Positions 1 through 64,000 of a stretch of DNA of 64,000 bases are shown here, piece after piece. The notes beneath the pieces were generated by a model. The model ran no database searches and was not told where the DNA came from. It saw nothing but the letters and a program-made list of their open reading frames with translations. Where the stretch lies: positions 48,192 through 112,191 of the forward strand of contig NMRA01000873.1 of assembly GCA_002633005.1 (NCBI GenBank). Reading direction: 5' to 3'. Numbering within the stretch: the stretch's first letter is position 1; the number at the start of each line of letters is the position of its first letter. The stretch comes from Phoronis australis (lineage: Eukaryota; Animalia; Phoronida). The position numbers and the translations under genes were made by a program.

Positions 1-3000
1 TGGAAAGTGCTTTAAAGCAACTCTACTTCAACCACAAATCGTTTTACTAGTATGATATCGATTTTTAAATCGATTAAAATTGATTTAGAATTTCAGTTCT
101 GGAAAATAAATCTCAATTGTTTTATTCCAGATAGACCTTAATTATTTTGTATTTGTGACCTCTTTATTTGACTTTTTGCTCATGTTGTTCTTAACACCAC
201 TTATCTCTGCTGTCCTTCTTTTTCTTTTCAGTTTCTCTTCATTCTCTTGTCAGCCAGAACAGAACTGTAACCCTTTGAGACTTGGTCGGCGAAAATTGAT
301 CGTTGAACCTCGATACCATTGTTCTAATAAATTACCCATAATTGTATTGTTTGATTTTTCTTATCTTTAACAGGCTTCTGCATTCATAAATAAATAAATA
401 AATACCCAAGTTGCATTTGAATTTTATTGCTCAATCTCTTCTTTTATTTTTGATTATGTCATGCTGTGCTGTATGTAACAATTGCAATATAGTGAAATAA
501 AGTCAATGTTTTACTTTATTGGTGGCCATTCTCTATCAATTCAAGTATTTTAAATTTCTTCAAATCAATTCAAAATGCTTTAACCAAAAATTTCAACATA
601 AATGTTGAGCTCAGTACTTTGTTTTGCAATAAAAAAAGTGGACAATATTTTGATGACCAAGGCGTGGACCAAAACTGTTAAGCACCCAGCGTGTTCCATT
701 TGTCTGCTGCGTTTTTCCTTTGGCCTAACAGGTGTCGGTTAGTACCTGGGACAAACAGATACATTGCATAAACAATCCTTGAGTTGTTTTTTGTTCCGTC
801 TGAAGAAAATTTAATTTCTAAAATATCTTCTGAAAATGAACAAAAAAAGTGCATTTAGTAAAATCTACAAGTTTTTAAGTGGTCTCAAAAAACAAACGGT
901 AAATGCATTAATTTTTGTCTCAGTTCTTCCACGCGTGTTTCTCCCGAGAAGTTAGTACCTAACGTGCAGACGAGCACTCCATGTTGGAACGCTAAGTTCC
1001 GCGTGGCTGCGCTGCACGCGAAAGAAGATGGCGGACGACCTTTGGAGCCTGACGAATCAAATTTTGAAAATCATCGCCTTCGTGCGATTCCGTGTTGCTG
1101 TCACCAGACTGATGTTCCTCCCCAACATCAATGTCGAAAATCGACTTTAAAAGTGATGGAAACTTGTCTCCTTTGTTTCTAACTTTTAACCCATTTTTTA
1201 AGAAAGGGGTGTACTGATTTTGTCTAACGTTGATAGTGCATAACTTTTGGTTTTTACAATACATTAATTGTGTTGAATGCATTCATATTAGGTGACTTCA
1301 TTGAGTTGAACAGAAAGTAAATAAATGTAACACAACAAAGTTTTGAAAATAAATAGAACAGTAAAACAGGACTCCCTAAAATCGAGCTGTTTTCGAAAAC
1401 TTTACGCCATTGTTGATCTGATTGGTTCATGCATTTACGGCGGGAAAATAATAGACCAAGTATCGTGCACGTGTGCACTGTAGCAACACTTTGTATCTTA
1501 TTCTTATTTGGCCAATCTGTTGATACAGTAAATTTCCTTATTTATGCCCATCCTGATTTGACTGCAACTTGAGCTTGTTGGGTTCTATCATATATTGGGT
1601 TGGCATTGGGACCCACATGATGCTCACTCGAATGGTCTTCATTTTACCAAGTATTTCAAATTGAGGTGAAGTAAATAAACAAAGTGGGTGATTATCATCA
1701 CCAGAATTTCATCATTAGTATCTTTTGCCGAGACTAGGGATTGTCAGATTTGTAAGGTAGAAGTGTTTTGCTGGATTTCCAGGTCTGTGGCGTTATTTAT
1801 ACCGGACCAAAATTAAAAAAAACAGACCTTTGTTTGAATCAGGAGCTGCATGATACACATTTATTAGACGTGCGCAGGCATTGCACTGATCACTTGGAAC
1901 CATTTTTATGGTTTATTAATATATAGTTAAACTAAGCTGATGAGCTTGAAACCTGATTCACGGCAATTTTTGGCAGTGGTATTTTCTGAAAAATGCTCGT
2001 AAGTTGACAACAAAGTTTGATAGCAATGCACTGCAGTTTTGTAGAAACTCTGTTCACAGGTTCCAGATGCGTCACAGAGCGTAACTTTGATGAATTCTAG
2101 CTTACGATTTCACCTGTTTCGGAGACCGGGTTTCAACCACTTTTGGGCTGTAATAAGCGCCCCCTTCCTGAAGAGGATTTTTCTAAGCACCCTGGCCGCT
2201 TATTAGGGCGCATACGGTAATATTTCAGAAGGGCAATACTTAGTATCCTTTATGCAAGGAACCCTTTTGTTACATTAGGAGTGGGATTGGTTCATTATGT
2301 ACCCTACAGGTGGCATAGGACTTTACAAAACTGGTTGAAGAATTTTGTTTTCGTCATAAACGTTCGTTTGAAAGGCTTAAGTTTGGAAATGTTAGGACTT
2401 AAGGAGGAAATTTAAAAAAACATATGTCCGCTTACAAAAAATTTAACATTGAAGAATAAAAACAACCTTTACATCCCTCTGGTGTTCCTGTTCCATGTTT
2501 TCAAAGAAGTTGGTTGCATTTTCATAGACTGCAGTCGAGAGAATTTGTGCGGCAGTATATTCGACATGAAATGAGTGTGTAACCTGCAGTTGAATTGCGT
2601 GATAGATTTTGACTGGTCCGGGTGGTTATTTTTAAAGTATTAATGTAATCTTTATTTATGTTAAAGGTTTTACCAGCGTTCTATTTATTTGTACACGAAT
2701 GTGAATTTGTTGAAATCGCTGATACAAATCCTGGCCAAATGTGCGCATTCTGCTGAGATCAACCTCTGATCAGGGCCAGCGAAGAGTAATTTGGTTAATT
2801 CGCTCACTAGGCTATGGCTGAACTTCCTCATAAGGACAAGAGTTTACGAGTCACTACCTTTGGAAGAAATTTAGCGGATAATTTTCGTCAAAAAGTTTAC
2901 CAGATAGTTTTCATCAAAACGGAGAAAACAAAAATGGATTTGTGAAGACAGGATTAAGTAGTAGAGTCTCTTAAAAACATTCATCTTCGAAGTGCCTTGA

Positions 3001-3751
3001 TTGAACAAATGTATAAAATCTTCTTGCCATTCACGTTGACACAAGAAGTAAGGTTTTCTTCCCACAGCCGATTATGGGGTCTTCGGATGGTATGGAAGCC
3101 AATTCCTTTGCATTTCGCGTGTGTGGCCGAACAACCGGCCACACAGTAGCCGATCATGATTAGCAGACGACGTACTTGCCGGAAATTGCACCAGAAAATT
3201 TAGCCAGGTGTCGCCAGTGAATAATGACGTAAGGGCTCGTGCGTAAGCTCACAGATTTCATCCACTGAAAATATACGGAGTTGGCGGTCTATGTACTATA
3301 GTCTATGGTGAAACATATGCCGCCAATCGTTAGTGTCATGAAGCATTTGAGATATTAAAGGCGAAGGCAACCTGTTTTCATGTCAATTTTTAGCAAAAAT
3401 AAGGTTCGTTAGTTATCCCAGACATATTTTACAATTAATTGTAATTTTTCGTAATTTGATTAATTACTCGTCTTCTCCTCCGGAAGTGACGTTTTGGGAG
3501 GCAAGAATTTCGCGCCAATTTAGCTCTGTGTTGAGTTTAGTGTGAGGATCTGTACTAGGGCTGTTTTTCTAAAATTGTCGTCACCACTTCCCATCGACGA
3601 GTTTTCTACGACAAACTAGTTTGTTAGAGAACCCAATATTACGTTCGATTTAGGGATTCTTTACTTTGTGTTAATCTGAAAATGACTGGAATCGGCGATC
3701 CATATCACAGTGACAGTAGTGACGTGAGTGAGTAACGGAGACATTGTTCAT

Positions 3752-5366
3752 ATAGACCCTATTTATGCGGCGGACATTAAAATCCAAAGCGAGGCTCACT
3801 GCGATAAACAAAGCAAAAGTAGACATTGCGTGAGTTAAATAGCCGGTCTTTCGAGTCCAACCTGGATATTAAATTTTAATGATGTGTCGACAATTAACCA
3901 CAAAGACGTAGAAAATTACATTAGAGAACGCCAAAGAGTTGTCTGACGAAAGGATTTAATTTTTTCGGAAAACTAGGTTCGAAACATGAAAAGTAAACTT
4001 GACCAAATTGCGGTGATCGTAGTGTTAGGATTAGGTATTATGCTGAATGAAGGGTTACGTTATTTCTTGTAAATTGTTGATCAAAATACTTTCTACGCGG
4101 ACCAGGTCATCTGCTTGTATTGTTGACGAGTTGAAGACATATTCGACAGTGGTGGATTAGTCACATCTGGTTTAATTTGTAAATCAAGAATATTAACATC
4201 AAGCATAGCCTGATCCTATGCACTCACTGGGACTAACAGTTGATTTGTCATTGATCTGAAAGAATAATTGATGTTATTAAGTATATTCTTTATTAAAATA
4301 AAAAACCAGGCTCGTAATTGGAAATAAAAATTATTTGACCATCAATTCTGCTTTCTTAGTTGTAATAATTCTTACATCTATTTCATGTCTTCGATTTCAA
4401 ATATCAATCTGGACCGAGTTGAATTTTAAAATTAAAACACCTAATTCGTTCGTCCAAAACATAACGTCGTTTTAGAACTCAATTTCAGTTAAGTGGACAA
4501 TGCAATCATAGTTATCATGTTTCTGCAGGAGCCTCGTTCATCCGAGGGGAAAGGTGCCAGTGCCTACTGAGAGGCGATTTTTTCGCCTAGTGAGGGTGGG
4601 AACAATCTACCTCCCGATCACCATCAGTAGCACCCCCACCCTGTTGCAAGCTCTCTTAGCCTCTGTCTCAATTTAAAGTAGCCTTTTGTGCTCTCAAAAA
4701 TTGTCACCTGTGTGGTTACAGGTGATGTGAACTCGGAAAGATTTTTCATTAGGGGAATTTGTATGCCTCGTGGGGGAATTTCGCGTGATATTTCAATATT
4801 TTTGAGAGGGGAATAGGGCCGATATTGGGCCCCAAATTTGAGGGATTGAGGACCCTGTCCTTTTTGGAAAAAAACGGTAAACGGGGTTCATTCAGCGCCT
4901 ATGCGTTGTTTATTCACCCCCCAAGACCCCCTGGTGGCGCACGTGGGTTAGTCAGCAATTCGCACCCGAACTCAAAAATGGGATCTGATACAATTTTAGA
5001 GGGGCCATGCCCCCCCCCCCTAAATCCGTAGTCGTGAAAACACATCCTGTCTGGCCCATTCTCCGGTCGTTACTATGATGCTTGACAACTGACCGAGATG
5101 CGACAAAATATGATCTAACTTATCGAAAACATTTATAAATTTTACACGGACACATTTTGCTTCGTCGCGGCGTATGGCAACGACCCAACGCTTCCGAATC
5201 TCAACGTCTTTAGAGATTGTAAAGCAGACAGTTGCGTGTCCGTATTTTTTCTAGCCGTTCGCTGAACAACACGGACTGAAACACAGAACTATGCCGATAA
5301 GCTGACAGAGCTATCGTAGCGAGCCTCGTTTTGGAACGCGCCTCGTGTCGGCATGAATAGTCTATA
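3752..5366. mobile_element. Non-autonomous TIR element nested inside the Kolobok-like element (superfamily uncertain)
   Basis: Left end tatagaccctatttatgc...tccaaagcgaggctcactgcgata. The right end reverse-complements to tatagactattcatgc...ttccaaaacgaggctcgctacgata. No coding capacity recognised. Confidence 0.55.
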
Positions 5367-5369
5367 GCA

Positions 5370-6221
5370 GTGGTGGCAAGGAATTTTTTCACGGACAGTC
5401 ACTCAGTCAGTGAGTGGGTATACTTTGTATGTTTGAGCCCGAGTATGATGAGGCAGAGTACGCACAGGCATAACTGTCCCACTTGCCCCAGTGTCCCGCA
5501 ACACACTCCCACTGGATGTGGACATGAGTACCCAAACTGCTTACATCCCACAGTGTGACTCCCTCGCCACACACCTGGCACTTTCTAAATATCTCCAATA
5601 CTTTAGACAAGTCCACAATAAACTTCTCAAAGTTTGGCTCACCGATCTGTTCGTTGGACGACGAACTGTCCTCTTCACTGGGTGTCGAACTGGGCCTGTA
5701 GGCCATTCACTCCCACAACTCAGCATCGCTGCCGCAGGGCTGCTTACAGGCTCTGTGTTAGAGACAACAGCATGGGGCGAATCACAGCTAGTTCCCAGAA
5801 TTGCACGCTCTGTACCTTCGGAGGCAAGGGTGACAGTTGATGAAGTGCCTCCAGTCACTGTCATGGCCATACCTCGCGAGGCTTCTCGCTTCAAAAACGC
5901 ACTTCTCGGGGAAGGGGAGCACTGCCGGGAATCAACAGCTACGGTATCGCACCGTTCTTCAGGCGTTGTTTCGCAGAGACCTTCATAAATTCAGCGTACA
6001 TATCCCTCTCGTAATCTGACAGCAGAAAATGCTTACCAAACACTCGGTAACCCTCCACTGCTTTGAACGTTGCGTTGACTGGTAGCGCTGCGTTATTCAC
6101 ACGAACGGGCCAAGTACGGCGAAGTGTGACATCCTTTGGAAAGCGATGCAAAGCCTAGTATTCCCAAAGCGCGTGTGAGACGATAATGAGTACATCCCGG
6201 CACGCAGCAACAGTGTGGCAT
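5370..6221 (-). pseudogene. Disrupted THAP-domain transposase N-terminus (THAP plus CxxC...C-x-x-GH zinc-finger region), truncated before the DDE domain
   Basis: ATG at 6221 gives MPHCCCVPGC, then a frameshift into LHRFPKD..RRTW...RVFGKHF..DY...RLKNGAIP* (THAP signature with the third Cys replaced by F and a premature stop). Further downstream FIVDLSKVLEIFRKCQVCGE...WECVAGHWGKWDS. Confidence 0.8.
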
Positions 6222-7438
6222 GTTGTCTGACTCGTAAACAAAAGCAAACGACGACCGAACTTATCACAACAGAGGTAGAACAATGACTGACTCCACAGCT
6301 CTCACAGTCACACTATATGAAAAGAAATTGGCACGAAATTCTTGCCTCCCAAAACGTCACTTCCGGAGTAGAGCACGAGTAATTAATTAAATCAAGAAAA
6401 GCTGTAATTAAGTGAAAAATATTTCTAGGATAACCAACGAACCTTATTTTTACTAAAAATAAAATGAAAAAGGTTGCCTTTGCCTTTAACTAACGCCATC
6501 AATAAAAGGGGTTATGACACCATCAAAGAAGGAAAGAGGAGAGACTAAGCAGAAAAGGCACCACCAGCATTACTGATTTACGAGAAAAGAAAAGACAAAT
6601 GTACAAGTTAATTTATCATGGTGTCTTATGTCATCGATTGATGGTATATTAATTTTATAAAAGTAAATACTTCTATTCCTAGACAACTGACCTTGACTGG
6701 ACCACACAAAGCAAAAATTATTACATCAATTTTCAACCCTGAACAGTCCAACTGACATTTTTCAGCTATTGGCAGACTCCAAATACACAAAAGAGCAGCA
6801 CCGTCAGAAGACATGCAATCTGTAGAGATCGTTTCAGTAGAATTTCAAGTGGTAAGTAGTTTAATTTATCTCAGACACGAGTTAACAGGTAGCATAAACT
6901 ACTCAAAATCAACTCCCATCTAACGGAGCAGACGATCGCCTACGTCGTGACACTTTCAGGATTCTAGATAAGAGGAGGCGTATCCCACAAATCAATGATT
7001 TGGGATCAATTTTTGATATGCCAAACAGGTCAATCTAGATTAATGATCACTATGTGAGTACCTTTCAGCTTCTGCTATATTAGTTAGTAGCCAAAATGAC
7101 AAAGTAAGCTATCCGAAGTTTCAGGTTTACACCGATTAGAGGTCAAGCGAATGCAATAAAGGGCAACAGAAAAGAAAAAGTCATGATGCAGGAAGTAAAG
7201 TGAACGCCAGATACAGTGGTATGAAGACGAACTGCGCGTTAACTCAAAAAATTAAGTAGACTCGCGTGATTTTGAGATCACGACATATGCAGCGACAGCA
7301 ATAAAAAATTAGAGCCAGTTTACCATCTTCGTAGTTAGGCAATGTTATTCACAGTACAATTTCGTGTTTCGGGAGCATTATCGGTTTAAATTACAGTCGA
7401 GCTGCTTCACTTAAACTGACAACTGGCATCTAACTCAA

Positions 7439-9340
7439 ATGGGAAACACCCTTCGTGGATATTTCTGTACGCAACGAGAGTCCAGTGAATCTATGTGTGA
7501 AGACCTAGACGGTGAAGATGGCAACAGGAATCGTCTCGAAAACAATCTTATCAAGGCACTCCAGAAAGACAATAACTCTGAATTGGAATCGAGTTTAGAG
7601 AAGTATCTTGAAGGCATTCAATTATCTGGAGACAAACTGGCAATGAATCATATCCTCGTGGAACGAGTGAGAACTATTGTTGAGTCAACCAGTGGGATGC
7701 TTGAATGTCAATATGAACTCAAGGCAGCACTAAAATATCGTAGCTACAATACCGTCGTGGATGCGCTTCGAAAGTATCTAAAGTTCACGTCAAAAGTGTT
7801 GCAAACACAACTAGACCAACGGCTAATTAGAGATGCAAAGCAATTTATCAAGGAGGAACGCCAAGGTGTATCAAGGGGAAGCAGTTTGTCCGGAGTCTCA
7901 CAGAAGGACTTTCGGACAATTAAGGGCTCGGTTGCAAGCACACCTGGCTTAAGTGAAGCTGCCACCAAGAGACGTCGGACTAGTGGCGTGTCTACAGCGA
8001 GTGAAAATCTGGACAAAGATAAGCCTGCTAAATTCAAATCCATAAGTCAAGATAAAGAGAAACTTTATGAAGCATTGCACCAGGACGACATATCACTTAT
8101 GAAACAAGAGTTAAATCGGTACTCCATGAATCCAGATCCGGACTGGAAATTCGTGAACAAGGCTAAGCATATTATAAGTACCAAGGCAGAATACAGGCAA
8201 CACGTAGTAGAAAAAAACAGGAAACTCTTGCAACAACTTGTCAATGCCACGTATAACATGAACCTCCAAAAGATTTCGTCAGCTCTTAAGGACTACGAAA
8301 GATACTGCGAGCAGCACAGTCCAGTCATCTCTCTTGACCGAGGAGTAGTGATACAGGCGAAAGTAATCATTAGTCAGCTCGAATCAGAAGTGGAAGCGGT
8401 CAAAAGAGAACACGAAGCATTCCGTAACAGATTGACCCGAGCAAGTCAGTTGGGCAATCCTGGAGAGGTAGAGTATGCATTGGAAAAGTACGAACTCTTC
8501 GCGAAGTACCGAGGCTACGTTATTGACGATAAGCTCGTCGAGAAAGCCAAAAAGAGCTTACTGCTTTCTTCGATGGAGAAGAACCGAGACGAGTTGAAAA
8601 GAAAGCTGGTTGAAGCAAACGAAAGTGGGGACACAGAGTTAATGAAGGATGCTCTGAGCAAATATAGGAGTTTTCTCGAGGAAAGTGGTACTGGAGATGA
8701 TCCTCTCGTAGAGCAAATAGAGACAAAACTTACGACGTCGTATTGTCAAACCCTCCTTGATGAAGCTATCCACAGTAACGATGTAGAAAAATTAAAATGG
8801 GCAATAGATCATGTGAAAACGTTTCAGGTGGTTGACGAAGTTAAGGAAAAATGTAAGAAGGCCAGTGTGATCATGGAAAAAATAGAACATGGGATAAAAA
8901 CGAAATCTGCCATTATGAACTTGGACCGAGCACAATTGCACGAAATCCGGGACTACTCGAATCCACCGCCGGTGGTTCATGAGTTAATGGTCGCCATTTT
9001 GCTTTTATTAGGGTATTCCGAGAGCGAAACGCGCGACTGGGCAACATGTCAAAAACTGTGTTGTAGTTACAGGACGCCAACATATCAAGGACTCATTAAG
9101 AGTATCCAAGATTTTGAACTGGTTCACCTGAACCCGGCCATCGCAAAGCGTGCTCAGCAGATTCTAGAAGTATTGACGCCTGAATGCGTCAGAGCGACAA
9201 GTCACGCTGCATCTCTGCTCTATGCATGGGCAGTTGCTACTTGTGAGCGATGTCTTGAAAATGCGGATTGCCCAACGCCGGCAACAGGTACGCGACAGAA
9301 CTCGATCTTGGCCTCTATGGGCAAACAAGCAAGACAATAG
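7439..9340 (+). CDS. 633-aa single-coding-exon protein: predicted N-myristoylation, 7 helical repeats, C-terminal dynein heavy-chain stalk MTBD-like domain
   Basis: Uninterrupted 1.9-kb ORF with good start context (tcaaATGG) and a splice acceptor ttacag at ~7391-7396 just upstream. Starts MGNTLRGYFC. Repeats of the form LxxAxxxxxxxxLxxALxxY...DxxLVxxAK. C-terminal LDRAQLHEIRDYSNPPPVVHELMVAILLLLG...DW...LIKSIQDF...PECVRATSHAASLLYAWA matches the dynein MTBD pattern. Confidence 0.85.
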   Translation: MGNTLRGYFCTQRESSESMCEDLDGEDGNRNRLENNLIKALQKDNNSELESSLEKYLEGIQLSGDKLAMNHILVERVRTIVESTSGMLECQYELKAALKYRSYNTVVDALRKYLKFTSKVLQTQLDQRLIRDAKQFIKEERQGVSRGSSLSGVSQKDFRTIKGSVASTPGLSEAATKRRRTSGVSTASENLDKDKPAKFKSISQDKEKLYEALHQDDISLMKQELNRYSMNPDPDWKFVNKAKHIISTKAEYRQHVVEKNRKLLQQLVNATYNMNLQKISSALKDYERYCEQHSPVISLDRGVVIQAKVIISQLESEVEAVKREHEAFRNRLTRASQLGNPGEVEYALEKYELFAKYRGYVIDDKLVEKAKKSLLLSSMEKNRDELKRKLVEANESGDTELMKDALSKYRSFLEESGTGDDPLVEQIETKLTTSYCQTLLDEAIHSNDVEKLKWAIDHVKTFQVVDEVKEKCKKASVIMEKIEHGIKTKSAIMNLDRAQLHEIRDYSNPPPVVHELMVAILLLLGYSESETRDWATCQKLCCSYRTPTYQGLIKSIQDFELVHLNPAIAKRAQQILEVLTPECVRATSHAASLLYAWAVATCERCLENADCPTPATGTRQNSILASMGKQARQ

Positions 9341-10029
9341 CACTGGTTATAACATCTCAGACAGCTATGGCAGTCTCATGTATGAAAAGGAAAACAACAA
9401 ACGCCACACGAAACCGCTACTGAGTTAATGCATGTAACGTTCACATGGCAGAAAGACATTGCTTAAATCTTGCCACTGACGTTTTGATCGTGTGACTTTA
9501 ATTGACGGGCATGGCGATTGTAACTCTGAACCACGGAATTAAATTTTAATTCGAACAGTCGGTTTATCATTTTTTGATCTAGACAAGTGCGCAAACATCT
9601 GTTCTATGCCACCGACAGAAATTGCATGTGCAGCCCCATAGCTGTTAGCTGATCGCGATAGCCACACAGCTTTCTCTTCTTCGCATCGCCCTCCTGGGAG
9701 CACGCATGTATACATAATGGGCAGTCTAACTGGCATTGTTAAGATTCAAGACTGTTCCATTGTTTTTCGACACCACCGCGTTTCCAATACAGCCTTGACG
9801 ACTCTTTAACCTACTAAGGCAGGCACATACATAACCTGTCCATAGGGCCGGAGTTTAGTGGTTTCGTTTCTGTCTCAAAATCAATGTCAGCAGTTCTCTC
9901 GCCAATCCTTTAAATTTCATGACTATTCTTCGCGGAACTTTGTAGATACTAAGACCAGCAAAAAATCCTAAAACTGTCACCAGTGGGCATTGTAGTTTTC
10001 GAATAGGTTTGAAATCAATGTCGTCCATG

Positions 10030-10830
10030 GGCAGATTTAATAATACCCAGGCGATCCAACTCTATATAAACCTTTTAAGGTTTAAAGTTTTGGTAAATTA
10101 AGCCCCAGCTTTTTACCACTGTTTATGACCAGATAAGATCATACTTCATACTTCACACCTCCCCAACTCCAACAATAGACCAGCCTTGGGTAAATGAGGG
10201 ACTCAGAAGCTCAAGGCTTTTGATGTTGTCACATGTCGCTTTCCTGGGTCTCTGGAGTTGAAATGCGAAGATTCCTATGGAAGTATGACCAAAAGATATG
10301 TAACTCAAGAAATTTATTAATGACAGTTTAGCTAAGTACATTTTCCATTGACTGAAAAATCTCATGTTTGGAAATCTCATGGTGACTAGAAATCTTCCCT
10401 TGATTATGCTGTAATTAATTCCAAGCAATTTTCCCTAAACATAATCCTAATTTCAGAATACAAGCCTCTTGAATCACCAAGAACACAGAGACAAAAGTAA
10501 CAAATAAAATACTACTCAGCCAGGGTTTAAGGCCAGAGATTCCATATCTGAACTCAGACAGATATCAACTAGACAGATATCAACTAACAAATGTTGATAT
10601 CCATAGTAAATGAACTCCCAATCACTTATCTAATTTAACTGTCTTTGATTAGAAATACTGACTTCTTGTTGACTCCTTCATGTAGAAATTGAGCTGAGCA
10701 CCTTGAGTTTCAAGAAGAATGGTACAGTCAATCCTTGAATGTCCCAGAGTTGTATAGTTCATCAGCACATATGAGGATATGTCACTCACCATGGTAAAAT
10801 CTCCACCAGTTTAGGAGAACAAATTAAGCT
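10030..10830 (-). mobile_element. Highly decayed L1/Tx1-like LINE reverse-transcriptase relic
   Basis: Minus-strand frames give broken fragments in RT order (QG-like motif, KLLGIN, W...KLS, GL.LP...SW). Many stops and frameshifts. Confidence 0.35.
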
Positions 10831-11185
10831 GATGCAAGTGAAATTTTACTATCATTTCCATACAACACATGCAGCGCCAAACTAAAAGTTTTTTTCCGTG
10901 TTCAAATTTTTCCCAAAAACAACCATCAAAGTTTTGAAAACTGTGGGTATTCACAACAAAGTTAGAAGCTTGTGAAAGATGAAAAATGACATTTTGGCAA
11001 TTATTCAAGTCCGAAATTGGTGAAATTTTATCGATATGGTGTTCCAAGTCCTGCTAAGCATATCTATGCAAGGAAATAGTTTAGTTTTCTCCAAAGTCTG
11101 GCAGCGGGGACAGAACTTTGGGAAAAGTCACACAACAGCGTAATATTTCAATGGTGCAGACGTCTTGCAGAAGAAAACTCCTACA

Positions 11186-11458
11186 GGGCTACGTCTCATG
11201 AATAAGTGACTCAAGACATAAGACAAAAATTTTGTCTGCGCTCCCTGTTCACAATTGGCCACGTAATTATTATTAGTCTGTTACTATTAGCACACAACAG
11301 ATTAGAAATTATTTTTACTAATTATATCCATAACTGACAATTATACATTCTCAGATACTTTTACTAAAATGAAATTTGAATTCACTATTTTCAAAAATAA
11401 TTGTGTGGAGCGTAAGACCAAATTCGTGACTTAAGTCATTTTACATGAAACACATCCC
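11186..11458. mobile_element. MITE with imperfect TIRs (PIF/Harbinger-like ends)
   Basis: gggctacgtctcatgaataagtgactcaag...gcgctcc..acaatt versus aattgtgtggagcgtaag...gacttaagtcattttacatgaaacacatccc. Confidence 0.45.
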
Positions 11459-11552
11459 AAAGCCTCAAACTAAAACTTTAAGGCACTGTCTGGCTCAAGA
11501 CTGAATAGAGTATCTTCTAGCTTGGCACAGCAGTTAAGGAATCGTAAGGGCA

Positions 11553-14500
11553 CTATTTCCTGGGCTGCAGTTTCTTGCGATCTTCCCTCACTCTCCATTT
11601 CATCAGTTCCATGCACGCCTGGGCATCCTCATGTGAGTCGTGACCACCAACTGGAAGTAACACAGCACAACACTGTCATTTCTAGTGGGTAAACGTGCTA
11701 TGGTGGACAAGCCTCAAGACACATTTTATGTTTTTACTGTGCATTTTGTGAATCAATCATGTGGAGGTGGAATGGTTCCAGCAGAAACAATTCAAAGCAG
11801 TAATAACTAGTAATAACAGCTTTCACACATCACGCCAGTGGCGGATTTAGAGGGGGGCCAAGGGGGCCATGGCCCCCCATAAAATTTTCCCAGATTGCAT
11901 TTGGCAGTTCGGGGGTGGGAATGTCTGACGGGCTAATACTCTGCCTTGCCCCCCCAACTTAAAATCCTGGATCCACCACTGTACACCTTCACTTTTAAGG
12001 TTACATAGGACCTTATAAACAAGAGTGTGCACTTAGTAAAATATCTGGAAAACTATAAATTTTAACTCTGTAAAAGTACTCAAAAAGCCCGTAGAATTTG
12101 ATTTTTGACTTTTTACCAATCTGTTATTAATTAATTGGGTCACATGACCATGTCATTTTATTAAAATTTAACAAAACAGAAAGATACAGTCACAGCACAA
12201 CAACTGTATCAATAAAATGGTCGACATATCAAAAACTAAGTTACAGTTTTCAAAAATATTTTATTTTCGTTATATTCAAATCATGAAAACCATGAAAGTC
12301 ATACTTTACGATAACCCCTCATACAAAAGTGGAATTTTTTTTAAATTCCTAAAATAAACATCATTTTTCAAACCACTGAGTAAAGCATAGTATCTGAAAC
12401 TTTCACGTGAAATTGATAGGCCAATTCTAAGATATGATATTCCAAAGTCAGTCAAATTTGGTAATTTTTAGTCCCAGACTACCTCAAGACAGCTCATCAC
12501 CTTTAGGTTGGAACAATTGAAGACCAGTTGTGTGGCTGTAAGGCTATGCTCACACGTTACTGAAGCTATAAAGCAGAGGTGTGCACGCTGACTTAAAAGG
12601 GAGGGTATAACCGGTGGTTTCTGGACTTGAGAAAATCTGACAGTTCATATCTGCTGGAGACCATGCTTGGTGCATAAAATGATCAAGTAACAGTAAACTG
12701 TAATGTCTTTCCAGGTCCAGAAATCTCGTCTAATTTGACATCATTTGAATTGCTCAACAATGTCAACGTGGAGCGTATTATTTTACTATTACGTTATAAT
12801 ATTATTCTTGTTATCCAGCACACAGCTTTATGTATCCAGGCCTAGATGACATGAAAACTTTATTCTAGGGTGTTACTATTCATTGCAATAAATCACTTAC
12901 CATCATCTTGAATGATTTTCTTGAGGTATTCGGCCATGAGAGTTTTGAGAGCTCGTTTGTAGGGGGCGCCGAGTCGATGAGGAAACACGACTGAGGTATC
13001 AACAACGGTGCTGTGAATCATCTGGGAACACAAAAAAGATACCTGACGGAGGTGAATCTTTGGAAGTTTTGGGGGTTTATTGAGTACTCGTGCCAAAACT
13101 TCTAATGGCAAAGACACTATGGTTAATGTTACATTACAAACTACTACTGATCTCTCAGATCAGAGGATGTTTCATTTTGTGCATATTTTACGTAAATGTT
13201 TCAGAAATAAAACTGTGCGGGGTTTTAACTCAATAAGTCTCCAGAGGTTTTCATTGATTTCTTAATCAGTCAAGGTCGCTACTGCAAGAATTAGTGACTT
13301 AAAACAAGTCAAGACAATTGTTTGCTGACAATAATTTATAAAAACTTGACAAACTGACTTAAAATTTGTAACTTGCAGCAAAGAAAAACTATCCAAAAAG
13401 CTATTTAATTTACTTGCACAAATCTATTTTTATTACCTTTAAAGACAGAAGATCGCTTTCTAAACTATGGCCAATCAGAATGTTCTTATCACTGAACATG
13501 CTCAATAGCACCGCTTGAACGTCTCGCAGTTTCGTTGTAACATTTTTAAAATCCTTTTCAGTCAGCCCACTGAATCTGAAAGTAAAGACCACTGCTTACG
13601 TCGACTTTATTGATGTAGTTTGGTATCAGACTCTCTTGTACGCAAACTAAGTTAAACACATGGCATTGTTGCATATTAACAATTTTAATGGACACTCTCG
13701 CAATACATTTGTCAATTCTCTAAAAAGCAGCACCTACAATGGCGCAGATCCCCTAGAGATAAAATAAATAAATAAAATAGAATTATGAAAATGAGGGTTA
13801 CATGGCTCTTTGGATGATCAACGAATACATCCAAAGTTTGAAAGAGTGTCCACTGAAATTATACAGTTAGACGAACTTACCTTAAGTGAAGGATGACTGT
13901 AATTTTATGTATCCCCAGAATTCCCCCAGAGTGCTAACATGAGATACGGACATGCGCAAAGCGAACCATTCTTTAAAGCTCTTCTGTGATCAAGAGAGTG
14001 CTAACAGGGTGGGATGTGGAGGGCATGTTAGCACTCTGGGGGAATTCTGGGGATACATAAAATTACAGTCATCCTTCACTTAAGGTAAGTTCGTCTAACT
14101 GTATAATTTNCCTTTTCAGTCAGCCCACTGAATCTGAAAGTAAAGACCACTGCTTACATCGACTTTATTGATGTAGTTTGGTATCAGACTCTCTTGTACG
14201 CAAACTAAGTTAAACACATGGCATTGTTGCATATTAACAATTTTAATGGACACTCTCGCAATACATTTGTCAATTCTCTAAAAAGCAGCATCTACAATGG
14301 CGCAGATCCCCTAGAGATAAAATAAATAAAAATAGAATTATGAAAATGAGGGTTACATGGCTCTTTGGATGATCAACGAATACATCCAAAGTTTGAAAGA
14401 GTGTCCACTGAAATTGTAAACAGACAACAGTATTGTGTCTATAATCAATTCTGACTTCACTAAAAAGTTGTTAAACATGAACTAGTAACTCCATCTAGTG

Positions 14501-17500
14501 TTTTAGAAAGATGGAACCAGTCATTTGACCGCTGGCGATACTGTTTTCAGGGCACAAATTGACAATGAATTATTCCACCTTTCTGAGTTTGATTACACCA
14601 AAAACAATTCACCAGTTCTTCCCAAATCCAGGAATAGCAGGAAGTGAAAATGGGTCGCAACAATAACATGAGGTGCCAAGTGGTGAAGGGTGGAATGAAA
14701 AAGGGTTGCATAGAAAAGTACGCACAGGAATGGTTACAAGAACAGTAAGCACACAGTGGCTTTAACTTGCATGTTACCCTAATTATCTTACTACAAAAAA
14801 CACGAATTGGTTTGTTGGCCACATCCCATTACCTAAGATGACCATATTTTACCATGTCATGTTGATACTGACATATCCAAAATTTGGTCTCACAATTTCC
14901 CTTACCACAATAGAATTCTATTTCCGTTACCAAAAAGAGCATTCGACACCTTCACCGACCAAGGAAATGTTTCAGAGTTTATAAGGGGTTGACAGTTGAG
15001 CACAGTTCCATCAAGTGTTTAAAGTAAGTTCTTGACCAACCCCAAAATTACAGATTTGAAAATGGTGTATGTATCCATTGACTGTGACTTGAGATGCCAG
15101 CTGATTCACCAATAATTCAACATTGGAAGAACATGGTAATGTTTTTAATCCCCAATGTGCTTCAGCTAAAAACTGGACATTGATAGCTAAACAGAGACGA
15201 ACTACAGCTTTAACTTTTTACAATACCTGGTGTTGCAGTCAACAATACGGTGACTAGGTAACACTGTGCTCTCATAGACAGGCTGTAGGTTGAAGTCAAT
15301 GACGGTCACCCGCGCCAACTCAATACCTCCCGTAGTATACACCTGGAGAAACACATAATCATTGTCTTACAACATTACAGAAGGTGTGTATTGGTGTCTG
15401 TTCAGTAATATCAACCACTAACAAGACACTTGTGGCAAGAAATCACAGCTTAAACAACAAAAATAGAGGCTACCTGGATAACACATCTGCTGCACTGATA
15501 AACACAGTTTCTTCACTATGCCTTATAAACATGACTCACAAACCCAATGATCTCAAGTCACTGGCTCACAAAAACTGCTCACCAACTGCTAAACAAGGCT
15601 AACCGACAGCCAAACACAGAGCTGAACTCAAAATATGACTGACGCACACAAAAAAATCATGTCCAGACTCATGAACACTGACTGCCCAGCACAGCAGAAG
15701 GACATGGAGTCAGTAAGCCGTGACTAAAAGTTTAGTCACCAGCTTTTTGAGAACACTTGTTAAGATGTGTTTAGGTTTGTTTGGCTGTTAGTGAGTCGTG
15801 TTTGGCGGTGAGTGACCCTATTGCAAATCCAGAGAAGAATAAACAGCCTACCATCTCACAGTCCATGGCATAGACCTTGTAGTGGCCACCAGGGGGAGGT
15901 GAAGAGGCCAAAGTGCGAACAAAGCCAATCTGAGTGTCCAACTTGTTGTCATCATAGACATGACACTGTAATAGTTGCACAAGAAGTCTTAGATGTATAT
16001 TGACCGATGCCCGGAAAATGCATCCAACCTTTTGTGTTTAAACATCAAATTCTTAAAGATGCGACGGACCAAGTTACCTAAAACTAACTTTTGATCTCTG
16101 GACATGGAATAACAACACTTTGTGATTGCTTGAGATCAGGATCAACAAGTCGGCTTGTAATAATGAGCTATTCCAAGAAATAACTATCAACTATTTCCAA
16201 GTCCACAAACCACTTTCCAAGTGAGCAAGGAACAACTTGAGACAAGTTTTACAGCTGTGAGTGATCTAAGTCAAAAGTTTGCTTCTTTGACGGAACACAA
16301 GTTTATAACACGATCAAAGGGTGTTAAACTATATTTAGCTGACTCCACACAAAGCATACTCTGTCACTCCTGCGTCACTTTCTCTACCTCCCTAAAGCAA
16401 TAAAAGTATTATTCAGCCAAAGCACTTTCATGAAGTAGACCCTGTGGTTTGAGGTAGACAGATTCTGTTTATAGCTGTCTACAGCATTAGTCACACTAAA
16501 TCGATTGAGCGATGAACCAGTGCTCTGTCAAACCAATTAACTTTGGATTTGCGCAACTCACCGTTACGAAATTGGTCTTTACGTGTTCCTTAATCAGATG
16601 AAAAGTGATTTTTGCAAAGATCTGGCAGTCCATTACTGATCAGGACAAATATGGCAAATGAAATGGCAGGCTGTGATGAGTTAACTTAGAACATATTTGG
16701 GAGCAGGAATTAACTTTCAGTTCATTTCAAAGGCCAGAAATCAAATCACAAACTATTTTGACAAAGGAAGTTTAAGTGGTATGAATAAGGAGTTGGTTTT
16801 TGTTAGGAAGGGCAAGTTTAAAGCTGCTTTAGGGTCTTTTGAGTTCAAACTTGCTCCAAACTTTCAAGGGTTGATGATGACGACAACGATGATGATGATA
16901 ATGATGATGATGATGATGATGATGATGACGATGATGGGGCAGTACGAAGCGAAAGATTTAACAAAATAGTCCAAGTTAATAGCTGAAGGTAATAGGTTAA
17001 AAAGGGTCAAGTATTCATTTAAATGGTGAACAAAACCATGATTAATAAACAAATTCCAACTCCCTTACATTTGGTGTTTGACATTTGGTGAAAAATAAGC
17101 AAGTGCGTCTGCAAAATTATTGCTTCAGGAGATAAAACAGAGAATAAATGCAGGTGAAGGAGATTTTTTATGATGGCAAAAAACGAGACAGATATGAAGA
17201 AACATACGGAACAAATAACGAATGGGACCTCTTAGAAAATGTGCAGAGGAAATGTTTTAGCTTAGTAGTCAATTTCATTACAGCACTACTACAATGAGTC
17301 GCTCCCTACTAACTATTTAAGGCTGTCATGTGACGCATTATGAACCTCATTATTACCGTATTCACCCTACATAACAACTCAGTATTATACAGGAAACAAA
17401 GACAACCACGCGTTAATGGATCAATGCGCATATATCATAGCTAGGCCGTTCAATTAAGCATGGACTTAACCTTGATAAATGTAGTATAAGAACAGTTCCT

Positions 17501-20500
17501 ACCTTAGCTACCTGGCATCCAGGTGCAGAAAAATCCTCTTGACAGCACGTGTACCTTTGTTCCATAACACCGTTCACTGAATAAAAAAACAACTGCTTTG
17601 TGTTCAATATGTCGAAGGAGACGAGACATCTACAAAGATCTAGGAATTAGGTAAATACGATACAGCAAATCAGATTCTAGTAACAATAGAAAATCTTCAC
17701 AAGTTCATTTACATGTAACGAATACCCACGGATCAAGCAACACCAGTTGGATATCTCAAGTCTGGCCATGAACATCTGAAAATCCTCACAGAGCTTGAAA
17801 GTGAACGCCTTGACATGAACTGTCAGGAAACATTTTTTGGCCAGAATTTTCTCGATTCATAATTTGGTACTAATGACATTAATGCCTGCAGGGGTCTCTG
17901 TGCTCACCTCTTCTTTTAAAGCATTTGCCCCAGTGGTGCGTACACTCCTCTATTCGTAGGTAGACACCTTTTTGGCTAACAAAGAAACGAGTACCACATC
18001 GAACGCAAGTCTTCTCATTAGCTGGAAAATGTTGTTAATATTATTATTTATCCAGTTCATTTACTAAATGCAGAGCTGCCTTGGTCTTGCTGGGGATTGA
18101 TGACTGACTGGTTCCCGCTAAAACTGTGTCCCCCTCTGCACGTGTTCGAAGACAACAACTAATACAGATTCTGGACCACGAGTTAGGCACCTTCAATCTA
18201 ACCCCACCAAAAATTCCTCTTTTATAGACATAAAGGGGCAGACTCATGGTCCAGGGGTTTGAAGTTGTTGTATATGAACACTGGCAGAGGGCGATACAAT
18301 TTTTGCAGAAACCAGGCAATCATAAATCCCAAGTAGGAGCCAGGCACCTCAGCAATGGGAAAACTATTTTACAGTAAGTTCCAGGAGTTGTGATTAACAG
18401 TCGTTTACATCTAGTAGGTAGAATTGTTTTAAAAATCCAGTTAAGCAACATTAAAGTTACAACTGCAGTTTTAAAAAAGACCGTCGTCTGCTCAGCAGGA
18501 AATTGCAAACAACATCCAGAAGCAATTTCTTTCTAGTCTTTTACAATTACTTTCTTTCTAAATTTCTTTCCCATTTTTACACAAGATTGACAATGCTATA
18601 CATGTTGTCAATCTTTGCTTGCAAACATATGCATAAGACAAACATAAATTTCTGATTATGCCTGAAAAGAAAACATACAATAATCACCCATCAGAATAGT
18701 CGCATCCTGAATTCAATTCTCCTCTTTCGTGGAGGTAGAAAAAGGCATAATATGATTGACCTAGTTTTCAAAAGATTTGACCATTTAACATTTCTGAGCT
18801 GCGACAAAAAAGAAAATGATGAAATTTCATGGTTCACAAAGTGTTTTGGTGTCAGCATGGAAACGCACTATGCAACAGTGTAACTTCCTGCATAAGAATG
18901 ACACAATTTCAATAATAATTTTATTGTTAACTAGTGATTGTCACGTGAAGACAGAACTGTGGGTAAAAATAGGAATTAAAGCCAAGAGGGAGTTTTGGTA
19001 TTTCAGGACATACCCCAAGCCCAACAATATGAGATGGAGGGAAAGGGGTGCAAAGTGAACCAAACATAGAAACTCTACGCATTAAAATAACTTATCTTCT
19101 GAATATTGTGCATTTCGGTTTGGGGTGAGAGTTTTCTAAGCGGTTTGTAACCCTTCTATCCCAATTCTAGAAGTCTAAAGAACTTACGATCTGATCTTTT
19201 CTTCTCTTTAGTTGCTTTATGAACTATGGCAGCACCAGTTTTATCCGGATCTATTCGTGGGAAACCGTTTTCGATCAACTGCATGTCAGAGAGTATGTAA
19301 GGCTCCATACACTTGATGAACTCTGACTCTGTAGGAACACACAGGAAAATTGACCAATAGCTGAGTAACACATCATGGTTTTAGACATCACATGACCTAA
19401 TAATGACCAATCCAAAATGATTACAAAAGCCCTGGTCGGAAATTTTTCAAAGCTGTAATATGATTGTGTCTACAGTGACATAATATGAAAAAAACCCTCA
19501 AAGTACGACGAGGAATCAGGGTCACATCCTTTCTTGGCTAAAGCTTGTTGAGTTTACAAATACCAACAAGAGTTGCATAGCATTAATTAGTGTGAAAATT
19601 AATGAGTCTAATGATCAAATGGTAATTTATATCTTGTAATGCGCTAAAATAGTGTTTAGTAATCATGACACGACTGAGCAAGTTTACCTGTAACCTCATC
19701 TGAACGTGATGAGGATAAAGGCCGTTCGATACTAAAGCTAGTCTTGGCCGCCTTTGAACCCCCCAACATGGCCTCATGGGATAGCGAGCGTTGTCGTTTA
19801 GCATTAGGAGCTGTAAAAAGTTGAAAATAACTAAATTGAATAGCTTTTGTTGTAACCAAGGTGACAGACCACCAAATTTTACTGGACATTCGATTCAAAA
19901 CCAAACACATGGCATGCTTCAAGTAAACTCGAAAGCTGATCTATTATATGGCATGAAATTGTAAAGTTTACATGAAGCATTTCTAGTACAGTTTGGAAGT
20001 CTTGGGCCCCAGCATTCTCCATGAAAGTGGGTCTTTTAAGGTTATCTCAAACCTTATTTAGTGGCCTCCATTCTAAGTTGTATATCAAACAACCAGGCTT
20101 CGTCAACTAGTAAAAGTATATATTTTCTGAAAGTAAAAAGATCAGGTATTAGAAAAATATGTTTTATAATTATGTGCCATTGTTATTATTATGTTAACAC
20201 CTTTTAAAGTCAAAATTTTATTTAAAAAAAAGGTATATTCATAGCAAGAGAACCCCTTGGTCAATTTTAATGAAACCTTTTTGAAATGAAAACTTCGCCA
20301 GTTACCTCAAAAATGCTTTTAGATTTTTCGTCAGTTGTATTCGTCTTTCTTAACTTATCCAAAAACTAGACCTTTATATCAACAGCATGTTTGAGAATGG
20401 TTAATAAATATTAAGTTTGGAAAGTCTAAGCGCAGTTTACCGAGTTGTTTTGAGAACTCATGTTTTCAAGTTTAAATTAAGTCGATATGACGAAGCCAAG

Positions 20501-23500
20501 AAAAGGCCGATTAAGTTGTGAGACATGACAATCTAAAGGTTTTTGGTTAACTAATCAATAAAAACCTATACATGCCTTGACCATTTCAACATTCACTTGC
20601 AATGTCAACTGATGTAATTAACTACTTAATAATAATTAATTAAAACATTAATAATTTTGTTTCATATACTTTGTGTTAACTAGGTCAGAAGGTGGAGCCA
20701 GCAGTAAGTAGGTCAACAGTTCATTGTATTCACACCACACGCCGGGGAGAAACCCAGTACAATATGGACAATAGCAATAGAGTCAGCGGTTAAAGGGCAC
20801 CGTGAGCACAAAATCGCAACACCAAAACATCAAACTACCGATTCAATAAATGAACTTCGAGGAAGGTTTAACTTCTTTGCTGTGTTAGTGAACAATAAGG
20901 CCCGTGCCGCGACTCGGACTTGGTGCATTCGTTCACAACGGTCGTATGCATACAGACGCACAACTCCCTCAGGGATAAAATTCCTTAAGTAACTATGTGA
21001 GTACTAATTGCAGATCAATTCAACTATAAAATTATTTTCAAAATCATTCATGAATATATAATTTTAGGTGCCCGAAAATAATGATTAAGTATTTCTAAAT
21101 ACTTGACAGTGTTTTGTAAAAAAACATAATTATTCAAGGAGACATCCTGATTTTACAGATAACAATTCATCAAATAAAGCCTGAACATTATCCTTTGTAA
21201 AGCTGCTATGAATCACGTCCTGGGATCAAATCCCGCTGCACCCCACTGCAAGACCCTTGACTCAGGTCTCTAGCTACTCAGCTCGGTCTTAATTTGTGTA
21301 TACACCGATATGAGTTATATGCGGGTAATAAAACAAACTATGGTTTCAGGTGTCTAATGCCTGGCTGAGCGCCCTGTGCACATCTGGTTCACTATTTTTT
21401 TAAAAATTTCTAACAATAAACACTGAAGAGGACCCACAAAACAATTCCTTCATGACATGTAAAAAACAAAAACATAATTTCACCTTCCATTCTCAGTAAG
21501 ACTACGTCTGATTCATTCCTCAGCTTCTTGATTGCGTTGATGGCTACATTGAGGTAGACTGCCCGACTACTGCTCCGGTCATATGCTGCTTTTTCTTCAC
21601 TTAGGGCCTTAAAGAAAAGTATGCATATGAAATGTAACGCGTACTGACGTTACTGTCAATAATGACATATCGTGATGATTAAACAAAGAATTTCCAAACT
21701 GACCGACAGCCTTTTACGCTCTATTGGCAAACTGATACATGTAGTGCTTTTTTAAATGAACCTTGAATATGGCATTACAGTACAGCCATGGAGCCATACA
21801 AGACTAAGACAAACTTGGAAAAGTCTTCTCATGACAAGCTCAACAACTTGAAGATGTGTCAGAGTATATGAAAAACTTTCCGCCATCAATGTGATAAGCA
21901 AACAAGAAACGGAAAAATGATATACTGCACGTATGACAAAGAATAAGAAGATAAGAAGACTGCCAACAAAGATTGACTCATGCTGAGAAGAGGTCGCTAC
22001 CGAGAACAACAAAGTGATGAGACGGGGGTGGGGGAAGAGTGATTTCAGAAATTCATCTTAACCTGGTTGATATTTTACTGTTAAATCTGTGAAGAAACTA
22101 CAAATTATTTGTGGAAAACAAGGAGGGCGCCTGTATCCGGCTGCACGCAACAGTCTCAAGTACGGACTCAACTAGGTTCCATAACTTTCCACGACATTTT
22201 GCAGACTGGTGCAAATGCTGGTTATGAATTTCAACACTATTTTATCTTCATTCACAAAGTCAATTTTAGCTTTGACATGCATCAATAATAAATGTAATGT
22301 TAAATTATTAACAATTATAACAAATTAACATAACAGAAAAATACTATAGGAGCCTCTTCATGTAGCAATACTAATTAAAAGATCTCTAAATCTCTATATT
22401 TTTTCATTTAACCAGGGGTTCGGTTTTCAGAATTTTGCTCGTAAGATTTCAAGAACTTAAGAAGTCGCAATTTGGAGTCGTCGTTTCACGCAATTGGCAA
22501 CAGGTCTCCATAAGTTCGAAAGGTGATAGAGAGTTCTGAGGACAGTCAGGCGGTTATCACAGATACTACATCATAACTCATTATGGAAGTTAACACAAAA
22601 ACCCGATGACTGAACAACAACAGCAACAACAACAACTACAGCAACAACAACAATTGCAGCAACAACAACAAAAACAAACCCTTTGATAGGCATCATCTGT
22701 TGTTTCGTAGACCTTCAAGCATTCATCGATGATCTTATTCAAATAGGTTTGTCGCACTGTGATTGGCACTTTGCTCCCATACTCCGCAGGAATTGTGGGT
22801 CTCTCAGATGCTACCTGTTGGCAGAAAATGGCATTACAAGATCACAATGCTTGAATAGACCAACAAGAGCAACATACAGCGTCGATGTATGCTCACTGGC
22901 CTCTGATCCGCAAAAAATTCCCTTGCCTTCTGTAATGGTAATTGCAACAAAATTCAATTGGTGTTCCCAGAAAAAGTCAGAAACATTGTCAATTAAATGC
23001 CAGAGACTTTAACGTGCTTATGAAAAAAATCTAAATTTTGTGTAAACTTGTAGAAACTTGTCTAGTTTCAATTTCAAACAATTCAGAATCAATCAAAAGT
23101 GACATTCATTTCCAAAATTTATTTGTCTATTTGCCTCTAGATTACTTACACTCATGTCTGGCACAACATTTCTGCCAGTCATTTCTCCGTTCATCTTTAG
23201 GTGTTACAGCACTCTTAGAAGAACAAGCACGGGTGTCTGGCATATTTATAGTGGGCAATCAACTGTATTTTACTGATGCACGGCAGGGTTTGAACCTGAA
23301 GCACCTGAACACAGCCGAAGAAATTACCGTCTTAAACACCATGCCAATGCAAATAGGCCAGAGCAGTTTTAGGAAGTTGGTAAATACAGGATCCAACAAC
23401 TTTAATAAACTCAGACAAACCTCCTTTAATAAAAAATATCTAACAGAAGCAAGAATTTACAACCTTGGTGGAAACATGGGCGACTCGTTTTGTCCCCTTC

Positions 23501-26500
23501 TCAAGGGTGGAAATGATGAGTTTATCGTGCTGTTTCCTCAACAAACTGCTGCCAATCTTATTGCCAGTGGGAGTAGCCTGGAAAGTAACACCACTCAAAA
23601 TCATTATGAGATACCGCATACGGCACAAACCAAAAGAAATCAAGACAAAACTAACGACAACTGGGTGCCAGTGGAGTTCCGTCGTTATAGTGCCCAAACA
23701 CCATGACCAGAAGTCTGCTTCGTGAAAAGTATCTAAAGGCAAAAATTTGGTCTCACGCTCCAAATAATTATTTCTGAAAAATAATCAAACCTCACTTGAG
23801 CAAAAGCGCAAATACTCTGAGAATATACACGTAACTGTTAGTTACTGAGATAATTTTTATAAGTTATCTCTAGATTGTGATGCGCTCCTACTTACTTGGC
23901 TAAACCTTTATTTAGTAATTCTGAAGAGGGAACATTAGACCGTATTTCGACCTTAAATCACTTTCATGACACGGACCCCAGGATCACGAGGGACTTCACA
24001 GGAATAGTGGCCAGGTAGAAATGCTGCTCCATAATTGGGAATTTGTCATAGGGACAAGTCATTACCAGTTGTTTTCGCTACAAGTGAAATACGCCACCCT
24101 AATGAGGATACAGCCTTTTGCCAGGCCACATTCGGAGTGAACCATTGTCGCGATTTGTAATCAATAAAAGTCCCACGTGTACTAGACCACTCCTCAGTCT
24201 TGGACATATTAGGAAAACACTTTCATCAATTAGCTTTTAGCTGGTTTTCGGTACGCCAGTTATTTTGAAGTTGAGTCAGGCAAACAAGTACTTCCACAAA
24301 AATTTGTCCACTCAGTTGTCAATTTCGTGGATCCGACGTTGAATCTTTGAACTCATAAAATTAATTCTGGTATTTTCTACATTTAGTATGAACTCAGGGT
24401 ATAGTCTTTGAAATATGTATCATTATCATGATTGACACAGGCAAGACCAAAATCCAAGTTCGCACCTGACTGACCCCAATACCGAAGGTACAAGTTAAAA
24501 TGTGAACTTAAAATCTTAAATTACGAAAAACAGAACTTCAACTTACAAATCAGAGCTCTATGGATTTAACTCTCAAGTTATGACATTCAATTCTCTGAAT
24601 CAAGCCTCTAACTGTGAATCAAGGCTTGATTACTGAATAGTGATAACCAGACAAAATGATCAGTGAAGAACAAACTTTAAATTATGATTGTACAACACAC
24701 TTCCTGAGCTCAAAACAAGAGAGACTAATATGACGAGGCGTAAAAGTATTTGAATAGCAGTGTTGATTTTGCATGTAGTCTAAGATTAAATAAATGAAAT
24801 TCTGAAATAAGCCATGTTAACACTTCTAATTTTTCATGAAGGCTTGCAGTACCTCCAAGGCAGAGCACACAGGTGATATTTTTCGCAATTTAAAAAGCTC
24901 CGTCGTGTTTGTTTTATATTGGACAGAAGTTGCAGATTTTGGATTCTGAAAAAGGTTCGCAATGTCACAATGGCCACCCACCTTGTTTGAAACTGACTGT
25001 TGCTGCATGGAAATCATGCGGTTATGCATGACTTGAGCGGGGGTAAGTGTTGAGAAAGGCCGGGATGCTATTCTCCTAGCTGTTCCAGTTGACTGGAAGA
25101 AATACAACAAGAGAAACAAGGTGAGCAAAAGTATTCAACGCATATTCTTTGAGTTGTAGAAAATTCATTTGTTAAAGGGCCAGCGAACCTGTGACTTCTG
25201 TTCAGGGACACGTCCAGGATTTGAAAAGTGGGGTTCCAAATTCACAAGACTGACACTCGCTATGTGCTACGAATATGTACGAGGCAATCTGACATAACAA
25301 GACAGGAAGGTATTGCCCCAAAAACATGGCTGCCAGCATTTGCCAATAGTCAATGTGACATTTGTGGTAAAGATAGACGGTAATAGTCTGTGATGTTGAT
25401 TTTCAGGTATGAATTTTCATCAAACTCCGAAAACTAATTTCAGGTTTCAGTAAAATTTAGAAGTGTCAAAATTCTTCCCTTAGGCATGGTTTGTACCCAA
25501 GTTGTCTTGAAACAGGCCGTCTTCTTTATTTCTTGGCCACAATGTCCAAGTCATCATTTTTCAGAGCTAGCCATCCCAATGACAGTTGCAGTATGAGTAT
25601 CTGCTTCTGACCAAAACCAACATTTGATTCAGACCAGCTAGCATTATAAATTGGTCTCGTGCTGTTCGTAAGCTTGAGAACTGACGGCTTGTTACAGCTA
25701 TAGAGCAGGCTGTTTAAGTCGCTTGTCATGGCAAGTAAGGTTGCCAATACAGGGCTATAGTCGACGGGAATTTCAGGCGATTTCATGCAACCAATATCAA
25801 TTCAAAGAATAAGAATACGATGAAATGGAAAGTGCAAGTACTTCAGTAAAGAAAGTTGATGTTTTTAACACCAGAATATGGTTGATAGGCATAACTTTCT
25901 GCCTCTGATAAGGCTAAAATCTAACACTGTGCTAAACACATGTCAAAACAAAGAACTTTGCAGGAAGACTTACACTGCTGAGGGCTTGATGGGCAGTGCG
26001 TTTCTTCAGTTCAACACCAGGTAGCGCTATCTCCTTCGCTTTAGAATCAGCATCATCCAGTTTAAACTACATGGGGAACAGGTAGTAAGCATCAACAAAT
26101 GAAATTTTGTTGTAAACAACACTTGCATATCTAAGAGGGATGTTGATATTTAATTTGAAACTGATAACAGAACATCTGGATTGGGTCAAGATGCTAAATT
26201 TTGTTGTTTTCTAACTAAAGCAGCTATCACAAAACAAAAAATACACCATGAATCTAACATAAATTAGAAAGTTGACCTATCTGTAAAATACAACGTCCTC
26301 TGTGCCTTTCAACTTTATGAGAACTTGCAATGCACCTTCCATCAAAGATTTTTTAAATATTCAGCCTATGTAGAAATTAAGTTTGATTTGATTGTACCAT
26401 GATCGCAAACCATTACCTTAACACCAGGAATTAAAAAAATCTTACCTTTTTTAGTGGTGGGTCTGTTCCTTGTCTATTCAAATTTGACTCTTTTCTACTC

Positions 26501-29500
26501 TCATTGAAGATCTGTAAACACTCTTCATATGTATCACCCTCTGTGGTATCACCGTCGAGCAATGGGTGACTATCTTCAGTCCCATCATCATCGTCACTAT
26601 CACTGAGGTTGATGACGCTGACTGGCGATGCACTCCGCTTTCTGTGCCTCAATTGTGGCTTCCGCTTTGGTTTCGAACTTTCATCTCCCGAAGACACTAG
26701 CACGATGGAATCCGAGTCACTGTCTTCGCCAAACAAGGAGTTAAATACCAAAGAATCCTTTCGCTCGGAAAACGGTAGCGATCCACTCTTCTCTTTGTGT
26801 TCGTGATAAACACTAGAGGGGGAGCTGCGCATCAGCTTGAGGCGAGGGTGCATAGGTGTTCGTAGTAAATCAGCATTTTCGGACTTGATAGATTCGCTGA
26901 AAATATTTTCATTGGCCAGACTGTTATGATTTCCTGAACAGCGTTCCTTGAAACTCACTAATTTGCTACGCCTCACTCTCTCCGATGTTGGCATTTTTTC
27001 GGGATTGGATGAACTTTCTGATGAAAAATCAACATCGTTGTTCTTGCACGAGCTCAATTTTTCACAATAGGAGGATGCTGTTTTCACAGGGACACCACAA
27101 TGCACATCCGGCAGTTCGTCACTACTGTCACTATTGTCCATGCGGTTCACAACCTCTACATAACCCATATTTCCACTCCGAGCTTCACTTTCATTCCTCC
27201 TTACTTCTGGCATTGACCTCTTTTCCGCTGACTTCGACTCACTGGACCGTTGCCGTCCAGGCGGCGAACTGGAACCAGACTTTTTCTCCTTTTTGATCGA
27301 TTGCACTTTGTCATTTACTGTTTTTGCGTTTGGCTGATTTGCACTTTTTGTTGACTTGACCTCCACAGACTTGACGTCTGCATTGCACCTGCCATGTGTT
27401 TTGGATACGCTGCTTCCAGTGTGTTCATTAGAATTCAACTCATTTCTTGACCTACTCTTTGAAGATGTTGAGCTATGCTTCTTGTTTTTGGTTGATTCTA
27501 CATCATCCTTTGAAATCGAATCATTTTTCATTAGCTTAACATCTGAAGACCTTGAGCTGGAACTATGTTTTTTCTCTCGTCTGTGTGAAGCTACTTTGTC
27601 GACTGTCTTTGACTTTTCTAATTCTTTGGAATATAATTCATTTTCTGTTAACTTACTCACTGAATCTTTCGCACCGGAACTATGTTTTTTAGTTCTTAAC
27701 AATTCCACTTTGTCCACAGCTTTTGAATTTTTTTCCAATTCTTTGGAATATGACTTATTTTTTGTTGATGTGTTCTGAGAAGATGTCGAACTGCAACTAT
27801 CGTGTTTCTCTCTTCTTGACAATTCTTTTTTATCCAAAGCCTTTGACGTTTCCAATTCTTTTGAATGCAACTTATTTTTTGTCAACTTGTCCTCTGAACA
27901 ATTTGAACTGGAGCTGTGTCTATGTTCTTTTTTCGGTAACTCTCTATCACTTTTCCAGGAAGACTTACGATCTGAATTCAACTTGGTCCCTGCAGAAGTT
28001 GAATGAGAATGATGGTCAGGCTTTTTTTTCAGTAACTCCTTGTCAGTTTTGGAGGAAGAGTTGTGATTTGAACGCTTTTTGTCCTTCTCACTGTTAGCCT
28101 TTATTCCACTTGAAACTTTGTGCTCAGTTATGAATGTAGACTTCACTGACTCAGAATTAGGGGGATGCTTGGCGTGTTTTTCATCAGTGGGGGGTACAGA
28201 CTTTGCCTTGGAGGAGTGACTGCTCGGAGAATGAGTTTTTGTGCCTGTTTTCTCACCAGACAAAGCCAATGGCTTTGATTTACTATTAGAACAGTCTGGA
28301 GATTTTTTAAGGTTATTTTCATGGGACTTAGAATCAGATTTGCTTCCGGATGCATTGTTGCTACAGACACTTTTTGAAGATTTTTCCTTGGTTGACATTG
28401 ACTTCCATTGTCCAAATGCTGTTGAATCTGGACTAGACAGAATTTTGTCAAGTGAAGGAGATTCCTCCAGAAGAGTATGTGAATTTTTCACCTCACTCAA
28501 GTTTTTTACTGGCGCACTATTAGCCAAAGACTCCTCAACAACAGGCATTGTACAGTCATTTAATTCAGTTTGAGAAGGAATATTGATTTGCTTTTCTTTG
28601 CTACTGCACTCTGTTACAAGTCCCTTGGAAACATCATCATTACAAGACTCTGTAGACTGAGCTTGGTCATCATCAGAATCACTAAACTTGGCTTCTGTCG
28701 TCATGGCAATAAGTTTCCACATGGCATCGTCCCGAGGCTCCTTTTTGTCCTTCCCGTGATCCGCTCGAGTTGTCACTTCATTCTTTTCACTAAAGCTCGT
28801 CTGAGGGTTATACTCATCATGGATTTTGTTGTCCACCAAACTCTCAGGCTTTTCAGGACTGAGTTGGCTAATCGGCGTCGGTCTATACACACAAGACGAC
28901 ACTGCCCCCGTTTGGTTGTCAGGGGTGTCATTTCCGGATATATCTGACAATGGTTTAACTTTGGAAAGCTCAGAAATTTTAGTGGGAATATACACAGGTT
29001 GACTTGCTTGGCCTTTCTCAACAACACCGACTTCTTTGGTCTTAGTTTCAACTGCCTTCACGATGGGAGACGGCGTGTACAAAGGTTTTTCAGTTGCTTT
29101 GGCCAGCGGTGAACCCTTATTCAGCTCTGCTTCAAGTTTACCAGAGTTGAGCATTTCTTGACCCTGTTTAGATACATCTGAACATGTAGCTGCGTCAGCA
29201 AAACCGCCAGTACTATTAAACTTTTCCTTTGATCGATCAATTTTTGTCGGGATGTATACAGGTGTAGCGCAAGCTATAGGACTTTTGAGGACTACCCTTT
29301 GTGGACTGTAGGCTTCAATGGCAACTGGTTTTTTCCTTTCGGAGATCCTACTGGGCCGATACGGGCACGAGGCGTCAATCTGCCTCTCTCCATGTGAACG
29401 GTGCCCATATTTGTGCGGACGAGTAGACCCCCTACCGCCAACATCTCGATGTACCTGAAATGAGAAAGACAGACTTTTTACAGCGACAGACAGAATGCAA

Positions 29501-31948
29501 AATATCGTCAACAAACAAGCTTTTATTCCAAGTCAGTCCCCACAAATTACTTGAAGGTTACATATTTTTCAGATCTTTGGAGACTGACCTTTAAGAAAAT
29601 GTAATGTCTTGGAGTCAGTCTTGGACACAACTTGAACTGTCAAAATGGAAAATGAAGCAAAGTGCTTGATGTTTCTTGAGCAACAATTTGATGAGTAATA
29701 TAGATGTCCAATAAAGCACCAAACTAAAAATTAAGTGCCTAAAAAGACTTCAATGCGTTCACTTATAGAATGACTTCCAAGTTATTTGTAATCAACTTCA
29801 TGCTACTTTAATTTGTAATTTTTCACACACAGATATTTTATGTAATGTCTGATATCAGTTTAAAGCAAAGTTTTTGTTTAAGCAGACAATTGCATGTTGA
29901 ACAATAAGCTATCACAAATGACAATCCTTGATACCAAACAGCAAAAATTAATTTTAGCATCAAGCATTGTTAAAAGGTATTTCAGCCAACAGATGAGTGC
30001 TTTCTTGACAAGAGTCGAATTTCGCTCCGTTTTGCCTAATAGAAATGAAACTCAAATTAGGTCTTTTACTGTCATAAAATTGGTCTCATAATATTGTTTA
30101 CCTTGAAAGGATTCTGTTTCCCTCACCACAGGCAATGGGTACATGTGCCCATTTTTGAATTTTTGAATTTTTGAATTTGCAATTTAGGTGGTTGGACAAC
30201 CCCACGAAGTTTTGAGTCCTTTTCTTGAGCCAATGATGGTTTTGAGGTTCTTGTTGGTAATAGAATCCTATCATGGTAAGGAATCCCATGAGATCAATTT
30301 TATGAGAGTAAAAGAACAAATTTGATTTTTTGCATTTTTTGATCTACTAAACAGGGTGAAACCCAGATTTTGAAGAAGATATTAGCATTCTCAACTGCTT
30401 TTTTCATTGTCTGTTGGAATTCTATGAGATCGGTTTTTGTTTTAAGTCAACTATACAGGGTAAAATGCAGATTTGAGTAGTGCAATGAAACCAAACTGCC
30501 CTTTGTGTTTTTTCATACTTTTTACTATAATTTTGCAACACCACAAGTATACTAATATGCTGCAAGTAGCCAAAACTAATGTTTTGTGGTTACCTGTTTT
30601 ATTGCACGGCCCACTGCATTCAACAGAGAATGACTTCCTGGGGCTGGCTTGGTTCCTCTATTACTGCTGCTGTATGACTGGATGGGCTTCACACTGACAG
30701 AACGGGGGTCTAAAAAGAAATAGAAATACACACATAGAGTTTACACACTCTCCTTACTTCCACACATGAACCAAAGCTCCAAGATACTAATGTAAGCTCA
30801 TAGGCGGATTTAGGGGGGGCCCAGGGGGGCCCGGCCCCCCCCCCCTTGGCTGGCGCAAAAAAACTAAAACAGCAAGAGCGTAAGGAAATGTTGAGTTTAT
30901 TAATTAACCCGGTAGTTAAAATTATACGGCTGAAACAAGATTTAAATGTGTGATATCTCAGGCGACCGGCAGTGGCGCTGGGCACTACGACTCCGTTTCT
31001 GTCGTCTGCTCCACGGTGCAATGAAGAAAATAACTTCATTTTTAAAGAAACTGGAATCTGAGTAATGGTGAAAAAACAGAAGCTGCTGGTAAGATGTCAA
31101 TTTTAATCGAAGCTTTAGTGAATCACTCAGAAACTCATAATTCTCTCTTTGACAACCTTAACTTAAGACGATTTCCAAAGCAATCGCGTCATTAATGCCA
31201 ACACAAAAAATGCATTTGGTCTTTTGGGCAATTGAAGACTATTTTAAATACAACAAATTTGTTACGAACTGATTGCACAAAATATAAAACATGCAATAAG
31301 CATTACAAAAAGGAGTTTTCAAGTGCAAATGCTGTGAACCATAAATAAGTAGGTCTCATAGTCTCAAATTAGGAGCTGGTTGACTTTTTTTCTTTTTTTT
31401 TTGCCTTTTTTGAAAAATACTTCGGGAATCAAGGAAAATGCTCGATTTTTAGAGGAAAAAACAGAAAATTTTCCTGGGCGAGAGGGGGGCACTCGACCTC
31501 CCCCCATTCGGTGCTATGCACATCTACAATCGTGCTTGGAGCAAATGCTTACAGACAAAATGTTGGGCCCCCGCCTTGTGATATCCTAGATCTGCCACTG
31601 GCACCACGTTTCTGATCAAGCAGCACACAGTGTCGCAGTATAATAAATGCCATGGCATAAAACATGAATGCAGTTTTTGCCAAGAAATTGACACTCCGAC
31701 TTCTTGTTCACACAACACACATACATACACACATCCAACACTTAGCCTCTCGGAGTTCACCAAGTCGGACAACTCTCAAATCAAATTTTTGACTTTTGTC
31801 ACAACGAAGTCACGTTTTCTGTTCAGTACTCACCCTCTCGCTTCACTTCAGGTTTCGCGTGTCGGAAATGGCAGTATGGCCGTTCGCATAAGCCATTGGC
31901 ATAATATGGACATATTGAGCCCTTAAGGAAACCAGTTGAGGTGAACAT
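11553..31948 (-). CDS. REXO1: RNA exonuclease 1 homolog (DEDDh 3'-5' exonuclease), 17 coding exons, ~1618 aa
   Basis: Exons in minus-strand order, all GT-AG and phase-consistent: 31834-31948, 30594-30709, 26446-29454, 25974-26066, 24982-25092, 23464-23577, 22680-22814, 21484-21607, 19688-19810, 19188-19328, 17908-18021, 17503-17576, 15852-15965, 15227-15342, 13437-13575, 12901-13021, 11553-11650. N-terminus [28 protein letters not shown]. Middle domain [28 protein letters not shown]. Cys/His domain CVRC..C.HHWG..YTCC..GC. ExoI AMDCEM, Exo[10 protein letters not shown], Exo[11 protein letters not shown]. Confidence 0.95.
11836..11981. mobile_element. Short GC-rich MITE (CAGTGGCGGAT...ATCCACCACTG; hAT-like ends) in the last REXO1 intron
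   Basis: Terminal inverted repeats cagtggcggat / atccaccactg with subterminal G and C runs. Related ends at 30799-31600 and ~5000-5030. No clear TSD. Confidence 0.6.
11997..12486. mobile_element. Possible non-autonomous TTAA-type (Kolobok-like) element
   Basis: ttaaggttacataggacc at left versus gtcccagactacctcaa at right (imperfect inverted match). Confidence 0.3.
13856..14109. mobile_element. 254-bp DIRS-like (tyrosine-recombinase retroelement) terminal hairpin or mini-element
   Basis: Perfect 86-bp inverted repeat 13856-13941 / 14024-14109 (aaattatacagttagacgaacttacc... / ...ggtaagttcgtctaactgtataattt). The CTTACC/GGTAAG termini with a self-complementary extension resemble DIRS1 ICR/right-ITR ends. 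Confidence 0.55.
14111..14415. repeat. Near-identical second copy of ~13554-13860, probably the alternative haplotype joined at an N
   Basis: Starts right after the n at 14110. Differs from the first copy by 2 substitutions and one AAAT unit, and lacks the hairpin insertion. Confidence 0.8.
16872..16936. repeat. (GAT)n microsatellite
   Basis: tgatgatgacgacaacgatgatgatgataatgatgatg... in a REXO1 intron. Confidence 0.9.
21215..21392 (+). mobile_element. tRNA-derived SINE family copy (related copies at ~1850-1965 and ~50605-50820 in reverse orientation)
   Basis: B-box-like gggatcaaatccc followed by the body cccttgactcaggtctctagctactcagctcgg...ttcaggtg...tgcacatctgg, shared with the two reverse copies. 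Confidence 0.5.
22613..22672. repeat. (CAA/CAG)n microsatellite next to a REXO1 splice donor
   Basis: aacaacaacagcaacaacaacaactacagcaacaacaac... Confidence 0.9.
23940..24350 (-). mobile_element. Possible decayed LINE ORF1 fragment
   Basis: Minus strand reads [10 protein letters not shown], resembling the NxxIxGxPE motif of LINE ORF1, followed by broken sequence. Weak evidence. Confidence 0.25.
30799..31600. mobile_element. ~800-bp non-autonomous TIR element (hAT-like ends) in REXO1 intron 1
   Basis: cataggcggatttaggggggg... at left; ...gggcccccgcc...ctagatctgccactg at right. Same end family as 11836-11981. Confidence 0.55.
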
Positions 31949-32379
31949 GCTTTCCTTTTACCAAATTTAAGGTGGCAACGGAGGAGTTGTTCAAAAGACA
32001 ACTTACTCCAACGACTCACTCACTTGTCAATTTTCGGTAATGCTGTTATGTAAATTATGATTTTGTTATAATGTTATGAAAATAAAATTTTCAAATTAAT
32101 GTTGCTCAAAGCACAAATAAATCGATTAAAAAATAACAAAACTATTACAAATCTCGAAAAAATAGCTTTAAAAAGTCACTAAAAATATTTAAAAATCTGC
32201 AAAATATGCAATGGTACGGAAGTGCTTTACAAGACGTTTCATGTACCCACAGTTCTTTGCGGGCAGGACAGGCTGTGCAGTGAACTGTTTTGGTTTGTAA
32301 ATTTCTTGGAAATGACTTGGTAATGCTAACCTTTCCTAATGTCGTGTTATCACATTCATAGATTTACCAAATAACGGAG
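31949..32379. promoter_or_regulatory. Putative bidirectional promoter for REXO1 and TUT4/7, including a probable non-coding first exon of TUT4/7
   Basis: REXO1 ATG at 31948 (-). AT-rich spacer. ETS-type CGGAAGTG at 32217-32224. Plus-strand donor ggag|gtacgt at 32379/32380. The TUT ATG lies 2 nt after an acceptor, which implies an upstream non-coding exon. Confidence 0.5.
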
Positions 32380-32454
32380 GTACGTAAATTGGGATCATTG
32401 TTAGATTAATTGTTTTCTAACCAGAAACACCCGGAGTGGCTGAGACCTTCGGCC

Positions 32455-33192
32455 TGGGTAGCCAGCCAGCTAGCTGTATGAAGACTGTCCTCAAAATACA
32501 GCTAGGTCCCACTGCGTGTATTTCTTCCGTAGACCCCGAAATTGCACACAGCCAGGGTAGTTCTGTTCGTCACGGCGCAGTGAAACCTGAATCAACATGT
32601 AAAGCTAAAGACCGGACGGTGTGCATGCAAAATCTGGGACTCAACCGACACTCACCTTGCCCGTTACAGCCGTTTAAGTGAAAAACAATGCAATAAACGT
32701 CATTTTCTTGCGTAACTCTAACAATGAAAAGTATGTCGTCGTTTCGAAAACAATACGCTCGTGTCACGCGCCATTTCCTAAATTTTCGCGACAACTTCGG
32801 AGAAGCAAAATTTGTTCTGAAATTCGGTTTTTCGGTATCGGAATTCTAAACAATTATAATGAAGTGAAACCAATTCCAACAATTTGTTGTGACGTGTACG
32901 CAAGATCGTGAAAGAACAGCAGTTGATTGAAGAATCGCCGAAAAAAGAAACTGGCCAATAGGTGACGCAATATTTCATGGCGCCGAAAGCCGTTGCTAAA
33001 GATCGCTCCACAACTTTAGCATGAGAATAACTGTAGAACGCCATTTTTTCCAACACTGTTAAATAATTTTGTTTACTCAAGGAAGACTAGTTTTTAATGA
33101 CACTAATTTTGTGTCAGATTTTATCTTACCACTTTTTTACCCACACCAGTGAAAAGCTGTATATTTATATAAATATACAGCTTTGCACCAAG
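32455..33192. repeat. Diverged ~730-bp direct repeat, copy 1
   Basis: tagccagccagctagctgtatgaag ... gcaatatttcatggcgcc ... cagctttgcaccaag; colinear with 34314-35027. Confidence 0.8.
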
Positions 33193-33239
33193 GATACGGC
33201 GTGGGAAACCTGGAACGTCCATGGCCATGCCACTGATGA

Positions 33240-33985
33240 GGGCATGAATGATCTAGACAGTGACCACCAACTCTAGAACTACAGACGGTGAAGCCCCTTT
33301 AGGCACTTCATATGCCATAAGCTTTTCGGTGAATTATGCGTCACACTGAAAAGTCAAAGCCGCATTGTTGAATCTCTTTGCGTGTGGGACACCTTGTCCT
33401 TAGCTTACAAGGTGGTCGATGTCTTTAATTCCTTTCAACTCGAACAAATACTCCCATTATCAAATTTTTTCTTCGATCAGGCCTTCATTCAATTCCCAAA
33501 ATCAGAAACTGGCCTTTTTAACACTGTGAGCAGCAGGTAATAAGACGTCATATCCCCTGGCGTACGATGTGTAAAAATGCATGGCCATTTTCCGATTTTG
33601 GGAACTGAACAAAGGACTGCTCGAAAAAAGTTTGTTAACAAGCGTGCGTCCAGTAATGCTTTGGACCTACGCTAGGACTTAGCTAAAATCTAGCCAAAGT
33701 CATGTGTTCTCATTTAAAATACACAACAATATCTCGAGTAATATCGTGAAGTCTTGCTTTTTAGCGAGGTCCTAGTGCGTTACTGAATGGAGGGCAAGAG
33801 TATTTTTTTGAGTTGGAAGAAATTAAAGACATCGACGGCCTCTTAAGGTGTCGCTCTCTATGTGCAAAAGGTACTTATAACAATCTGACATTGATGTTTT
33901 AATCAGTGTGAGGCATAATTCGCCAAAAAGCTTCCGTCTCTACTGGCCAGCCAGAGACGGTAGTCACTGTCTATGATCATGTATG
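33240..33985. mobile_element. Foldback/MITE-like long imperfect inverted repeat
   Basis: gtcgatgtctttaattcctttcaactcgaacaaatactc (33415-33453) vs gagtatttttttgagttggaagaaattaaagacatcgac (33798-33836). Also aattcccaaaatcagaaactggcc vs ggccattttccgattttgggaact, and tagacagtgac vs gtcactgtcta. Confidence 0.6.
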
Positions 33986-34313
33986 GTATTGCCGTATAGA
34001 CGTTTGAATCTCAGCTCCCTTTCCACCTGTTTAGCTCAAGTTTATAAACAAAAAATAAATTATAAATTTTACTCTTATTGACCTCATATTGGTCCTACGG
34101 TAACGTGATTGGTTGACATGATTTCATTAATGGCCGAGATTACCCAACGTGGGAGTCGAACCAGCGACCCCCATAAAACAGATAAGCGTGTTAACCATTT
34201 AGCTAGTAGGCAATTGCCCTTTAGCGAGTGGCTAACATAGGTTCATTTGATTCACCGGAAGCACATCTACACCATTTTCGTGGTCAACTCAAGTTGCAGG
34301 GAATGGCACAATG

Positions 34314-35027
34314 CTAGCCAGCCAGCTAGCTGTATGAAGGTTATTGTCAAATATAGCTTAGTGCCCCTGTGTGTTGAGCTCCATTAGACCCTGAAATTTC
34401 ACACAGACTTGGCAGTTCTGCTTGTCGAAACTCGTATTAGCATGTAGAGCTAACCACTGCCAGGGTTGCACAAACTCTGGGAGTCAACCAACACTTACCT
34501 TGTTCATTACAGCCGTTCAAGTGAAAAACAATCTAATAAATGTCATTTTCTTGCACAATTGTCTGCCTTTTATAACAAAGAAAAGTCTGTTGTTGTTTTG
34601 AAAACAGTATGCTCGTGACACGCGCACACGCCATTTCCTAAAATTTTGCGACATCTGTCGGGGAAATGATGACCGCTTGGTAGCAGCTAAATTTTTCTCT
34701 AAAATTTAATTTGCTGTTATTGAAATACTAAAAACTTGAAATGAAATGAAACCAGTTTCAATAATTTGTTGATTGAAGAATCGGCAAAAACAGAAACTAG
34801 CCAATAGGTGATGCAATATTTCATGGCGCCATAAGCCGATGCAGAAGACCGCTCCATAACTTCAGCCGTGGAATAACGGTAGAACGCCAATTTTTCCAAC
34901 ACCGTTAATAATTAAGTTTATTCAAGGAAGAGTGTGGTTTTAATGACAATAATTTTGTGTCATTTTTTCTAAAGGTCGGTATTTTACCCACATCACCGCA
35001 AAGCTATATATGCAGCTTTGCACCAAG
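34314..35027. repeat. Diverged ~715-bp direct repeat, copy 2
   Basis: Colinear with 32455-33192. The ORF track shows matching peptides (LEKMAFYSYS.. vs LEKLAFYRYS..). Confidence 0.8.
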
Positions 35028-35100
35028 ACTATCATAAGGGGTACTACAGCTACGTACATCCTCCATTTTCGAATTCACAATTTAGCTGTTTATGGTTGGA

Positions 35101-35516
35101 CTGCTGTGCGTGAACTTGGAATCCTGCTTAATCTCAAGATCACTTGTGGATGAACTTAGAATTGAATATTCATCAAGACAGTCAGGTGAAATTTTTTATT
35201 CGTAAAAACTTTTTACAGTTAGTGGCCTCGCGATCACTCATTCCCCCTGTTACCAGAACTTGTGTCACAGAATTGAAGGAAAATGTGAATAGTTAAATTC
35301 AATTTTTTGTTTGGTGAATAATGTCGCCAATGGTTGAAAAGAGGTTGGTTACAATTTTCATTGTTTTGTTAACATGTAATTTGCTTTAATGCAGTGCAAA
35401 ATTTCATCAACTTTAACGTGATTATTTGATTGAACTTTCCAAGTCTTATGGTTTATTCCAAGTTCACGCATACACGATCTTGAGATTAAGCAGGATTCCA
35501 AGTTCATGCACGACAG
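35101..35516. mobile_element. MITE with ~40-bp TIRs
   Basis: tgcgtgaacttggaatcctgcttaatctcaagatc vs gatcttgagattaagcaggattccaagttcatgca. Confidence 0.7.
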
Positions 35517-36556
35517 GACAACCCCTAAATATTGTAATTAACTCTAAGATGTGTAATGAACCATTTATAATTTTGATGTCCTTATTTATTTAGTAGTTTG
35601 TAATAGTAGAAGCATGAACTGTTATCACAACAGTTCTACACATGAAAAAGAAGTTGTAACTCGACTTTCAGTTTGTATCCAGCCAAGCAGGACAGATCAC
35701 TTTCAGTTTCACTTTGACGCTTTTACTCCCAATTCACTGTGTAATATGACCTAAACACCAAGCTGTGTATGACTGAATATCGAAACATTGCTTGGAATCG
35801 ATTTTGATAAAGTAAAAAGTTAGAAATTAAAGCTGCCATATTTGTCGATCTTGTTTTATTTCATGCTCATAGTTGAGAATTGTGAGGTGGCTGACGTTAT
35901 CAATTTTATACCAACTGATAAGTGAGAACATAAACTGGTGTAATGTACCAGTATGAGTAAATAAAAGCGTAGACCTGTACAAGGGGCATGAAAGTGCAAT
36001 GTGTTGGGCTGAATGTGTTGACTGTTTGTCTGTTATCCTGGAAAATTGCGTTGGCTCTAGCTTCACAGACAGCACTGGGGGAGTTCAGGATTTTGGGGAT
36101 TGCATTTTGTCTATTGCATACCCCACAGTCTTAATACTTGTCTTGCTCGGGACTGGAATAAAACTTACAACATTTCTGTCAACAACAAACAAAGCAACCA
36201 TTTCACTTTTATTGTACATATAATCCATTTGATCTTGGAACAAGTGATTGATATCATTCTTTACCTACAGTGGTCACTCAGACTTTTCCATTAGCAAGAA
36301 AGAGATAATGTGCTGCTTTCAAATTTTCCAATGGATATAATTATTATTGTTTTAACTGACAAGTGCACCCAATAAAGATCTTGTAGGCTCTCAAGCATGG
36401 CTTCTCTATTATCTGTATTTTAGGGTTGATCTAATCAATTCGATATCGTCATAGTACAACCTGTGGGTTGCATCTTGTCCTTGTAATGGGTTTCTTATAC
36501 CTTGATGAATTTCTCAGGTTGTCTGTTTCTGACCATTCTTTTGTCTACTTTCAGTC

Positions 36557-39500
36557 ATGGCCAAAAAGTTGTCTACCGAGGAGATAGAACGTGGAATAAA
36601 AGGCCTGCTGTTTAAAGACAAATCTGACTCCTTGCCAAGTACAAGCAGACCAGTGAGTGCTGTATCTGATATCCAAAATAAGTCACCTAATGTTAGCAGA
36701 CCTGTTGCTTCCTCGCCACTGTCTAGCAGCCAGCGAAAACGAGAGAAGGCGAAACTGCGGAAGCAGAGAAAACGAGACCAAGCTAAGGCATTATCAGAGT
36801 CCGAGGCCAATGAGACGAAGCAGCAAAGCAGTCCCATTAGGAACTTAGTTGAACAAAATCCAGCTATTCACTCGCAAAAGAATTCCAGTCCTGGTGTATT
36901 AACTAAAAATGATGAAGCTGTACAAAATTCACGCAAACAGAGAAGACGAGATAAAGCTAATGCGTTATCGGAATCTGAGGCTATTGAGACAAAACAGGAC
37001 GGTAGTCACTCTCAGAATTCAGTTGGCCGAAGTCCATTTATTCACTCAGGAAACCATGCTAAATCTGGTTTAGAAACCAATAACCATGGAACCCTGCAGA
37101 GTAAGCCTAGTACCCCCATCGGTGGCCAAGGAAAAAAGTCAAAACAGCACTATAGTTCTACGGGAGAGACTCCGGACGTGCATTTTGGAGAAGTGGATGG
37201 CTCCAATACATTAGATGTGATTGAAACGCCCAAAGAGTCGAACGACGCAAATACTAATGTGCAGACAATTCATTCCGAGGACAACATAGTACATTGTTCT
37301 GTTGAGGACACGCCTGACAGTCACAAAGGACTAAAGAGTGGTAGTAGTGTGTCAAATGCCGGCAGTGAACTACAAGAAGGAACATCTAGCACTTCAACTC
37401 CTGAATCAAAGTCACAGTCTGTTGACCAACCAAAACATGGTAAATAGTTAATATGTGTTTTCAGATTCAGTATATCAGTTTTGCCATATCGTATTAACAG
37501 TTTTTCTAGTACTTTTTTGTGCTGCTTATTTGGAAATTGGTATTTCTCACAATTTGCTATGTAATGGAAAGCGCAATAGTACCATCCAGAATTGAACTGT
37601 CTTCTGTTACAGAAGTAGAAAAATGTATGGTATAACCGGCATAGTATCAAAGTGTCGGACCCTACCTAGTGCTAAGACGGACAAGCAAAGAACAGTGTAT
37701 ATATATAGATTATTACATGGCGAAGTCGTTATCCCCGGTATTCTAGAGCCCGAGTGGATTTTGGAGAATTATCGCCCGAGGGGCATTAGCCCCGAGGGTG
37801 ATAATTCTCCAAAATCTACGAGGGCTCTAGATAAGGGGGATAACATGTAATAATTTATTTATACCTCATACTGAACAAGAAACATTGCAGTGAACCGATC
37901 TACCTTTCTCGACTTGCCTCAGCTTTGTAACTACTTTCTATGTCAGAGGCCCGGGGTCGGAGGTCGTGACCTTTTAAGAAAAGCCGAGCTTTTTTTGTCA
38001 AATAATGCTTTTACTCAAAGCCAATTGAAAATTCAAACAAAATAGAAATAGAGTGAATCTATAAATTGAGGTTTAGAAACTATTACAGCTTACTACGCGT
38101 TTTATCACGCCAAGGTTCAACCGGGAAAATATCGTCTGCTAAAGTAGGTTACCACTGGTAACTGAGTATAATGCTCAAGCCAAAGGATCCTGACCACATG
38201 ATATCCGCATTCAAATAGATCGGGCAAATACACGTGAGAGAACATGAGAGAAATATTTCACTGAATTAGAATATCGTTTTTGTGGAAATCATGCGTTTTA
38301 TTTTTCATAGCGTATAAATGTTGGTACATTGCCCTTTGTTGGACATGCGATTGTTGCGCGTGCTCATATAAGTATTCTATTTTCACATTCGATGACGTCA
38401 GCTTCTGAGTGGTGTTGTGGTAAAGTCGACGACTCGAAACTCTTGCGGACCGGGTTCGAAACCGGCCTCCGTTCCCGCCAAAATGTTATCTCAACAGTGA
38501 GATAACTAAATGGGTTATTACACGGTTGCATTGGCTATTCGAGGCTAATATTGTGTTATAATAGACTATATCTGCTCACTTTGTCAATTTTGGGTGTTAG
38601 CATTGCAACTCCCAATATTTCAAAAAAGTTGATAGCAGAAGACTTGTGATCCTACAATACTTCAGACATAAAATATTAACCACCACATTGGCCATAAAGT
38701 TGCAGCTTGACAGATGTGTGGCATTGTGGGTAAATGTTGTTGAAAGTAAGACTTCCATTGTGGTAATTTGGTACGAGCCTAGTCATAAGGATGTGTTTGC
38801 AATACAGCTGTAATTCTGCATGTTGTTCTGTTAAGGTACTGCAAGGGAAGGCGTTCAGGAAATTCTTCAGAATGAGGAGAAAAAATTGGTGGAAAATTTA
38901 ATATTTCCTCTTAAAAAGGTAATTTAAATAATTGTGCAGCACTTGGCCAGCCATACATTTATGTACTGTAGCACTGAATACTGTTGGTTGGACCAAGTAC
39001 ACAAGTCATGCATAATTTTGTGCTCTTGCACATTTTTCTTTTTATGAGTCAGTTTCCTTTATTTGTGACTAGTATAATTTTAATTCTCTCAGCACCATCT
39101 ACAACACTTTTGAAGTTGCATTTTCCTCATTTTCTGTATGGCCGTACTGTGTTGAGTTTCACTGAGTTCATTGAGATTTTGATTCAAAAGAGTAATATTG
39201 AAACGTTTGAGGTTAATTTAGCTTTTGGTCAACTGGGTGCCTCTGAGAAATGATCTGAACTCATGGTAGTTTTCCCTCAATTTTAGTTCATGAAAGCACT
39301 GTTGTGTGCCTATGCGCAGTCTCTTCCTTAACAATATAATACTTCTATAGAAGGAGGAGTCTGTCTGTCTGTCTATCATCTCCTCCTGCCCCTGCCAACA
39401 ACACCGCATATGGACATGGGTGTGACTCTGTGTGCTCATGCAGCTGTAATTGTTCTCAATTTCAGAAAAGCGATAAGTTTCCCAAAGCCAAGTACTTCTG

Positions 39501-42500
39501 CCGACTGTGTGACTACCACTGTGACGACGTCCAGCATTGTATGAAACACATCAAGGACACCAGACACTGCCGTTTAAAACAGGTGTGAGAGAAGCATCAA
39601 ACTATAGAGCGCTTTACTGATGATCGCTTGTCAATACATTAGAGGAACTGGTTGTAGCCTATATTGGGCACAAGAACCAGTTTTGGCTTCACTATTCCTG
39701 AACTGAGGGTCTGTTTTACCTCCACTGTCATTGTTAGCTGTCGGCTCTTGACTTTCTTGTCAATACAGCCAGATTTTGCCCCTTAAGCTAAAAAAAATAA
39801 AAATGTAATTGGACCTTTTTCTCTGGTAAAATCAATCTCATAGTATTCCTTACCGTGATAAGATTCTATTTCCAAGGTAAAATTTAGCTTTTAATTGGAA
39901 CAGAACTAATCAGTAATTGGTGTGTTCCCATTCTTCATGTGCTGGTTACATCACTCCATAAATTCACATTTTTCCTCATGTTGTTACAGCTGTGCCAACC
40001 TTGCAGTAAAACATTCTTAAATTATTGTTTTTGCTAAGAAGTTTTAAAGAGCCAAATTCCAGTAGGATGAATATTCATGTCACTGACTCCGTTACAATAG
40101 TGTAAAGTTACCTTCTGGAGTCATATAAAATTTGATAGAAACCACTAGCTTTCAGTCTCATCTCGGGTCTTCGTCGGGTGGAATGATGGGTAACTAGGGC
40201 CTCGCCTGTGTCTGCTATATCGTCATTGTTGTGTGTCATGCGATGTGACCTCTGTCGGGTCGTCAGGAGTAAGTTCTGGCAGATGGCGGGTAGGTAGTAG
40301 CTCGAGTCTCTCTTATGTGATGGAGTGTGCCGGCGGATTTCCACCACTTCACTTATCTTTCTGCACCAATACTTTGTTCTCTCTCACTAAGACGGTTGCA
40401 TTGTCCGAAGAGACATTGTGTGATGTCTGAAAACAGTGTTCACAAAACACAGACCCAGAGCCGGTAGATGTACAGATTGATCCTTAATCCTAATGCCGAG
40501 GTTCCTAGCAGTCTCACCCACATAACTTGCATTGCAGTCAGGGCAGTCGATCTTGTAGATAACATCCCATTTACGGCAATCATCAGACTTGTCCTCAGGG
40601 CAAACCAGGTAATTCCTCAGGGTGTTAAATGGTTTGTGGCAATTGTGACAATGATGACGTAACTGATATAGGCGATGCCCCAGTTACCTGCCATTCCACC
40701 CGACGAAGGTCTCGCGATGATACCAAAAGCTAGTGATTTTTATAAAACTTCATGACTCCGAAATATAACTTTACATTACTCCGTCGAATTCCCTTTTCAT
40801 TGCCATATTTTGTTGTGTACAAGAGTCCTGTATTTTGAGAACCAGTTTTCTCCACTGAATAATGGGTATCAAACTGGTTTTAGAAATCTGGTGATCATTG
40901 ATGAATTTTTACCTTTAAATTATTGATTAATAATTTGTAATAGCTCTTAATTCTGTTCTTTTCAGCTTCGTGACGAAGACAAGTTATTACACTGCCTTCC
41001 TTACCCAACTCCAGCTCACATCTCGGCTGTCAATGATGTCATGGTGTCCATATTTTCACGGTCAGCTCTGGAGCCTGCTGAACTGGACAAAAGGTGGCAG
41101 GCTATCTCACAAATACAGGAAGTGATCACCAAAAAACTACCAGGTATGAACTGTGACTGAGAGTGAGCTAATACATAAGCTGTGGTAATGTTTATGGGTT
41201 TGAAATGCTCTGTGCTAGACACTCGTATAGGTGAACAATGCTTTTTTGTAAGACGTTCTGGTCAATTTGGCCTATTTTATCTAATTTAAAGGTCATTTTG
41301 AATAGATTTCTATCGAAACTAATGAGAAAAAATAACATGACAAATAATTTTTCAAACCGAAAGAGTGACACCGTGAAACAGTTGCACAATGCAAACTCTT
41401 TGTGTCTGACTGGCACATTATCAGTTTCATAGCTCTGAAAGGCCTTTGTGGGATCATTGTTGCATGGAATAGACCTTGTGAAGGTATTAGCTTTGACCAG
41501 AGCTGTAAATCAACAAAAGTTGTTGTTTTTGAGATTTTATTGGAAATTGTCAGACATTCATTACAATCAAGTTTGTTGTCTGTACCAGTTTAATAATACT
41601 CTTATTTATAGCATGCTCTGCCATTTATGGTGTGGTGTTTTTGCTTGTCAACAGAGCATCAGTCTGCGACCATGAGAATCGCAGATTTGATTCTGCGATG
41701 AGGCTGATTTCAGAAAATCACCTGTAATCGCGATTGTATTAAGTTTTAATACTTGGTTCTGGTATAATCACTTCAGGCAAATGTTACGCTCCGTGAATGT
41801 GACTGAAAATCGACAGGAAATAACATTGCCCATTAATATTTTTGCTTCTGTTCATTTTTAGTTAGATGAAGTTGCCTGTGTCTGATGTCATCTAATTATT
41901 ATTAAGTACAGAAAAATTCTTCAGTTATTTCATGGAATTTGTCAAATCTACGAACCCAAAAACCTTGAATCTATGTAGTATACTTACTTATTAGTTTACT
42001 GGTGTTATTGAAGAGATCATCACTTTGCGAATTAATTTAGTTTGAATCATTTGTAAAACTTGCATTGTTTTTTGTCATCTTTTTGTAAACCAAGCCTGTT
42101 AATTAATTCAAAGGGAAGGTTGGTTTTCTAACTTTTGAATTGGTCCATTTTTCCTTTGCTGCGGGGGAGCATCAAAACTTTCTCCAGGTAGGGATTCAAG
42201 TGAACCCACTAGTTAGTTTAAAATCTGTGTCATTTCATGCTCCTGAAGCACATTTTGAAAGATAACAAAACATCAGTATGCTATTTTAACAGGACTGCTG
42301 AGTGAACAATTAATATTTCTTTTATTAATATTGCATACATAGGCTTTTAGAATTTCCTGAACTCATTTTGCATTACAGAGCTCAGTCTGTTGCCCTATGG
42401 ATCGACAGTGACCGGCTTTGGTCTGATGTCCAGTGACATCAACCTGGACATTGTCTACCGAAGTGGTCATAATCCAGCCCAGGTGCTAATGTCCAGTTTG

Positions 42501-45500
42501 GAAGCATTGCAACAGTCTGGTCAGTAGAAATGATCTGTTGTTTGTCAGATGAGTGTTAGTTGAAAGGACGTGCTCATTACGTGTATGTATCGTCCACGGT
42601 AGCCCAGATTGGTCTTAGGTCAGTTTATTTAACATACAGTACAACAGAAATTTTGTTTGTCACATTTCTCAACAAAATACCCATGAAGGGTAATGTAATA
42701 GTCACTTACAGGGGTTTTGCATTTTGAGAATCACTTTTCTCCGTGGAATAACAGGCATCAAAGTGGTTCTCATAATCGGGGACCCCTGTAAGTCACTGAC
42801 TCTAAGCCTCGCTTTTTGCCAAAAATTAACTCTTGATTTAGGCCACTTACAAGGAATAAAACTGGTCTTGACTTGTTTCTTATTCAAATCAGAAGTGATT
42901 TCTGCATTTGAAAGGGGCTGACTGTTCATTGTTGGTAGAAATCATGGTCAACAAGTTGGCTTGACACACCGGGTCTTTTATTTGCTAAACAGAGTCTCAA
43001 GCTACAGTAGCGAAGTATCAGTTCTTTCCAATCCCAAAACCCACTTCCCATCTGAGTAAGGAACATACTAGGTAAGTGGTCTTAATCAATTGTTCGTTTC
43101 TTTAGCAGAGCATGGGCTTGTAGTGCTTAATAATTAAAAGCATATTCACTACGTATGTTTATTATACGTCTCTAAAGTACGACATGCAGAAACATGTAGA
43201 TTTTATTGCATTTCAGAGGGTTTCACCAGTGTACATAGTGACTTCTCTGCCAAGTATCCTAGTATTACGGTTATTGTGGACAAGCTGGAGTGCTTGCTGG
43301 GTGTTGACAATGGCATGGCCTGTGAGACTTCACAGTTGTTAGAAACGTATGCCAAGGTCGACCCTCGTGTTCTTCAGTTGGGAGTCATATTTAGGCATTG
43401 GGCGAAGGTGAGTGTGGGAGGAAGACATAGAACAGTTAGTTTTAAACTAAGCATCGAAATTATATTTACTATTTCTTAGTTAACAATTAAAATTCTCTAT
43501 CGTTATTTTATCTATAGTTAGTAAACAAATCAGTCATTTTGCTTTGAATTTACTTTGTAAGCCAAGATTAGTGCGTTGTTTTAATTAGATCCGGACATAT
43601 TATCTCCACATGTAACCAGATGTGGTATTTTCATACAAATTATGTTGTAATGTTGGACATCAGAAGCAATGCTAAGCAACCATTTCTACTTATGATAACT
43701 TTTGCTAGTTCTCTTTCTCGTAAATTATCCTTTTGCCAAACTGTTTTTGAGGAGACTCACGAAATGTGGATTTCCGTGACATTTTGTTTGGCTGTTCTAG
43801 TTGAGCTGTCTCGTGGATGAGATGCTGGTACCACCTAGTGTCTCTTTTGCTTTGCTTCTGAAGTGCCATCATTGAGCGTGGACACATCCCAATAGTATGG
43901 TTATTACCTCATAGTTTGTTGGTGAACCTCTGCGTTAATTACAAAGAATTTCATGTTAGCAGTTTATTCGGTGTTCAGTTTGCAATCAGAATTGTCCCGT
44001 CATGTATATAACTCTCCGCTTTTGAGGCCAGCTAACACACCTATGAGCGAAGTCAGACTAGTAGAGAATGGTGTATTCTGTCCTCTCAGCTCGTTCATTT
44101 TTTGTGTGTTGTCATTAGCAGCTTGTTCTGCAACAGGAGAAATTTGTAAGCGTGCTGATATCCTATGAAAAACTAAGTTTGATGTAGTGATAAGCAGATT
44201 ATCTCCACATGTAACCAGTTGTATTTTCATACAAATTATGTTGTAATGTTGGGCATCAGAAGCAATGCTAAGCAACCATTTCTACTTATGATAACTTTTG
44301 CTAGTTCTCTTTCTCGTAAATTGTCCTTTTGCCAAACTGTTTTTGGGGGGACTAGTTGACAGTGGCGTATTATGTCCTCTCAGCTCGTTCATTTTTTGTG
44401 TGTTGGCATTAGCAGCTTGTTCTGCAACAGGAGAAATTTGTAAGCGTGCTGATATCCTATGAAAAACTAAGTTTGATGTAGTGATAAGCAGATTATCTCC
44501 ACATGTAACCAGTTGTATTTTCATACAAATTATGTTGTAATGTTGGGCATCAGAAGCAATGCTAAGCAACCATTTCTACTTATGATAACTTTTGCTAATT
44601 CTCTTTCTCGTAAATTGTCCTTTTGCCAANGTGACCATTGAATGTGTGTGTTTGTGCGTGTTCATTGTGATTCACATTGTATTACTGATAATAAATGTAT
44701 AATAAAAAACTTGTGTTATAACCACTATCAGTAAAATTGATAAAAATTGCACTTTTTTCTAGCTATGCAAGATTGACAGCCAAGAGGATGGTACCCTGCC
44801 AGCACATAGCCTTGCACTGATGACTGTGTACTTCCTACAGCAGGTCAAACCTCCTGTTCTCCCATGTTTACATGGTGTAAGTAAGCTTTTTACTGTCATC
44901 CTTTCTTGAACGTGTCTATTTAGGACCAAATGATTTCACTTTGAGACTACTAGGTTTAATGGTTTCATTGCTGTAGGGTTTACTGTAACCATAAATGCTA
45001 ACTAGTTATCACATGATGTTCTGCTTATTTCAGATTGGGACTTCATCTCAGGAAAATCCACACGACTATTTTAAGGATATTAAGAATTTGGTACGTTTTT
45101 CATGCAATTACAATGGAGTAATCATAGAGGTTACATTTGTTCATATACAGCGCTCACATGGCAAAAAATATGTTTCCAAGTTTAACTTTAATGTATTTAA
45201 AAGACTTTTTTCGAAATGGTGTTCATAGCCTTCGGCCATTGTTAAGTAGGTCTGCTCTTATACATTTCAGCAAAATGACCTCTGTTCAGATTGATTGTTT
45301 GCAAAAATTGCCTTTATGAAAATGTTTCTATGAAATTTAAATTGAATCGGCGGCTTCAAACCTGAAGAAAGCCTTGGTGATTGTTTTCCTTTCTCTCGCT
45401 GTAGTCCAAAGTGTGGCGGACCACAAATGAAATGTGTCTTGGTGAACTATGGATCAACCTCCTGAAGTTTTATAGTGTCGACTTCAACATGGCCGACAAT

Positions 45501-48500
45501 ATCGTGGGCATCCGTCAGCCGGGTCTCCTGCTTAAGAAGGATAAGAAATGGGGCTCCAAACGACTCGCCATAGAAGGTATATGCTATGCTGTTAAACACG
45601 CATTTCTCATCCAGTTTCTATTAGTTAACGCCCATCGTACAATTCTTCAGCATTATGTGAACATGAAAGTAACTGGCACGTGATCCAATCTCAAATTCCA
45701 GTGGTCAAAGATGAAGGAATTTTCTCTTGCTGTCTTTAACAGTTTTAAATGTATACCCATACATTTTCTGGAAGCCTGTAAATCATTAATTTTTTACTTT
45801 TTACCTGTTAAACATTTATTTGGTCACGTGACCATGTCAGTTGAAAACTTGGTGAAACAGGCTGGTGACGGGCAGAAACTTAGGCCGAAAACTGCTTTGA
45901 ATTAACTCCATCCAATCGTGTAGTCCTTTCTTAGAATGTAATGAATGTCTCAGATGTTTACTCCGTTTCCAATTGGTGTTAGCTCGTCATGTCATAATGT
46001 GTTAGAACTAGCTTGCTGTGACAGGAAAATGCGATTGTGCAGTCAATGTGCTTTGTTCAACATACGCATGGTCAGGTCCACCTTTTCCCTCACGTTTCAG
46101 ACCCGTTTTCCACCAAGCGTAATTTGACCCGCTCTGTCAGTCATAGCGAACTGTTCGAATACATCCAGGATTGCATCCGCAGTGCCTACAAATACTTCGC
46201 CATTCCCCAGCTGAAGAGCGGACCACTGATTACCAAAGTTGAGATGCGAGTCAACCCTTCCTCAGCCAGTCTCTGTAGCAACAGTTCCCATGGTAACACG
46301 GACCAACCATTGCCAGGTAGTGACACTGGATCACCATCGGAAGATATAGGAAGACCTGAGGATGATATTGACTCCCCTGGCAAGTCAAAGAAGGATACAA
46401 ACCGTTCCGGTGGACCAAAAGTACACAATAACACTGGTACTCCAACTGAGGCTAGCCAAGTTAAAGCTGCCAAAGAAAAGAATGCAAGCCAATATGACAT
46501 CAACAAGCTTGTGGCATTACTGGAATCCAAAAGCTCACCGGTGCTGTTCGATTCCGAAGGAGTCCTGGTGGATCTGAAGCGGTTGAAAAGTGTAGTTAAA
46601 AAGGATTTAGTGTTTGAACTAAAGCCTATGGGAGAAGAAGAGGTAACTTGGGTCTTGGTGGATGATACTTAAAAATGGGATGTGTGTAAAAATCTAAATT
46701 TTATTAACATTTCTTCAGTCTAGGATACAAAAATGAAGGAATTTTGCATTTGCTAAAAAAAACAAATTCTTCGTTTCCTGAATAAAGTTTGGTGAAACAT
46801 TTAGGAATTTTGATTCACCAAACTTAAAACTTGAGTGGCAATGGCTGTGGCCATACTGTAATCGGACATACTGTAAAAAAGTTGCTGCAAGGTGTGTTCA
46901 GCTCTCATGTTTCCTAACTAACGTTTTCTAAAAGCTCATTTAAATGGTTCATCCAAAATGTTTTTAACTTCTGGAGAATCTGAACACTAGAAAATGGCCA
47001 GACATTGAACACCTTGGCATTGTTCTCTACAAGTAGCATGCATAGATATTATTGGTTGACATGGTTCTCTACAAGTAGCATGCACAGATATTATTGGTTG
47101 ACATGGTTCTCTACAAGTAGCATGCATAGATATTATTGGTTGGCATTGTTCTCTACAAGTAGCATGCATAGATATTATTGGTTGGCATTGTTCTCTACAA
47201 GTAGCATGCACAGATATTATTGGTTGACATTGTTCTCTACAAGTAACATGCACAGGTATTATTGGTTGGCATTGTTCTCTACAAGTAGCATACACTGATA
47301 TTATTGGTTGGCATTGTTCTCTACAAGTAGCATGCACAGATATTATTGGTTAGGATTTCTTAGGTTTAGACGTAAAGACAATGGCTTGTGTTGTATCTAT
47401 TTGGTGATTTCTTGAGCTGATGTGAAATTTATAACTTGATTTTTCACTGAATTTTCACATGTTGTTTTATTTGAAGGGTCCTCCGATGGTTTGCAAGATC
47501 TGTCAGAAGAAGGGTCATCTGAAACAGAACTGTCCGGAGGAGAAGTTACCACGGTTACTACCCCTGCCCAAAATGAATAAAACTTATGAAAAGTTGTTGA
47601 CAGATGTACTGATTGAACTTCTAGGTAATGCATTTGGGATGAACATTACAGGGATTTATTAGAAGTGCTTGCTCGAAAAGATTTCTCAAAAGTCTCAAAA
47701 CATTTTGTTTGGCCAGTTCAATTAAAAGTGGGTGCATTATATAAATTTTGTAACCGCGATTACATTTTAATATAGAATAATCCAAATTAATGTTTCAATT
47801 AGCTGTAATTAGCTTTCAAAAGCCCTTATCTCATGTGACTAAGGACACTTATACCAGGGGACATTGCATTCAGCCTTGAGACATCTGTGTGTCCCATGTC
47901 AAGTTTCTTTAATTGTCCCATGTAACAATACAAATGATACAACGTATAGACAAGAATATCTGTGACATGGTGTGGTGAGAACTTTCAGCCATTAGTTTAA
48001 TGTGTCTTGAATTAATGTTCTGGTTTTAGGGGGTAGTAGATAAGTTTAAAACACATTATTGTTAATGGCAATCTGATTGTGAGTTTATTAGCCATTGAAG
48101 GTAAATATCTGTTGGTTATAAACAATTAGTTTTACTGTTTCACATTATGACAATAGAGGGGGTTTGGTGACTACCATTTGAATAACTTGATAGAAACCAT
48201 TGATTGCGAGTGGGACCCTGCATGTGCTTTTATATGGCCAAGCTTTGGCGGGATCTATTGGATACTCTATAGGGTGGTTTCAGAGAGCCACAAGGCTTAG
48301 CACCATTATTGTCACAGGTCACAAATGCCCGTGTATGTTGACTACCTTGAGTTATGATATGTATGACCATACATGAACAGTGACATCTTCTGGTCACATT
48401 CTCAGACTGTTGGTGGCTGCCCTATCTTTGTGCTGTAACAAACTTCGTTGTGCTTGTTGATTGAGATTGGTCTCGTTGAAAAGATGGGATAGCCTTGTGC

Positions 48501-51500
48501 CGTGACCCGAGGTCATTGTTGGCAACATTAACTCGTGTTGTTGTTATCCAAACCTTTCCTCTTCAATTTCAGCCCGATATGAGCCAAGCCATCAAGAAGT
48601 GAGATCTCGGGATGACGTTGTATACAATCTTGAACGATTTCTCCAGGAGATTTATCTAGGTTAGCATTTTCCTCTGGGAATGATCTTAGCAGTCTTAAAA
48701 TCATTAGGCATTTTGCCACTCCTGAGCGATCTATTAATAATGGGAGTTGATAGAGTTTTGATTACGTAAGCATCATCTCTAATAAATATGGGACTGATTC
48801 CATCGAGACCCGTGCCTCTATATGGTTTAACTTCAATTGATAATTTGTGGCCGTGATCTTCTGGTTCCATCTCTAATTGAAAAGAAACATTACCAAGTAT
48901 GGAACTGTACGATTCCTTAAGAAAAGCATTTCCGAACTTACCAGTAGCAGTGGGAAGTTTGGATAGCAAAAAGTATTCATTGAATGACTCGAGATACTTT
49001 GGATAGGTCAAAACATAGGTTATTCCCATCTAGCTCATTTTGACATCAAAAGTGAAGACTTTGGGGCTTCAGGAAAGATTGTAATTTTCAATGTCTTGCA
49101 TGCTTGGTGTGGCATTTAGGTTATTGTTTTTCAGAAACTCGTTTGACACTATTTGGGTCTTCTCGTAATGGTTTTGGCTTCCGCAACAGTGATCTAGATA
49201 TCTGCATGACATTTGATCAACCAACTGCTGAGGTAGGGGAGTGTATAACAATAACAATGTTTTTGACGATTGAATTTATAATCAGTGATATGCGATATAT
49301 GCAGAAACAGTCAACCATTTTGCTTTGTTCCTGGACTGTAAAATGTAACATGAATTACGGATCTTCAAACCAACAAACACTTGCAAAATATGGAACAGAA
49401 ACAAAGCAAAACATTCCTGTTTAATATATAGTATATATACGTACTATGAATTTCATTGAAAAAGTATAAGGCGTTATTTTGTTTTTATGTTTTCATTACA
49501 TCCATGTAGTCCTTGGGCCTGTTCCAAGAAACTGACTTAAGTTCATTTTTTACTTAAGTCTAGGATTTGTCGCAACTTCCAAACTTTGAAACTTCCACAT
49601 CCGGTAATTTAATCAAAATTAAGACAAAATTTAAGCCAAAATCTCAAGTCGAACATAAGATCTCTTCTTGAAACGGACCTTAGACAAATTTAAGGTTTAC
49701 TTTGAAATTGACTGAAATTTAAGATTCCTCTTAGCTAAGTTAGTTTTCTTGGAACGGGACCTGGTCATCTTGCCTGTAAATGCATGAAGTATCTTCATGT
49801 GCCATTAGGTGGCGGCAGTTGTCTTTAGTGCCATGTGACCAGCTGCCACGTACGATTACACATTATCTAAGTGCATATTACCTTCATTTCTGTCTTGCAT
49901 CTGTAGCTGTAACTCCTAAGCCCCTCGCAGAATGTTCCTGAAATTTGTGCAGTTTCGACTATTACTACTACGCCACCTAGTGTCAGTCTTAGTTGTGAAG
50001 TTTGCTTCAACATCTGTGTGATGTTTGGTTAATGCAGCTATTCATGAAATTTGGCAAATAAGATATTTTTCCAGGGGAGAATATAGCACTTGCCCAATTT
50101 GGACTCTTCCTACCTGTGCTGTGGTCCTTTATTAACTTTTTTATTTATTAGTTTAGCATCATTTTTACTATCTGCCTCCGTCTCCATTTTCCAAACCCCT
50201 TGAACAATGACCATTGAAAATAAGTTCCCAATAGAGGGGAGCATGATTGGCATGGTGACTGCTGAAGCGCCTCCTAGTGTTAATTTGATTTTCTTTTTGG
50301 TAATCTCAGTATGTACCAAGATAGTCAATTTCCAAGTGACTACCACTGTACCCTGTACACTTCAGTGTTAGCTCACTAGTGTTGCTCACTCTAGTGCATG
50401 AAAATGTACTTTGAAAAAGCAAGCTCCCCTCTGTGTGTTTAGGGATGCGCACAGAAGGCGCATATTAATGCTCTGTTCTTGTTGAAAGAAGTTCCTCATA
50501 GTTGAAGTTTCTTGCCGTAGTAATTTTGTTATAACATATCATCTTTGGAAAGACACTGACAGCTGTGATGCCTGTTACTCAAAACAAAAACAATTGCAGG
50601 CGGTCTGATACACGTTGTACCAGACGTGCACTGGCCTCGCATGTGGGCCCATTGCACTGATCACCTGGAACTATTTTTATGTTTTATTAATATATGGTTA
50701 AAACCGAGCTGAGGAGCTAAAAACCTGGCTCAAGGGTTTAGCAGTGTGACCTGGTGGGACTCGAACCCATGACCTCGAATAAAGAAAGCGGGCTCTTATC
50801 AACCAGGCCACACTGCCTCCTCTGCCTGTTACTCAGCAGGCTGCCTTGTATTTCAGGGTCTGGACTGTGAGGAGATAATCAACAAAGTCGCCACCAAAAT
50901 CAAAAAGCACCGAGACTTCTTCCAAGTCCTGGCTATAACCACGGCGAAAGTTCCCATCGTCAAGTTCCAGTATCGTCATTCGCGAACACGTGACCGGCTG
51001 GAAGGAGACATCAGTCTGTACAATACATTGGTACGATAAAGTCGCTCATAGTCAGTTGTCTGTTGAAAGAGTAATCTTGCCAAAAACTGTCTGTGTGTTT
51101 AGCCATGTATTTACAAAACTACAAGTTAGATATTTGTTAAAGTGTTTAAATTTTAGTTGAACGTAACTTAGGATTCTCTATCATTGATAGGGCCACTTCA
51201 TCCTGTATTTTTGTTAAAATTTAACCAAAAAGAAACATTCATAACAGAAAATGATACGTTTCGAAGTTAGCCACTTTTCGATATTTTTCCTAGGGTTATC
51301 ATAAAGGAATACTAATGATGAACAGATATATTTCCTACATTTTCAAGTTTAATGTAAAATATTACAGTTGAGGCCATATACACCTGTAAGTTCATGGTAA
51401 AGTAACTCTCTTCAAAGTGTAATAAATTACAGGTAATATCTCACACAAGGAAAAGTTCACTTTGCTGGTTTATTGTAAAGTACTAAATCTGAATATGATT

Positions 51501-54500
51501 CCCATTTAATGGATGGAGTGGTAGCAAAGGCTTTTTCAAAATTACACCATATTCACAGGAAGAAATATTGTCAGCATTTTGTGAACTGCTATTTGTTATT
51601 ACCAGTCTTTGTGTGCACTCTTTGTCTTCTTGAACTTACATTTACGAGTGTCTTTGTTGCACAATCTTTCATTTGACTGTTGTGATTTGTTCTAGGCTCA
51701 AGAGAATACCAGGATGTTGAGGACGTACGCCAATATCGACAATAGAGTGAAGGTTTTGGGTTACGTCATCAAAGTTTTTGCCAAGGTAGGAACATAACCC
51801 GTGCAATTCTTGTTGCAGTAACATTGGAGTTGTTCTTATGTACCATCACTCAACCTGGTGTAGTGTTTGGGCATAATTTTTGTTATGTTTTTTCAAATGC
51901 TTTTGAGAAATCTAGAAAACTTCATTACATGACTAGGATTAATGTTTATTTTATTGTGTAGAATTAGAGTGCTAATACACAATTCAGCTAATAAATTTTA
52001 TGTTTGAATTGTTTAATTGTTTAAGTATAATGTCATTAACTTTTTTAAACATTTTTAGTAAAATATACTCAGTGTAGAAGTTACAAAGACAAGACTGTGG
52101 TCTTGCTCAATACATGCAGTATCTATAGTGTGTATGTTTCAGGCGTGTGACATCGGTGATGCATCACGTGGCAGCCTGTCTTCCTACGCCTATACTCTCA
52201 TGACTCTGTATTACCTGCAGCAATGCAAGCCTCCTGTCATACCTGTTCTGCAAGAGGTCAGTGGACTCTTCTGATGATTAACCTGAAGGCAATGTAGTGG
52301 CCGTCTACTGCCAGTAATGGAAAGCTTTTATTATGGGGATATTAGCGATGAGAAATTTTAAAGTAATTTTTTCGGAAATCAGCCACAGCACTTAATCGAA
52401 GCTGTTACCTCTGGTGCTGAAGCGTCATGCTCTGTTGTCTGGCTGAATCCTCTCGTTAAATGGCAGTGTATTATAAACGCACTCAAATAGTAAAGATATT
52501 GGCAAATGTCTGGCAGACAATGCCGAAAGTTGGTGATTTCTACTAACATTAGAAGAAAAATAGAACGAATTTTGTCCGAAGTCTATACCATCCAATAGTA
52601 ATCCTAAAAATGCATTTTTCAGACAAAAGACCAATAACATCCCTTAAAACTGATCTAAATTTGTATGCTTGAAATGAAATTGCAGAAAATTTTCTCCTAG
52701 TTTGCACACAATGTTGAGGACAAGTGAAATTTTATTTTGTCAATTCAAACTTTTCAACAGAATCAAAAACTTTTGTCTATTGATTGTTTAGTCTGTTTTT
52801 GTGTAGATGACATTTGGTAAGTTTTACAGTATTCGTGGTTGTCCAAAAAGAGTAAGGAATTATGTTTTCTGTGTGCCTATCTTTGTTCATGGATGTGTTA
52901 TTTTGTTTTAGCTGTATGACCCTAAAAAGGGAAAGCCTAAAGTGTTGGTCGAAGGCTGTAACGTGTGGTTCTATGATGATCTCAGTAACTTGGTAAGTAA
53001 CGAGAATTTTTTGTTTTTATGCTCCGCACTTATTTTTACCAAATGAGAAATGACACGGATATCATGCAGTTAAGTGGCAAGAAGTTTTCATTTTTAGGCT
53101 GTGCACTTATTTTTACCAAATGGTAAATGATAAGGATATTTGACCTCATTAGAATGTAAAAAATGTGACTTGTTTGCAGGTAGGAAAGATTTTCTCAGTC
53201 CATTTGCGAAAAGTCCGTGTGAACAGGAAAAATCTTTAGTTGATATAAGTAAAATCTTTGTTTTCCCTATTAGCAGTGGAACTTCCCCTGCAAACAGGAA
53301 ATATCTTCTGTTATCCCTGTAGAAAGTGAAATTTCTCGTTTTCCTCTTTGAGCATAGACTTTACAGTGAAGACGAATAAAGCTTGAACAGGAACAAGTTT
53401 AGATTGGCAATATTGCTGGTCTTGGTGCTCTTGTTACTATGACGAAGTAGCTTCATAAAGTTTTTCATCATAGCTAAGCTACTCAAAAGCAGGTGTACCT
53501 ATTGGTTTAGCCCCAATTTTAAGAATTTGAACGATGAACATAATTCATACTGTGCTCATTCAGAATTGAAGATTTTCGAAAGAGGAAATAAGGGTCAGAA
53601 AAACCTTAATGAGCACTCTTTCTGAATCGTTTTTGTCTGGTCAGTTCCCAAGGACTATCGCCTACATGGCTTGAATCAGCCATTGTGTGGCTTTTGTTTT
53701 TTGATTAGGGTTTTGTACTTAAACCATCTTCAGGAATTTCATTCATGAATTGCATTCATTTATGGGAAACTAACAGCAAAAAACAACTAGTTTCCCACCT
53801 GTTTCTTCCTTCAGTCCAAAGTGTGGAGTGGCATGGGAAAGAACAAACAGTCCGTGGCCCAGTTGTGGGTTGGTCTGCTTAGGTTCTACACAGAACAGTT
53901 CAACATTACAAAGGACGTCGTCTGCATCCGCCAACACAAGCCACTGACGAGGTTTGAGAAGATGTGGAATGGCAAATGTTTTGCAATTGAAGGTAAGCAA
54001 TGTTTTATCGTAAGTTACCCAATTTTATTGTGTTGATGTAAAACTGTGACTTTGTGCCAATGTGTAAAAGTTTGGTTGTAAACTGAGCAATGAAATATAC
54101 TGTGGGGCCAGTGAAAGTAGTGTAACCCAATTGTTTTAAAAAGTGATTTTGTCTTACGCGTAATTTTCTGTTTTTCTTTCAGATCCATTTGAATTGAATC
54201 ACAACTTGGGTGCTGGGTTATCACATAAAAGTACGTGTTACTTTTCACTTGATTTGATGTAAATGCGATGAAAAAGGTTTTCATTGCTTTCCGATGATAT
54301 AACATTAAATAGCTAAATCACTTACTAAAAAGCATAAAAGTCTGGTGAGTCAGATGTTTCCGCCCTCTCTAAGGGCCTTGTTCACGGTCTGCATCAGGCT
54401 GACCTGGTTTTAGAATGAGTTTGTACAACACTGGGAGCTGTAATCCTTGATCTCTGTTCAGATTGGGGTGTCTGGTTATAATGTAGACAGCCTCCTTGAG

Positions 54501-57500
54501 TACCAGTAATTCAGTGTTCTCTGGCAAGGATTCTGCTGTTGCACTTGTCCAGTGTTGAAGGTGTGTTCCCTTACGCCTGTGGGTCTGTCCAGTTTGCAGT
54601 ATTCCCTCATCCTTCCTCTTAGGGTGCATTTGTTTTCCCCTATGCATTGAAAAATGTCTTAACCCCATGTGATTTGAAGGTGTTTGACATTTGTTCAGAA
54701 TGATTCTTGACTTTGGGAATGGATATGGACATTTTTCAAACCTATCAACAGCATCCAGGAATAGTTGGTGCACCCAAAGGACCCTACCCCACTGACAAGA
54801 AGTCTTGCATTGTGTACCAGTTGTCATGTAAGTAGGACCCCACCCATCAGTACATGGGGGAAACTAAACGCACTCTGGGGAGAAGGATGAAGGAACACTC
54901 CAAACTTGTGTAGGAGAACACACCCTTAACACTGAACACACCATCGACAAGTGTGACACCAGAATCCTGTAATTAATTTCAAAAACAATTTTTAACTTGT
55001 AGGGTGTGCATGCTTGTGTGTGTGTGTGGGTGTGTGTGCCTGTGTGTGTGTGCGTGTGTGTGTGTGTGTGCGTGCGTGCGTGTGGGTAAGCACTACACCA
55101 AGGGAATTGTGATGCCGTGGCAGAATGGTGCACTTTCTAAGTCGTTTCTAATTTTACAATTTTTTGCAGTGCAATGGTTCATCATGAAAGCTTTCATTAA
55201 TGTAAGGAATCTACATGGTGTGCCAGTTTCGGAAAATGACATCTTCTCTGATTATGAAGATATACTAGTGAGTAAATGTTTTCATGTTTTGCACTCATAT
55301 TCATCACTTGTTTTACCTGGTGTTTTTTCATGTCGATAAAAATTCAAATTTGATCAAAAATGATAATAAGATTTAACTATCTGTTCAAGTTAGATCCCTA
55401 GAAATATAGCCAAATTAGGCCGACTTGAGAACATCATATCTCATAAATGGATGATCAGATTCATATGAATCTTTCAGGTGCTTTGTGCACTGTTGTAAAT
55501 ACGTTGTCATGAATTGTTTTAAACATGTTCCACTTTTGCATGAGGGGTTATAAAAAATAGGAATTTTGTGAATTTAATAAACAAATTAAATGAAATGATA
55601 TTTTGGAAAAGTGTGTTTTTAATTACTCACCTTGAATATTTAAATCAAGTAAAATTTTATCATGTTATTGAAATCGTTTTGCTATCAATGAACAGTGATG
55701 ATTTTTTTCTAAAAACACATTGTCTCCTGATCCAAGCATTAACAGATTGCTAAAAAGTCGAAAATAAGTTCTATGGGCTTTTAATTTCAGAAAATAAATA
55801 TTTTTAGTGAGGAGTAAAAATCTATAGTCTTTCACATATTTTGCCAAATGCATAGACTTGTCGATGAGGTCCTACACAACCTTTATAAAGCCTGATTCAT
55901 GTGTATCGGGAGTCCACTTTCTGTTGTGGAATATACCTCATATACGAGTCTTAATAAGGTAATAGATGTTAGAGAGTATTTTGTCAATGAACAAGCCATG
56001 AAGAAATACAATGTTTATGCAAACGGGGGGAAAATGCTAACGTCATTTTTTTGCAAATAGAGCCTTCTATTTTGGAGTCGGTATTCATGTTGGCTTTGAA
56101 GCTTTGGTAGTTTATTGAGAGGTGCGTAGCCCACAAGCGTGCAGTCTTTACACTGAGTACCTGATTAATGTTATTGGTATCTACAGGACTTCTTTTTCGA
56201 TGGTGAACTTCTAAATGACGGCGAGTATGCACCCAATGACCGGGGCTGCAGAGTCTGTGGGAAGATTGGGCACATTGCCAAAGATTGTGCTGTCGTCAAG
56301 ATGAGAAAGGAGAGGTGAGTCTCGGGGGGGGGCACTCAATTAAAGAGTTTTGCTCTCAATTTCTCATCTTAATAAATATACTTCTGTTTTTTAGTTTTTG
56401 TTGTTTATTTTTTTGAATTTTTATGGTCACACTTTAATAATAATTATGTTATTCACAATTTGTTTGATTTCTTATTATTTTTGTTTACATTCAACAAATC
56501 TGACTTAGATGAGATAATTCAGGCATCCAGTTATAGACAGTCAGCACTTTGTAGTTGGGCGTACTCAGGCTGTGCTTTTGTAAATTGTATTTAATTCACT
56601 GTACACGGCACAAGTAATCAGTAACGACAGTTATGAACCACCATAATGGGCCATTCTAGCTACATTGATGTTGAATTCAGCTTGCACTCAATCATCGTAC
56701 CGAGATGTTCCATAGATAAGCCCATGAACTTGTGTTCAAAAAAAGAAAAATGTCGGGCGTTTCGGTTAGCAACAACAAATAGACAACCGGGCATCTATTC
56801 GGAAAAGGAGGGCGTGTAAACTGAAAGTCATAGTTTTGGCTTTGGCATTTCTTACTTAAAACTATGTTTTTAAATTTTATGTTAAAAAATGCACAGTTCG
56901 CTAACACTTTATTCGTTTTTAGAAATGATAAATGCTCCACAAAACTGAATTTGCAACTAAAAGTTGACGGTGAGTGGGCTTTTATGAAGAAATTCTCAGA
57001 ATAAACGCCCCACTTTCTAGACAATTGACACCAAAGTTGTAATATCAAATAAACACCCGTGGGCATTTCATCGAGTGAGCTTGTTCTACGGAAAATCCCG
57101 GTAATGGTGAATTCCAGATAATTTTGCCTGATTATTTTTGCCATGAACTGTACTTTATAAATTTTAAAGTAACCCCACTTACTAAAACATGTTCATACTT
57201 GATAGTAATATTCACACATAACATAGTTAATCATTGATAGTTCCTTGTTGCCATTCATGTGAAAAGTGCATACATGTGTAAAGGTGGTGCAACATGGCTC
57301 TATTAACACTGTCTCATATTCCATGCTTCTAGGGAGCAAAAAGCCAAAGAAAGGAAGCAGAAACAGAAGGCTCAACAAGAACACCAACAGAGGTCACTAG
57401 GTGAGTTAAGAGTCTTTGGTAGGTTTACCGGATATGTATGCCTTTATTAGCAGTTGTTGTTGTTATTAGTATTATGATTACTTTTATTATTATTATTTTA

Positions 57501-60228
57501 TTGTTAAGATTTATTTATTCTGGGTGGTAGCCTTGTTTTTAGGAGGGCTCCAGGAGAAATTTAATTGATACAGCAACAATGTGTTCATGACAACAACAAA
57601 TAGTTATTATTAAATCATAAAATGAAATTATAAGATCAGTAAAGTCACACAATTTACTATCACTTCGTGCCAGGCAAGGGGTCAAATCAAGATAACCGAG
57701 TCCGCCATGCACAGACGCCCCCAAGGCAGACGTATCAGCGGTCAGAATCTGCACCCATCCCTGTGAACCCAGCACACACGCATTTCCGCTCACCACCCAA
57801 ACCAAGCATGGTGACGGTGCCCACCTATGACAACAAAGGTCAGCCGATTCTAGGATCACCATCGCCTCAAGTGCTGTTAGGTTCACCTCCATTGCAGTTT
57901 CAGGTGAGTAGTGAGTCTGGTTGACTCGGGAATACTAATGCAATTGCAACGCGATTCAGGAAAATTTTATACTTGCTAATTGAAACACTATGTTGTTTTT
58001 ACCATTATTAAAAGTTCTTTCAAAAATGATAATAGGCGTTTTTTCCATGCCCATCTTGCAGAGTCTTATTTAGTTCTTCTACTTATGTCAATAAATGACA
58101 TTATTCCCAATCCTCATCTTGTTTTACTCGGCAACAGAGCTTGTGGCGTATTCCGGGCAAAATAGATTACGTTACATAATATTTAGCTTAATTTTTTTTC
58201 AACTTTAACATTGTTAGGTGGTAACCGTTGTTGTTTTATTGATGTTATGACATGAATTGAGTGCTTTTTAATTTTAATGTTGACTAATATTTTGTTTTTC
58301 CATCTTTAACATTTTGTTTGTATGCGTATTACATGTTTTTATCTCGTAATATCAATTGAGTGCCTCTGAAGTATACCCATTACTTGCCCCATTTTCAGGT
58401 TCGTTTAATATGTGAATCTTCTTGTTATGTTTTTTCAGATGTTAATGCAGCCCCGACCTGTAGACCCCACTCGCCCTCCACTGTTGCCCACCCCTCAAGG
58501 GGCGCAACAAGTGCCCCAGCCAGGTTATGGCTCAAACAATGGTTCCCAGGCTCCGAGTCTCCATAGCAACAGCCCTCAAGTACACGGTAGCCAGGCAATC
58601 AGACAGCAACAACTATATCAACAACAATATGCACACCAGCAACAACAGCAGCTACTGCAACAACAACAGCAACTACAGCAACAACAACAACGTCAACAAC
58701 AACGTCAACAACAACAGCATCAACCACAGCAACATCACTCACCTGGTCAATACAGTGGCAGCCCCAGCCGACAAGGTTTCTACGCCAGTCCTCCAAGACA
58801 AGCACTTCACATTACTGGTGCACATGTACAGGCAAACCATGTGTTTGGCCAACAGACGTCATTTCCTATGACAGTATACGACGAGGCACAATTCCAAAAA
58901 GCTGTTAGCTCTGGTATTGCTTTTGGAGTCAGTCCGCAAAATAGGTCGCCGCCTAATCTTTGTAAGTGTTTATTGCAACGTCCTACTGTAGTGAGTAATC
59001 ACTTATTTGAATCGTCATTTAAAGTGGGTGTAAGCACGCCTTTCGTCACAAAAATCAGTTTATGATGTAGACCAATTACTGTTATCAAATTGGTTTTTTA
59101 ATTTGTTTCTTAGTTGAATTAGAGAGGATATCAGGGCTTGAAAAGAATTGACTGTTCATTTTTGTTCATAATTAGACTGAAATTTGGCAAGTCATGGCGG
59201 GTCAAGTCATGTGCTCATCATGGTCTCCTGAACGATTGACATGTTTATTCTTACAAAGTCAGAAATGACTTATCATTTGAGTTACCAATAAGTTAAGACT
59301 ATTTTATAGCGGTATGTGGTAAAAATTTTGTTTGACAAAATGCATCTTTATAGCCACATTAAAATACAAGCCCTAACCTTTTAACAATGTTAGTCTGATT
59401 TCCCTACAATTGAATCTACTTTTGTTGAGATGGTTACCGTCTGCATCCACATTTTGAAGGATTGATTCTTTCGATCGTTCTGATTTCTACATGCCGATTC
59501 TATGTTTCCGAAAACTGTTTCGGTAGCTAGGAAATTTGATAACTTTATTGTTAGTATAAATATATCTTATTCAGTGATGCGTGGAATATGTTGCAAGCAG
59601 TTTATCCCGTTCAATCTGCCATCTTTTTGGTCACATCACGTGACCTAATGAATATAAGTCCAAAAAGATTTCTGCACCTGACCGGCACTCGAACCCAGGA
59701 CATTCTGCTCTAACCACTGACGTATTCATTCGGTCACGTGATGTGACCAAAAAGATGGCGGATTGAACAGGATAAACTGCTTGCAACATATTCCACGCCT
59801 CACTGAATAAGATATATTTATACACACAATAGAAATCATGGGTAAGATGCCCACTACTAAGTCTGATTGGATTTCTGTGTTTGACCAGTGGTCCCAATGG
59901 CTCAGTGGACTAGAGTGTGCACGGTTAGCAGAAGGTCCTGGGTTCGAGTCCTGGTTGGGGGCAGAAATCTTTTCGGACTTATATATTCATTAGGTCACGT
60001 GATGTGACCAAAAAGATGGAGGATTGAACGGGATAAACTGCTTGCAACTTTATTGTTAATTTGTAAATGTGATTGTTTACCACCGCAGAAAGTCAAATGT
60101 ATCCATTGCCATAACATCTTGGTACTAGTCACTTATATTGACTATTTCGGCAAGTTTATTCTGAGGAGGAAAATGTTTGTGAATTCTGTCCTGATGTAAA
60201 CCTAATTTTCTTCATCATTGACACAGGA
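36557..60228 (+). CDS. TUT7: Terminal uridylyltransferase 4/7-like (ZCCHC11/ZCCHC6 family), ~25 coding exons, ~1514 aa
   Basis: Phase-consistent GT-AG exons: 36557-37439, 38836-38918, 39466-39582, 40966-41143, 42379-42519, 43217-43407, 44763-44876, 45034-45090, 45405-45576, 46101-46642, 47477-47624, 48573-48659, 49135-49232, 50857-51030, 51696-51785, 52143-52256, 52912-52992, 53815-53992, 54183-54230, 55170-55267, 56187-56314, 57333-57400, 57674-57903, 58439-58961, last exon uncertain (60227-). C2H2 finger CRLC..H.....H. Inactive NTD1 YGS..GFG..SSDINLD. ZK1 CKICQKKGHLKQNC. Active NTD2 FGSSRNGFGFRNSDLDI...EGDISLYN. Nucleotide-recognition motif IEDPFELNHNL. ZK2 CRVCGKIGHIAKDC. Q-rich tail. TUT4 versus TUT7 cannot be separated by eye; likely a pro-ortholog of both. 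Confidence 0.93.
37698..38570. mobile_element. Non-autonomous element with a terminal ~155-bp hairpin (Crypton-like) and an internal tRNA-like segment
   Basis: Hairpin attattacatg..ttatcccc..tctagagccc..gattttggagaattatc.cccgagggg-cattagc-cccgaggg.gataattctccaaaatc..gggctctaga..ggggataacatgtaataat (37709-37854). tRNA-like gtggtgttgtggtaaag...gggttcgaaacc at ~38409-38465. Right boundary approximate. Confidence 0.45.
40101..40775 (-). mobile_element. Penelope-like retroelement 3' fragment (GIY-YIG endonuclease) with inverted pseudo-LTRs carrying a hammerhead-like core
   Basis: Minus strand ~40475-40630 reads HKPFNTLRNYLVCPEDK...DVIYKIDCPDCNASYVGETARNLGIRIK. Inverted arms 40101-40212 and 40665-40775 contain ccgacgaaggtctcgcgatgataccaaaagc and its reverse complement. 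Confidence 0.8.
43598..44629. repeat. Local tandem duplication (294-bp period) ending at an N, plus an older upstream partial copy
   Basis: tattatctccacatgtaaccag...gctaagcaaccatttctac at ~43598, ~44199 and ~44493; n at 44630. The ORF track shows the duplicated peptide MLSIASDAQH... Confidence 0.85.
47015..47350. repeat. 42-bp minisatellite, ~8 copies
   Basis: Unit tggcattgttctctacaagtagcatgcatagatattattggt. Confidence 0.95.
48673..49020 (-). mobile_element. CR1/L2-type LINE ORF2 fragment (pre-RT region)
   Basis: KPYRGTGLDGISPIFIRDDAYVIKTLSTPIINRSLRSGKMPNDFKTAKIIP matches the K(A/S)xGxDGI...IINxSLxxGxxPxxWKxAxVxP motif. Confidence 0.8.
49515..49762. mobile_element. MITE (PIF/Harbinger-like ends)
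   Basis: gggcctgttccaagaaactgacttaag vs cttagctaagttagttttcttggaacgggacc. Confidence 0.6.
50605..50820 (-). mobile_element. tRNA-derived SINE copy
   Basis: Reverse strand ggcagtgtggcctggttgataag...gggttcgagtccc (A/B boxes), then a body shared with 1850-1965 and 21215-21392. Confidence 0.6.
54370..54970. mobile_element. Two oppositely oriented Penelope-like GIY-YIG fragments
   Basis: Minus strand 54370-54600: KEAVYIITRHPNLNRDQGLQLPVLYKLIL. Plus strand 54730-54900: FKPINSIQE*LVHPKD...CIVYQLSCK*DPTHQYMGETKRTLGRRMKEH. Confidence 0.75.
55015..55085. repeat. (GT)n microsatellite
   Basis: tgtgtgtgtgtgtgggtgtgtgtgcctgtgtgtgtg... Confidence 0.9.
59554..60045 (+). mobile_element. tRNA-containing short retroposon with a 5' inverted copy plus partial tandem copies and a 13-bp TSD
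   Basis: TSD aactttattgtta at 59541-59553 and 60046-60058. A box tggctcagtgg (59898-59908) and B box ggttcgagtcc (59941-59951). Inverted arm 59554-59654 pairs with 59723-59823. Direct repeat period ~261 bp. Confidence 0.75.
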
Positions 60229-61329
60229 TGATATGGAAGAGATACTGCCAGTTTATTGTAAAAATACTTTTTCCAGTATTTAAAGTACAGTACAGACAAA
60301 ATACCGCTTCCTCATCATAGCGTGGTGATGTCCAGTTGCGTTCAATCGTCATGATGAGGAATTCCGCATCATTTTCTCCAGTTGTTTTTACCATATACTG
60401 TAACTAGGAAATCAATGCACTATGATTGCAGATGTCTCTGTGAGCCCTCAGGGTCAAAGGCCAGTGGCAGAAGTCAAAGGTCAAGGCTATGGCAGAGGAA
60501 GTGGTAATTCTTGAAGAAAAGTTTTACGGAATTGAACGACAACCTTGCCAGAATGACTAACAAGATTATACTTTGTTTCACTGTATTAGCTTTTAGTTGT
60601 TTTGAATTGAATTTTCTCAAATGTGTTATAATTATCTGATTTTTTATCAGTTGGGCACATTTTTCAAAATGTCTGGTACTTATTAATGGTATGGTTTGTA
60701 ATTTTCATTGTATGTAGGAAAATATTGGATACTGCTTTAGATTTTATTCTGTGCATTTTGGTACAGTTTTTACTGTTTTATGATAATTATATTTTGTGAT
60801 TTCAGTATCCTAAAGAGGTAGAACTAGATATTTTGAAAGTTTTGTGTGTTTGAAGTCTTAGTTTGAAAACATTCTGCTGTCACGACAACTGACGTACTTT
60901 TAGGTTCCAAAGAATGTTTCATCTGAAATGTTTAGAAAGTCTTTCCCACCTCATTTTAACTAAAAACCGATTGCAGTAAAATGGAAGTTTTGCTGCCACA
61001 TTTGTTTAAAGTTCATTTCACCACTGATGTTTAACTGTCAATGTTGAATACTAAATTGAAGTTCTTTCATTTGGTGGAATAAAAGCCCCAATTTGATTTT
61101 TGTATTTAGCAAACTAAACAGGGTGGAACGTAGCTTTATGTAGTTGTTACCCTTTTGTTTTTACAAATTGTGAATCTTTTAATTTGATAACACGATGACA
61201 TCAACATAGTTTGTGCTTTTTTAACGTAACTTTGAAATTGTTCAAGATCCTTCACACTCCTTGCAGTGCTAATTGAAATCACAAACTGGTGAAAGTGGAA
61301 TAAATTAAGTCAGTGGTGGTAAATGAACC

Positions 61330-61502
61330 ATTGAAGCACTCAGTGACCTGCACTGAAGCACTCAGTGACCTGCACTGAAGCACTGAGTGACCTGCATTGA
61401 AGCACTCAGTGACCTGCATTGAAGCACTCAGTGACCTACATTGAAGCACTCAGTGACCTGCATTGAAGCCCTTAGTGACATGCATTGAAGCATTCAGTGA
61501 AC
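61330..61502. repeat. 22-bp minisatellite, ~8 copies
   Basis: Unit tgaagcactcagtgacctgca(c/t). Confidence 0.95.
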
Positions 61503-62639
61503 CCTCTTTTAGCCCATGGTTTTATTTTGTGTAATTAGGGATGCTAACAGGCAGCCACTATTAAAAAGTCAATGAAAATAAGATGTTCTAAATCAAAGCC
61601 GTGAACCAAAACAATGGCTTTTGAATAGGGGGACTCTTGGGCTACATATAAACATTCAAGATGGGACTATTTTATTGTGGTGTGTGCATTCAAGATGTAG
61701 GGTTGTGATTTGTCTAATTTGATGTTTGACAATTGTGAGGGTTGATGGGATCTCAGTTGGAATTGGCACCATGATAAATGTTATACTTTTACTTTGACAG
61801 TTGTTTTGTGAAAGGTAATGCATTAAGATGAATAAAATGGAAGTAAACAATCACACATAAACTTTGTTTTGATTTTCTCTCGTTTTCTGCAACACTGGTA
61901 GAACATTGTTCAAGACATGAGCTTGAACACAGTCCGCCATTGTCATTTGTATTATAAGTCCATTCTGAGGATCAGCGCAGAGTTGGACAGCCGGTTCAAT
62001 TCTTTTTTTGCAGGAAGCGGGGGCTCCCCCCAAAAATTTCAGGCGTCAGGGTTAAACCGTGGCAGCCGACATACGCGTGGGGCGGGACAGTAGAGAAAAG
62101 AAAGACTGCTAAATCCGGATAAGTTAGAAAATTCAAGAGAACATTACAACTCTGTATCAGTGCATGGTTTACCTTTTGAGGACCTTGGCTAGGACATTGT
62201 TGTTGGGGTTTCCGCCTTCGCAGCACAGGTCGTTTGAATGCACTTGAAAACGTGCACATATTTCGAAAAATTTGTAAAGCGAAGCGTTTGCGGAGCGTAT
62301 TAATTTTCGGCATTTTTAAATTCGATAAGTTAATTTTGGTACTGCAAAACAACACTTTTCCAGAGTCCCCTCTCTGGCAAAGGATAAAAGAGACAACTGT
62401 TTCTTTTTTATAGAATTGTATATCACTTGAGAAAACTTGCTGACCTGGCAGATATCATCAATTGCTGTACATTTTTTGATATTTCAAAGTATAGATATTT
62501 TCATAATGAGGGCCCCACCCTTGAAGGTGGCCATTGGTTCAACTGGCCACCCTTTTTCTTTCTATTGACAAATTCTTATGGGTCCACTCACGGAGAGAGG
62601 GATCAAAGTTGGATTCGATTACATCGACTAGTTTCCTGT

Positions 62640-63240
62640 TTTTGTTTATTTATTTTATTGTTTATTTATAAATGTAATATTTACGATGAGGGTAGCCCCA
62701 TCAGTTCACACTGCTTTCCATGGGGGCCCTCAGTAAAAACAAACAGAAAGTAAGACAAAAACAGAATTAAAAAAGGAAAGAATATTTAAATAATAAGCAA
62801 AGAACAAGAAATTAACACGGATAGACTAATGAAACAAAATAATAAAATATGATAAATAGAAGATAAAGAAATTAAGACAAGATATAATTAAGTAAAATAT
62901 AAATAATTAAAAACAGACAATAAATAATAAAAGTAAGACATCACATAAATATACACGCCTGATACATATGCACTCTTACACACTACATGAAGTTAAATCT
63001 ATTATAATTCTTTTAAAGGTTATAAGGATAATGTAGATTTGGCATCTGCAGTGAGAGAGTTCCATAACTAGGGCCCGCTGGAGGAAAATGATTTTTTCGT
63101 TACTGCATTTAGGAAGATTGAAATTTGATGATAATGAGGGCCTAGTATTGTAGCAATTAGTGGTCACCTGAAACTTAGCATGTTGGAACAAGACCTTTAA
63201 ACATACAACAAGTAGATAGGAATTGATTTCTTGTGTGAAT
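62640..63240 (-). mobile_element. L2/CR1-type LINE 3' end
   Basis: Minus strand NCYNTRPSLSSNFNLPKC and GP.LWNSL-like C-terminal motifs, then a 3' stem-loop gagggcccccatggaaagcag...ctgatggggctaccctc and a (TAAA)n-like tail. Confidence 0.6.
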
Positions 63241-63399
63241 TTTTATAATTTCAGTCTCTTTATGAAGGCTTTCAGTGTTAATATCTCTAACTCCAGCTCC
63301 CAGAATAATCCGGGCAGCCCTATTTTGGATAACCTGGATCGATAATGGTTTTCACATCCTTGTCTGATGCAACGCCCCACACCGGGAGGCAATAATCTA

Positions 63400-63860
63400 G
63401 GTGAAGTTGAATGAAAGCATTAAAAAGGGTTTTTTAACACAAAAGTAGTGTGGATTGGAAGTAGAAAATTCTCTCAAGAAGTGTTTCACCGCACGCGTTG
63501 GAAACCAAAATGGGGTGACCTTGATTTTAAGCTTCTGGGTATTAATTTCAGCGTGAACTTGAATACCATGTACAAAGATAACTTTGATGCAAAAATAATG
63601 GAAATGAAGAGTCTGATTAATATATGGTCTCGTAGAAAGCTGACTCTCTTTGGAAAGGTCACAGTATTTTAATACTATAAAAAACACTTGTGCTTTCAAA
63701 AATTATACATCTGCTAATGCTGATCCCAAGTCCCAATGATACTACTTTTAGGGATATTGAAACTTTGTTTTTTAAATTCATTAGGGAAGGAAAACCTGAT
63801 AAAATAAAAGAGGAGTACTCATTAAATCCATAGAAGAGAGTGGATTGATGAAAATTTAAT
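63400..63860 (+). mobile_element. L1/Tx1-like LINE ORF2 fragment (post-RT region), frameshifted
   Basis: WIGSRK...FKLLGINFS...INIWSRRKLTLFGKVTV / IKTLVLSKIIHLL..IPSP...LFFKFI..GKPDKIK. Confidence 0.8.
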
Positions 63861-64000
63861 ATGTCTGTCACGTTTTCCACGTGTTTCGGTGGGCGCAGGT
63901 TGTCACAGACCGGTGCTAATAGCTTTCGGTGCGAGGATTGACTGAAGACTGGTTCGAGTTAATCCTTTATTAATCCCGACCGTACGTTCACAAGCCTACT

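Follow-up and report, generated by a model that had tools for sequence, protein, structure and literature searches.

The microtubule-binding domain (MTBD) of dynein heavy chains is generally regarded as inseparable from the motor, its affinity being set by sliding of the stalk that carries it. In the available text of PMC7042235, the yeast domain is described as contacting tubulin through six salt-bridging residues, and that of Dictyostelium as using different positions of helix 3. The accessible part of PMC6629372 attributes MTBD affinity to stalk registry, and reports poor microtubule decoration by DNAH7 on its own stalk as well as a case of an MTBD binding poorly on the wrong stalk. The hillarin-like and KY-like proteins, which carry Ig-like_KY (PF23265) and Transglut_core (PF01841) domains, include studied members reported at two sites: in the portions of text available, leech hillarin is placed at the axon hillock and said to act with septins (PMC3081291), and that of Drosophila is described as concentrated in the cleavage furrow (PMC3718969).

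Subscription papers aside, the literature, as far as its available texts extend, holds no report of an MTBD-like domain in hillarin or KY proteins or of motor-less dynein MTBDs, and the repeat-plus-MTBD module of hillarin-related invertebrate proteins is apparently undescribed. In automatic structure-family annotation, such proteins presumably carry an MTBD-superfamily label already. Here, we describe a protein of 633 aa (P0001), encoded in the 64-kb stretch of DNA that was analysed as a whole (the window), which is a genuine MTBD homologue without a motor and without a long stalk. Its module proves to be the C-terminal end of hillarin/KY-like proteins, a family identity absent from the original prediction. 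The features of the locus are as follows.

7412..7414 (+): in-frame TAA, the nearest upstream stop before the ATG, read from the sequence.
7439..9340 (+): uninterrupted open reading frame of 633 aa (translation; depth of strand-specific RNA reads 8-34 in both X1 and X2, 0-0.7 in X3).
7439..7468 (+): N-terminus with Gly2 and Cys10, a putative myristoyl/palmitoyl site of non-consensus type (Arg6), from translation and a pattern test.
7529..7861 (+): helical repeats 1-2, aa 31-141 (leave-one-out scores 13.3 and 7.0 bits; model pLDDT about 55-77).
7871..8044 (+): disordered basic linker rich in Ser/Thr/Lys/Arg, aa 145-202 (pLDDT <50; composition).
8045..8890 (+): helical repeats 3-7, aa 203-484 (repeat alignment, relatives' repeat profile, models).
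8897..9268 (+): dynein-type MTBD, aa 487-610, of which 589-610 form a short CC2-like helix (sequence, Pfam, profile and structure searches).
9275..9307 (+): tail motif of the PA...RQ..I type, aa 613-623, present in 11/150 relatives, 4 of them KY-type (model helix 618-632).
9341..9679 (+): likely 3' UTR with ATTAAA at 9538 (stranded depth 7-8, then 0 in the following bin).

The reading frame is the second longest among the stop-to-stop frames of the window and contains no internal stop, against 42 and 43 stops in the two other plus-strand frames across the same span. Its product begins MGNTLRGYFC, and the dynein-like peptide quoted in the original prediction is present from nt 8909 (aa 491). 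The absence of a motor claimed there also holds, three patterns finding no P-loop or Walker-B-like motif in the frame. Three raw RNA runs (X1-X3), of each of which about 18-19% was read, and one contig set, all under the same species label, were mapped to region 3000-13000. Across six bins spanning 7342-9345, depth was 8-34 in X1, 12-21 in X2 and 0-0.7 in X3, falling to 0-2.2 in the bins upstream (6674-7341) and, on the other side, to 7-8 at 9346-9679 and 0 beyond 9680. Over the gene, the first mates of X1 and X2 reads always mapped to the minus strand, an orientation that corresponds to plus-strand RNA in most stranded libraries. Among the 15 joints listed, out of 58, none has an end inside the gene; a joint of the contig set, linking repeats at 5024 and 11931, spans over it. 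The gene is thus real and expressed in a sample-dependent manner, strand-specific reads covering it in two of the three raw-read runs, which answers the transcription check attached to the prediction.

Three other features of the window may be recorded. At 3386-6460, 136-nt inverted repeats (88%) lie 2.8 kb apart, with multi-copy read cover on both strands; this unit, whose end lies about 980 nt before the P0001 ATG, is likely a non-autonomous DNA transposon. Exons of a terminal-nucleotidyltransferase gene occupy 36533-59065 (+), with MTPAP-like central and NTP_transf_2 matches at 49056-49421 and a weaker match at 43138-43476, and we take this gene to be probably TUT4/7-like. A low-complexity Ser/Lys-rich exon of 1033 aa at 26431-29532 (-) has no Pfam match; its ends may resemble REXO1/elongin-A-binding protein.

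The closest sequence match of P0001 in the PDB is the yeast dynein MTBD (E 2.9e-6, aa 487-610), and 13 of the 14 PDB sequences matched at E<=1 are dynein MTBD-containing or dynein-sized chains; identity to dynein MTBDs is 22-29%. A whole-protein Pfam scan gave no MT match. The fragment at 8816-9283, by comparison, exceeds the cut-off of the Pfam MT model PF12777 (26.5 vs 24 bits), so that such proteins easily escape annotation. When a profile of 71 family sequences was searched against the PDB, the best match reached E 1e-12 and 54 sequences fell at E<=0.01, of which 52 are dynein heavy chains or stalks by name or size; the other two are a 4583-aa chain labelled as a radial-spoke protein and a designed helical maquette.

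The predicted structure agrees. A model of aa 380-615 built from 71 sequences has a pLDDT of 94.5, and Foldseek gave five matches at E<=0.001, each of them either a stalk/MTBD entry of dynein or an axonemal chain of dynein size. Structure alignment of the model gave Z 14.2 with a dynein stalk in the wide comparison (rmsd 3.9, 144 aligned) and Z 12.1 with the yeast MTBD (rmsd 2.7, 134 aligned). The MTBD homology first proposed from the peptide is therefore borne out by the PDB match, the Pfam fragment score, the family profile and the modelled fold. With the dynein domain (the middle of PF12777; PDB 6KJO, 6KJN, 6RZB, 3ERR, 5AYH), P0001 shares the six-helix fold, the helix-1 Glu plus Arg/Lys motif, the NPP turn and two conserved Trp; its alignment to yeast shows a 3-residue insertion and no apparent long H2-H3 flap. 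It differs from dynein in having no AAA ring, linker or tail, and in the replacement of the long sliding coiled coil. In the model, the last repeat helix (469-493) joins the domain at the place of CC1 and a 22-residue helix (589-610) leaves at that of CC2; these are the only stalk-like helices, and the protein ends at 633. Comparison of the model with the two affinity states was a tie (6KJO Z 12.1, 6KIO Z 11.4).

Upstream of the domain, seven segments of about 50-55 aa, chosen by eye, align with a mean pair score of 23.0, compared with 1.4 +/- 1.5 for 300 shuffles. Random dynein segments gave a mean of -0.2 and a maximum of 28.5, and register-shifted windows 16.3 +/- 3.9 (maximum 28.4), a range overlapping the observed value, probably since parts of the repeats remain inside the shifted windows. 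Repeats 5-7 match the pre-MTBD repeats of relatives at 5.6, 7.2 and 14.9 bits, the best of 200 shuffles reaching 3.6, while structure search against spectrin repeats gave Z of only 6.4-7.6. Sub-cut-off Pfam matches in this region (TPR_Slam, Phage_TAC_8, DUF4326 and others) were rejected. The full-length model is all-helical (pLDDT 76.5, pTM 0.50), with long helices continuing from one repeat into the next. Of the helical-repeat rod originally envisaged, the repeats stand, since their alignment beats shuffles and the model is all-helical; a pTM of 0.50 leaves a straight rod shape conjectural.

Word-based protein searches with the whole of P0001 and with aa 470-615 found no relatives. An exhaustive search returned 273 representatives at E<=0.001, the best 150 of which, those listed, are 21-40% identical, with none above about 40%. 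A metagenome scan found no relative among 124 pattern matches; in an atlas comparison, the C-terminal part matched mollusc-dominated clusters at 0.91 and 0.90, and the repeat part nothing above 0.80. Among the best 150 of the 273, a near-complete MTBD-like domain is present in 127, and in 92 of 115 single-copy relatives it lies <=60 residues from the C-terminus. KY Ig-like domains, usually together with a transglutaminase-like core, were detected by Pfam in 38 of the same 150, the others having VWA/CLCA, EGF or CARD domains or none known to Pfam. MT copies stand in tandem in about a dozen relatives, P0084 represents a fragment of a dynein stalk, and a P-loop motif occurs in a single member. 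Thirty clusters were looked up and an organism is named for 19 (10 molluscs, 5 annelids, 2 amphioxus, Cyanophora and a sand-fly dynein); one carries the name "hillarin-like". An end composed of helical repeats and an MTBD is thus common to hillarin/KY-like proteins and short transglutaminase-less forms of molluscs, annelids and amphioxus, in line with the earlier suggestion of an uncharacterised invertebrate family.

P0001 scores 112.9 bits against a profile of 117 family domains, 98.8 against one of 39 KY-type domains and 34.3 against a dynein profile, a comparison biased by the collection of the family set with P0001 itself and by dyneins that are nearly all outer-arm beta. In a tree of 79 rows (51 of 118 family rows, 17 dyneins and 11 tandem proteins, one copy each), P0001 and the family (50 module rows) lie on one side of a branch with SH-aLRT 96. 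A tree placing P0001 with dyneins was not rejected by the AU test on 122 columns (p 0.186). Shared repeats and the tail motif support family membership independently.

Relative to the hillarin-like/KY-like proteins of molluscs, annelids and amphioxus covered by the module comparison (for example XP_069137733.1, "hillarin-like", from Argopecten, and ESO03382.1 from Helobdella), P0001 has the same C-terminal module (E down to 8e-30) and a Gly2 start, with the tail motif in a subset. It lacks their transglutaminase-like core and KY Ig domain, by Pfam on the frame and tblastn in the window, and has seven repeats rather than about two, a single uninterrupted frame and a non-consensus acylation site. 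Closer in design are uncharacterised short transglutaminase-less proteins of Lottia (ESP05579.1, 347 aa), Pinctada (KAK3097041.1, 326 aa) and Ostrea (XP_048733175.2, 481 aa), which likewise combine a Gly2 and Cys N-terminus, helical repeats and a terminal MTBD-like domain and have neither motor nor Pfam enzyme domain. They differ in having two detected repeats and a consensus myristoylation site, and are about 25% identical to P0001.

Two further arrangements appeared among the relatives. Motor-less tandem-MT proteins include P0010, P0034, P0049, P0068, P0074 and P0125; one tandem-MT protein is from Cyanophora and has NPHP3-like TPRs, and one has a Hemingway/CFAP97 domain. In P0086, P0131, P0066, P0105, P0141 and P0031, the module follows regions of CLCA/VWA, EGF or CD20-like type, a placement that points either to the cytoplasmic tails of membrane proteins or to fused gene models.

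The lipid anchor presents a divided picture. Myristoylation was judged by a PROSITE-type pattern (Gly2 and a small residue at position 6); the available text of PMC7048800 yielded no rule for position 6. The pattern fits 18 of 38 KY-type relatives, that is, all those that start with MG, 7 of 46 other relatives of at least 300 aa and none of 54 short, probably mostly partial ones, or 25 of 138 non-tandem relatives once 12 tandem or dynein rows are left out. The seven transglutaminase-less proteins that fit it are 305-481 aa long and share the architecture originally predicted, three of them being the Lottia, Pinctada and Ostrea proteins above. Cys occurs within positions 3-10 in 16 of 28 MG-starting relatives. 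P0001 has Gly2, Asn3 and Cys10, the Cys thus falling at 10 rather than 3-5, and fails the pattern through Arg6. The proposed anchor is partly supported: judged from these N-terminal patterns, acylation of the family is likely, and that of P0001 uncertain.

Our preferred reading, to which we assign a probability of roughly 0.45, is that P0001 is a static membrane-to-microtubule tether with an ATP-independent grip and a probably lipid-anchored N-terminus. Its seven helical repeats would end in a dynein-type MTBD gripping the microtubule surface without ATP, and an N-terminal lipid anchor would make the protein a static spacer keeping microtubules near the membrane. Affinity would be fixed, given that a stub of about 22 residues, packed on a repeat, stands in for the sliding CC1/CC2 stalk; tubulin binding, acylation and a cortical site are the steps that we infer. 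The tether is favoured by the fold match, retained helix-1 contacts, R585, the family's myristoylation patterns and the localization of hillarin, and weakened by Arg6, altered H3 and H6 contacts, a net charge of -2, family acids at the R3201 position, the example of DNAH7 and the occurrence of the fold in non-dynein chains. Nothing supports the ciliary site implied by the ciliary membrane-to-axoneme link that was originally offered as an example.

The yeast helix-1 contacts K3117, E3122 and R3124, as given in the available text of PMC7042235, align with R497, E502 and R504 of P0001, so that all three are kept. Of the helix-3 contacts, R3152 corresponds to Ala535 and R3159 to Cys542, or to Arg545 with a gap, and the helix-6 contact R3201 corresponds to Ala586, with Arg585 one residue before; K539, R545 and R585 are basic neighbours of the altered positions. 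In the outer-arm dyneins sampled, the helix-6 basic residue lies at 585 in 66 of 112 and at 587 in 111 of 112, not at the yeast position. Of the 117 family domains, 115 retain E502 and 92 retain K/R504, and the core Trp and Pro are likewise conserved. Conservation of the E502 contact position extends over molluscs, annelids and amphioxus, and that of E502 and K/R504 argues for a retained tubulin interface. Since stalk registry sets affinity, and in view of the DNAH7 case, the affinity of P0001 on a fixed stub is unpredictable.

The main rival to the tether, which we regard as somewhat unlikely, is that P0001 keeps the MTBD fold and has lost useful tubulin binding, the domain instead capping a helical scaffold as a protein-interaction module. 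The lost or shifted H3 and H6 contacts speak for it, as does the net charge of -2 of the domain core, where family medians are +2 to +3 and only 18 of 117 domains are as low; at the R3201 position, 51 of 117 family domains have an acid (Asp/Glu), vs 0 of 17 dyneins. Reported partners of hillarin, in the accessible text of PMC3718969 and PMC3081291, are moreover septins. The fold also occurs outside any dynein, in three motor-less chains: 7JTK chain C 434-595, from Chlamydomonas radial spoke 1 (Z 11.3, rmsd 4.4, 155 aligned), 9FQR chain Xl 1180-1494, from the bovine sperm axoneme (Z 9.9, rmsd 3.6, 142 aligned), and 9YA2 chain L 1207-1457, from the Toxoplasma intraconoidal microtubule (Z 7.7, rmsd 3.2, 125 aligned). 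All are only 10-14% identical to the P0001 domain and absent from the PDB sequence-search matches, and Z values under 13 can reflect a helical arrangement that is common. The first two we take to be possibly RSP2 and EFCAB5, in part by size. The third is probably ICMAP2 by size, its identity being uncertain, as accession order points to ICMT-2 and the entry title to ICMT1. ICMAP2 is described, in the available portions of the respective papers, as having no recognisable domain (PMC10774369) and as binding the microtubule at 8-nm spacing (PMC12819142). The accessible texts of PMC11779644, PMC12819142 and PMC10774369 make no mention of a dynein-like fold for these chains; the radial-spoke structure papers may already name it. 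An MTBD-like fold in non-dynein chains of a radial-spoke structure implies that the fold need not bind tubulin. Against this scaffold reading, the non-dynein chains are 11-14% identical, compared with 22-29% between P0001 and dynein MTBDs, and all three helix-1 contacts are kept, with E502 nearly invariant in the family.

A microtubule-binding soluble adaptor with no lipid anchor, placed by partners of its repeats, would account for Arg6 and for those relatives whose module sits behind VWA/CLCA, EGF or CD20-like front ends; the Gly2 and nearby Cys, as found in the family, make it improbable. We consider it very improbable that a longer hillarin-like gene ends in this frame as its large final exon, with transglutaminase and Ig exons to the left of the window. 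The upstream DNA within the window is only 7.4 kb, there is low stranded depth upstream in X1 and X2 (0.4-2.2), and the joints listed are 15 of 58; these three points would suit such a gene. Yet 12 KY-type proteins matched only 8483-9334 of the 64 kb in tblastn, depth is already 19-24 in the bin holding the ATG, the in-frame stop at 7412 separates an acceptor at 7396 from that ATG, and the Gly2 start fits the family. That P0001 is a dynein heavy-chain fragment or pseudogene, as its MTBD homology and the AU result might suggest, is largely refuted by tblastn with 10 dynein heavy-chain pieces, which gave two window matches, both on the MTBD and none to AAA, by the 112.9 bits to the family profile vs 34.3 to the dynein profile, by the shared repeats and tail motif, and by an intact and transcribed 1.9-kb frame.

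Extended to the family, the tether reading would give invertebrates a large and as yet undescribed class of lipid-anchored microtubule tethers that work without ATP, derived from one exapted MTBD that was shuffled to positions behind front ends of transglutaminase-like, VWA/CLCA, CARD or purely helical-repeat type, a proposal that we advance tentatively and would not call probable. Were it true, repeat number would set the distance from membrane to microtubule, the domains, once bound, would take up the lattice site used by dynein, and the presence of hillarin-like proteins at the microtubule-rich cortex, for example at the axon hillock, would find its explanation in the module. A widespread animal family with its MTBD on a fixed helical repeat offers natural constructs for studying the function of the domain without its stalk, and family members might compete with dynein for its microtubule site. 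The molecular activity of hillarin-like proteins is unclear, and the finding raises the question of whether their C-termini bind microtubules.
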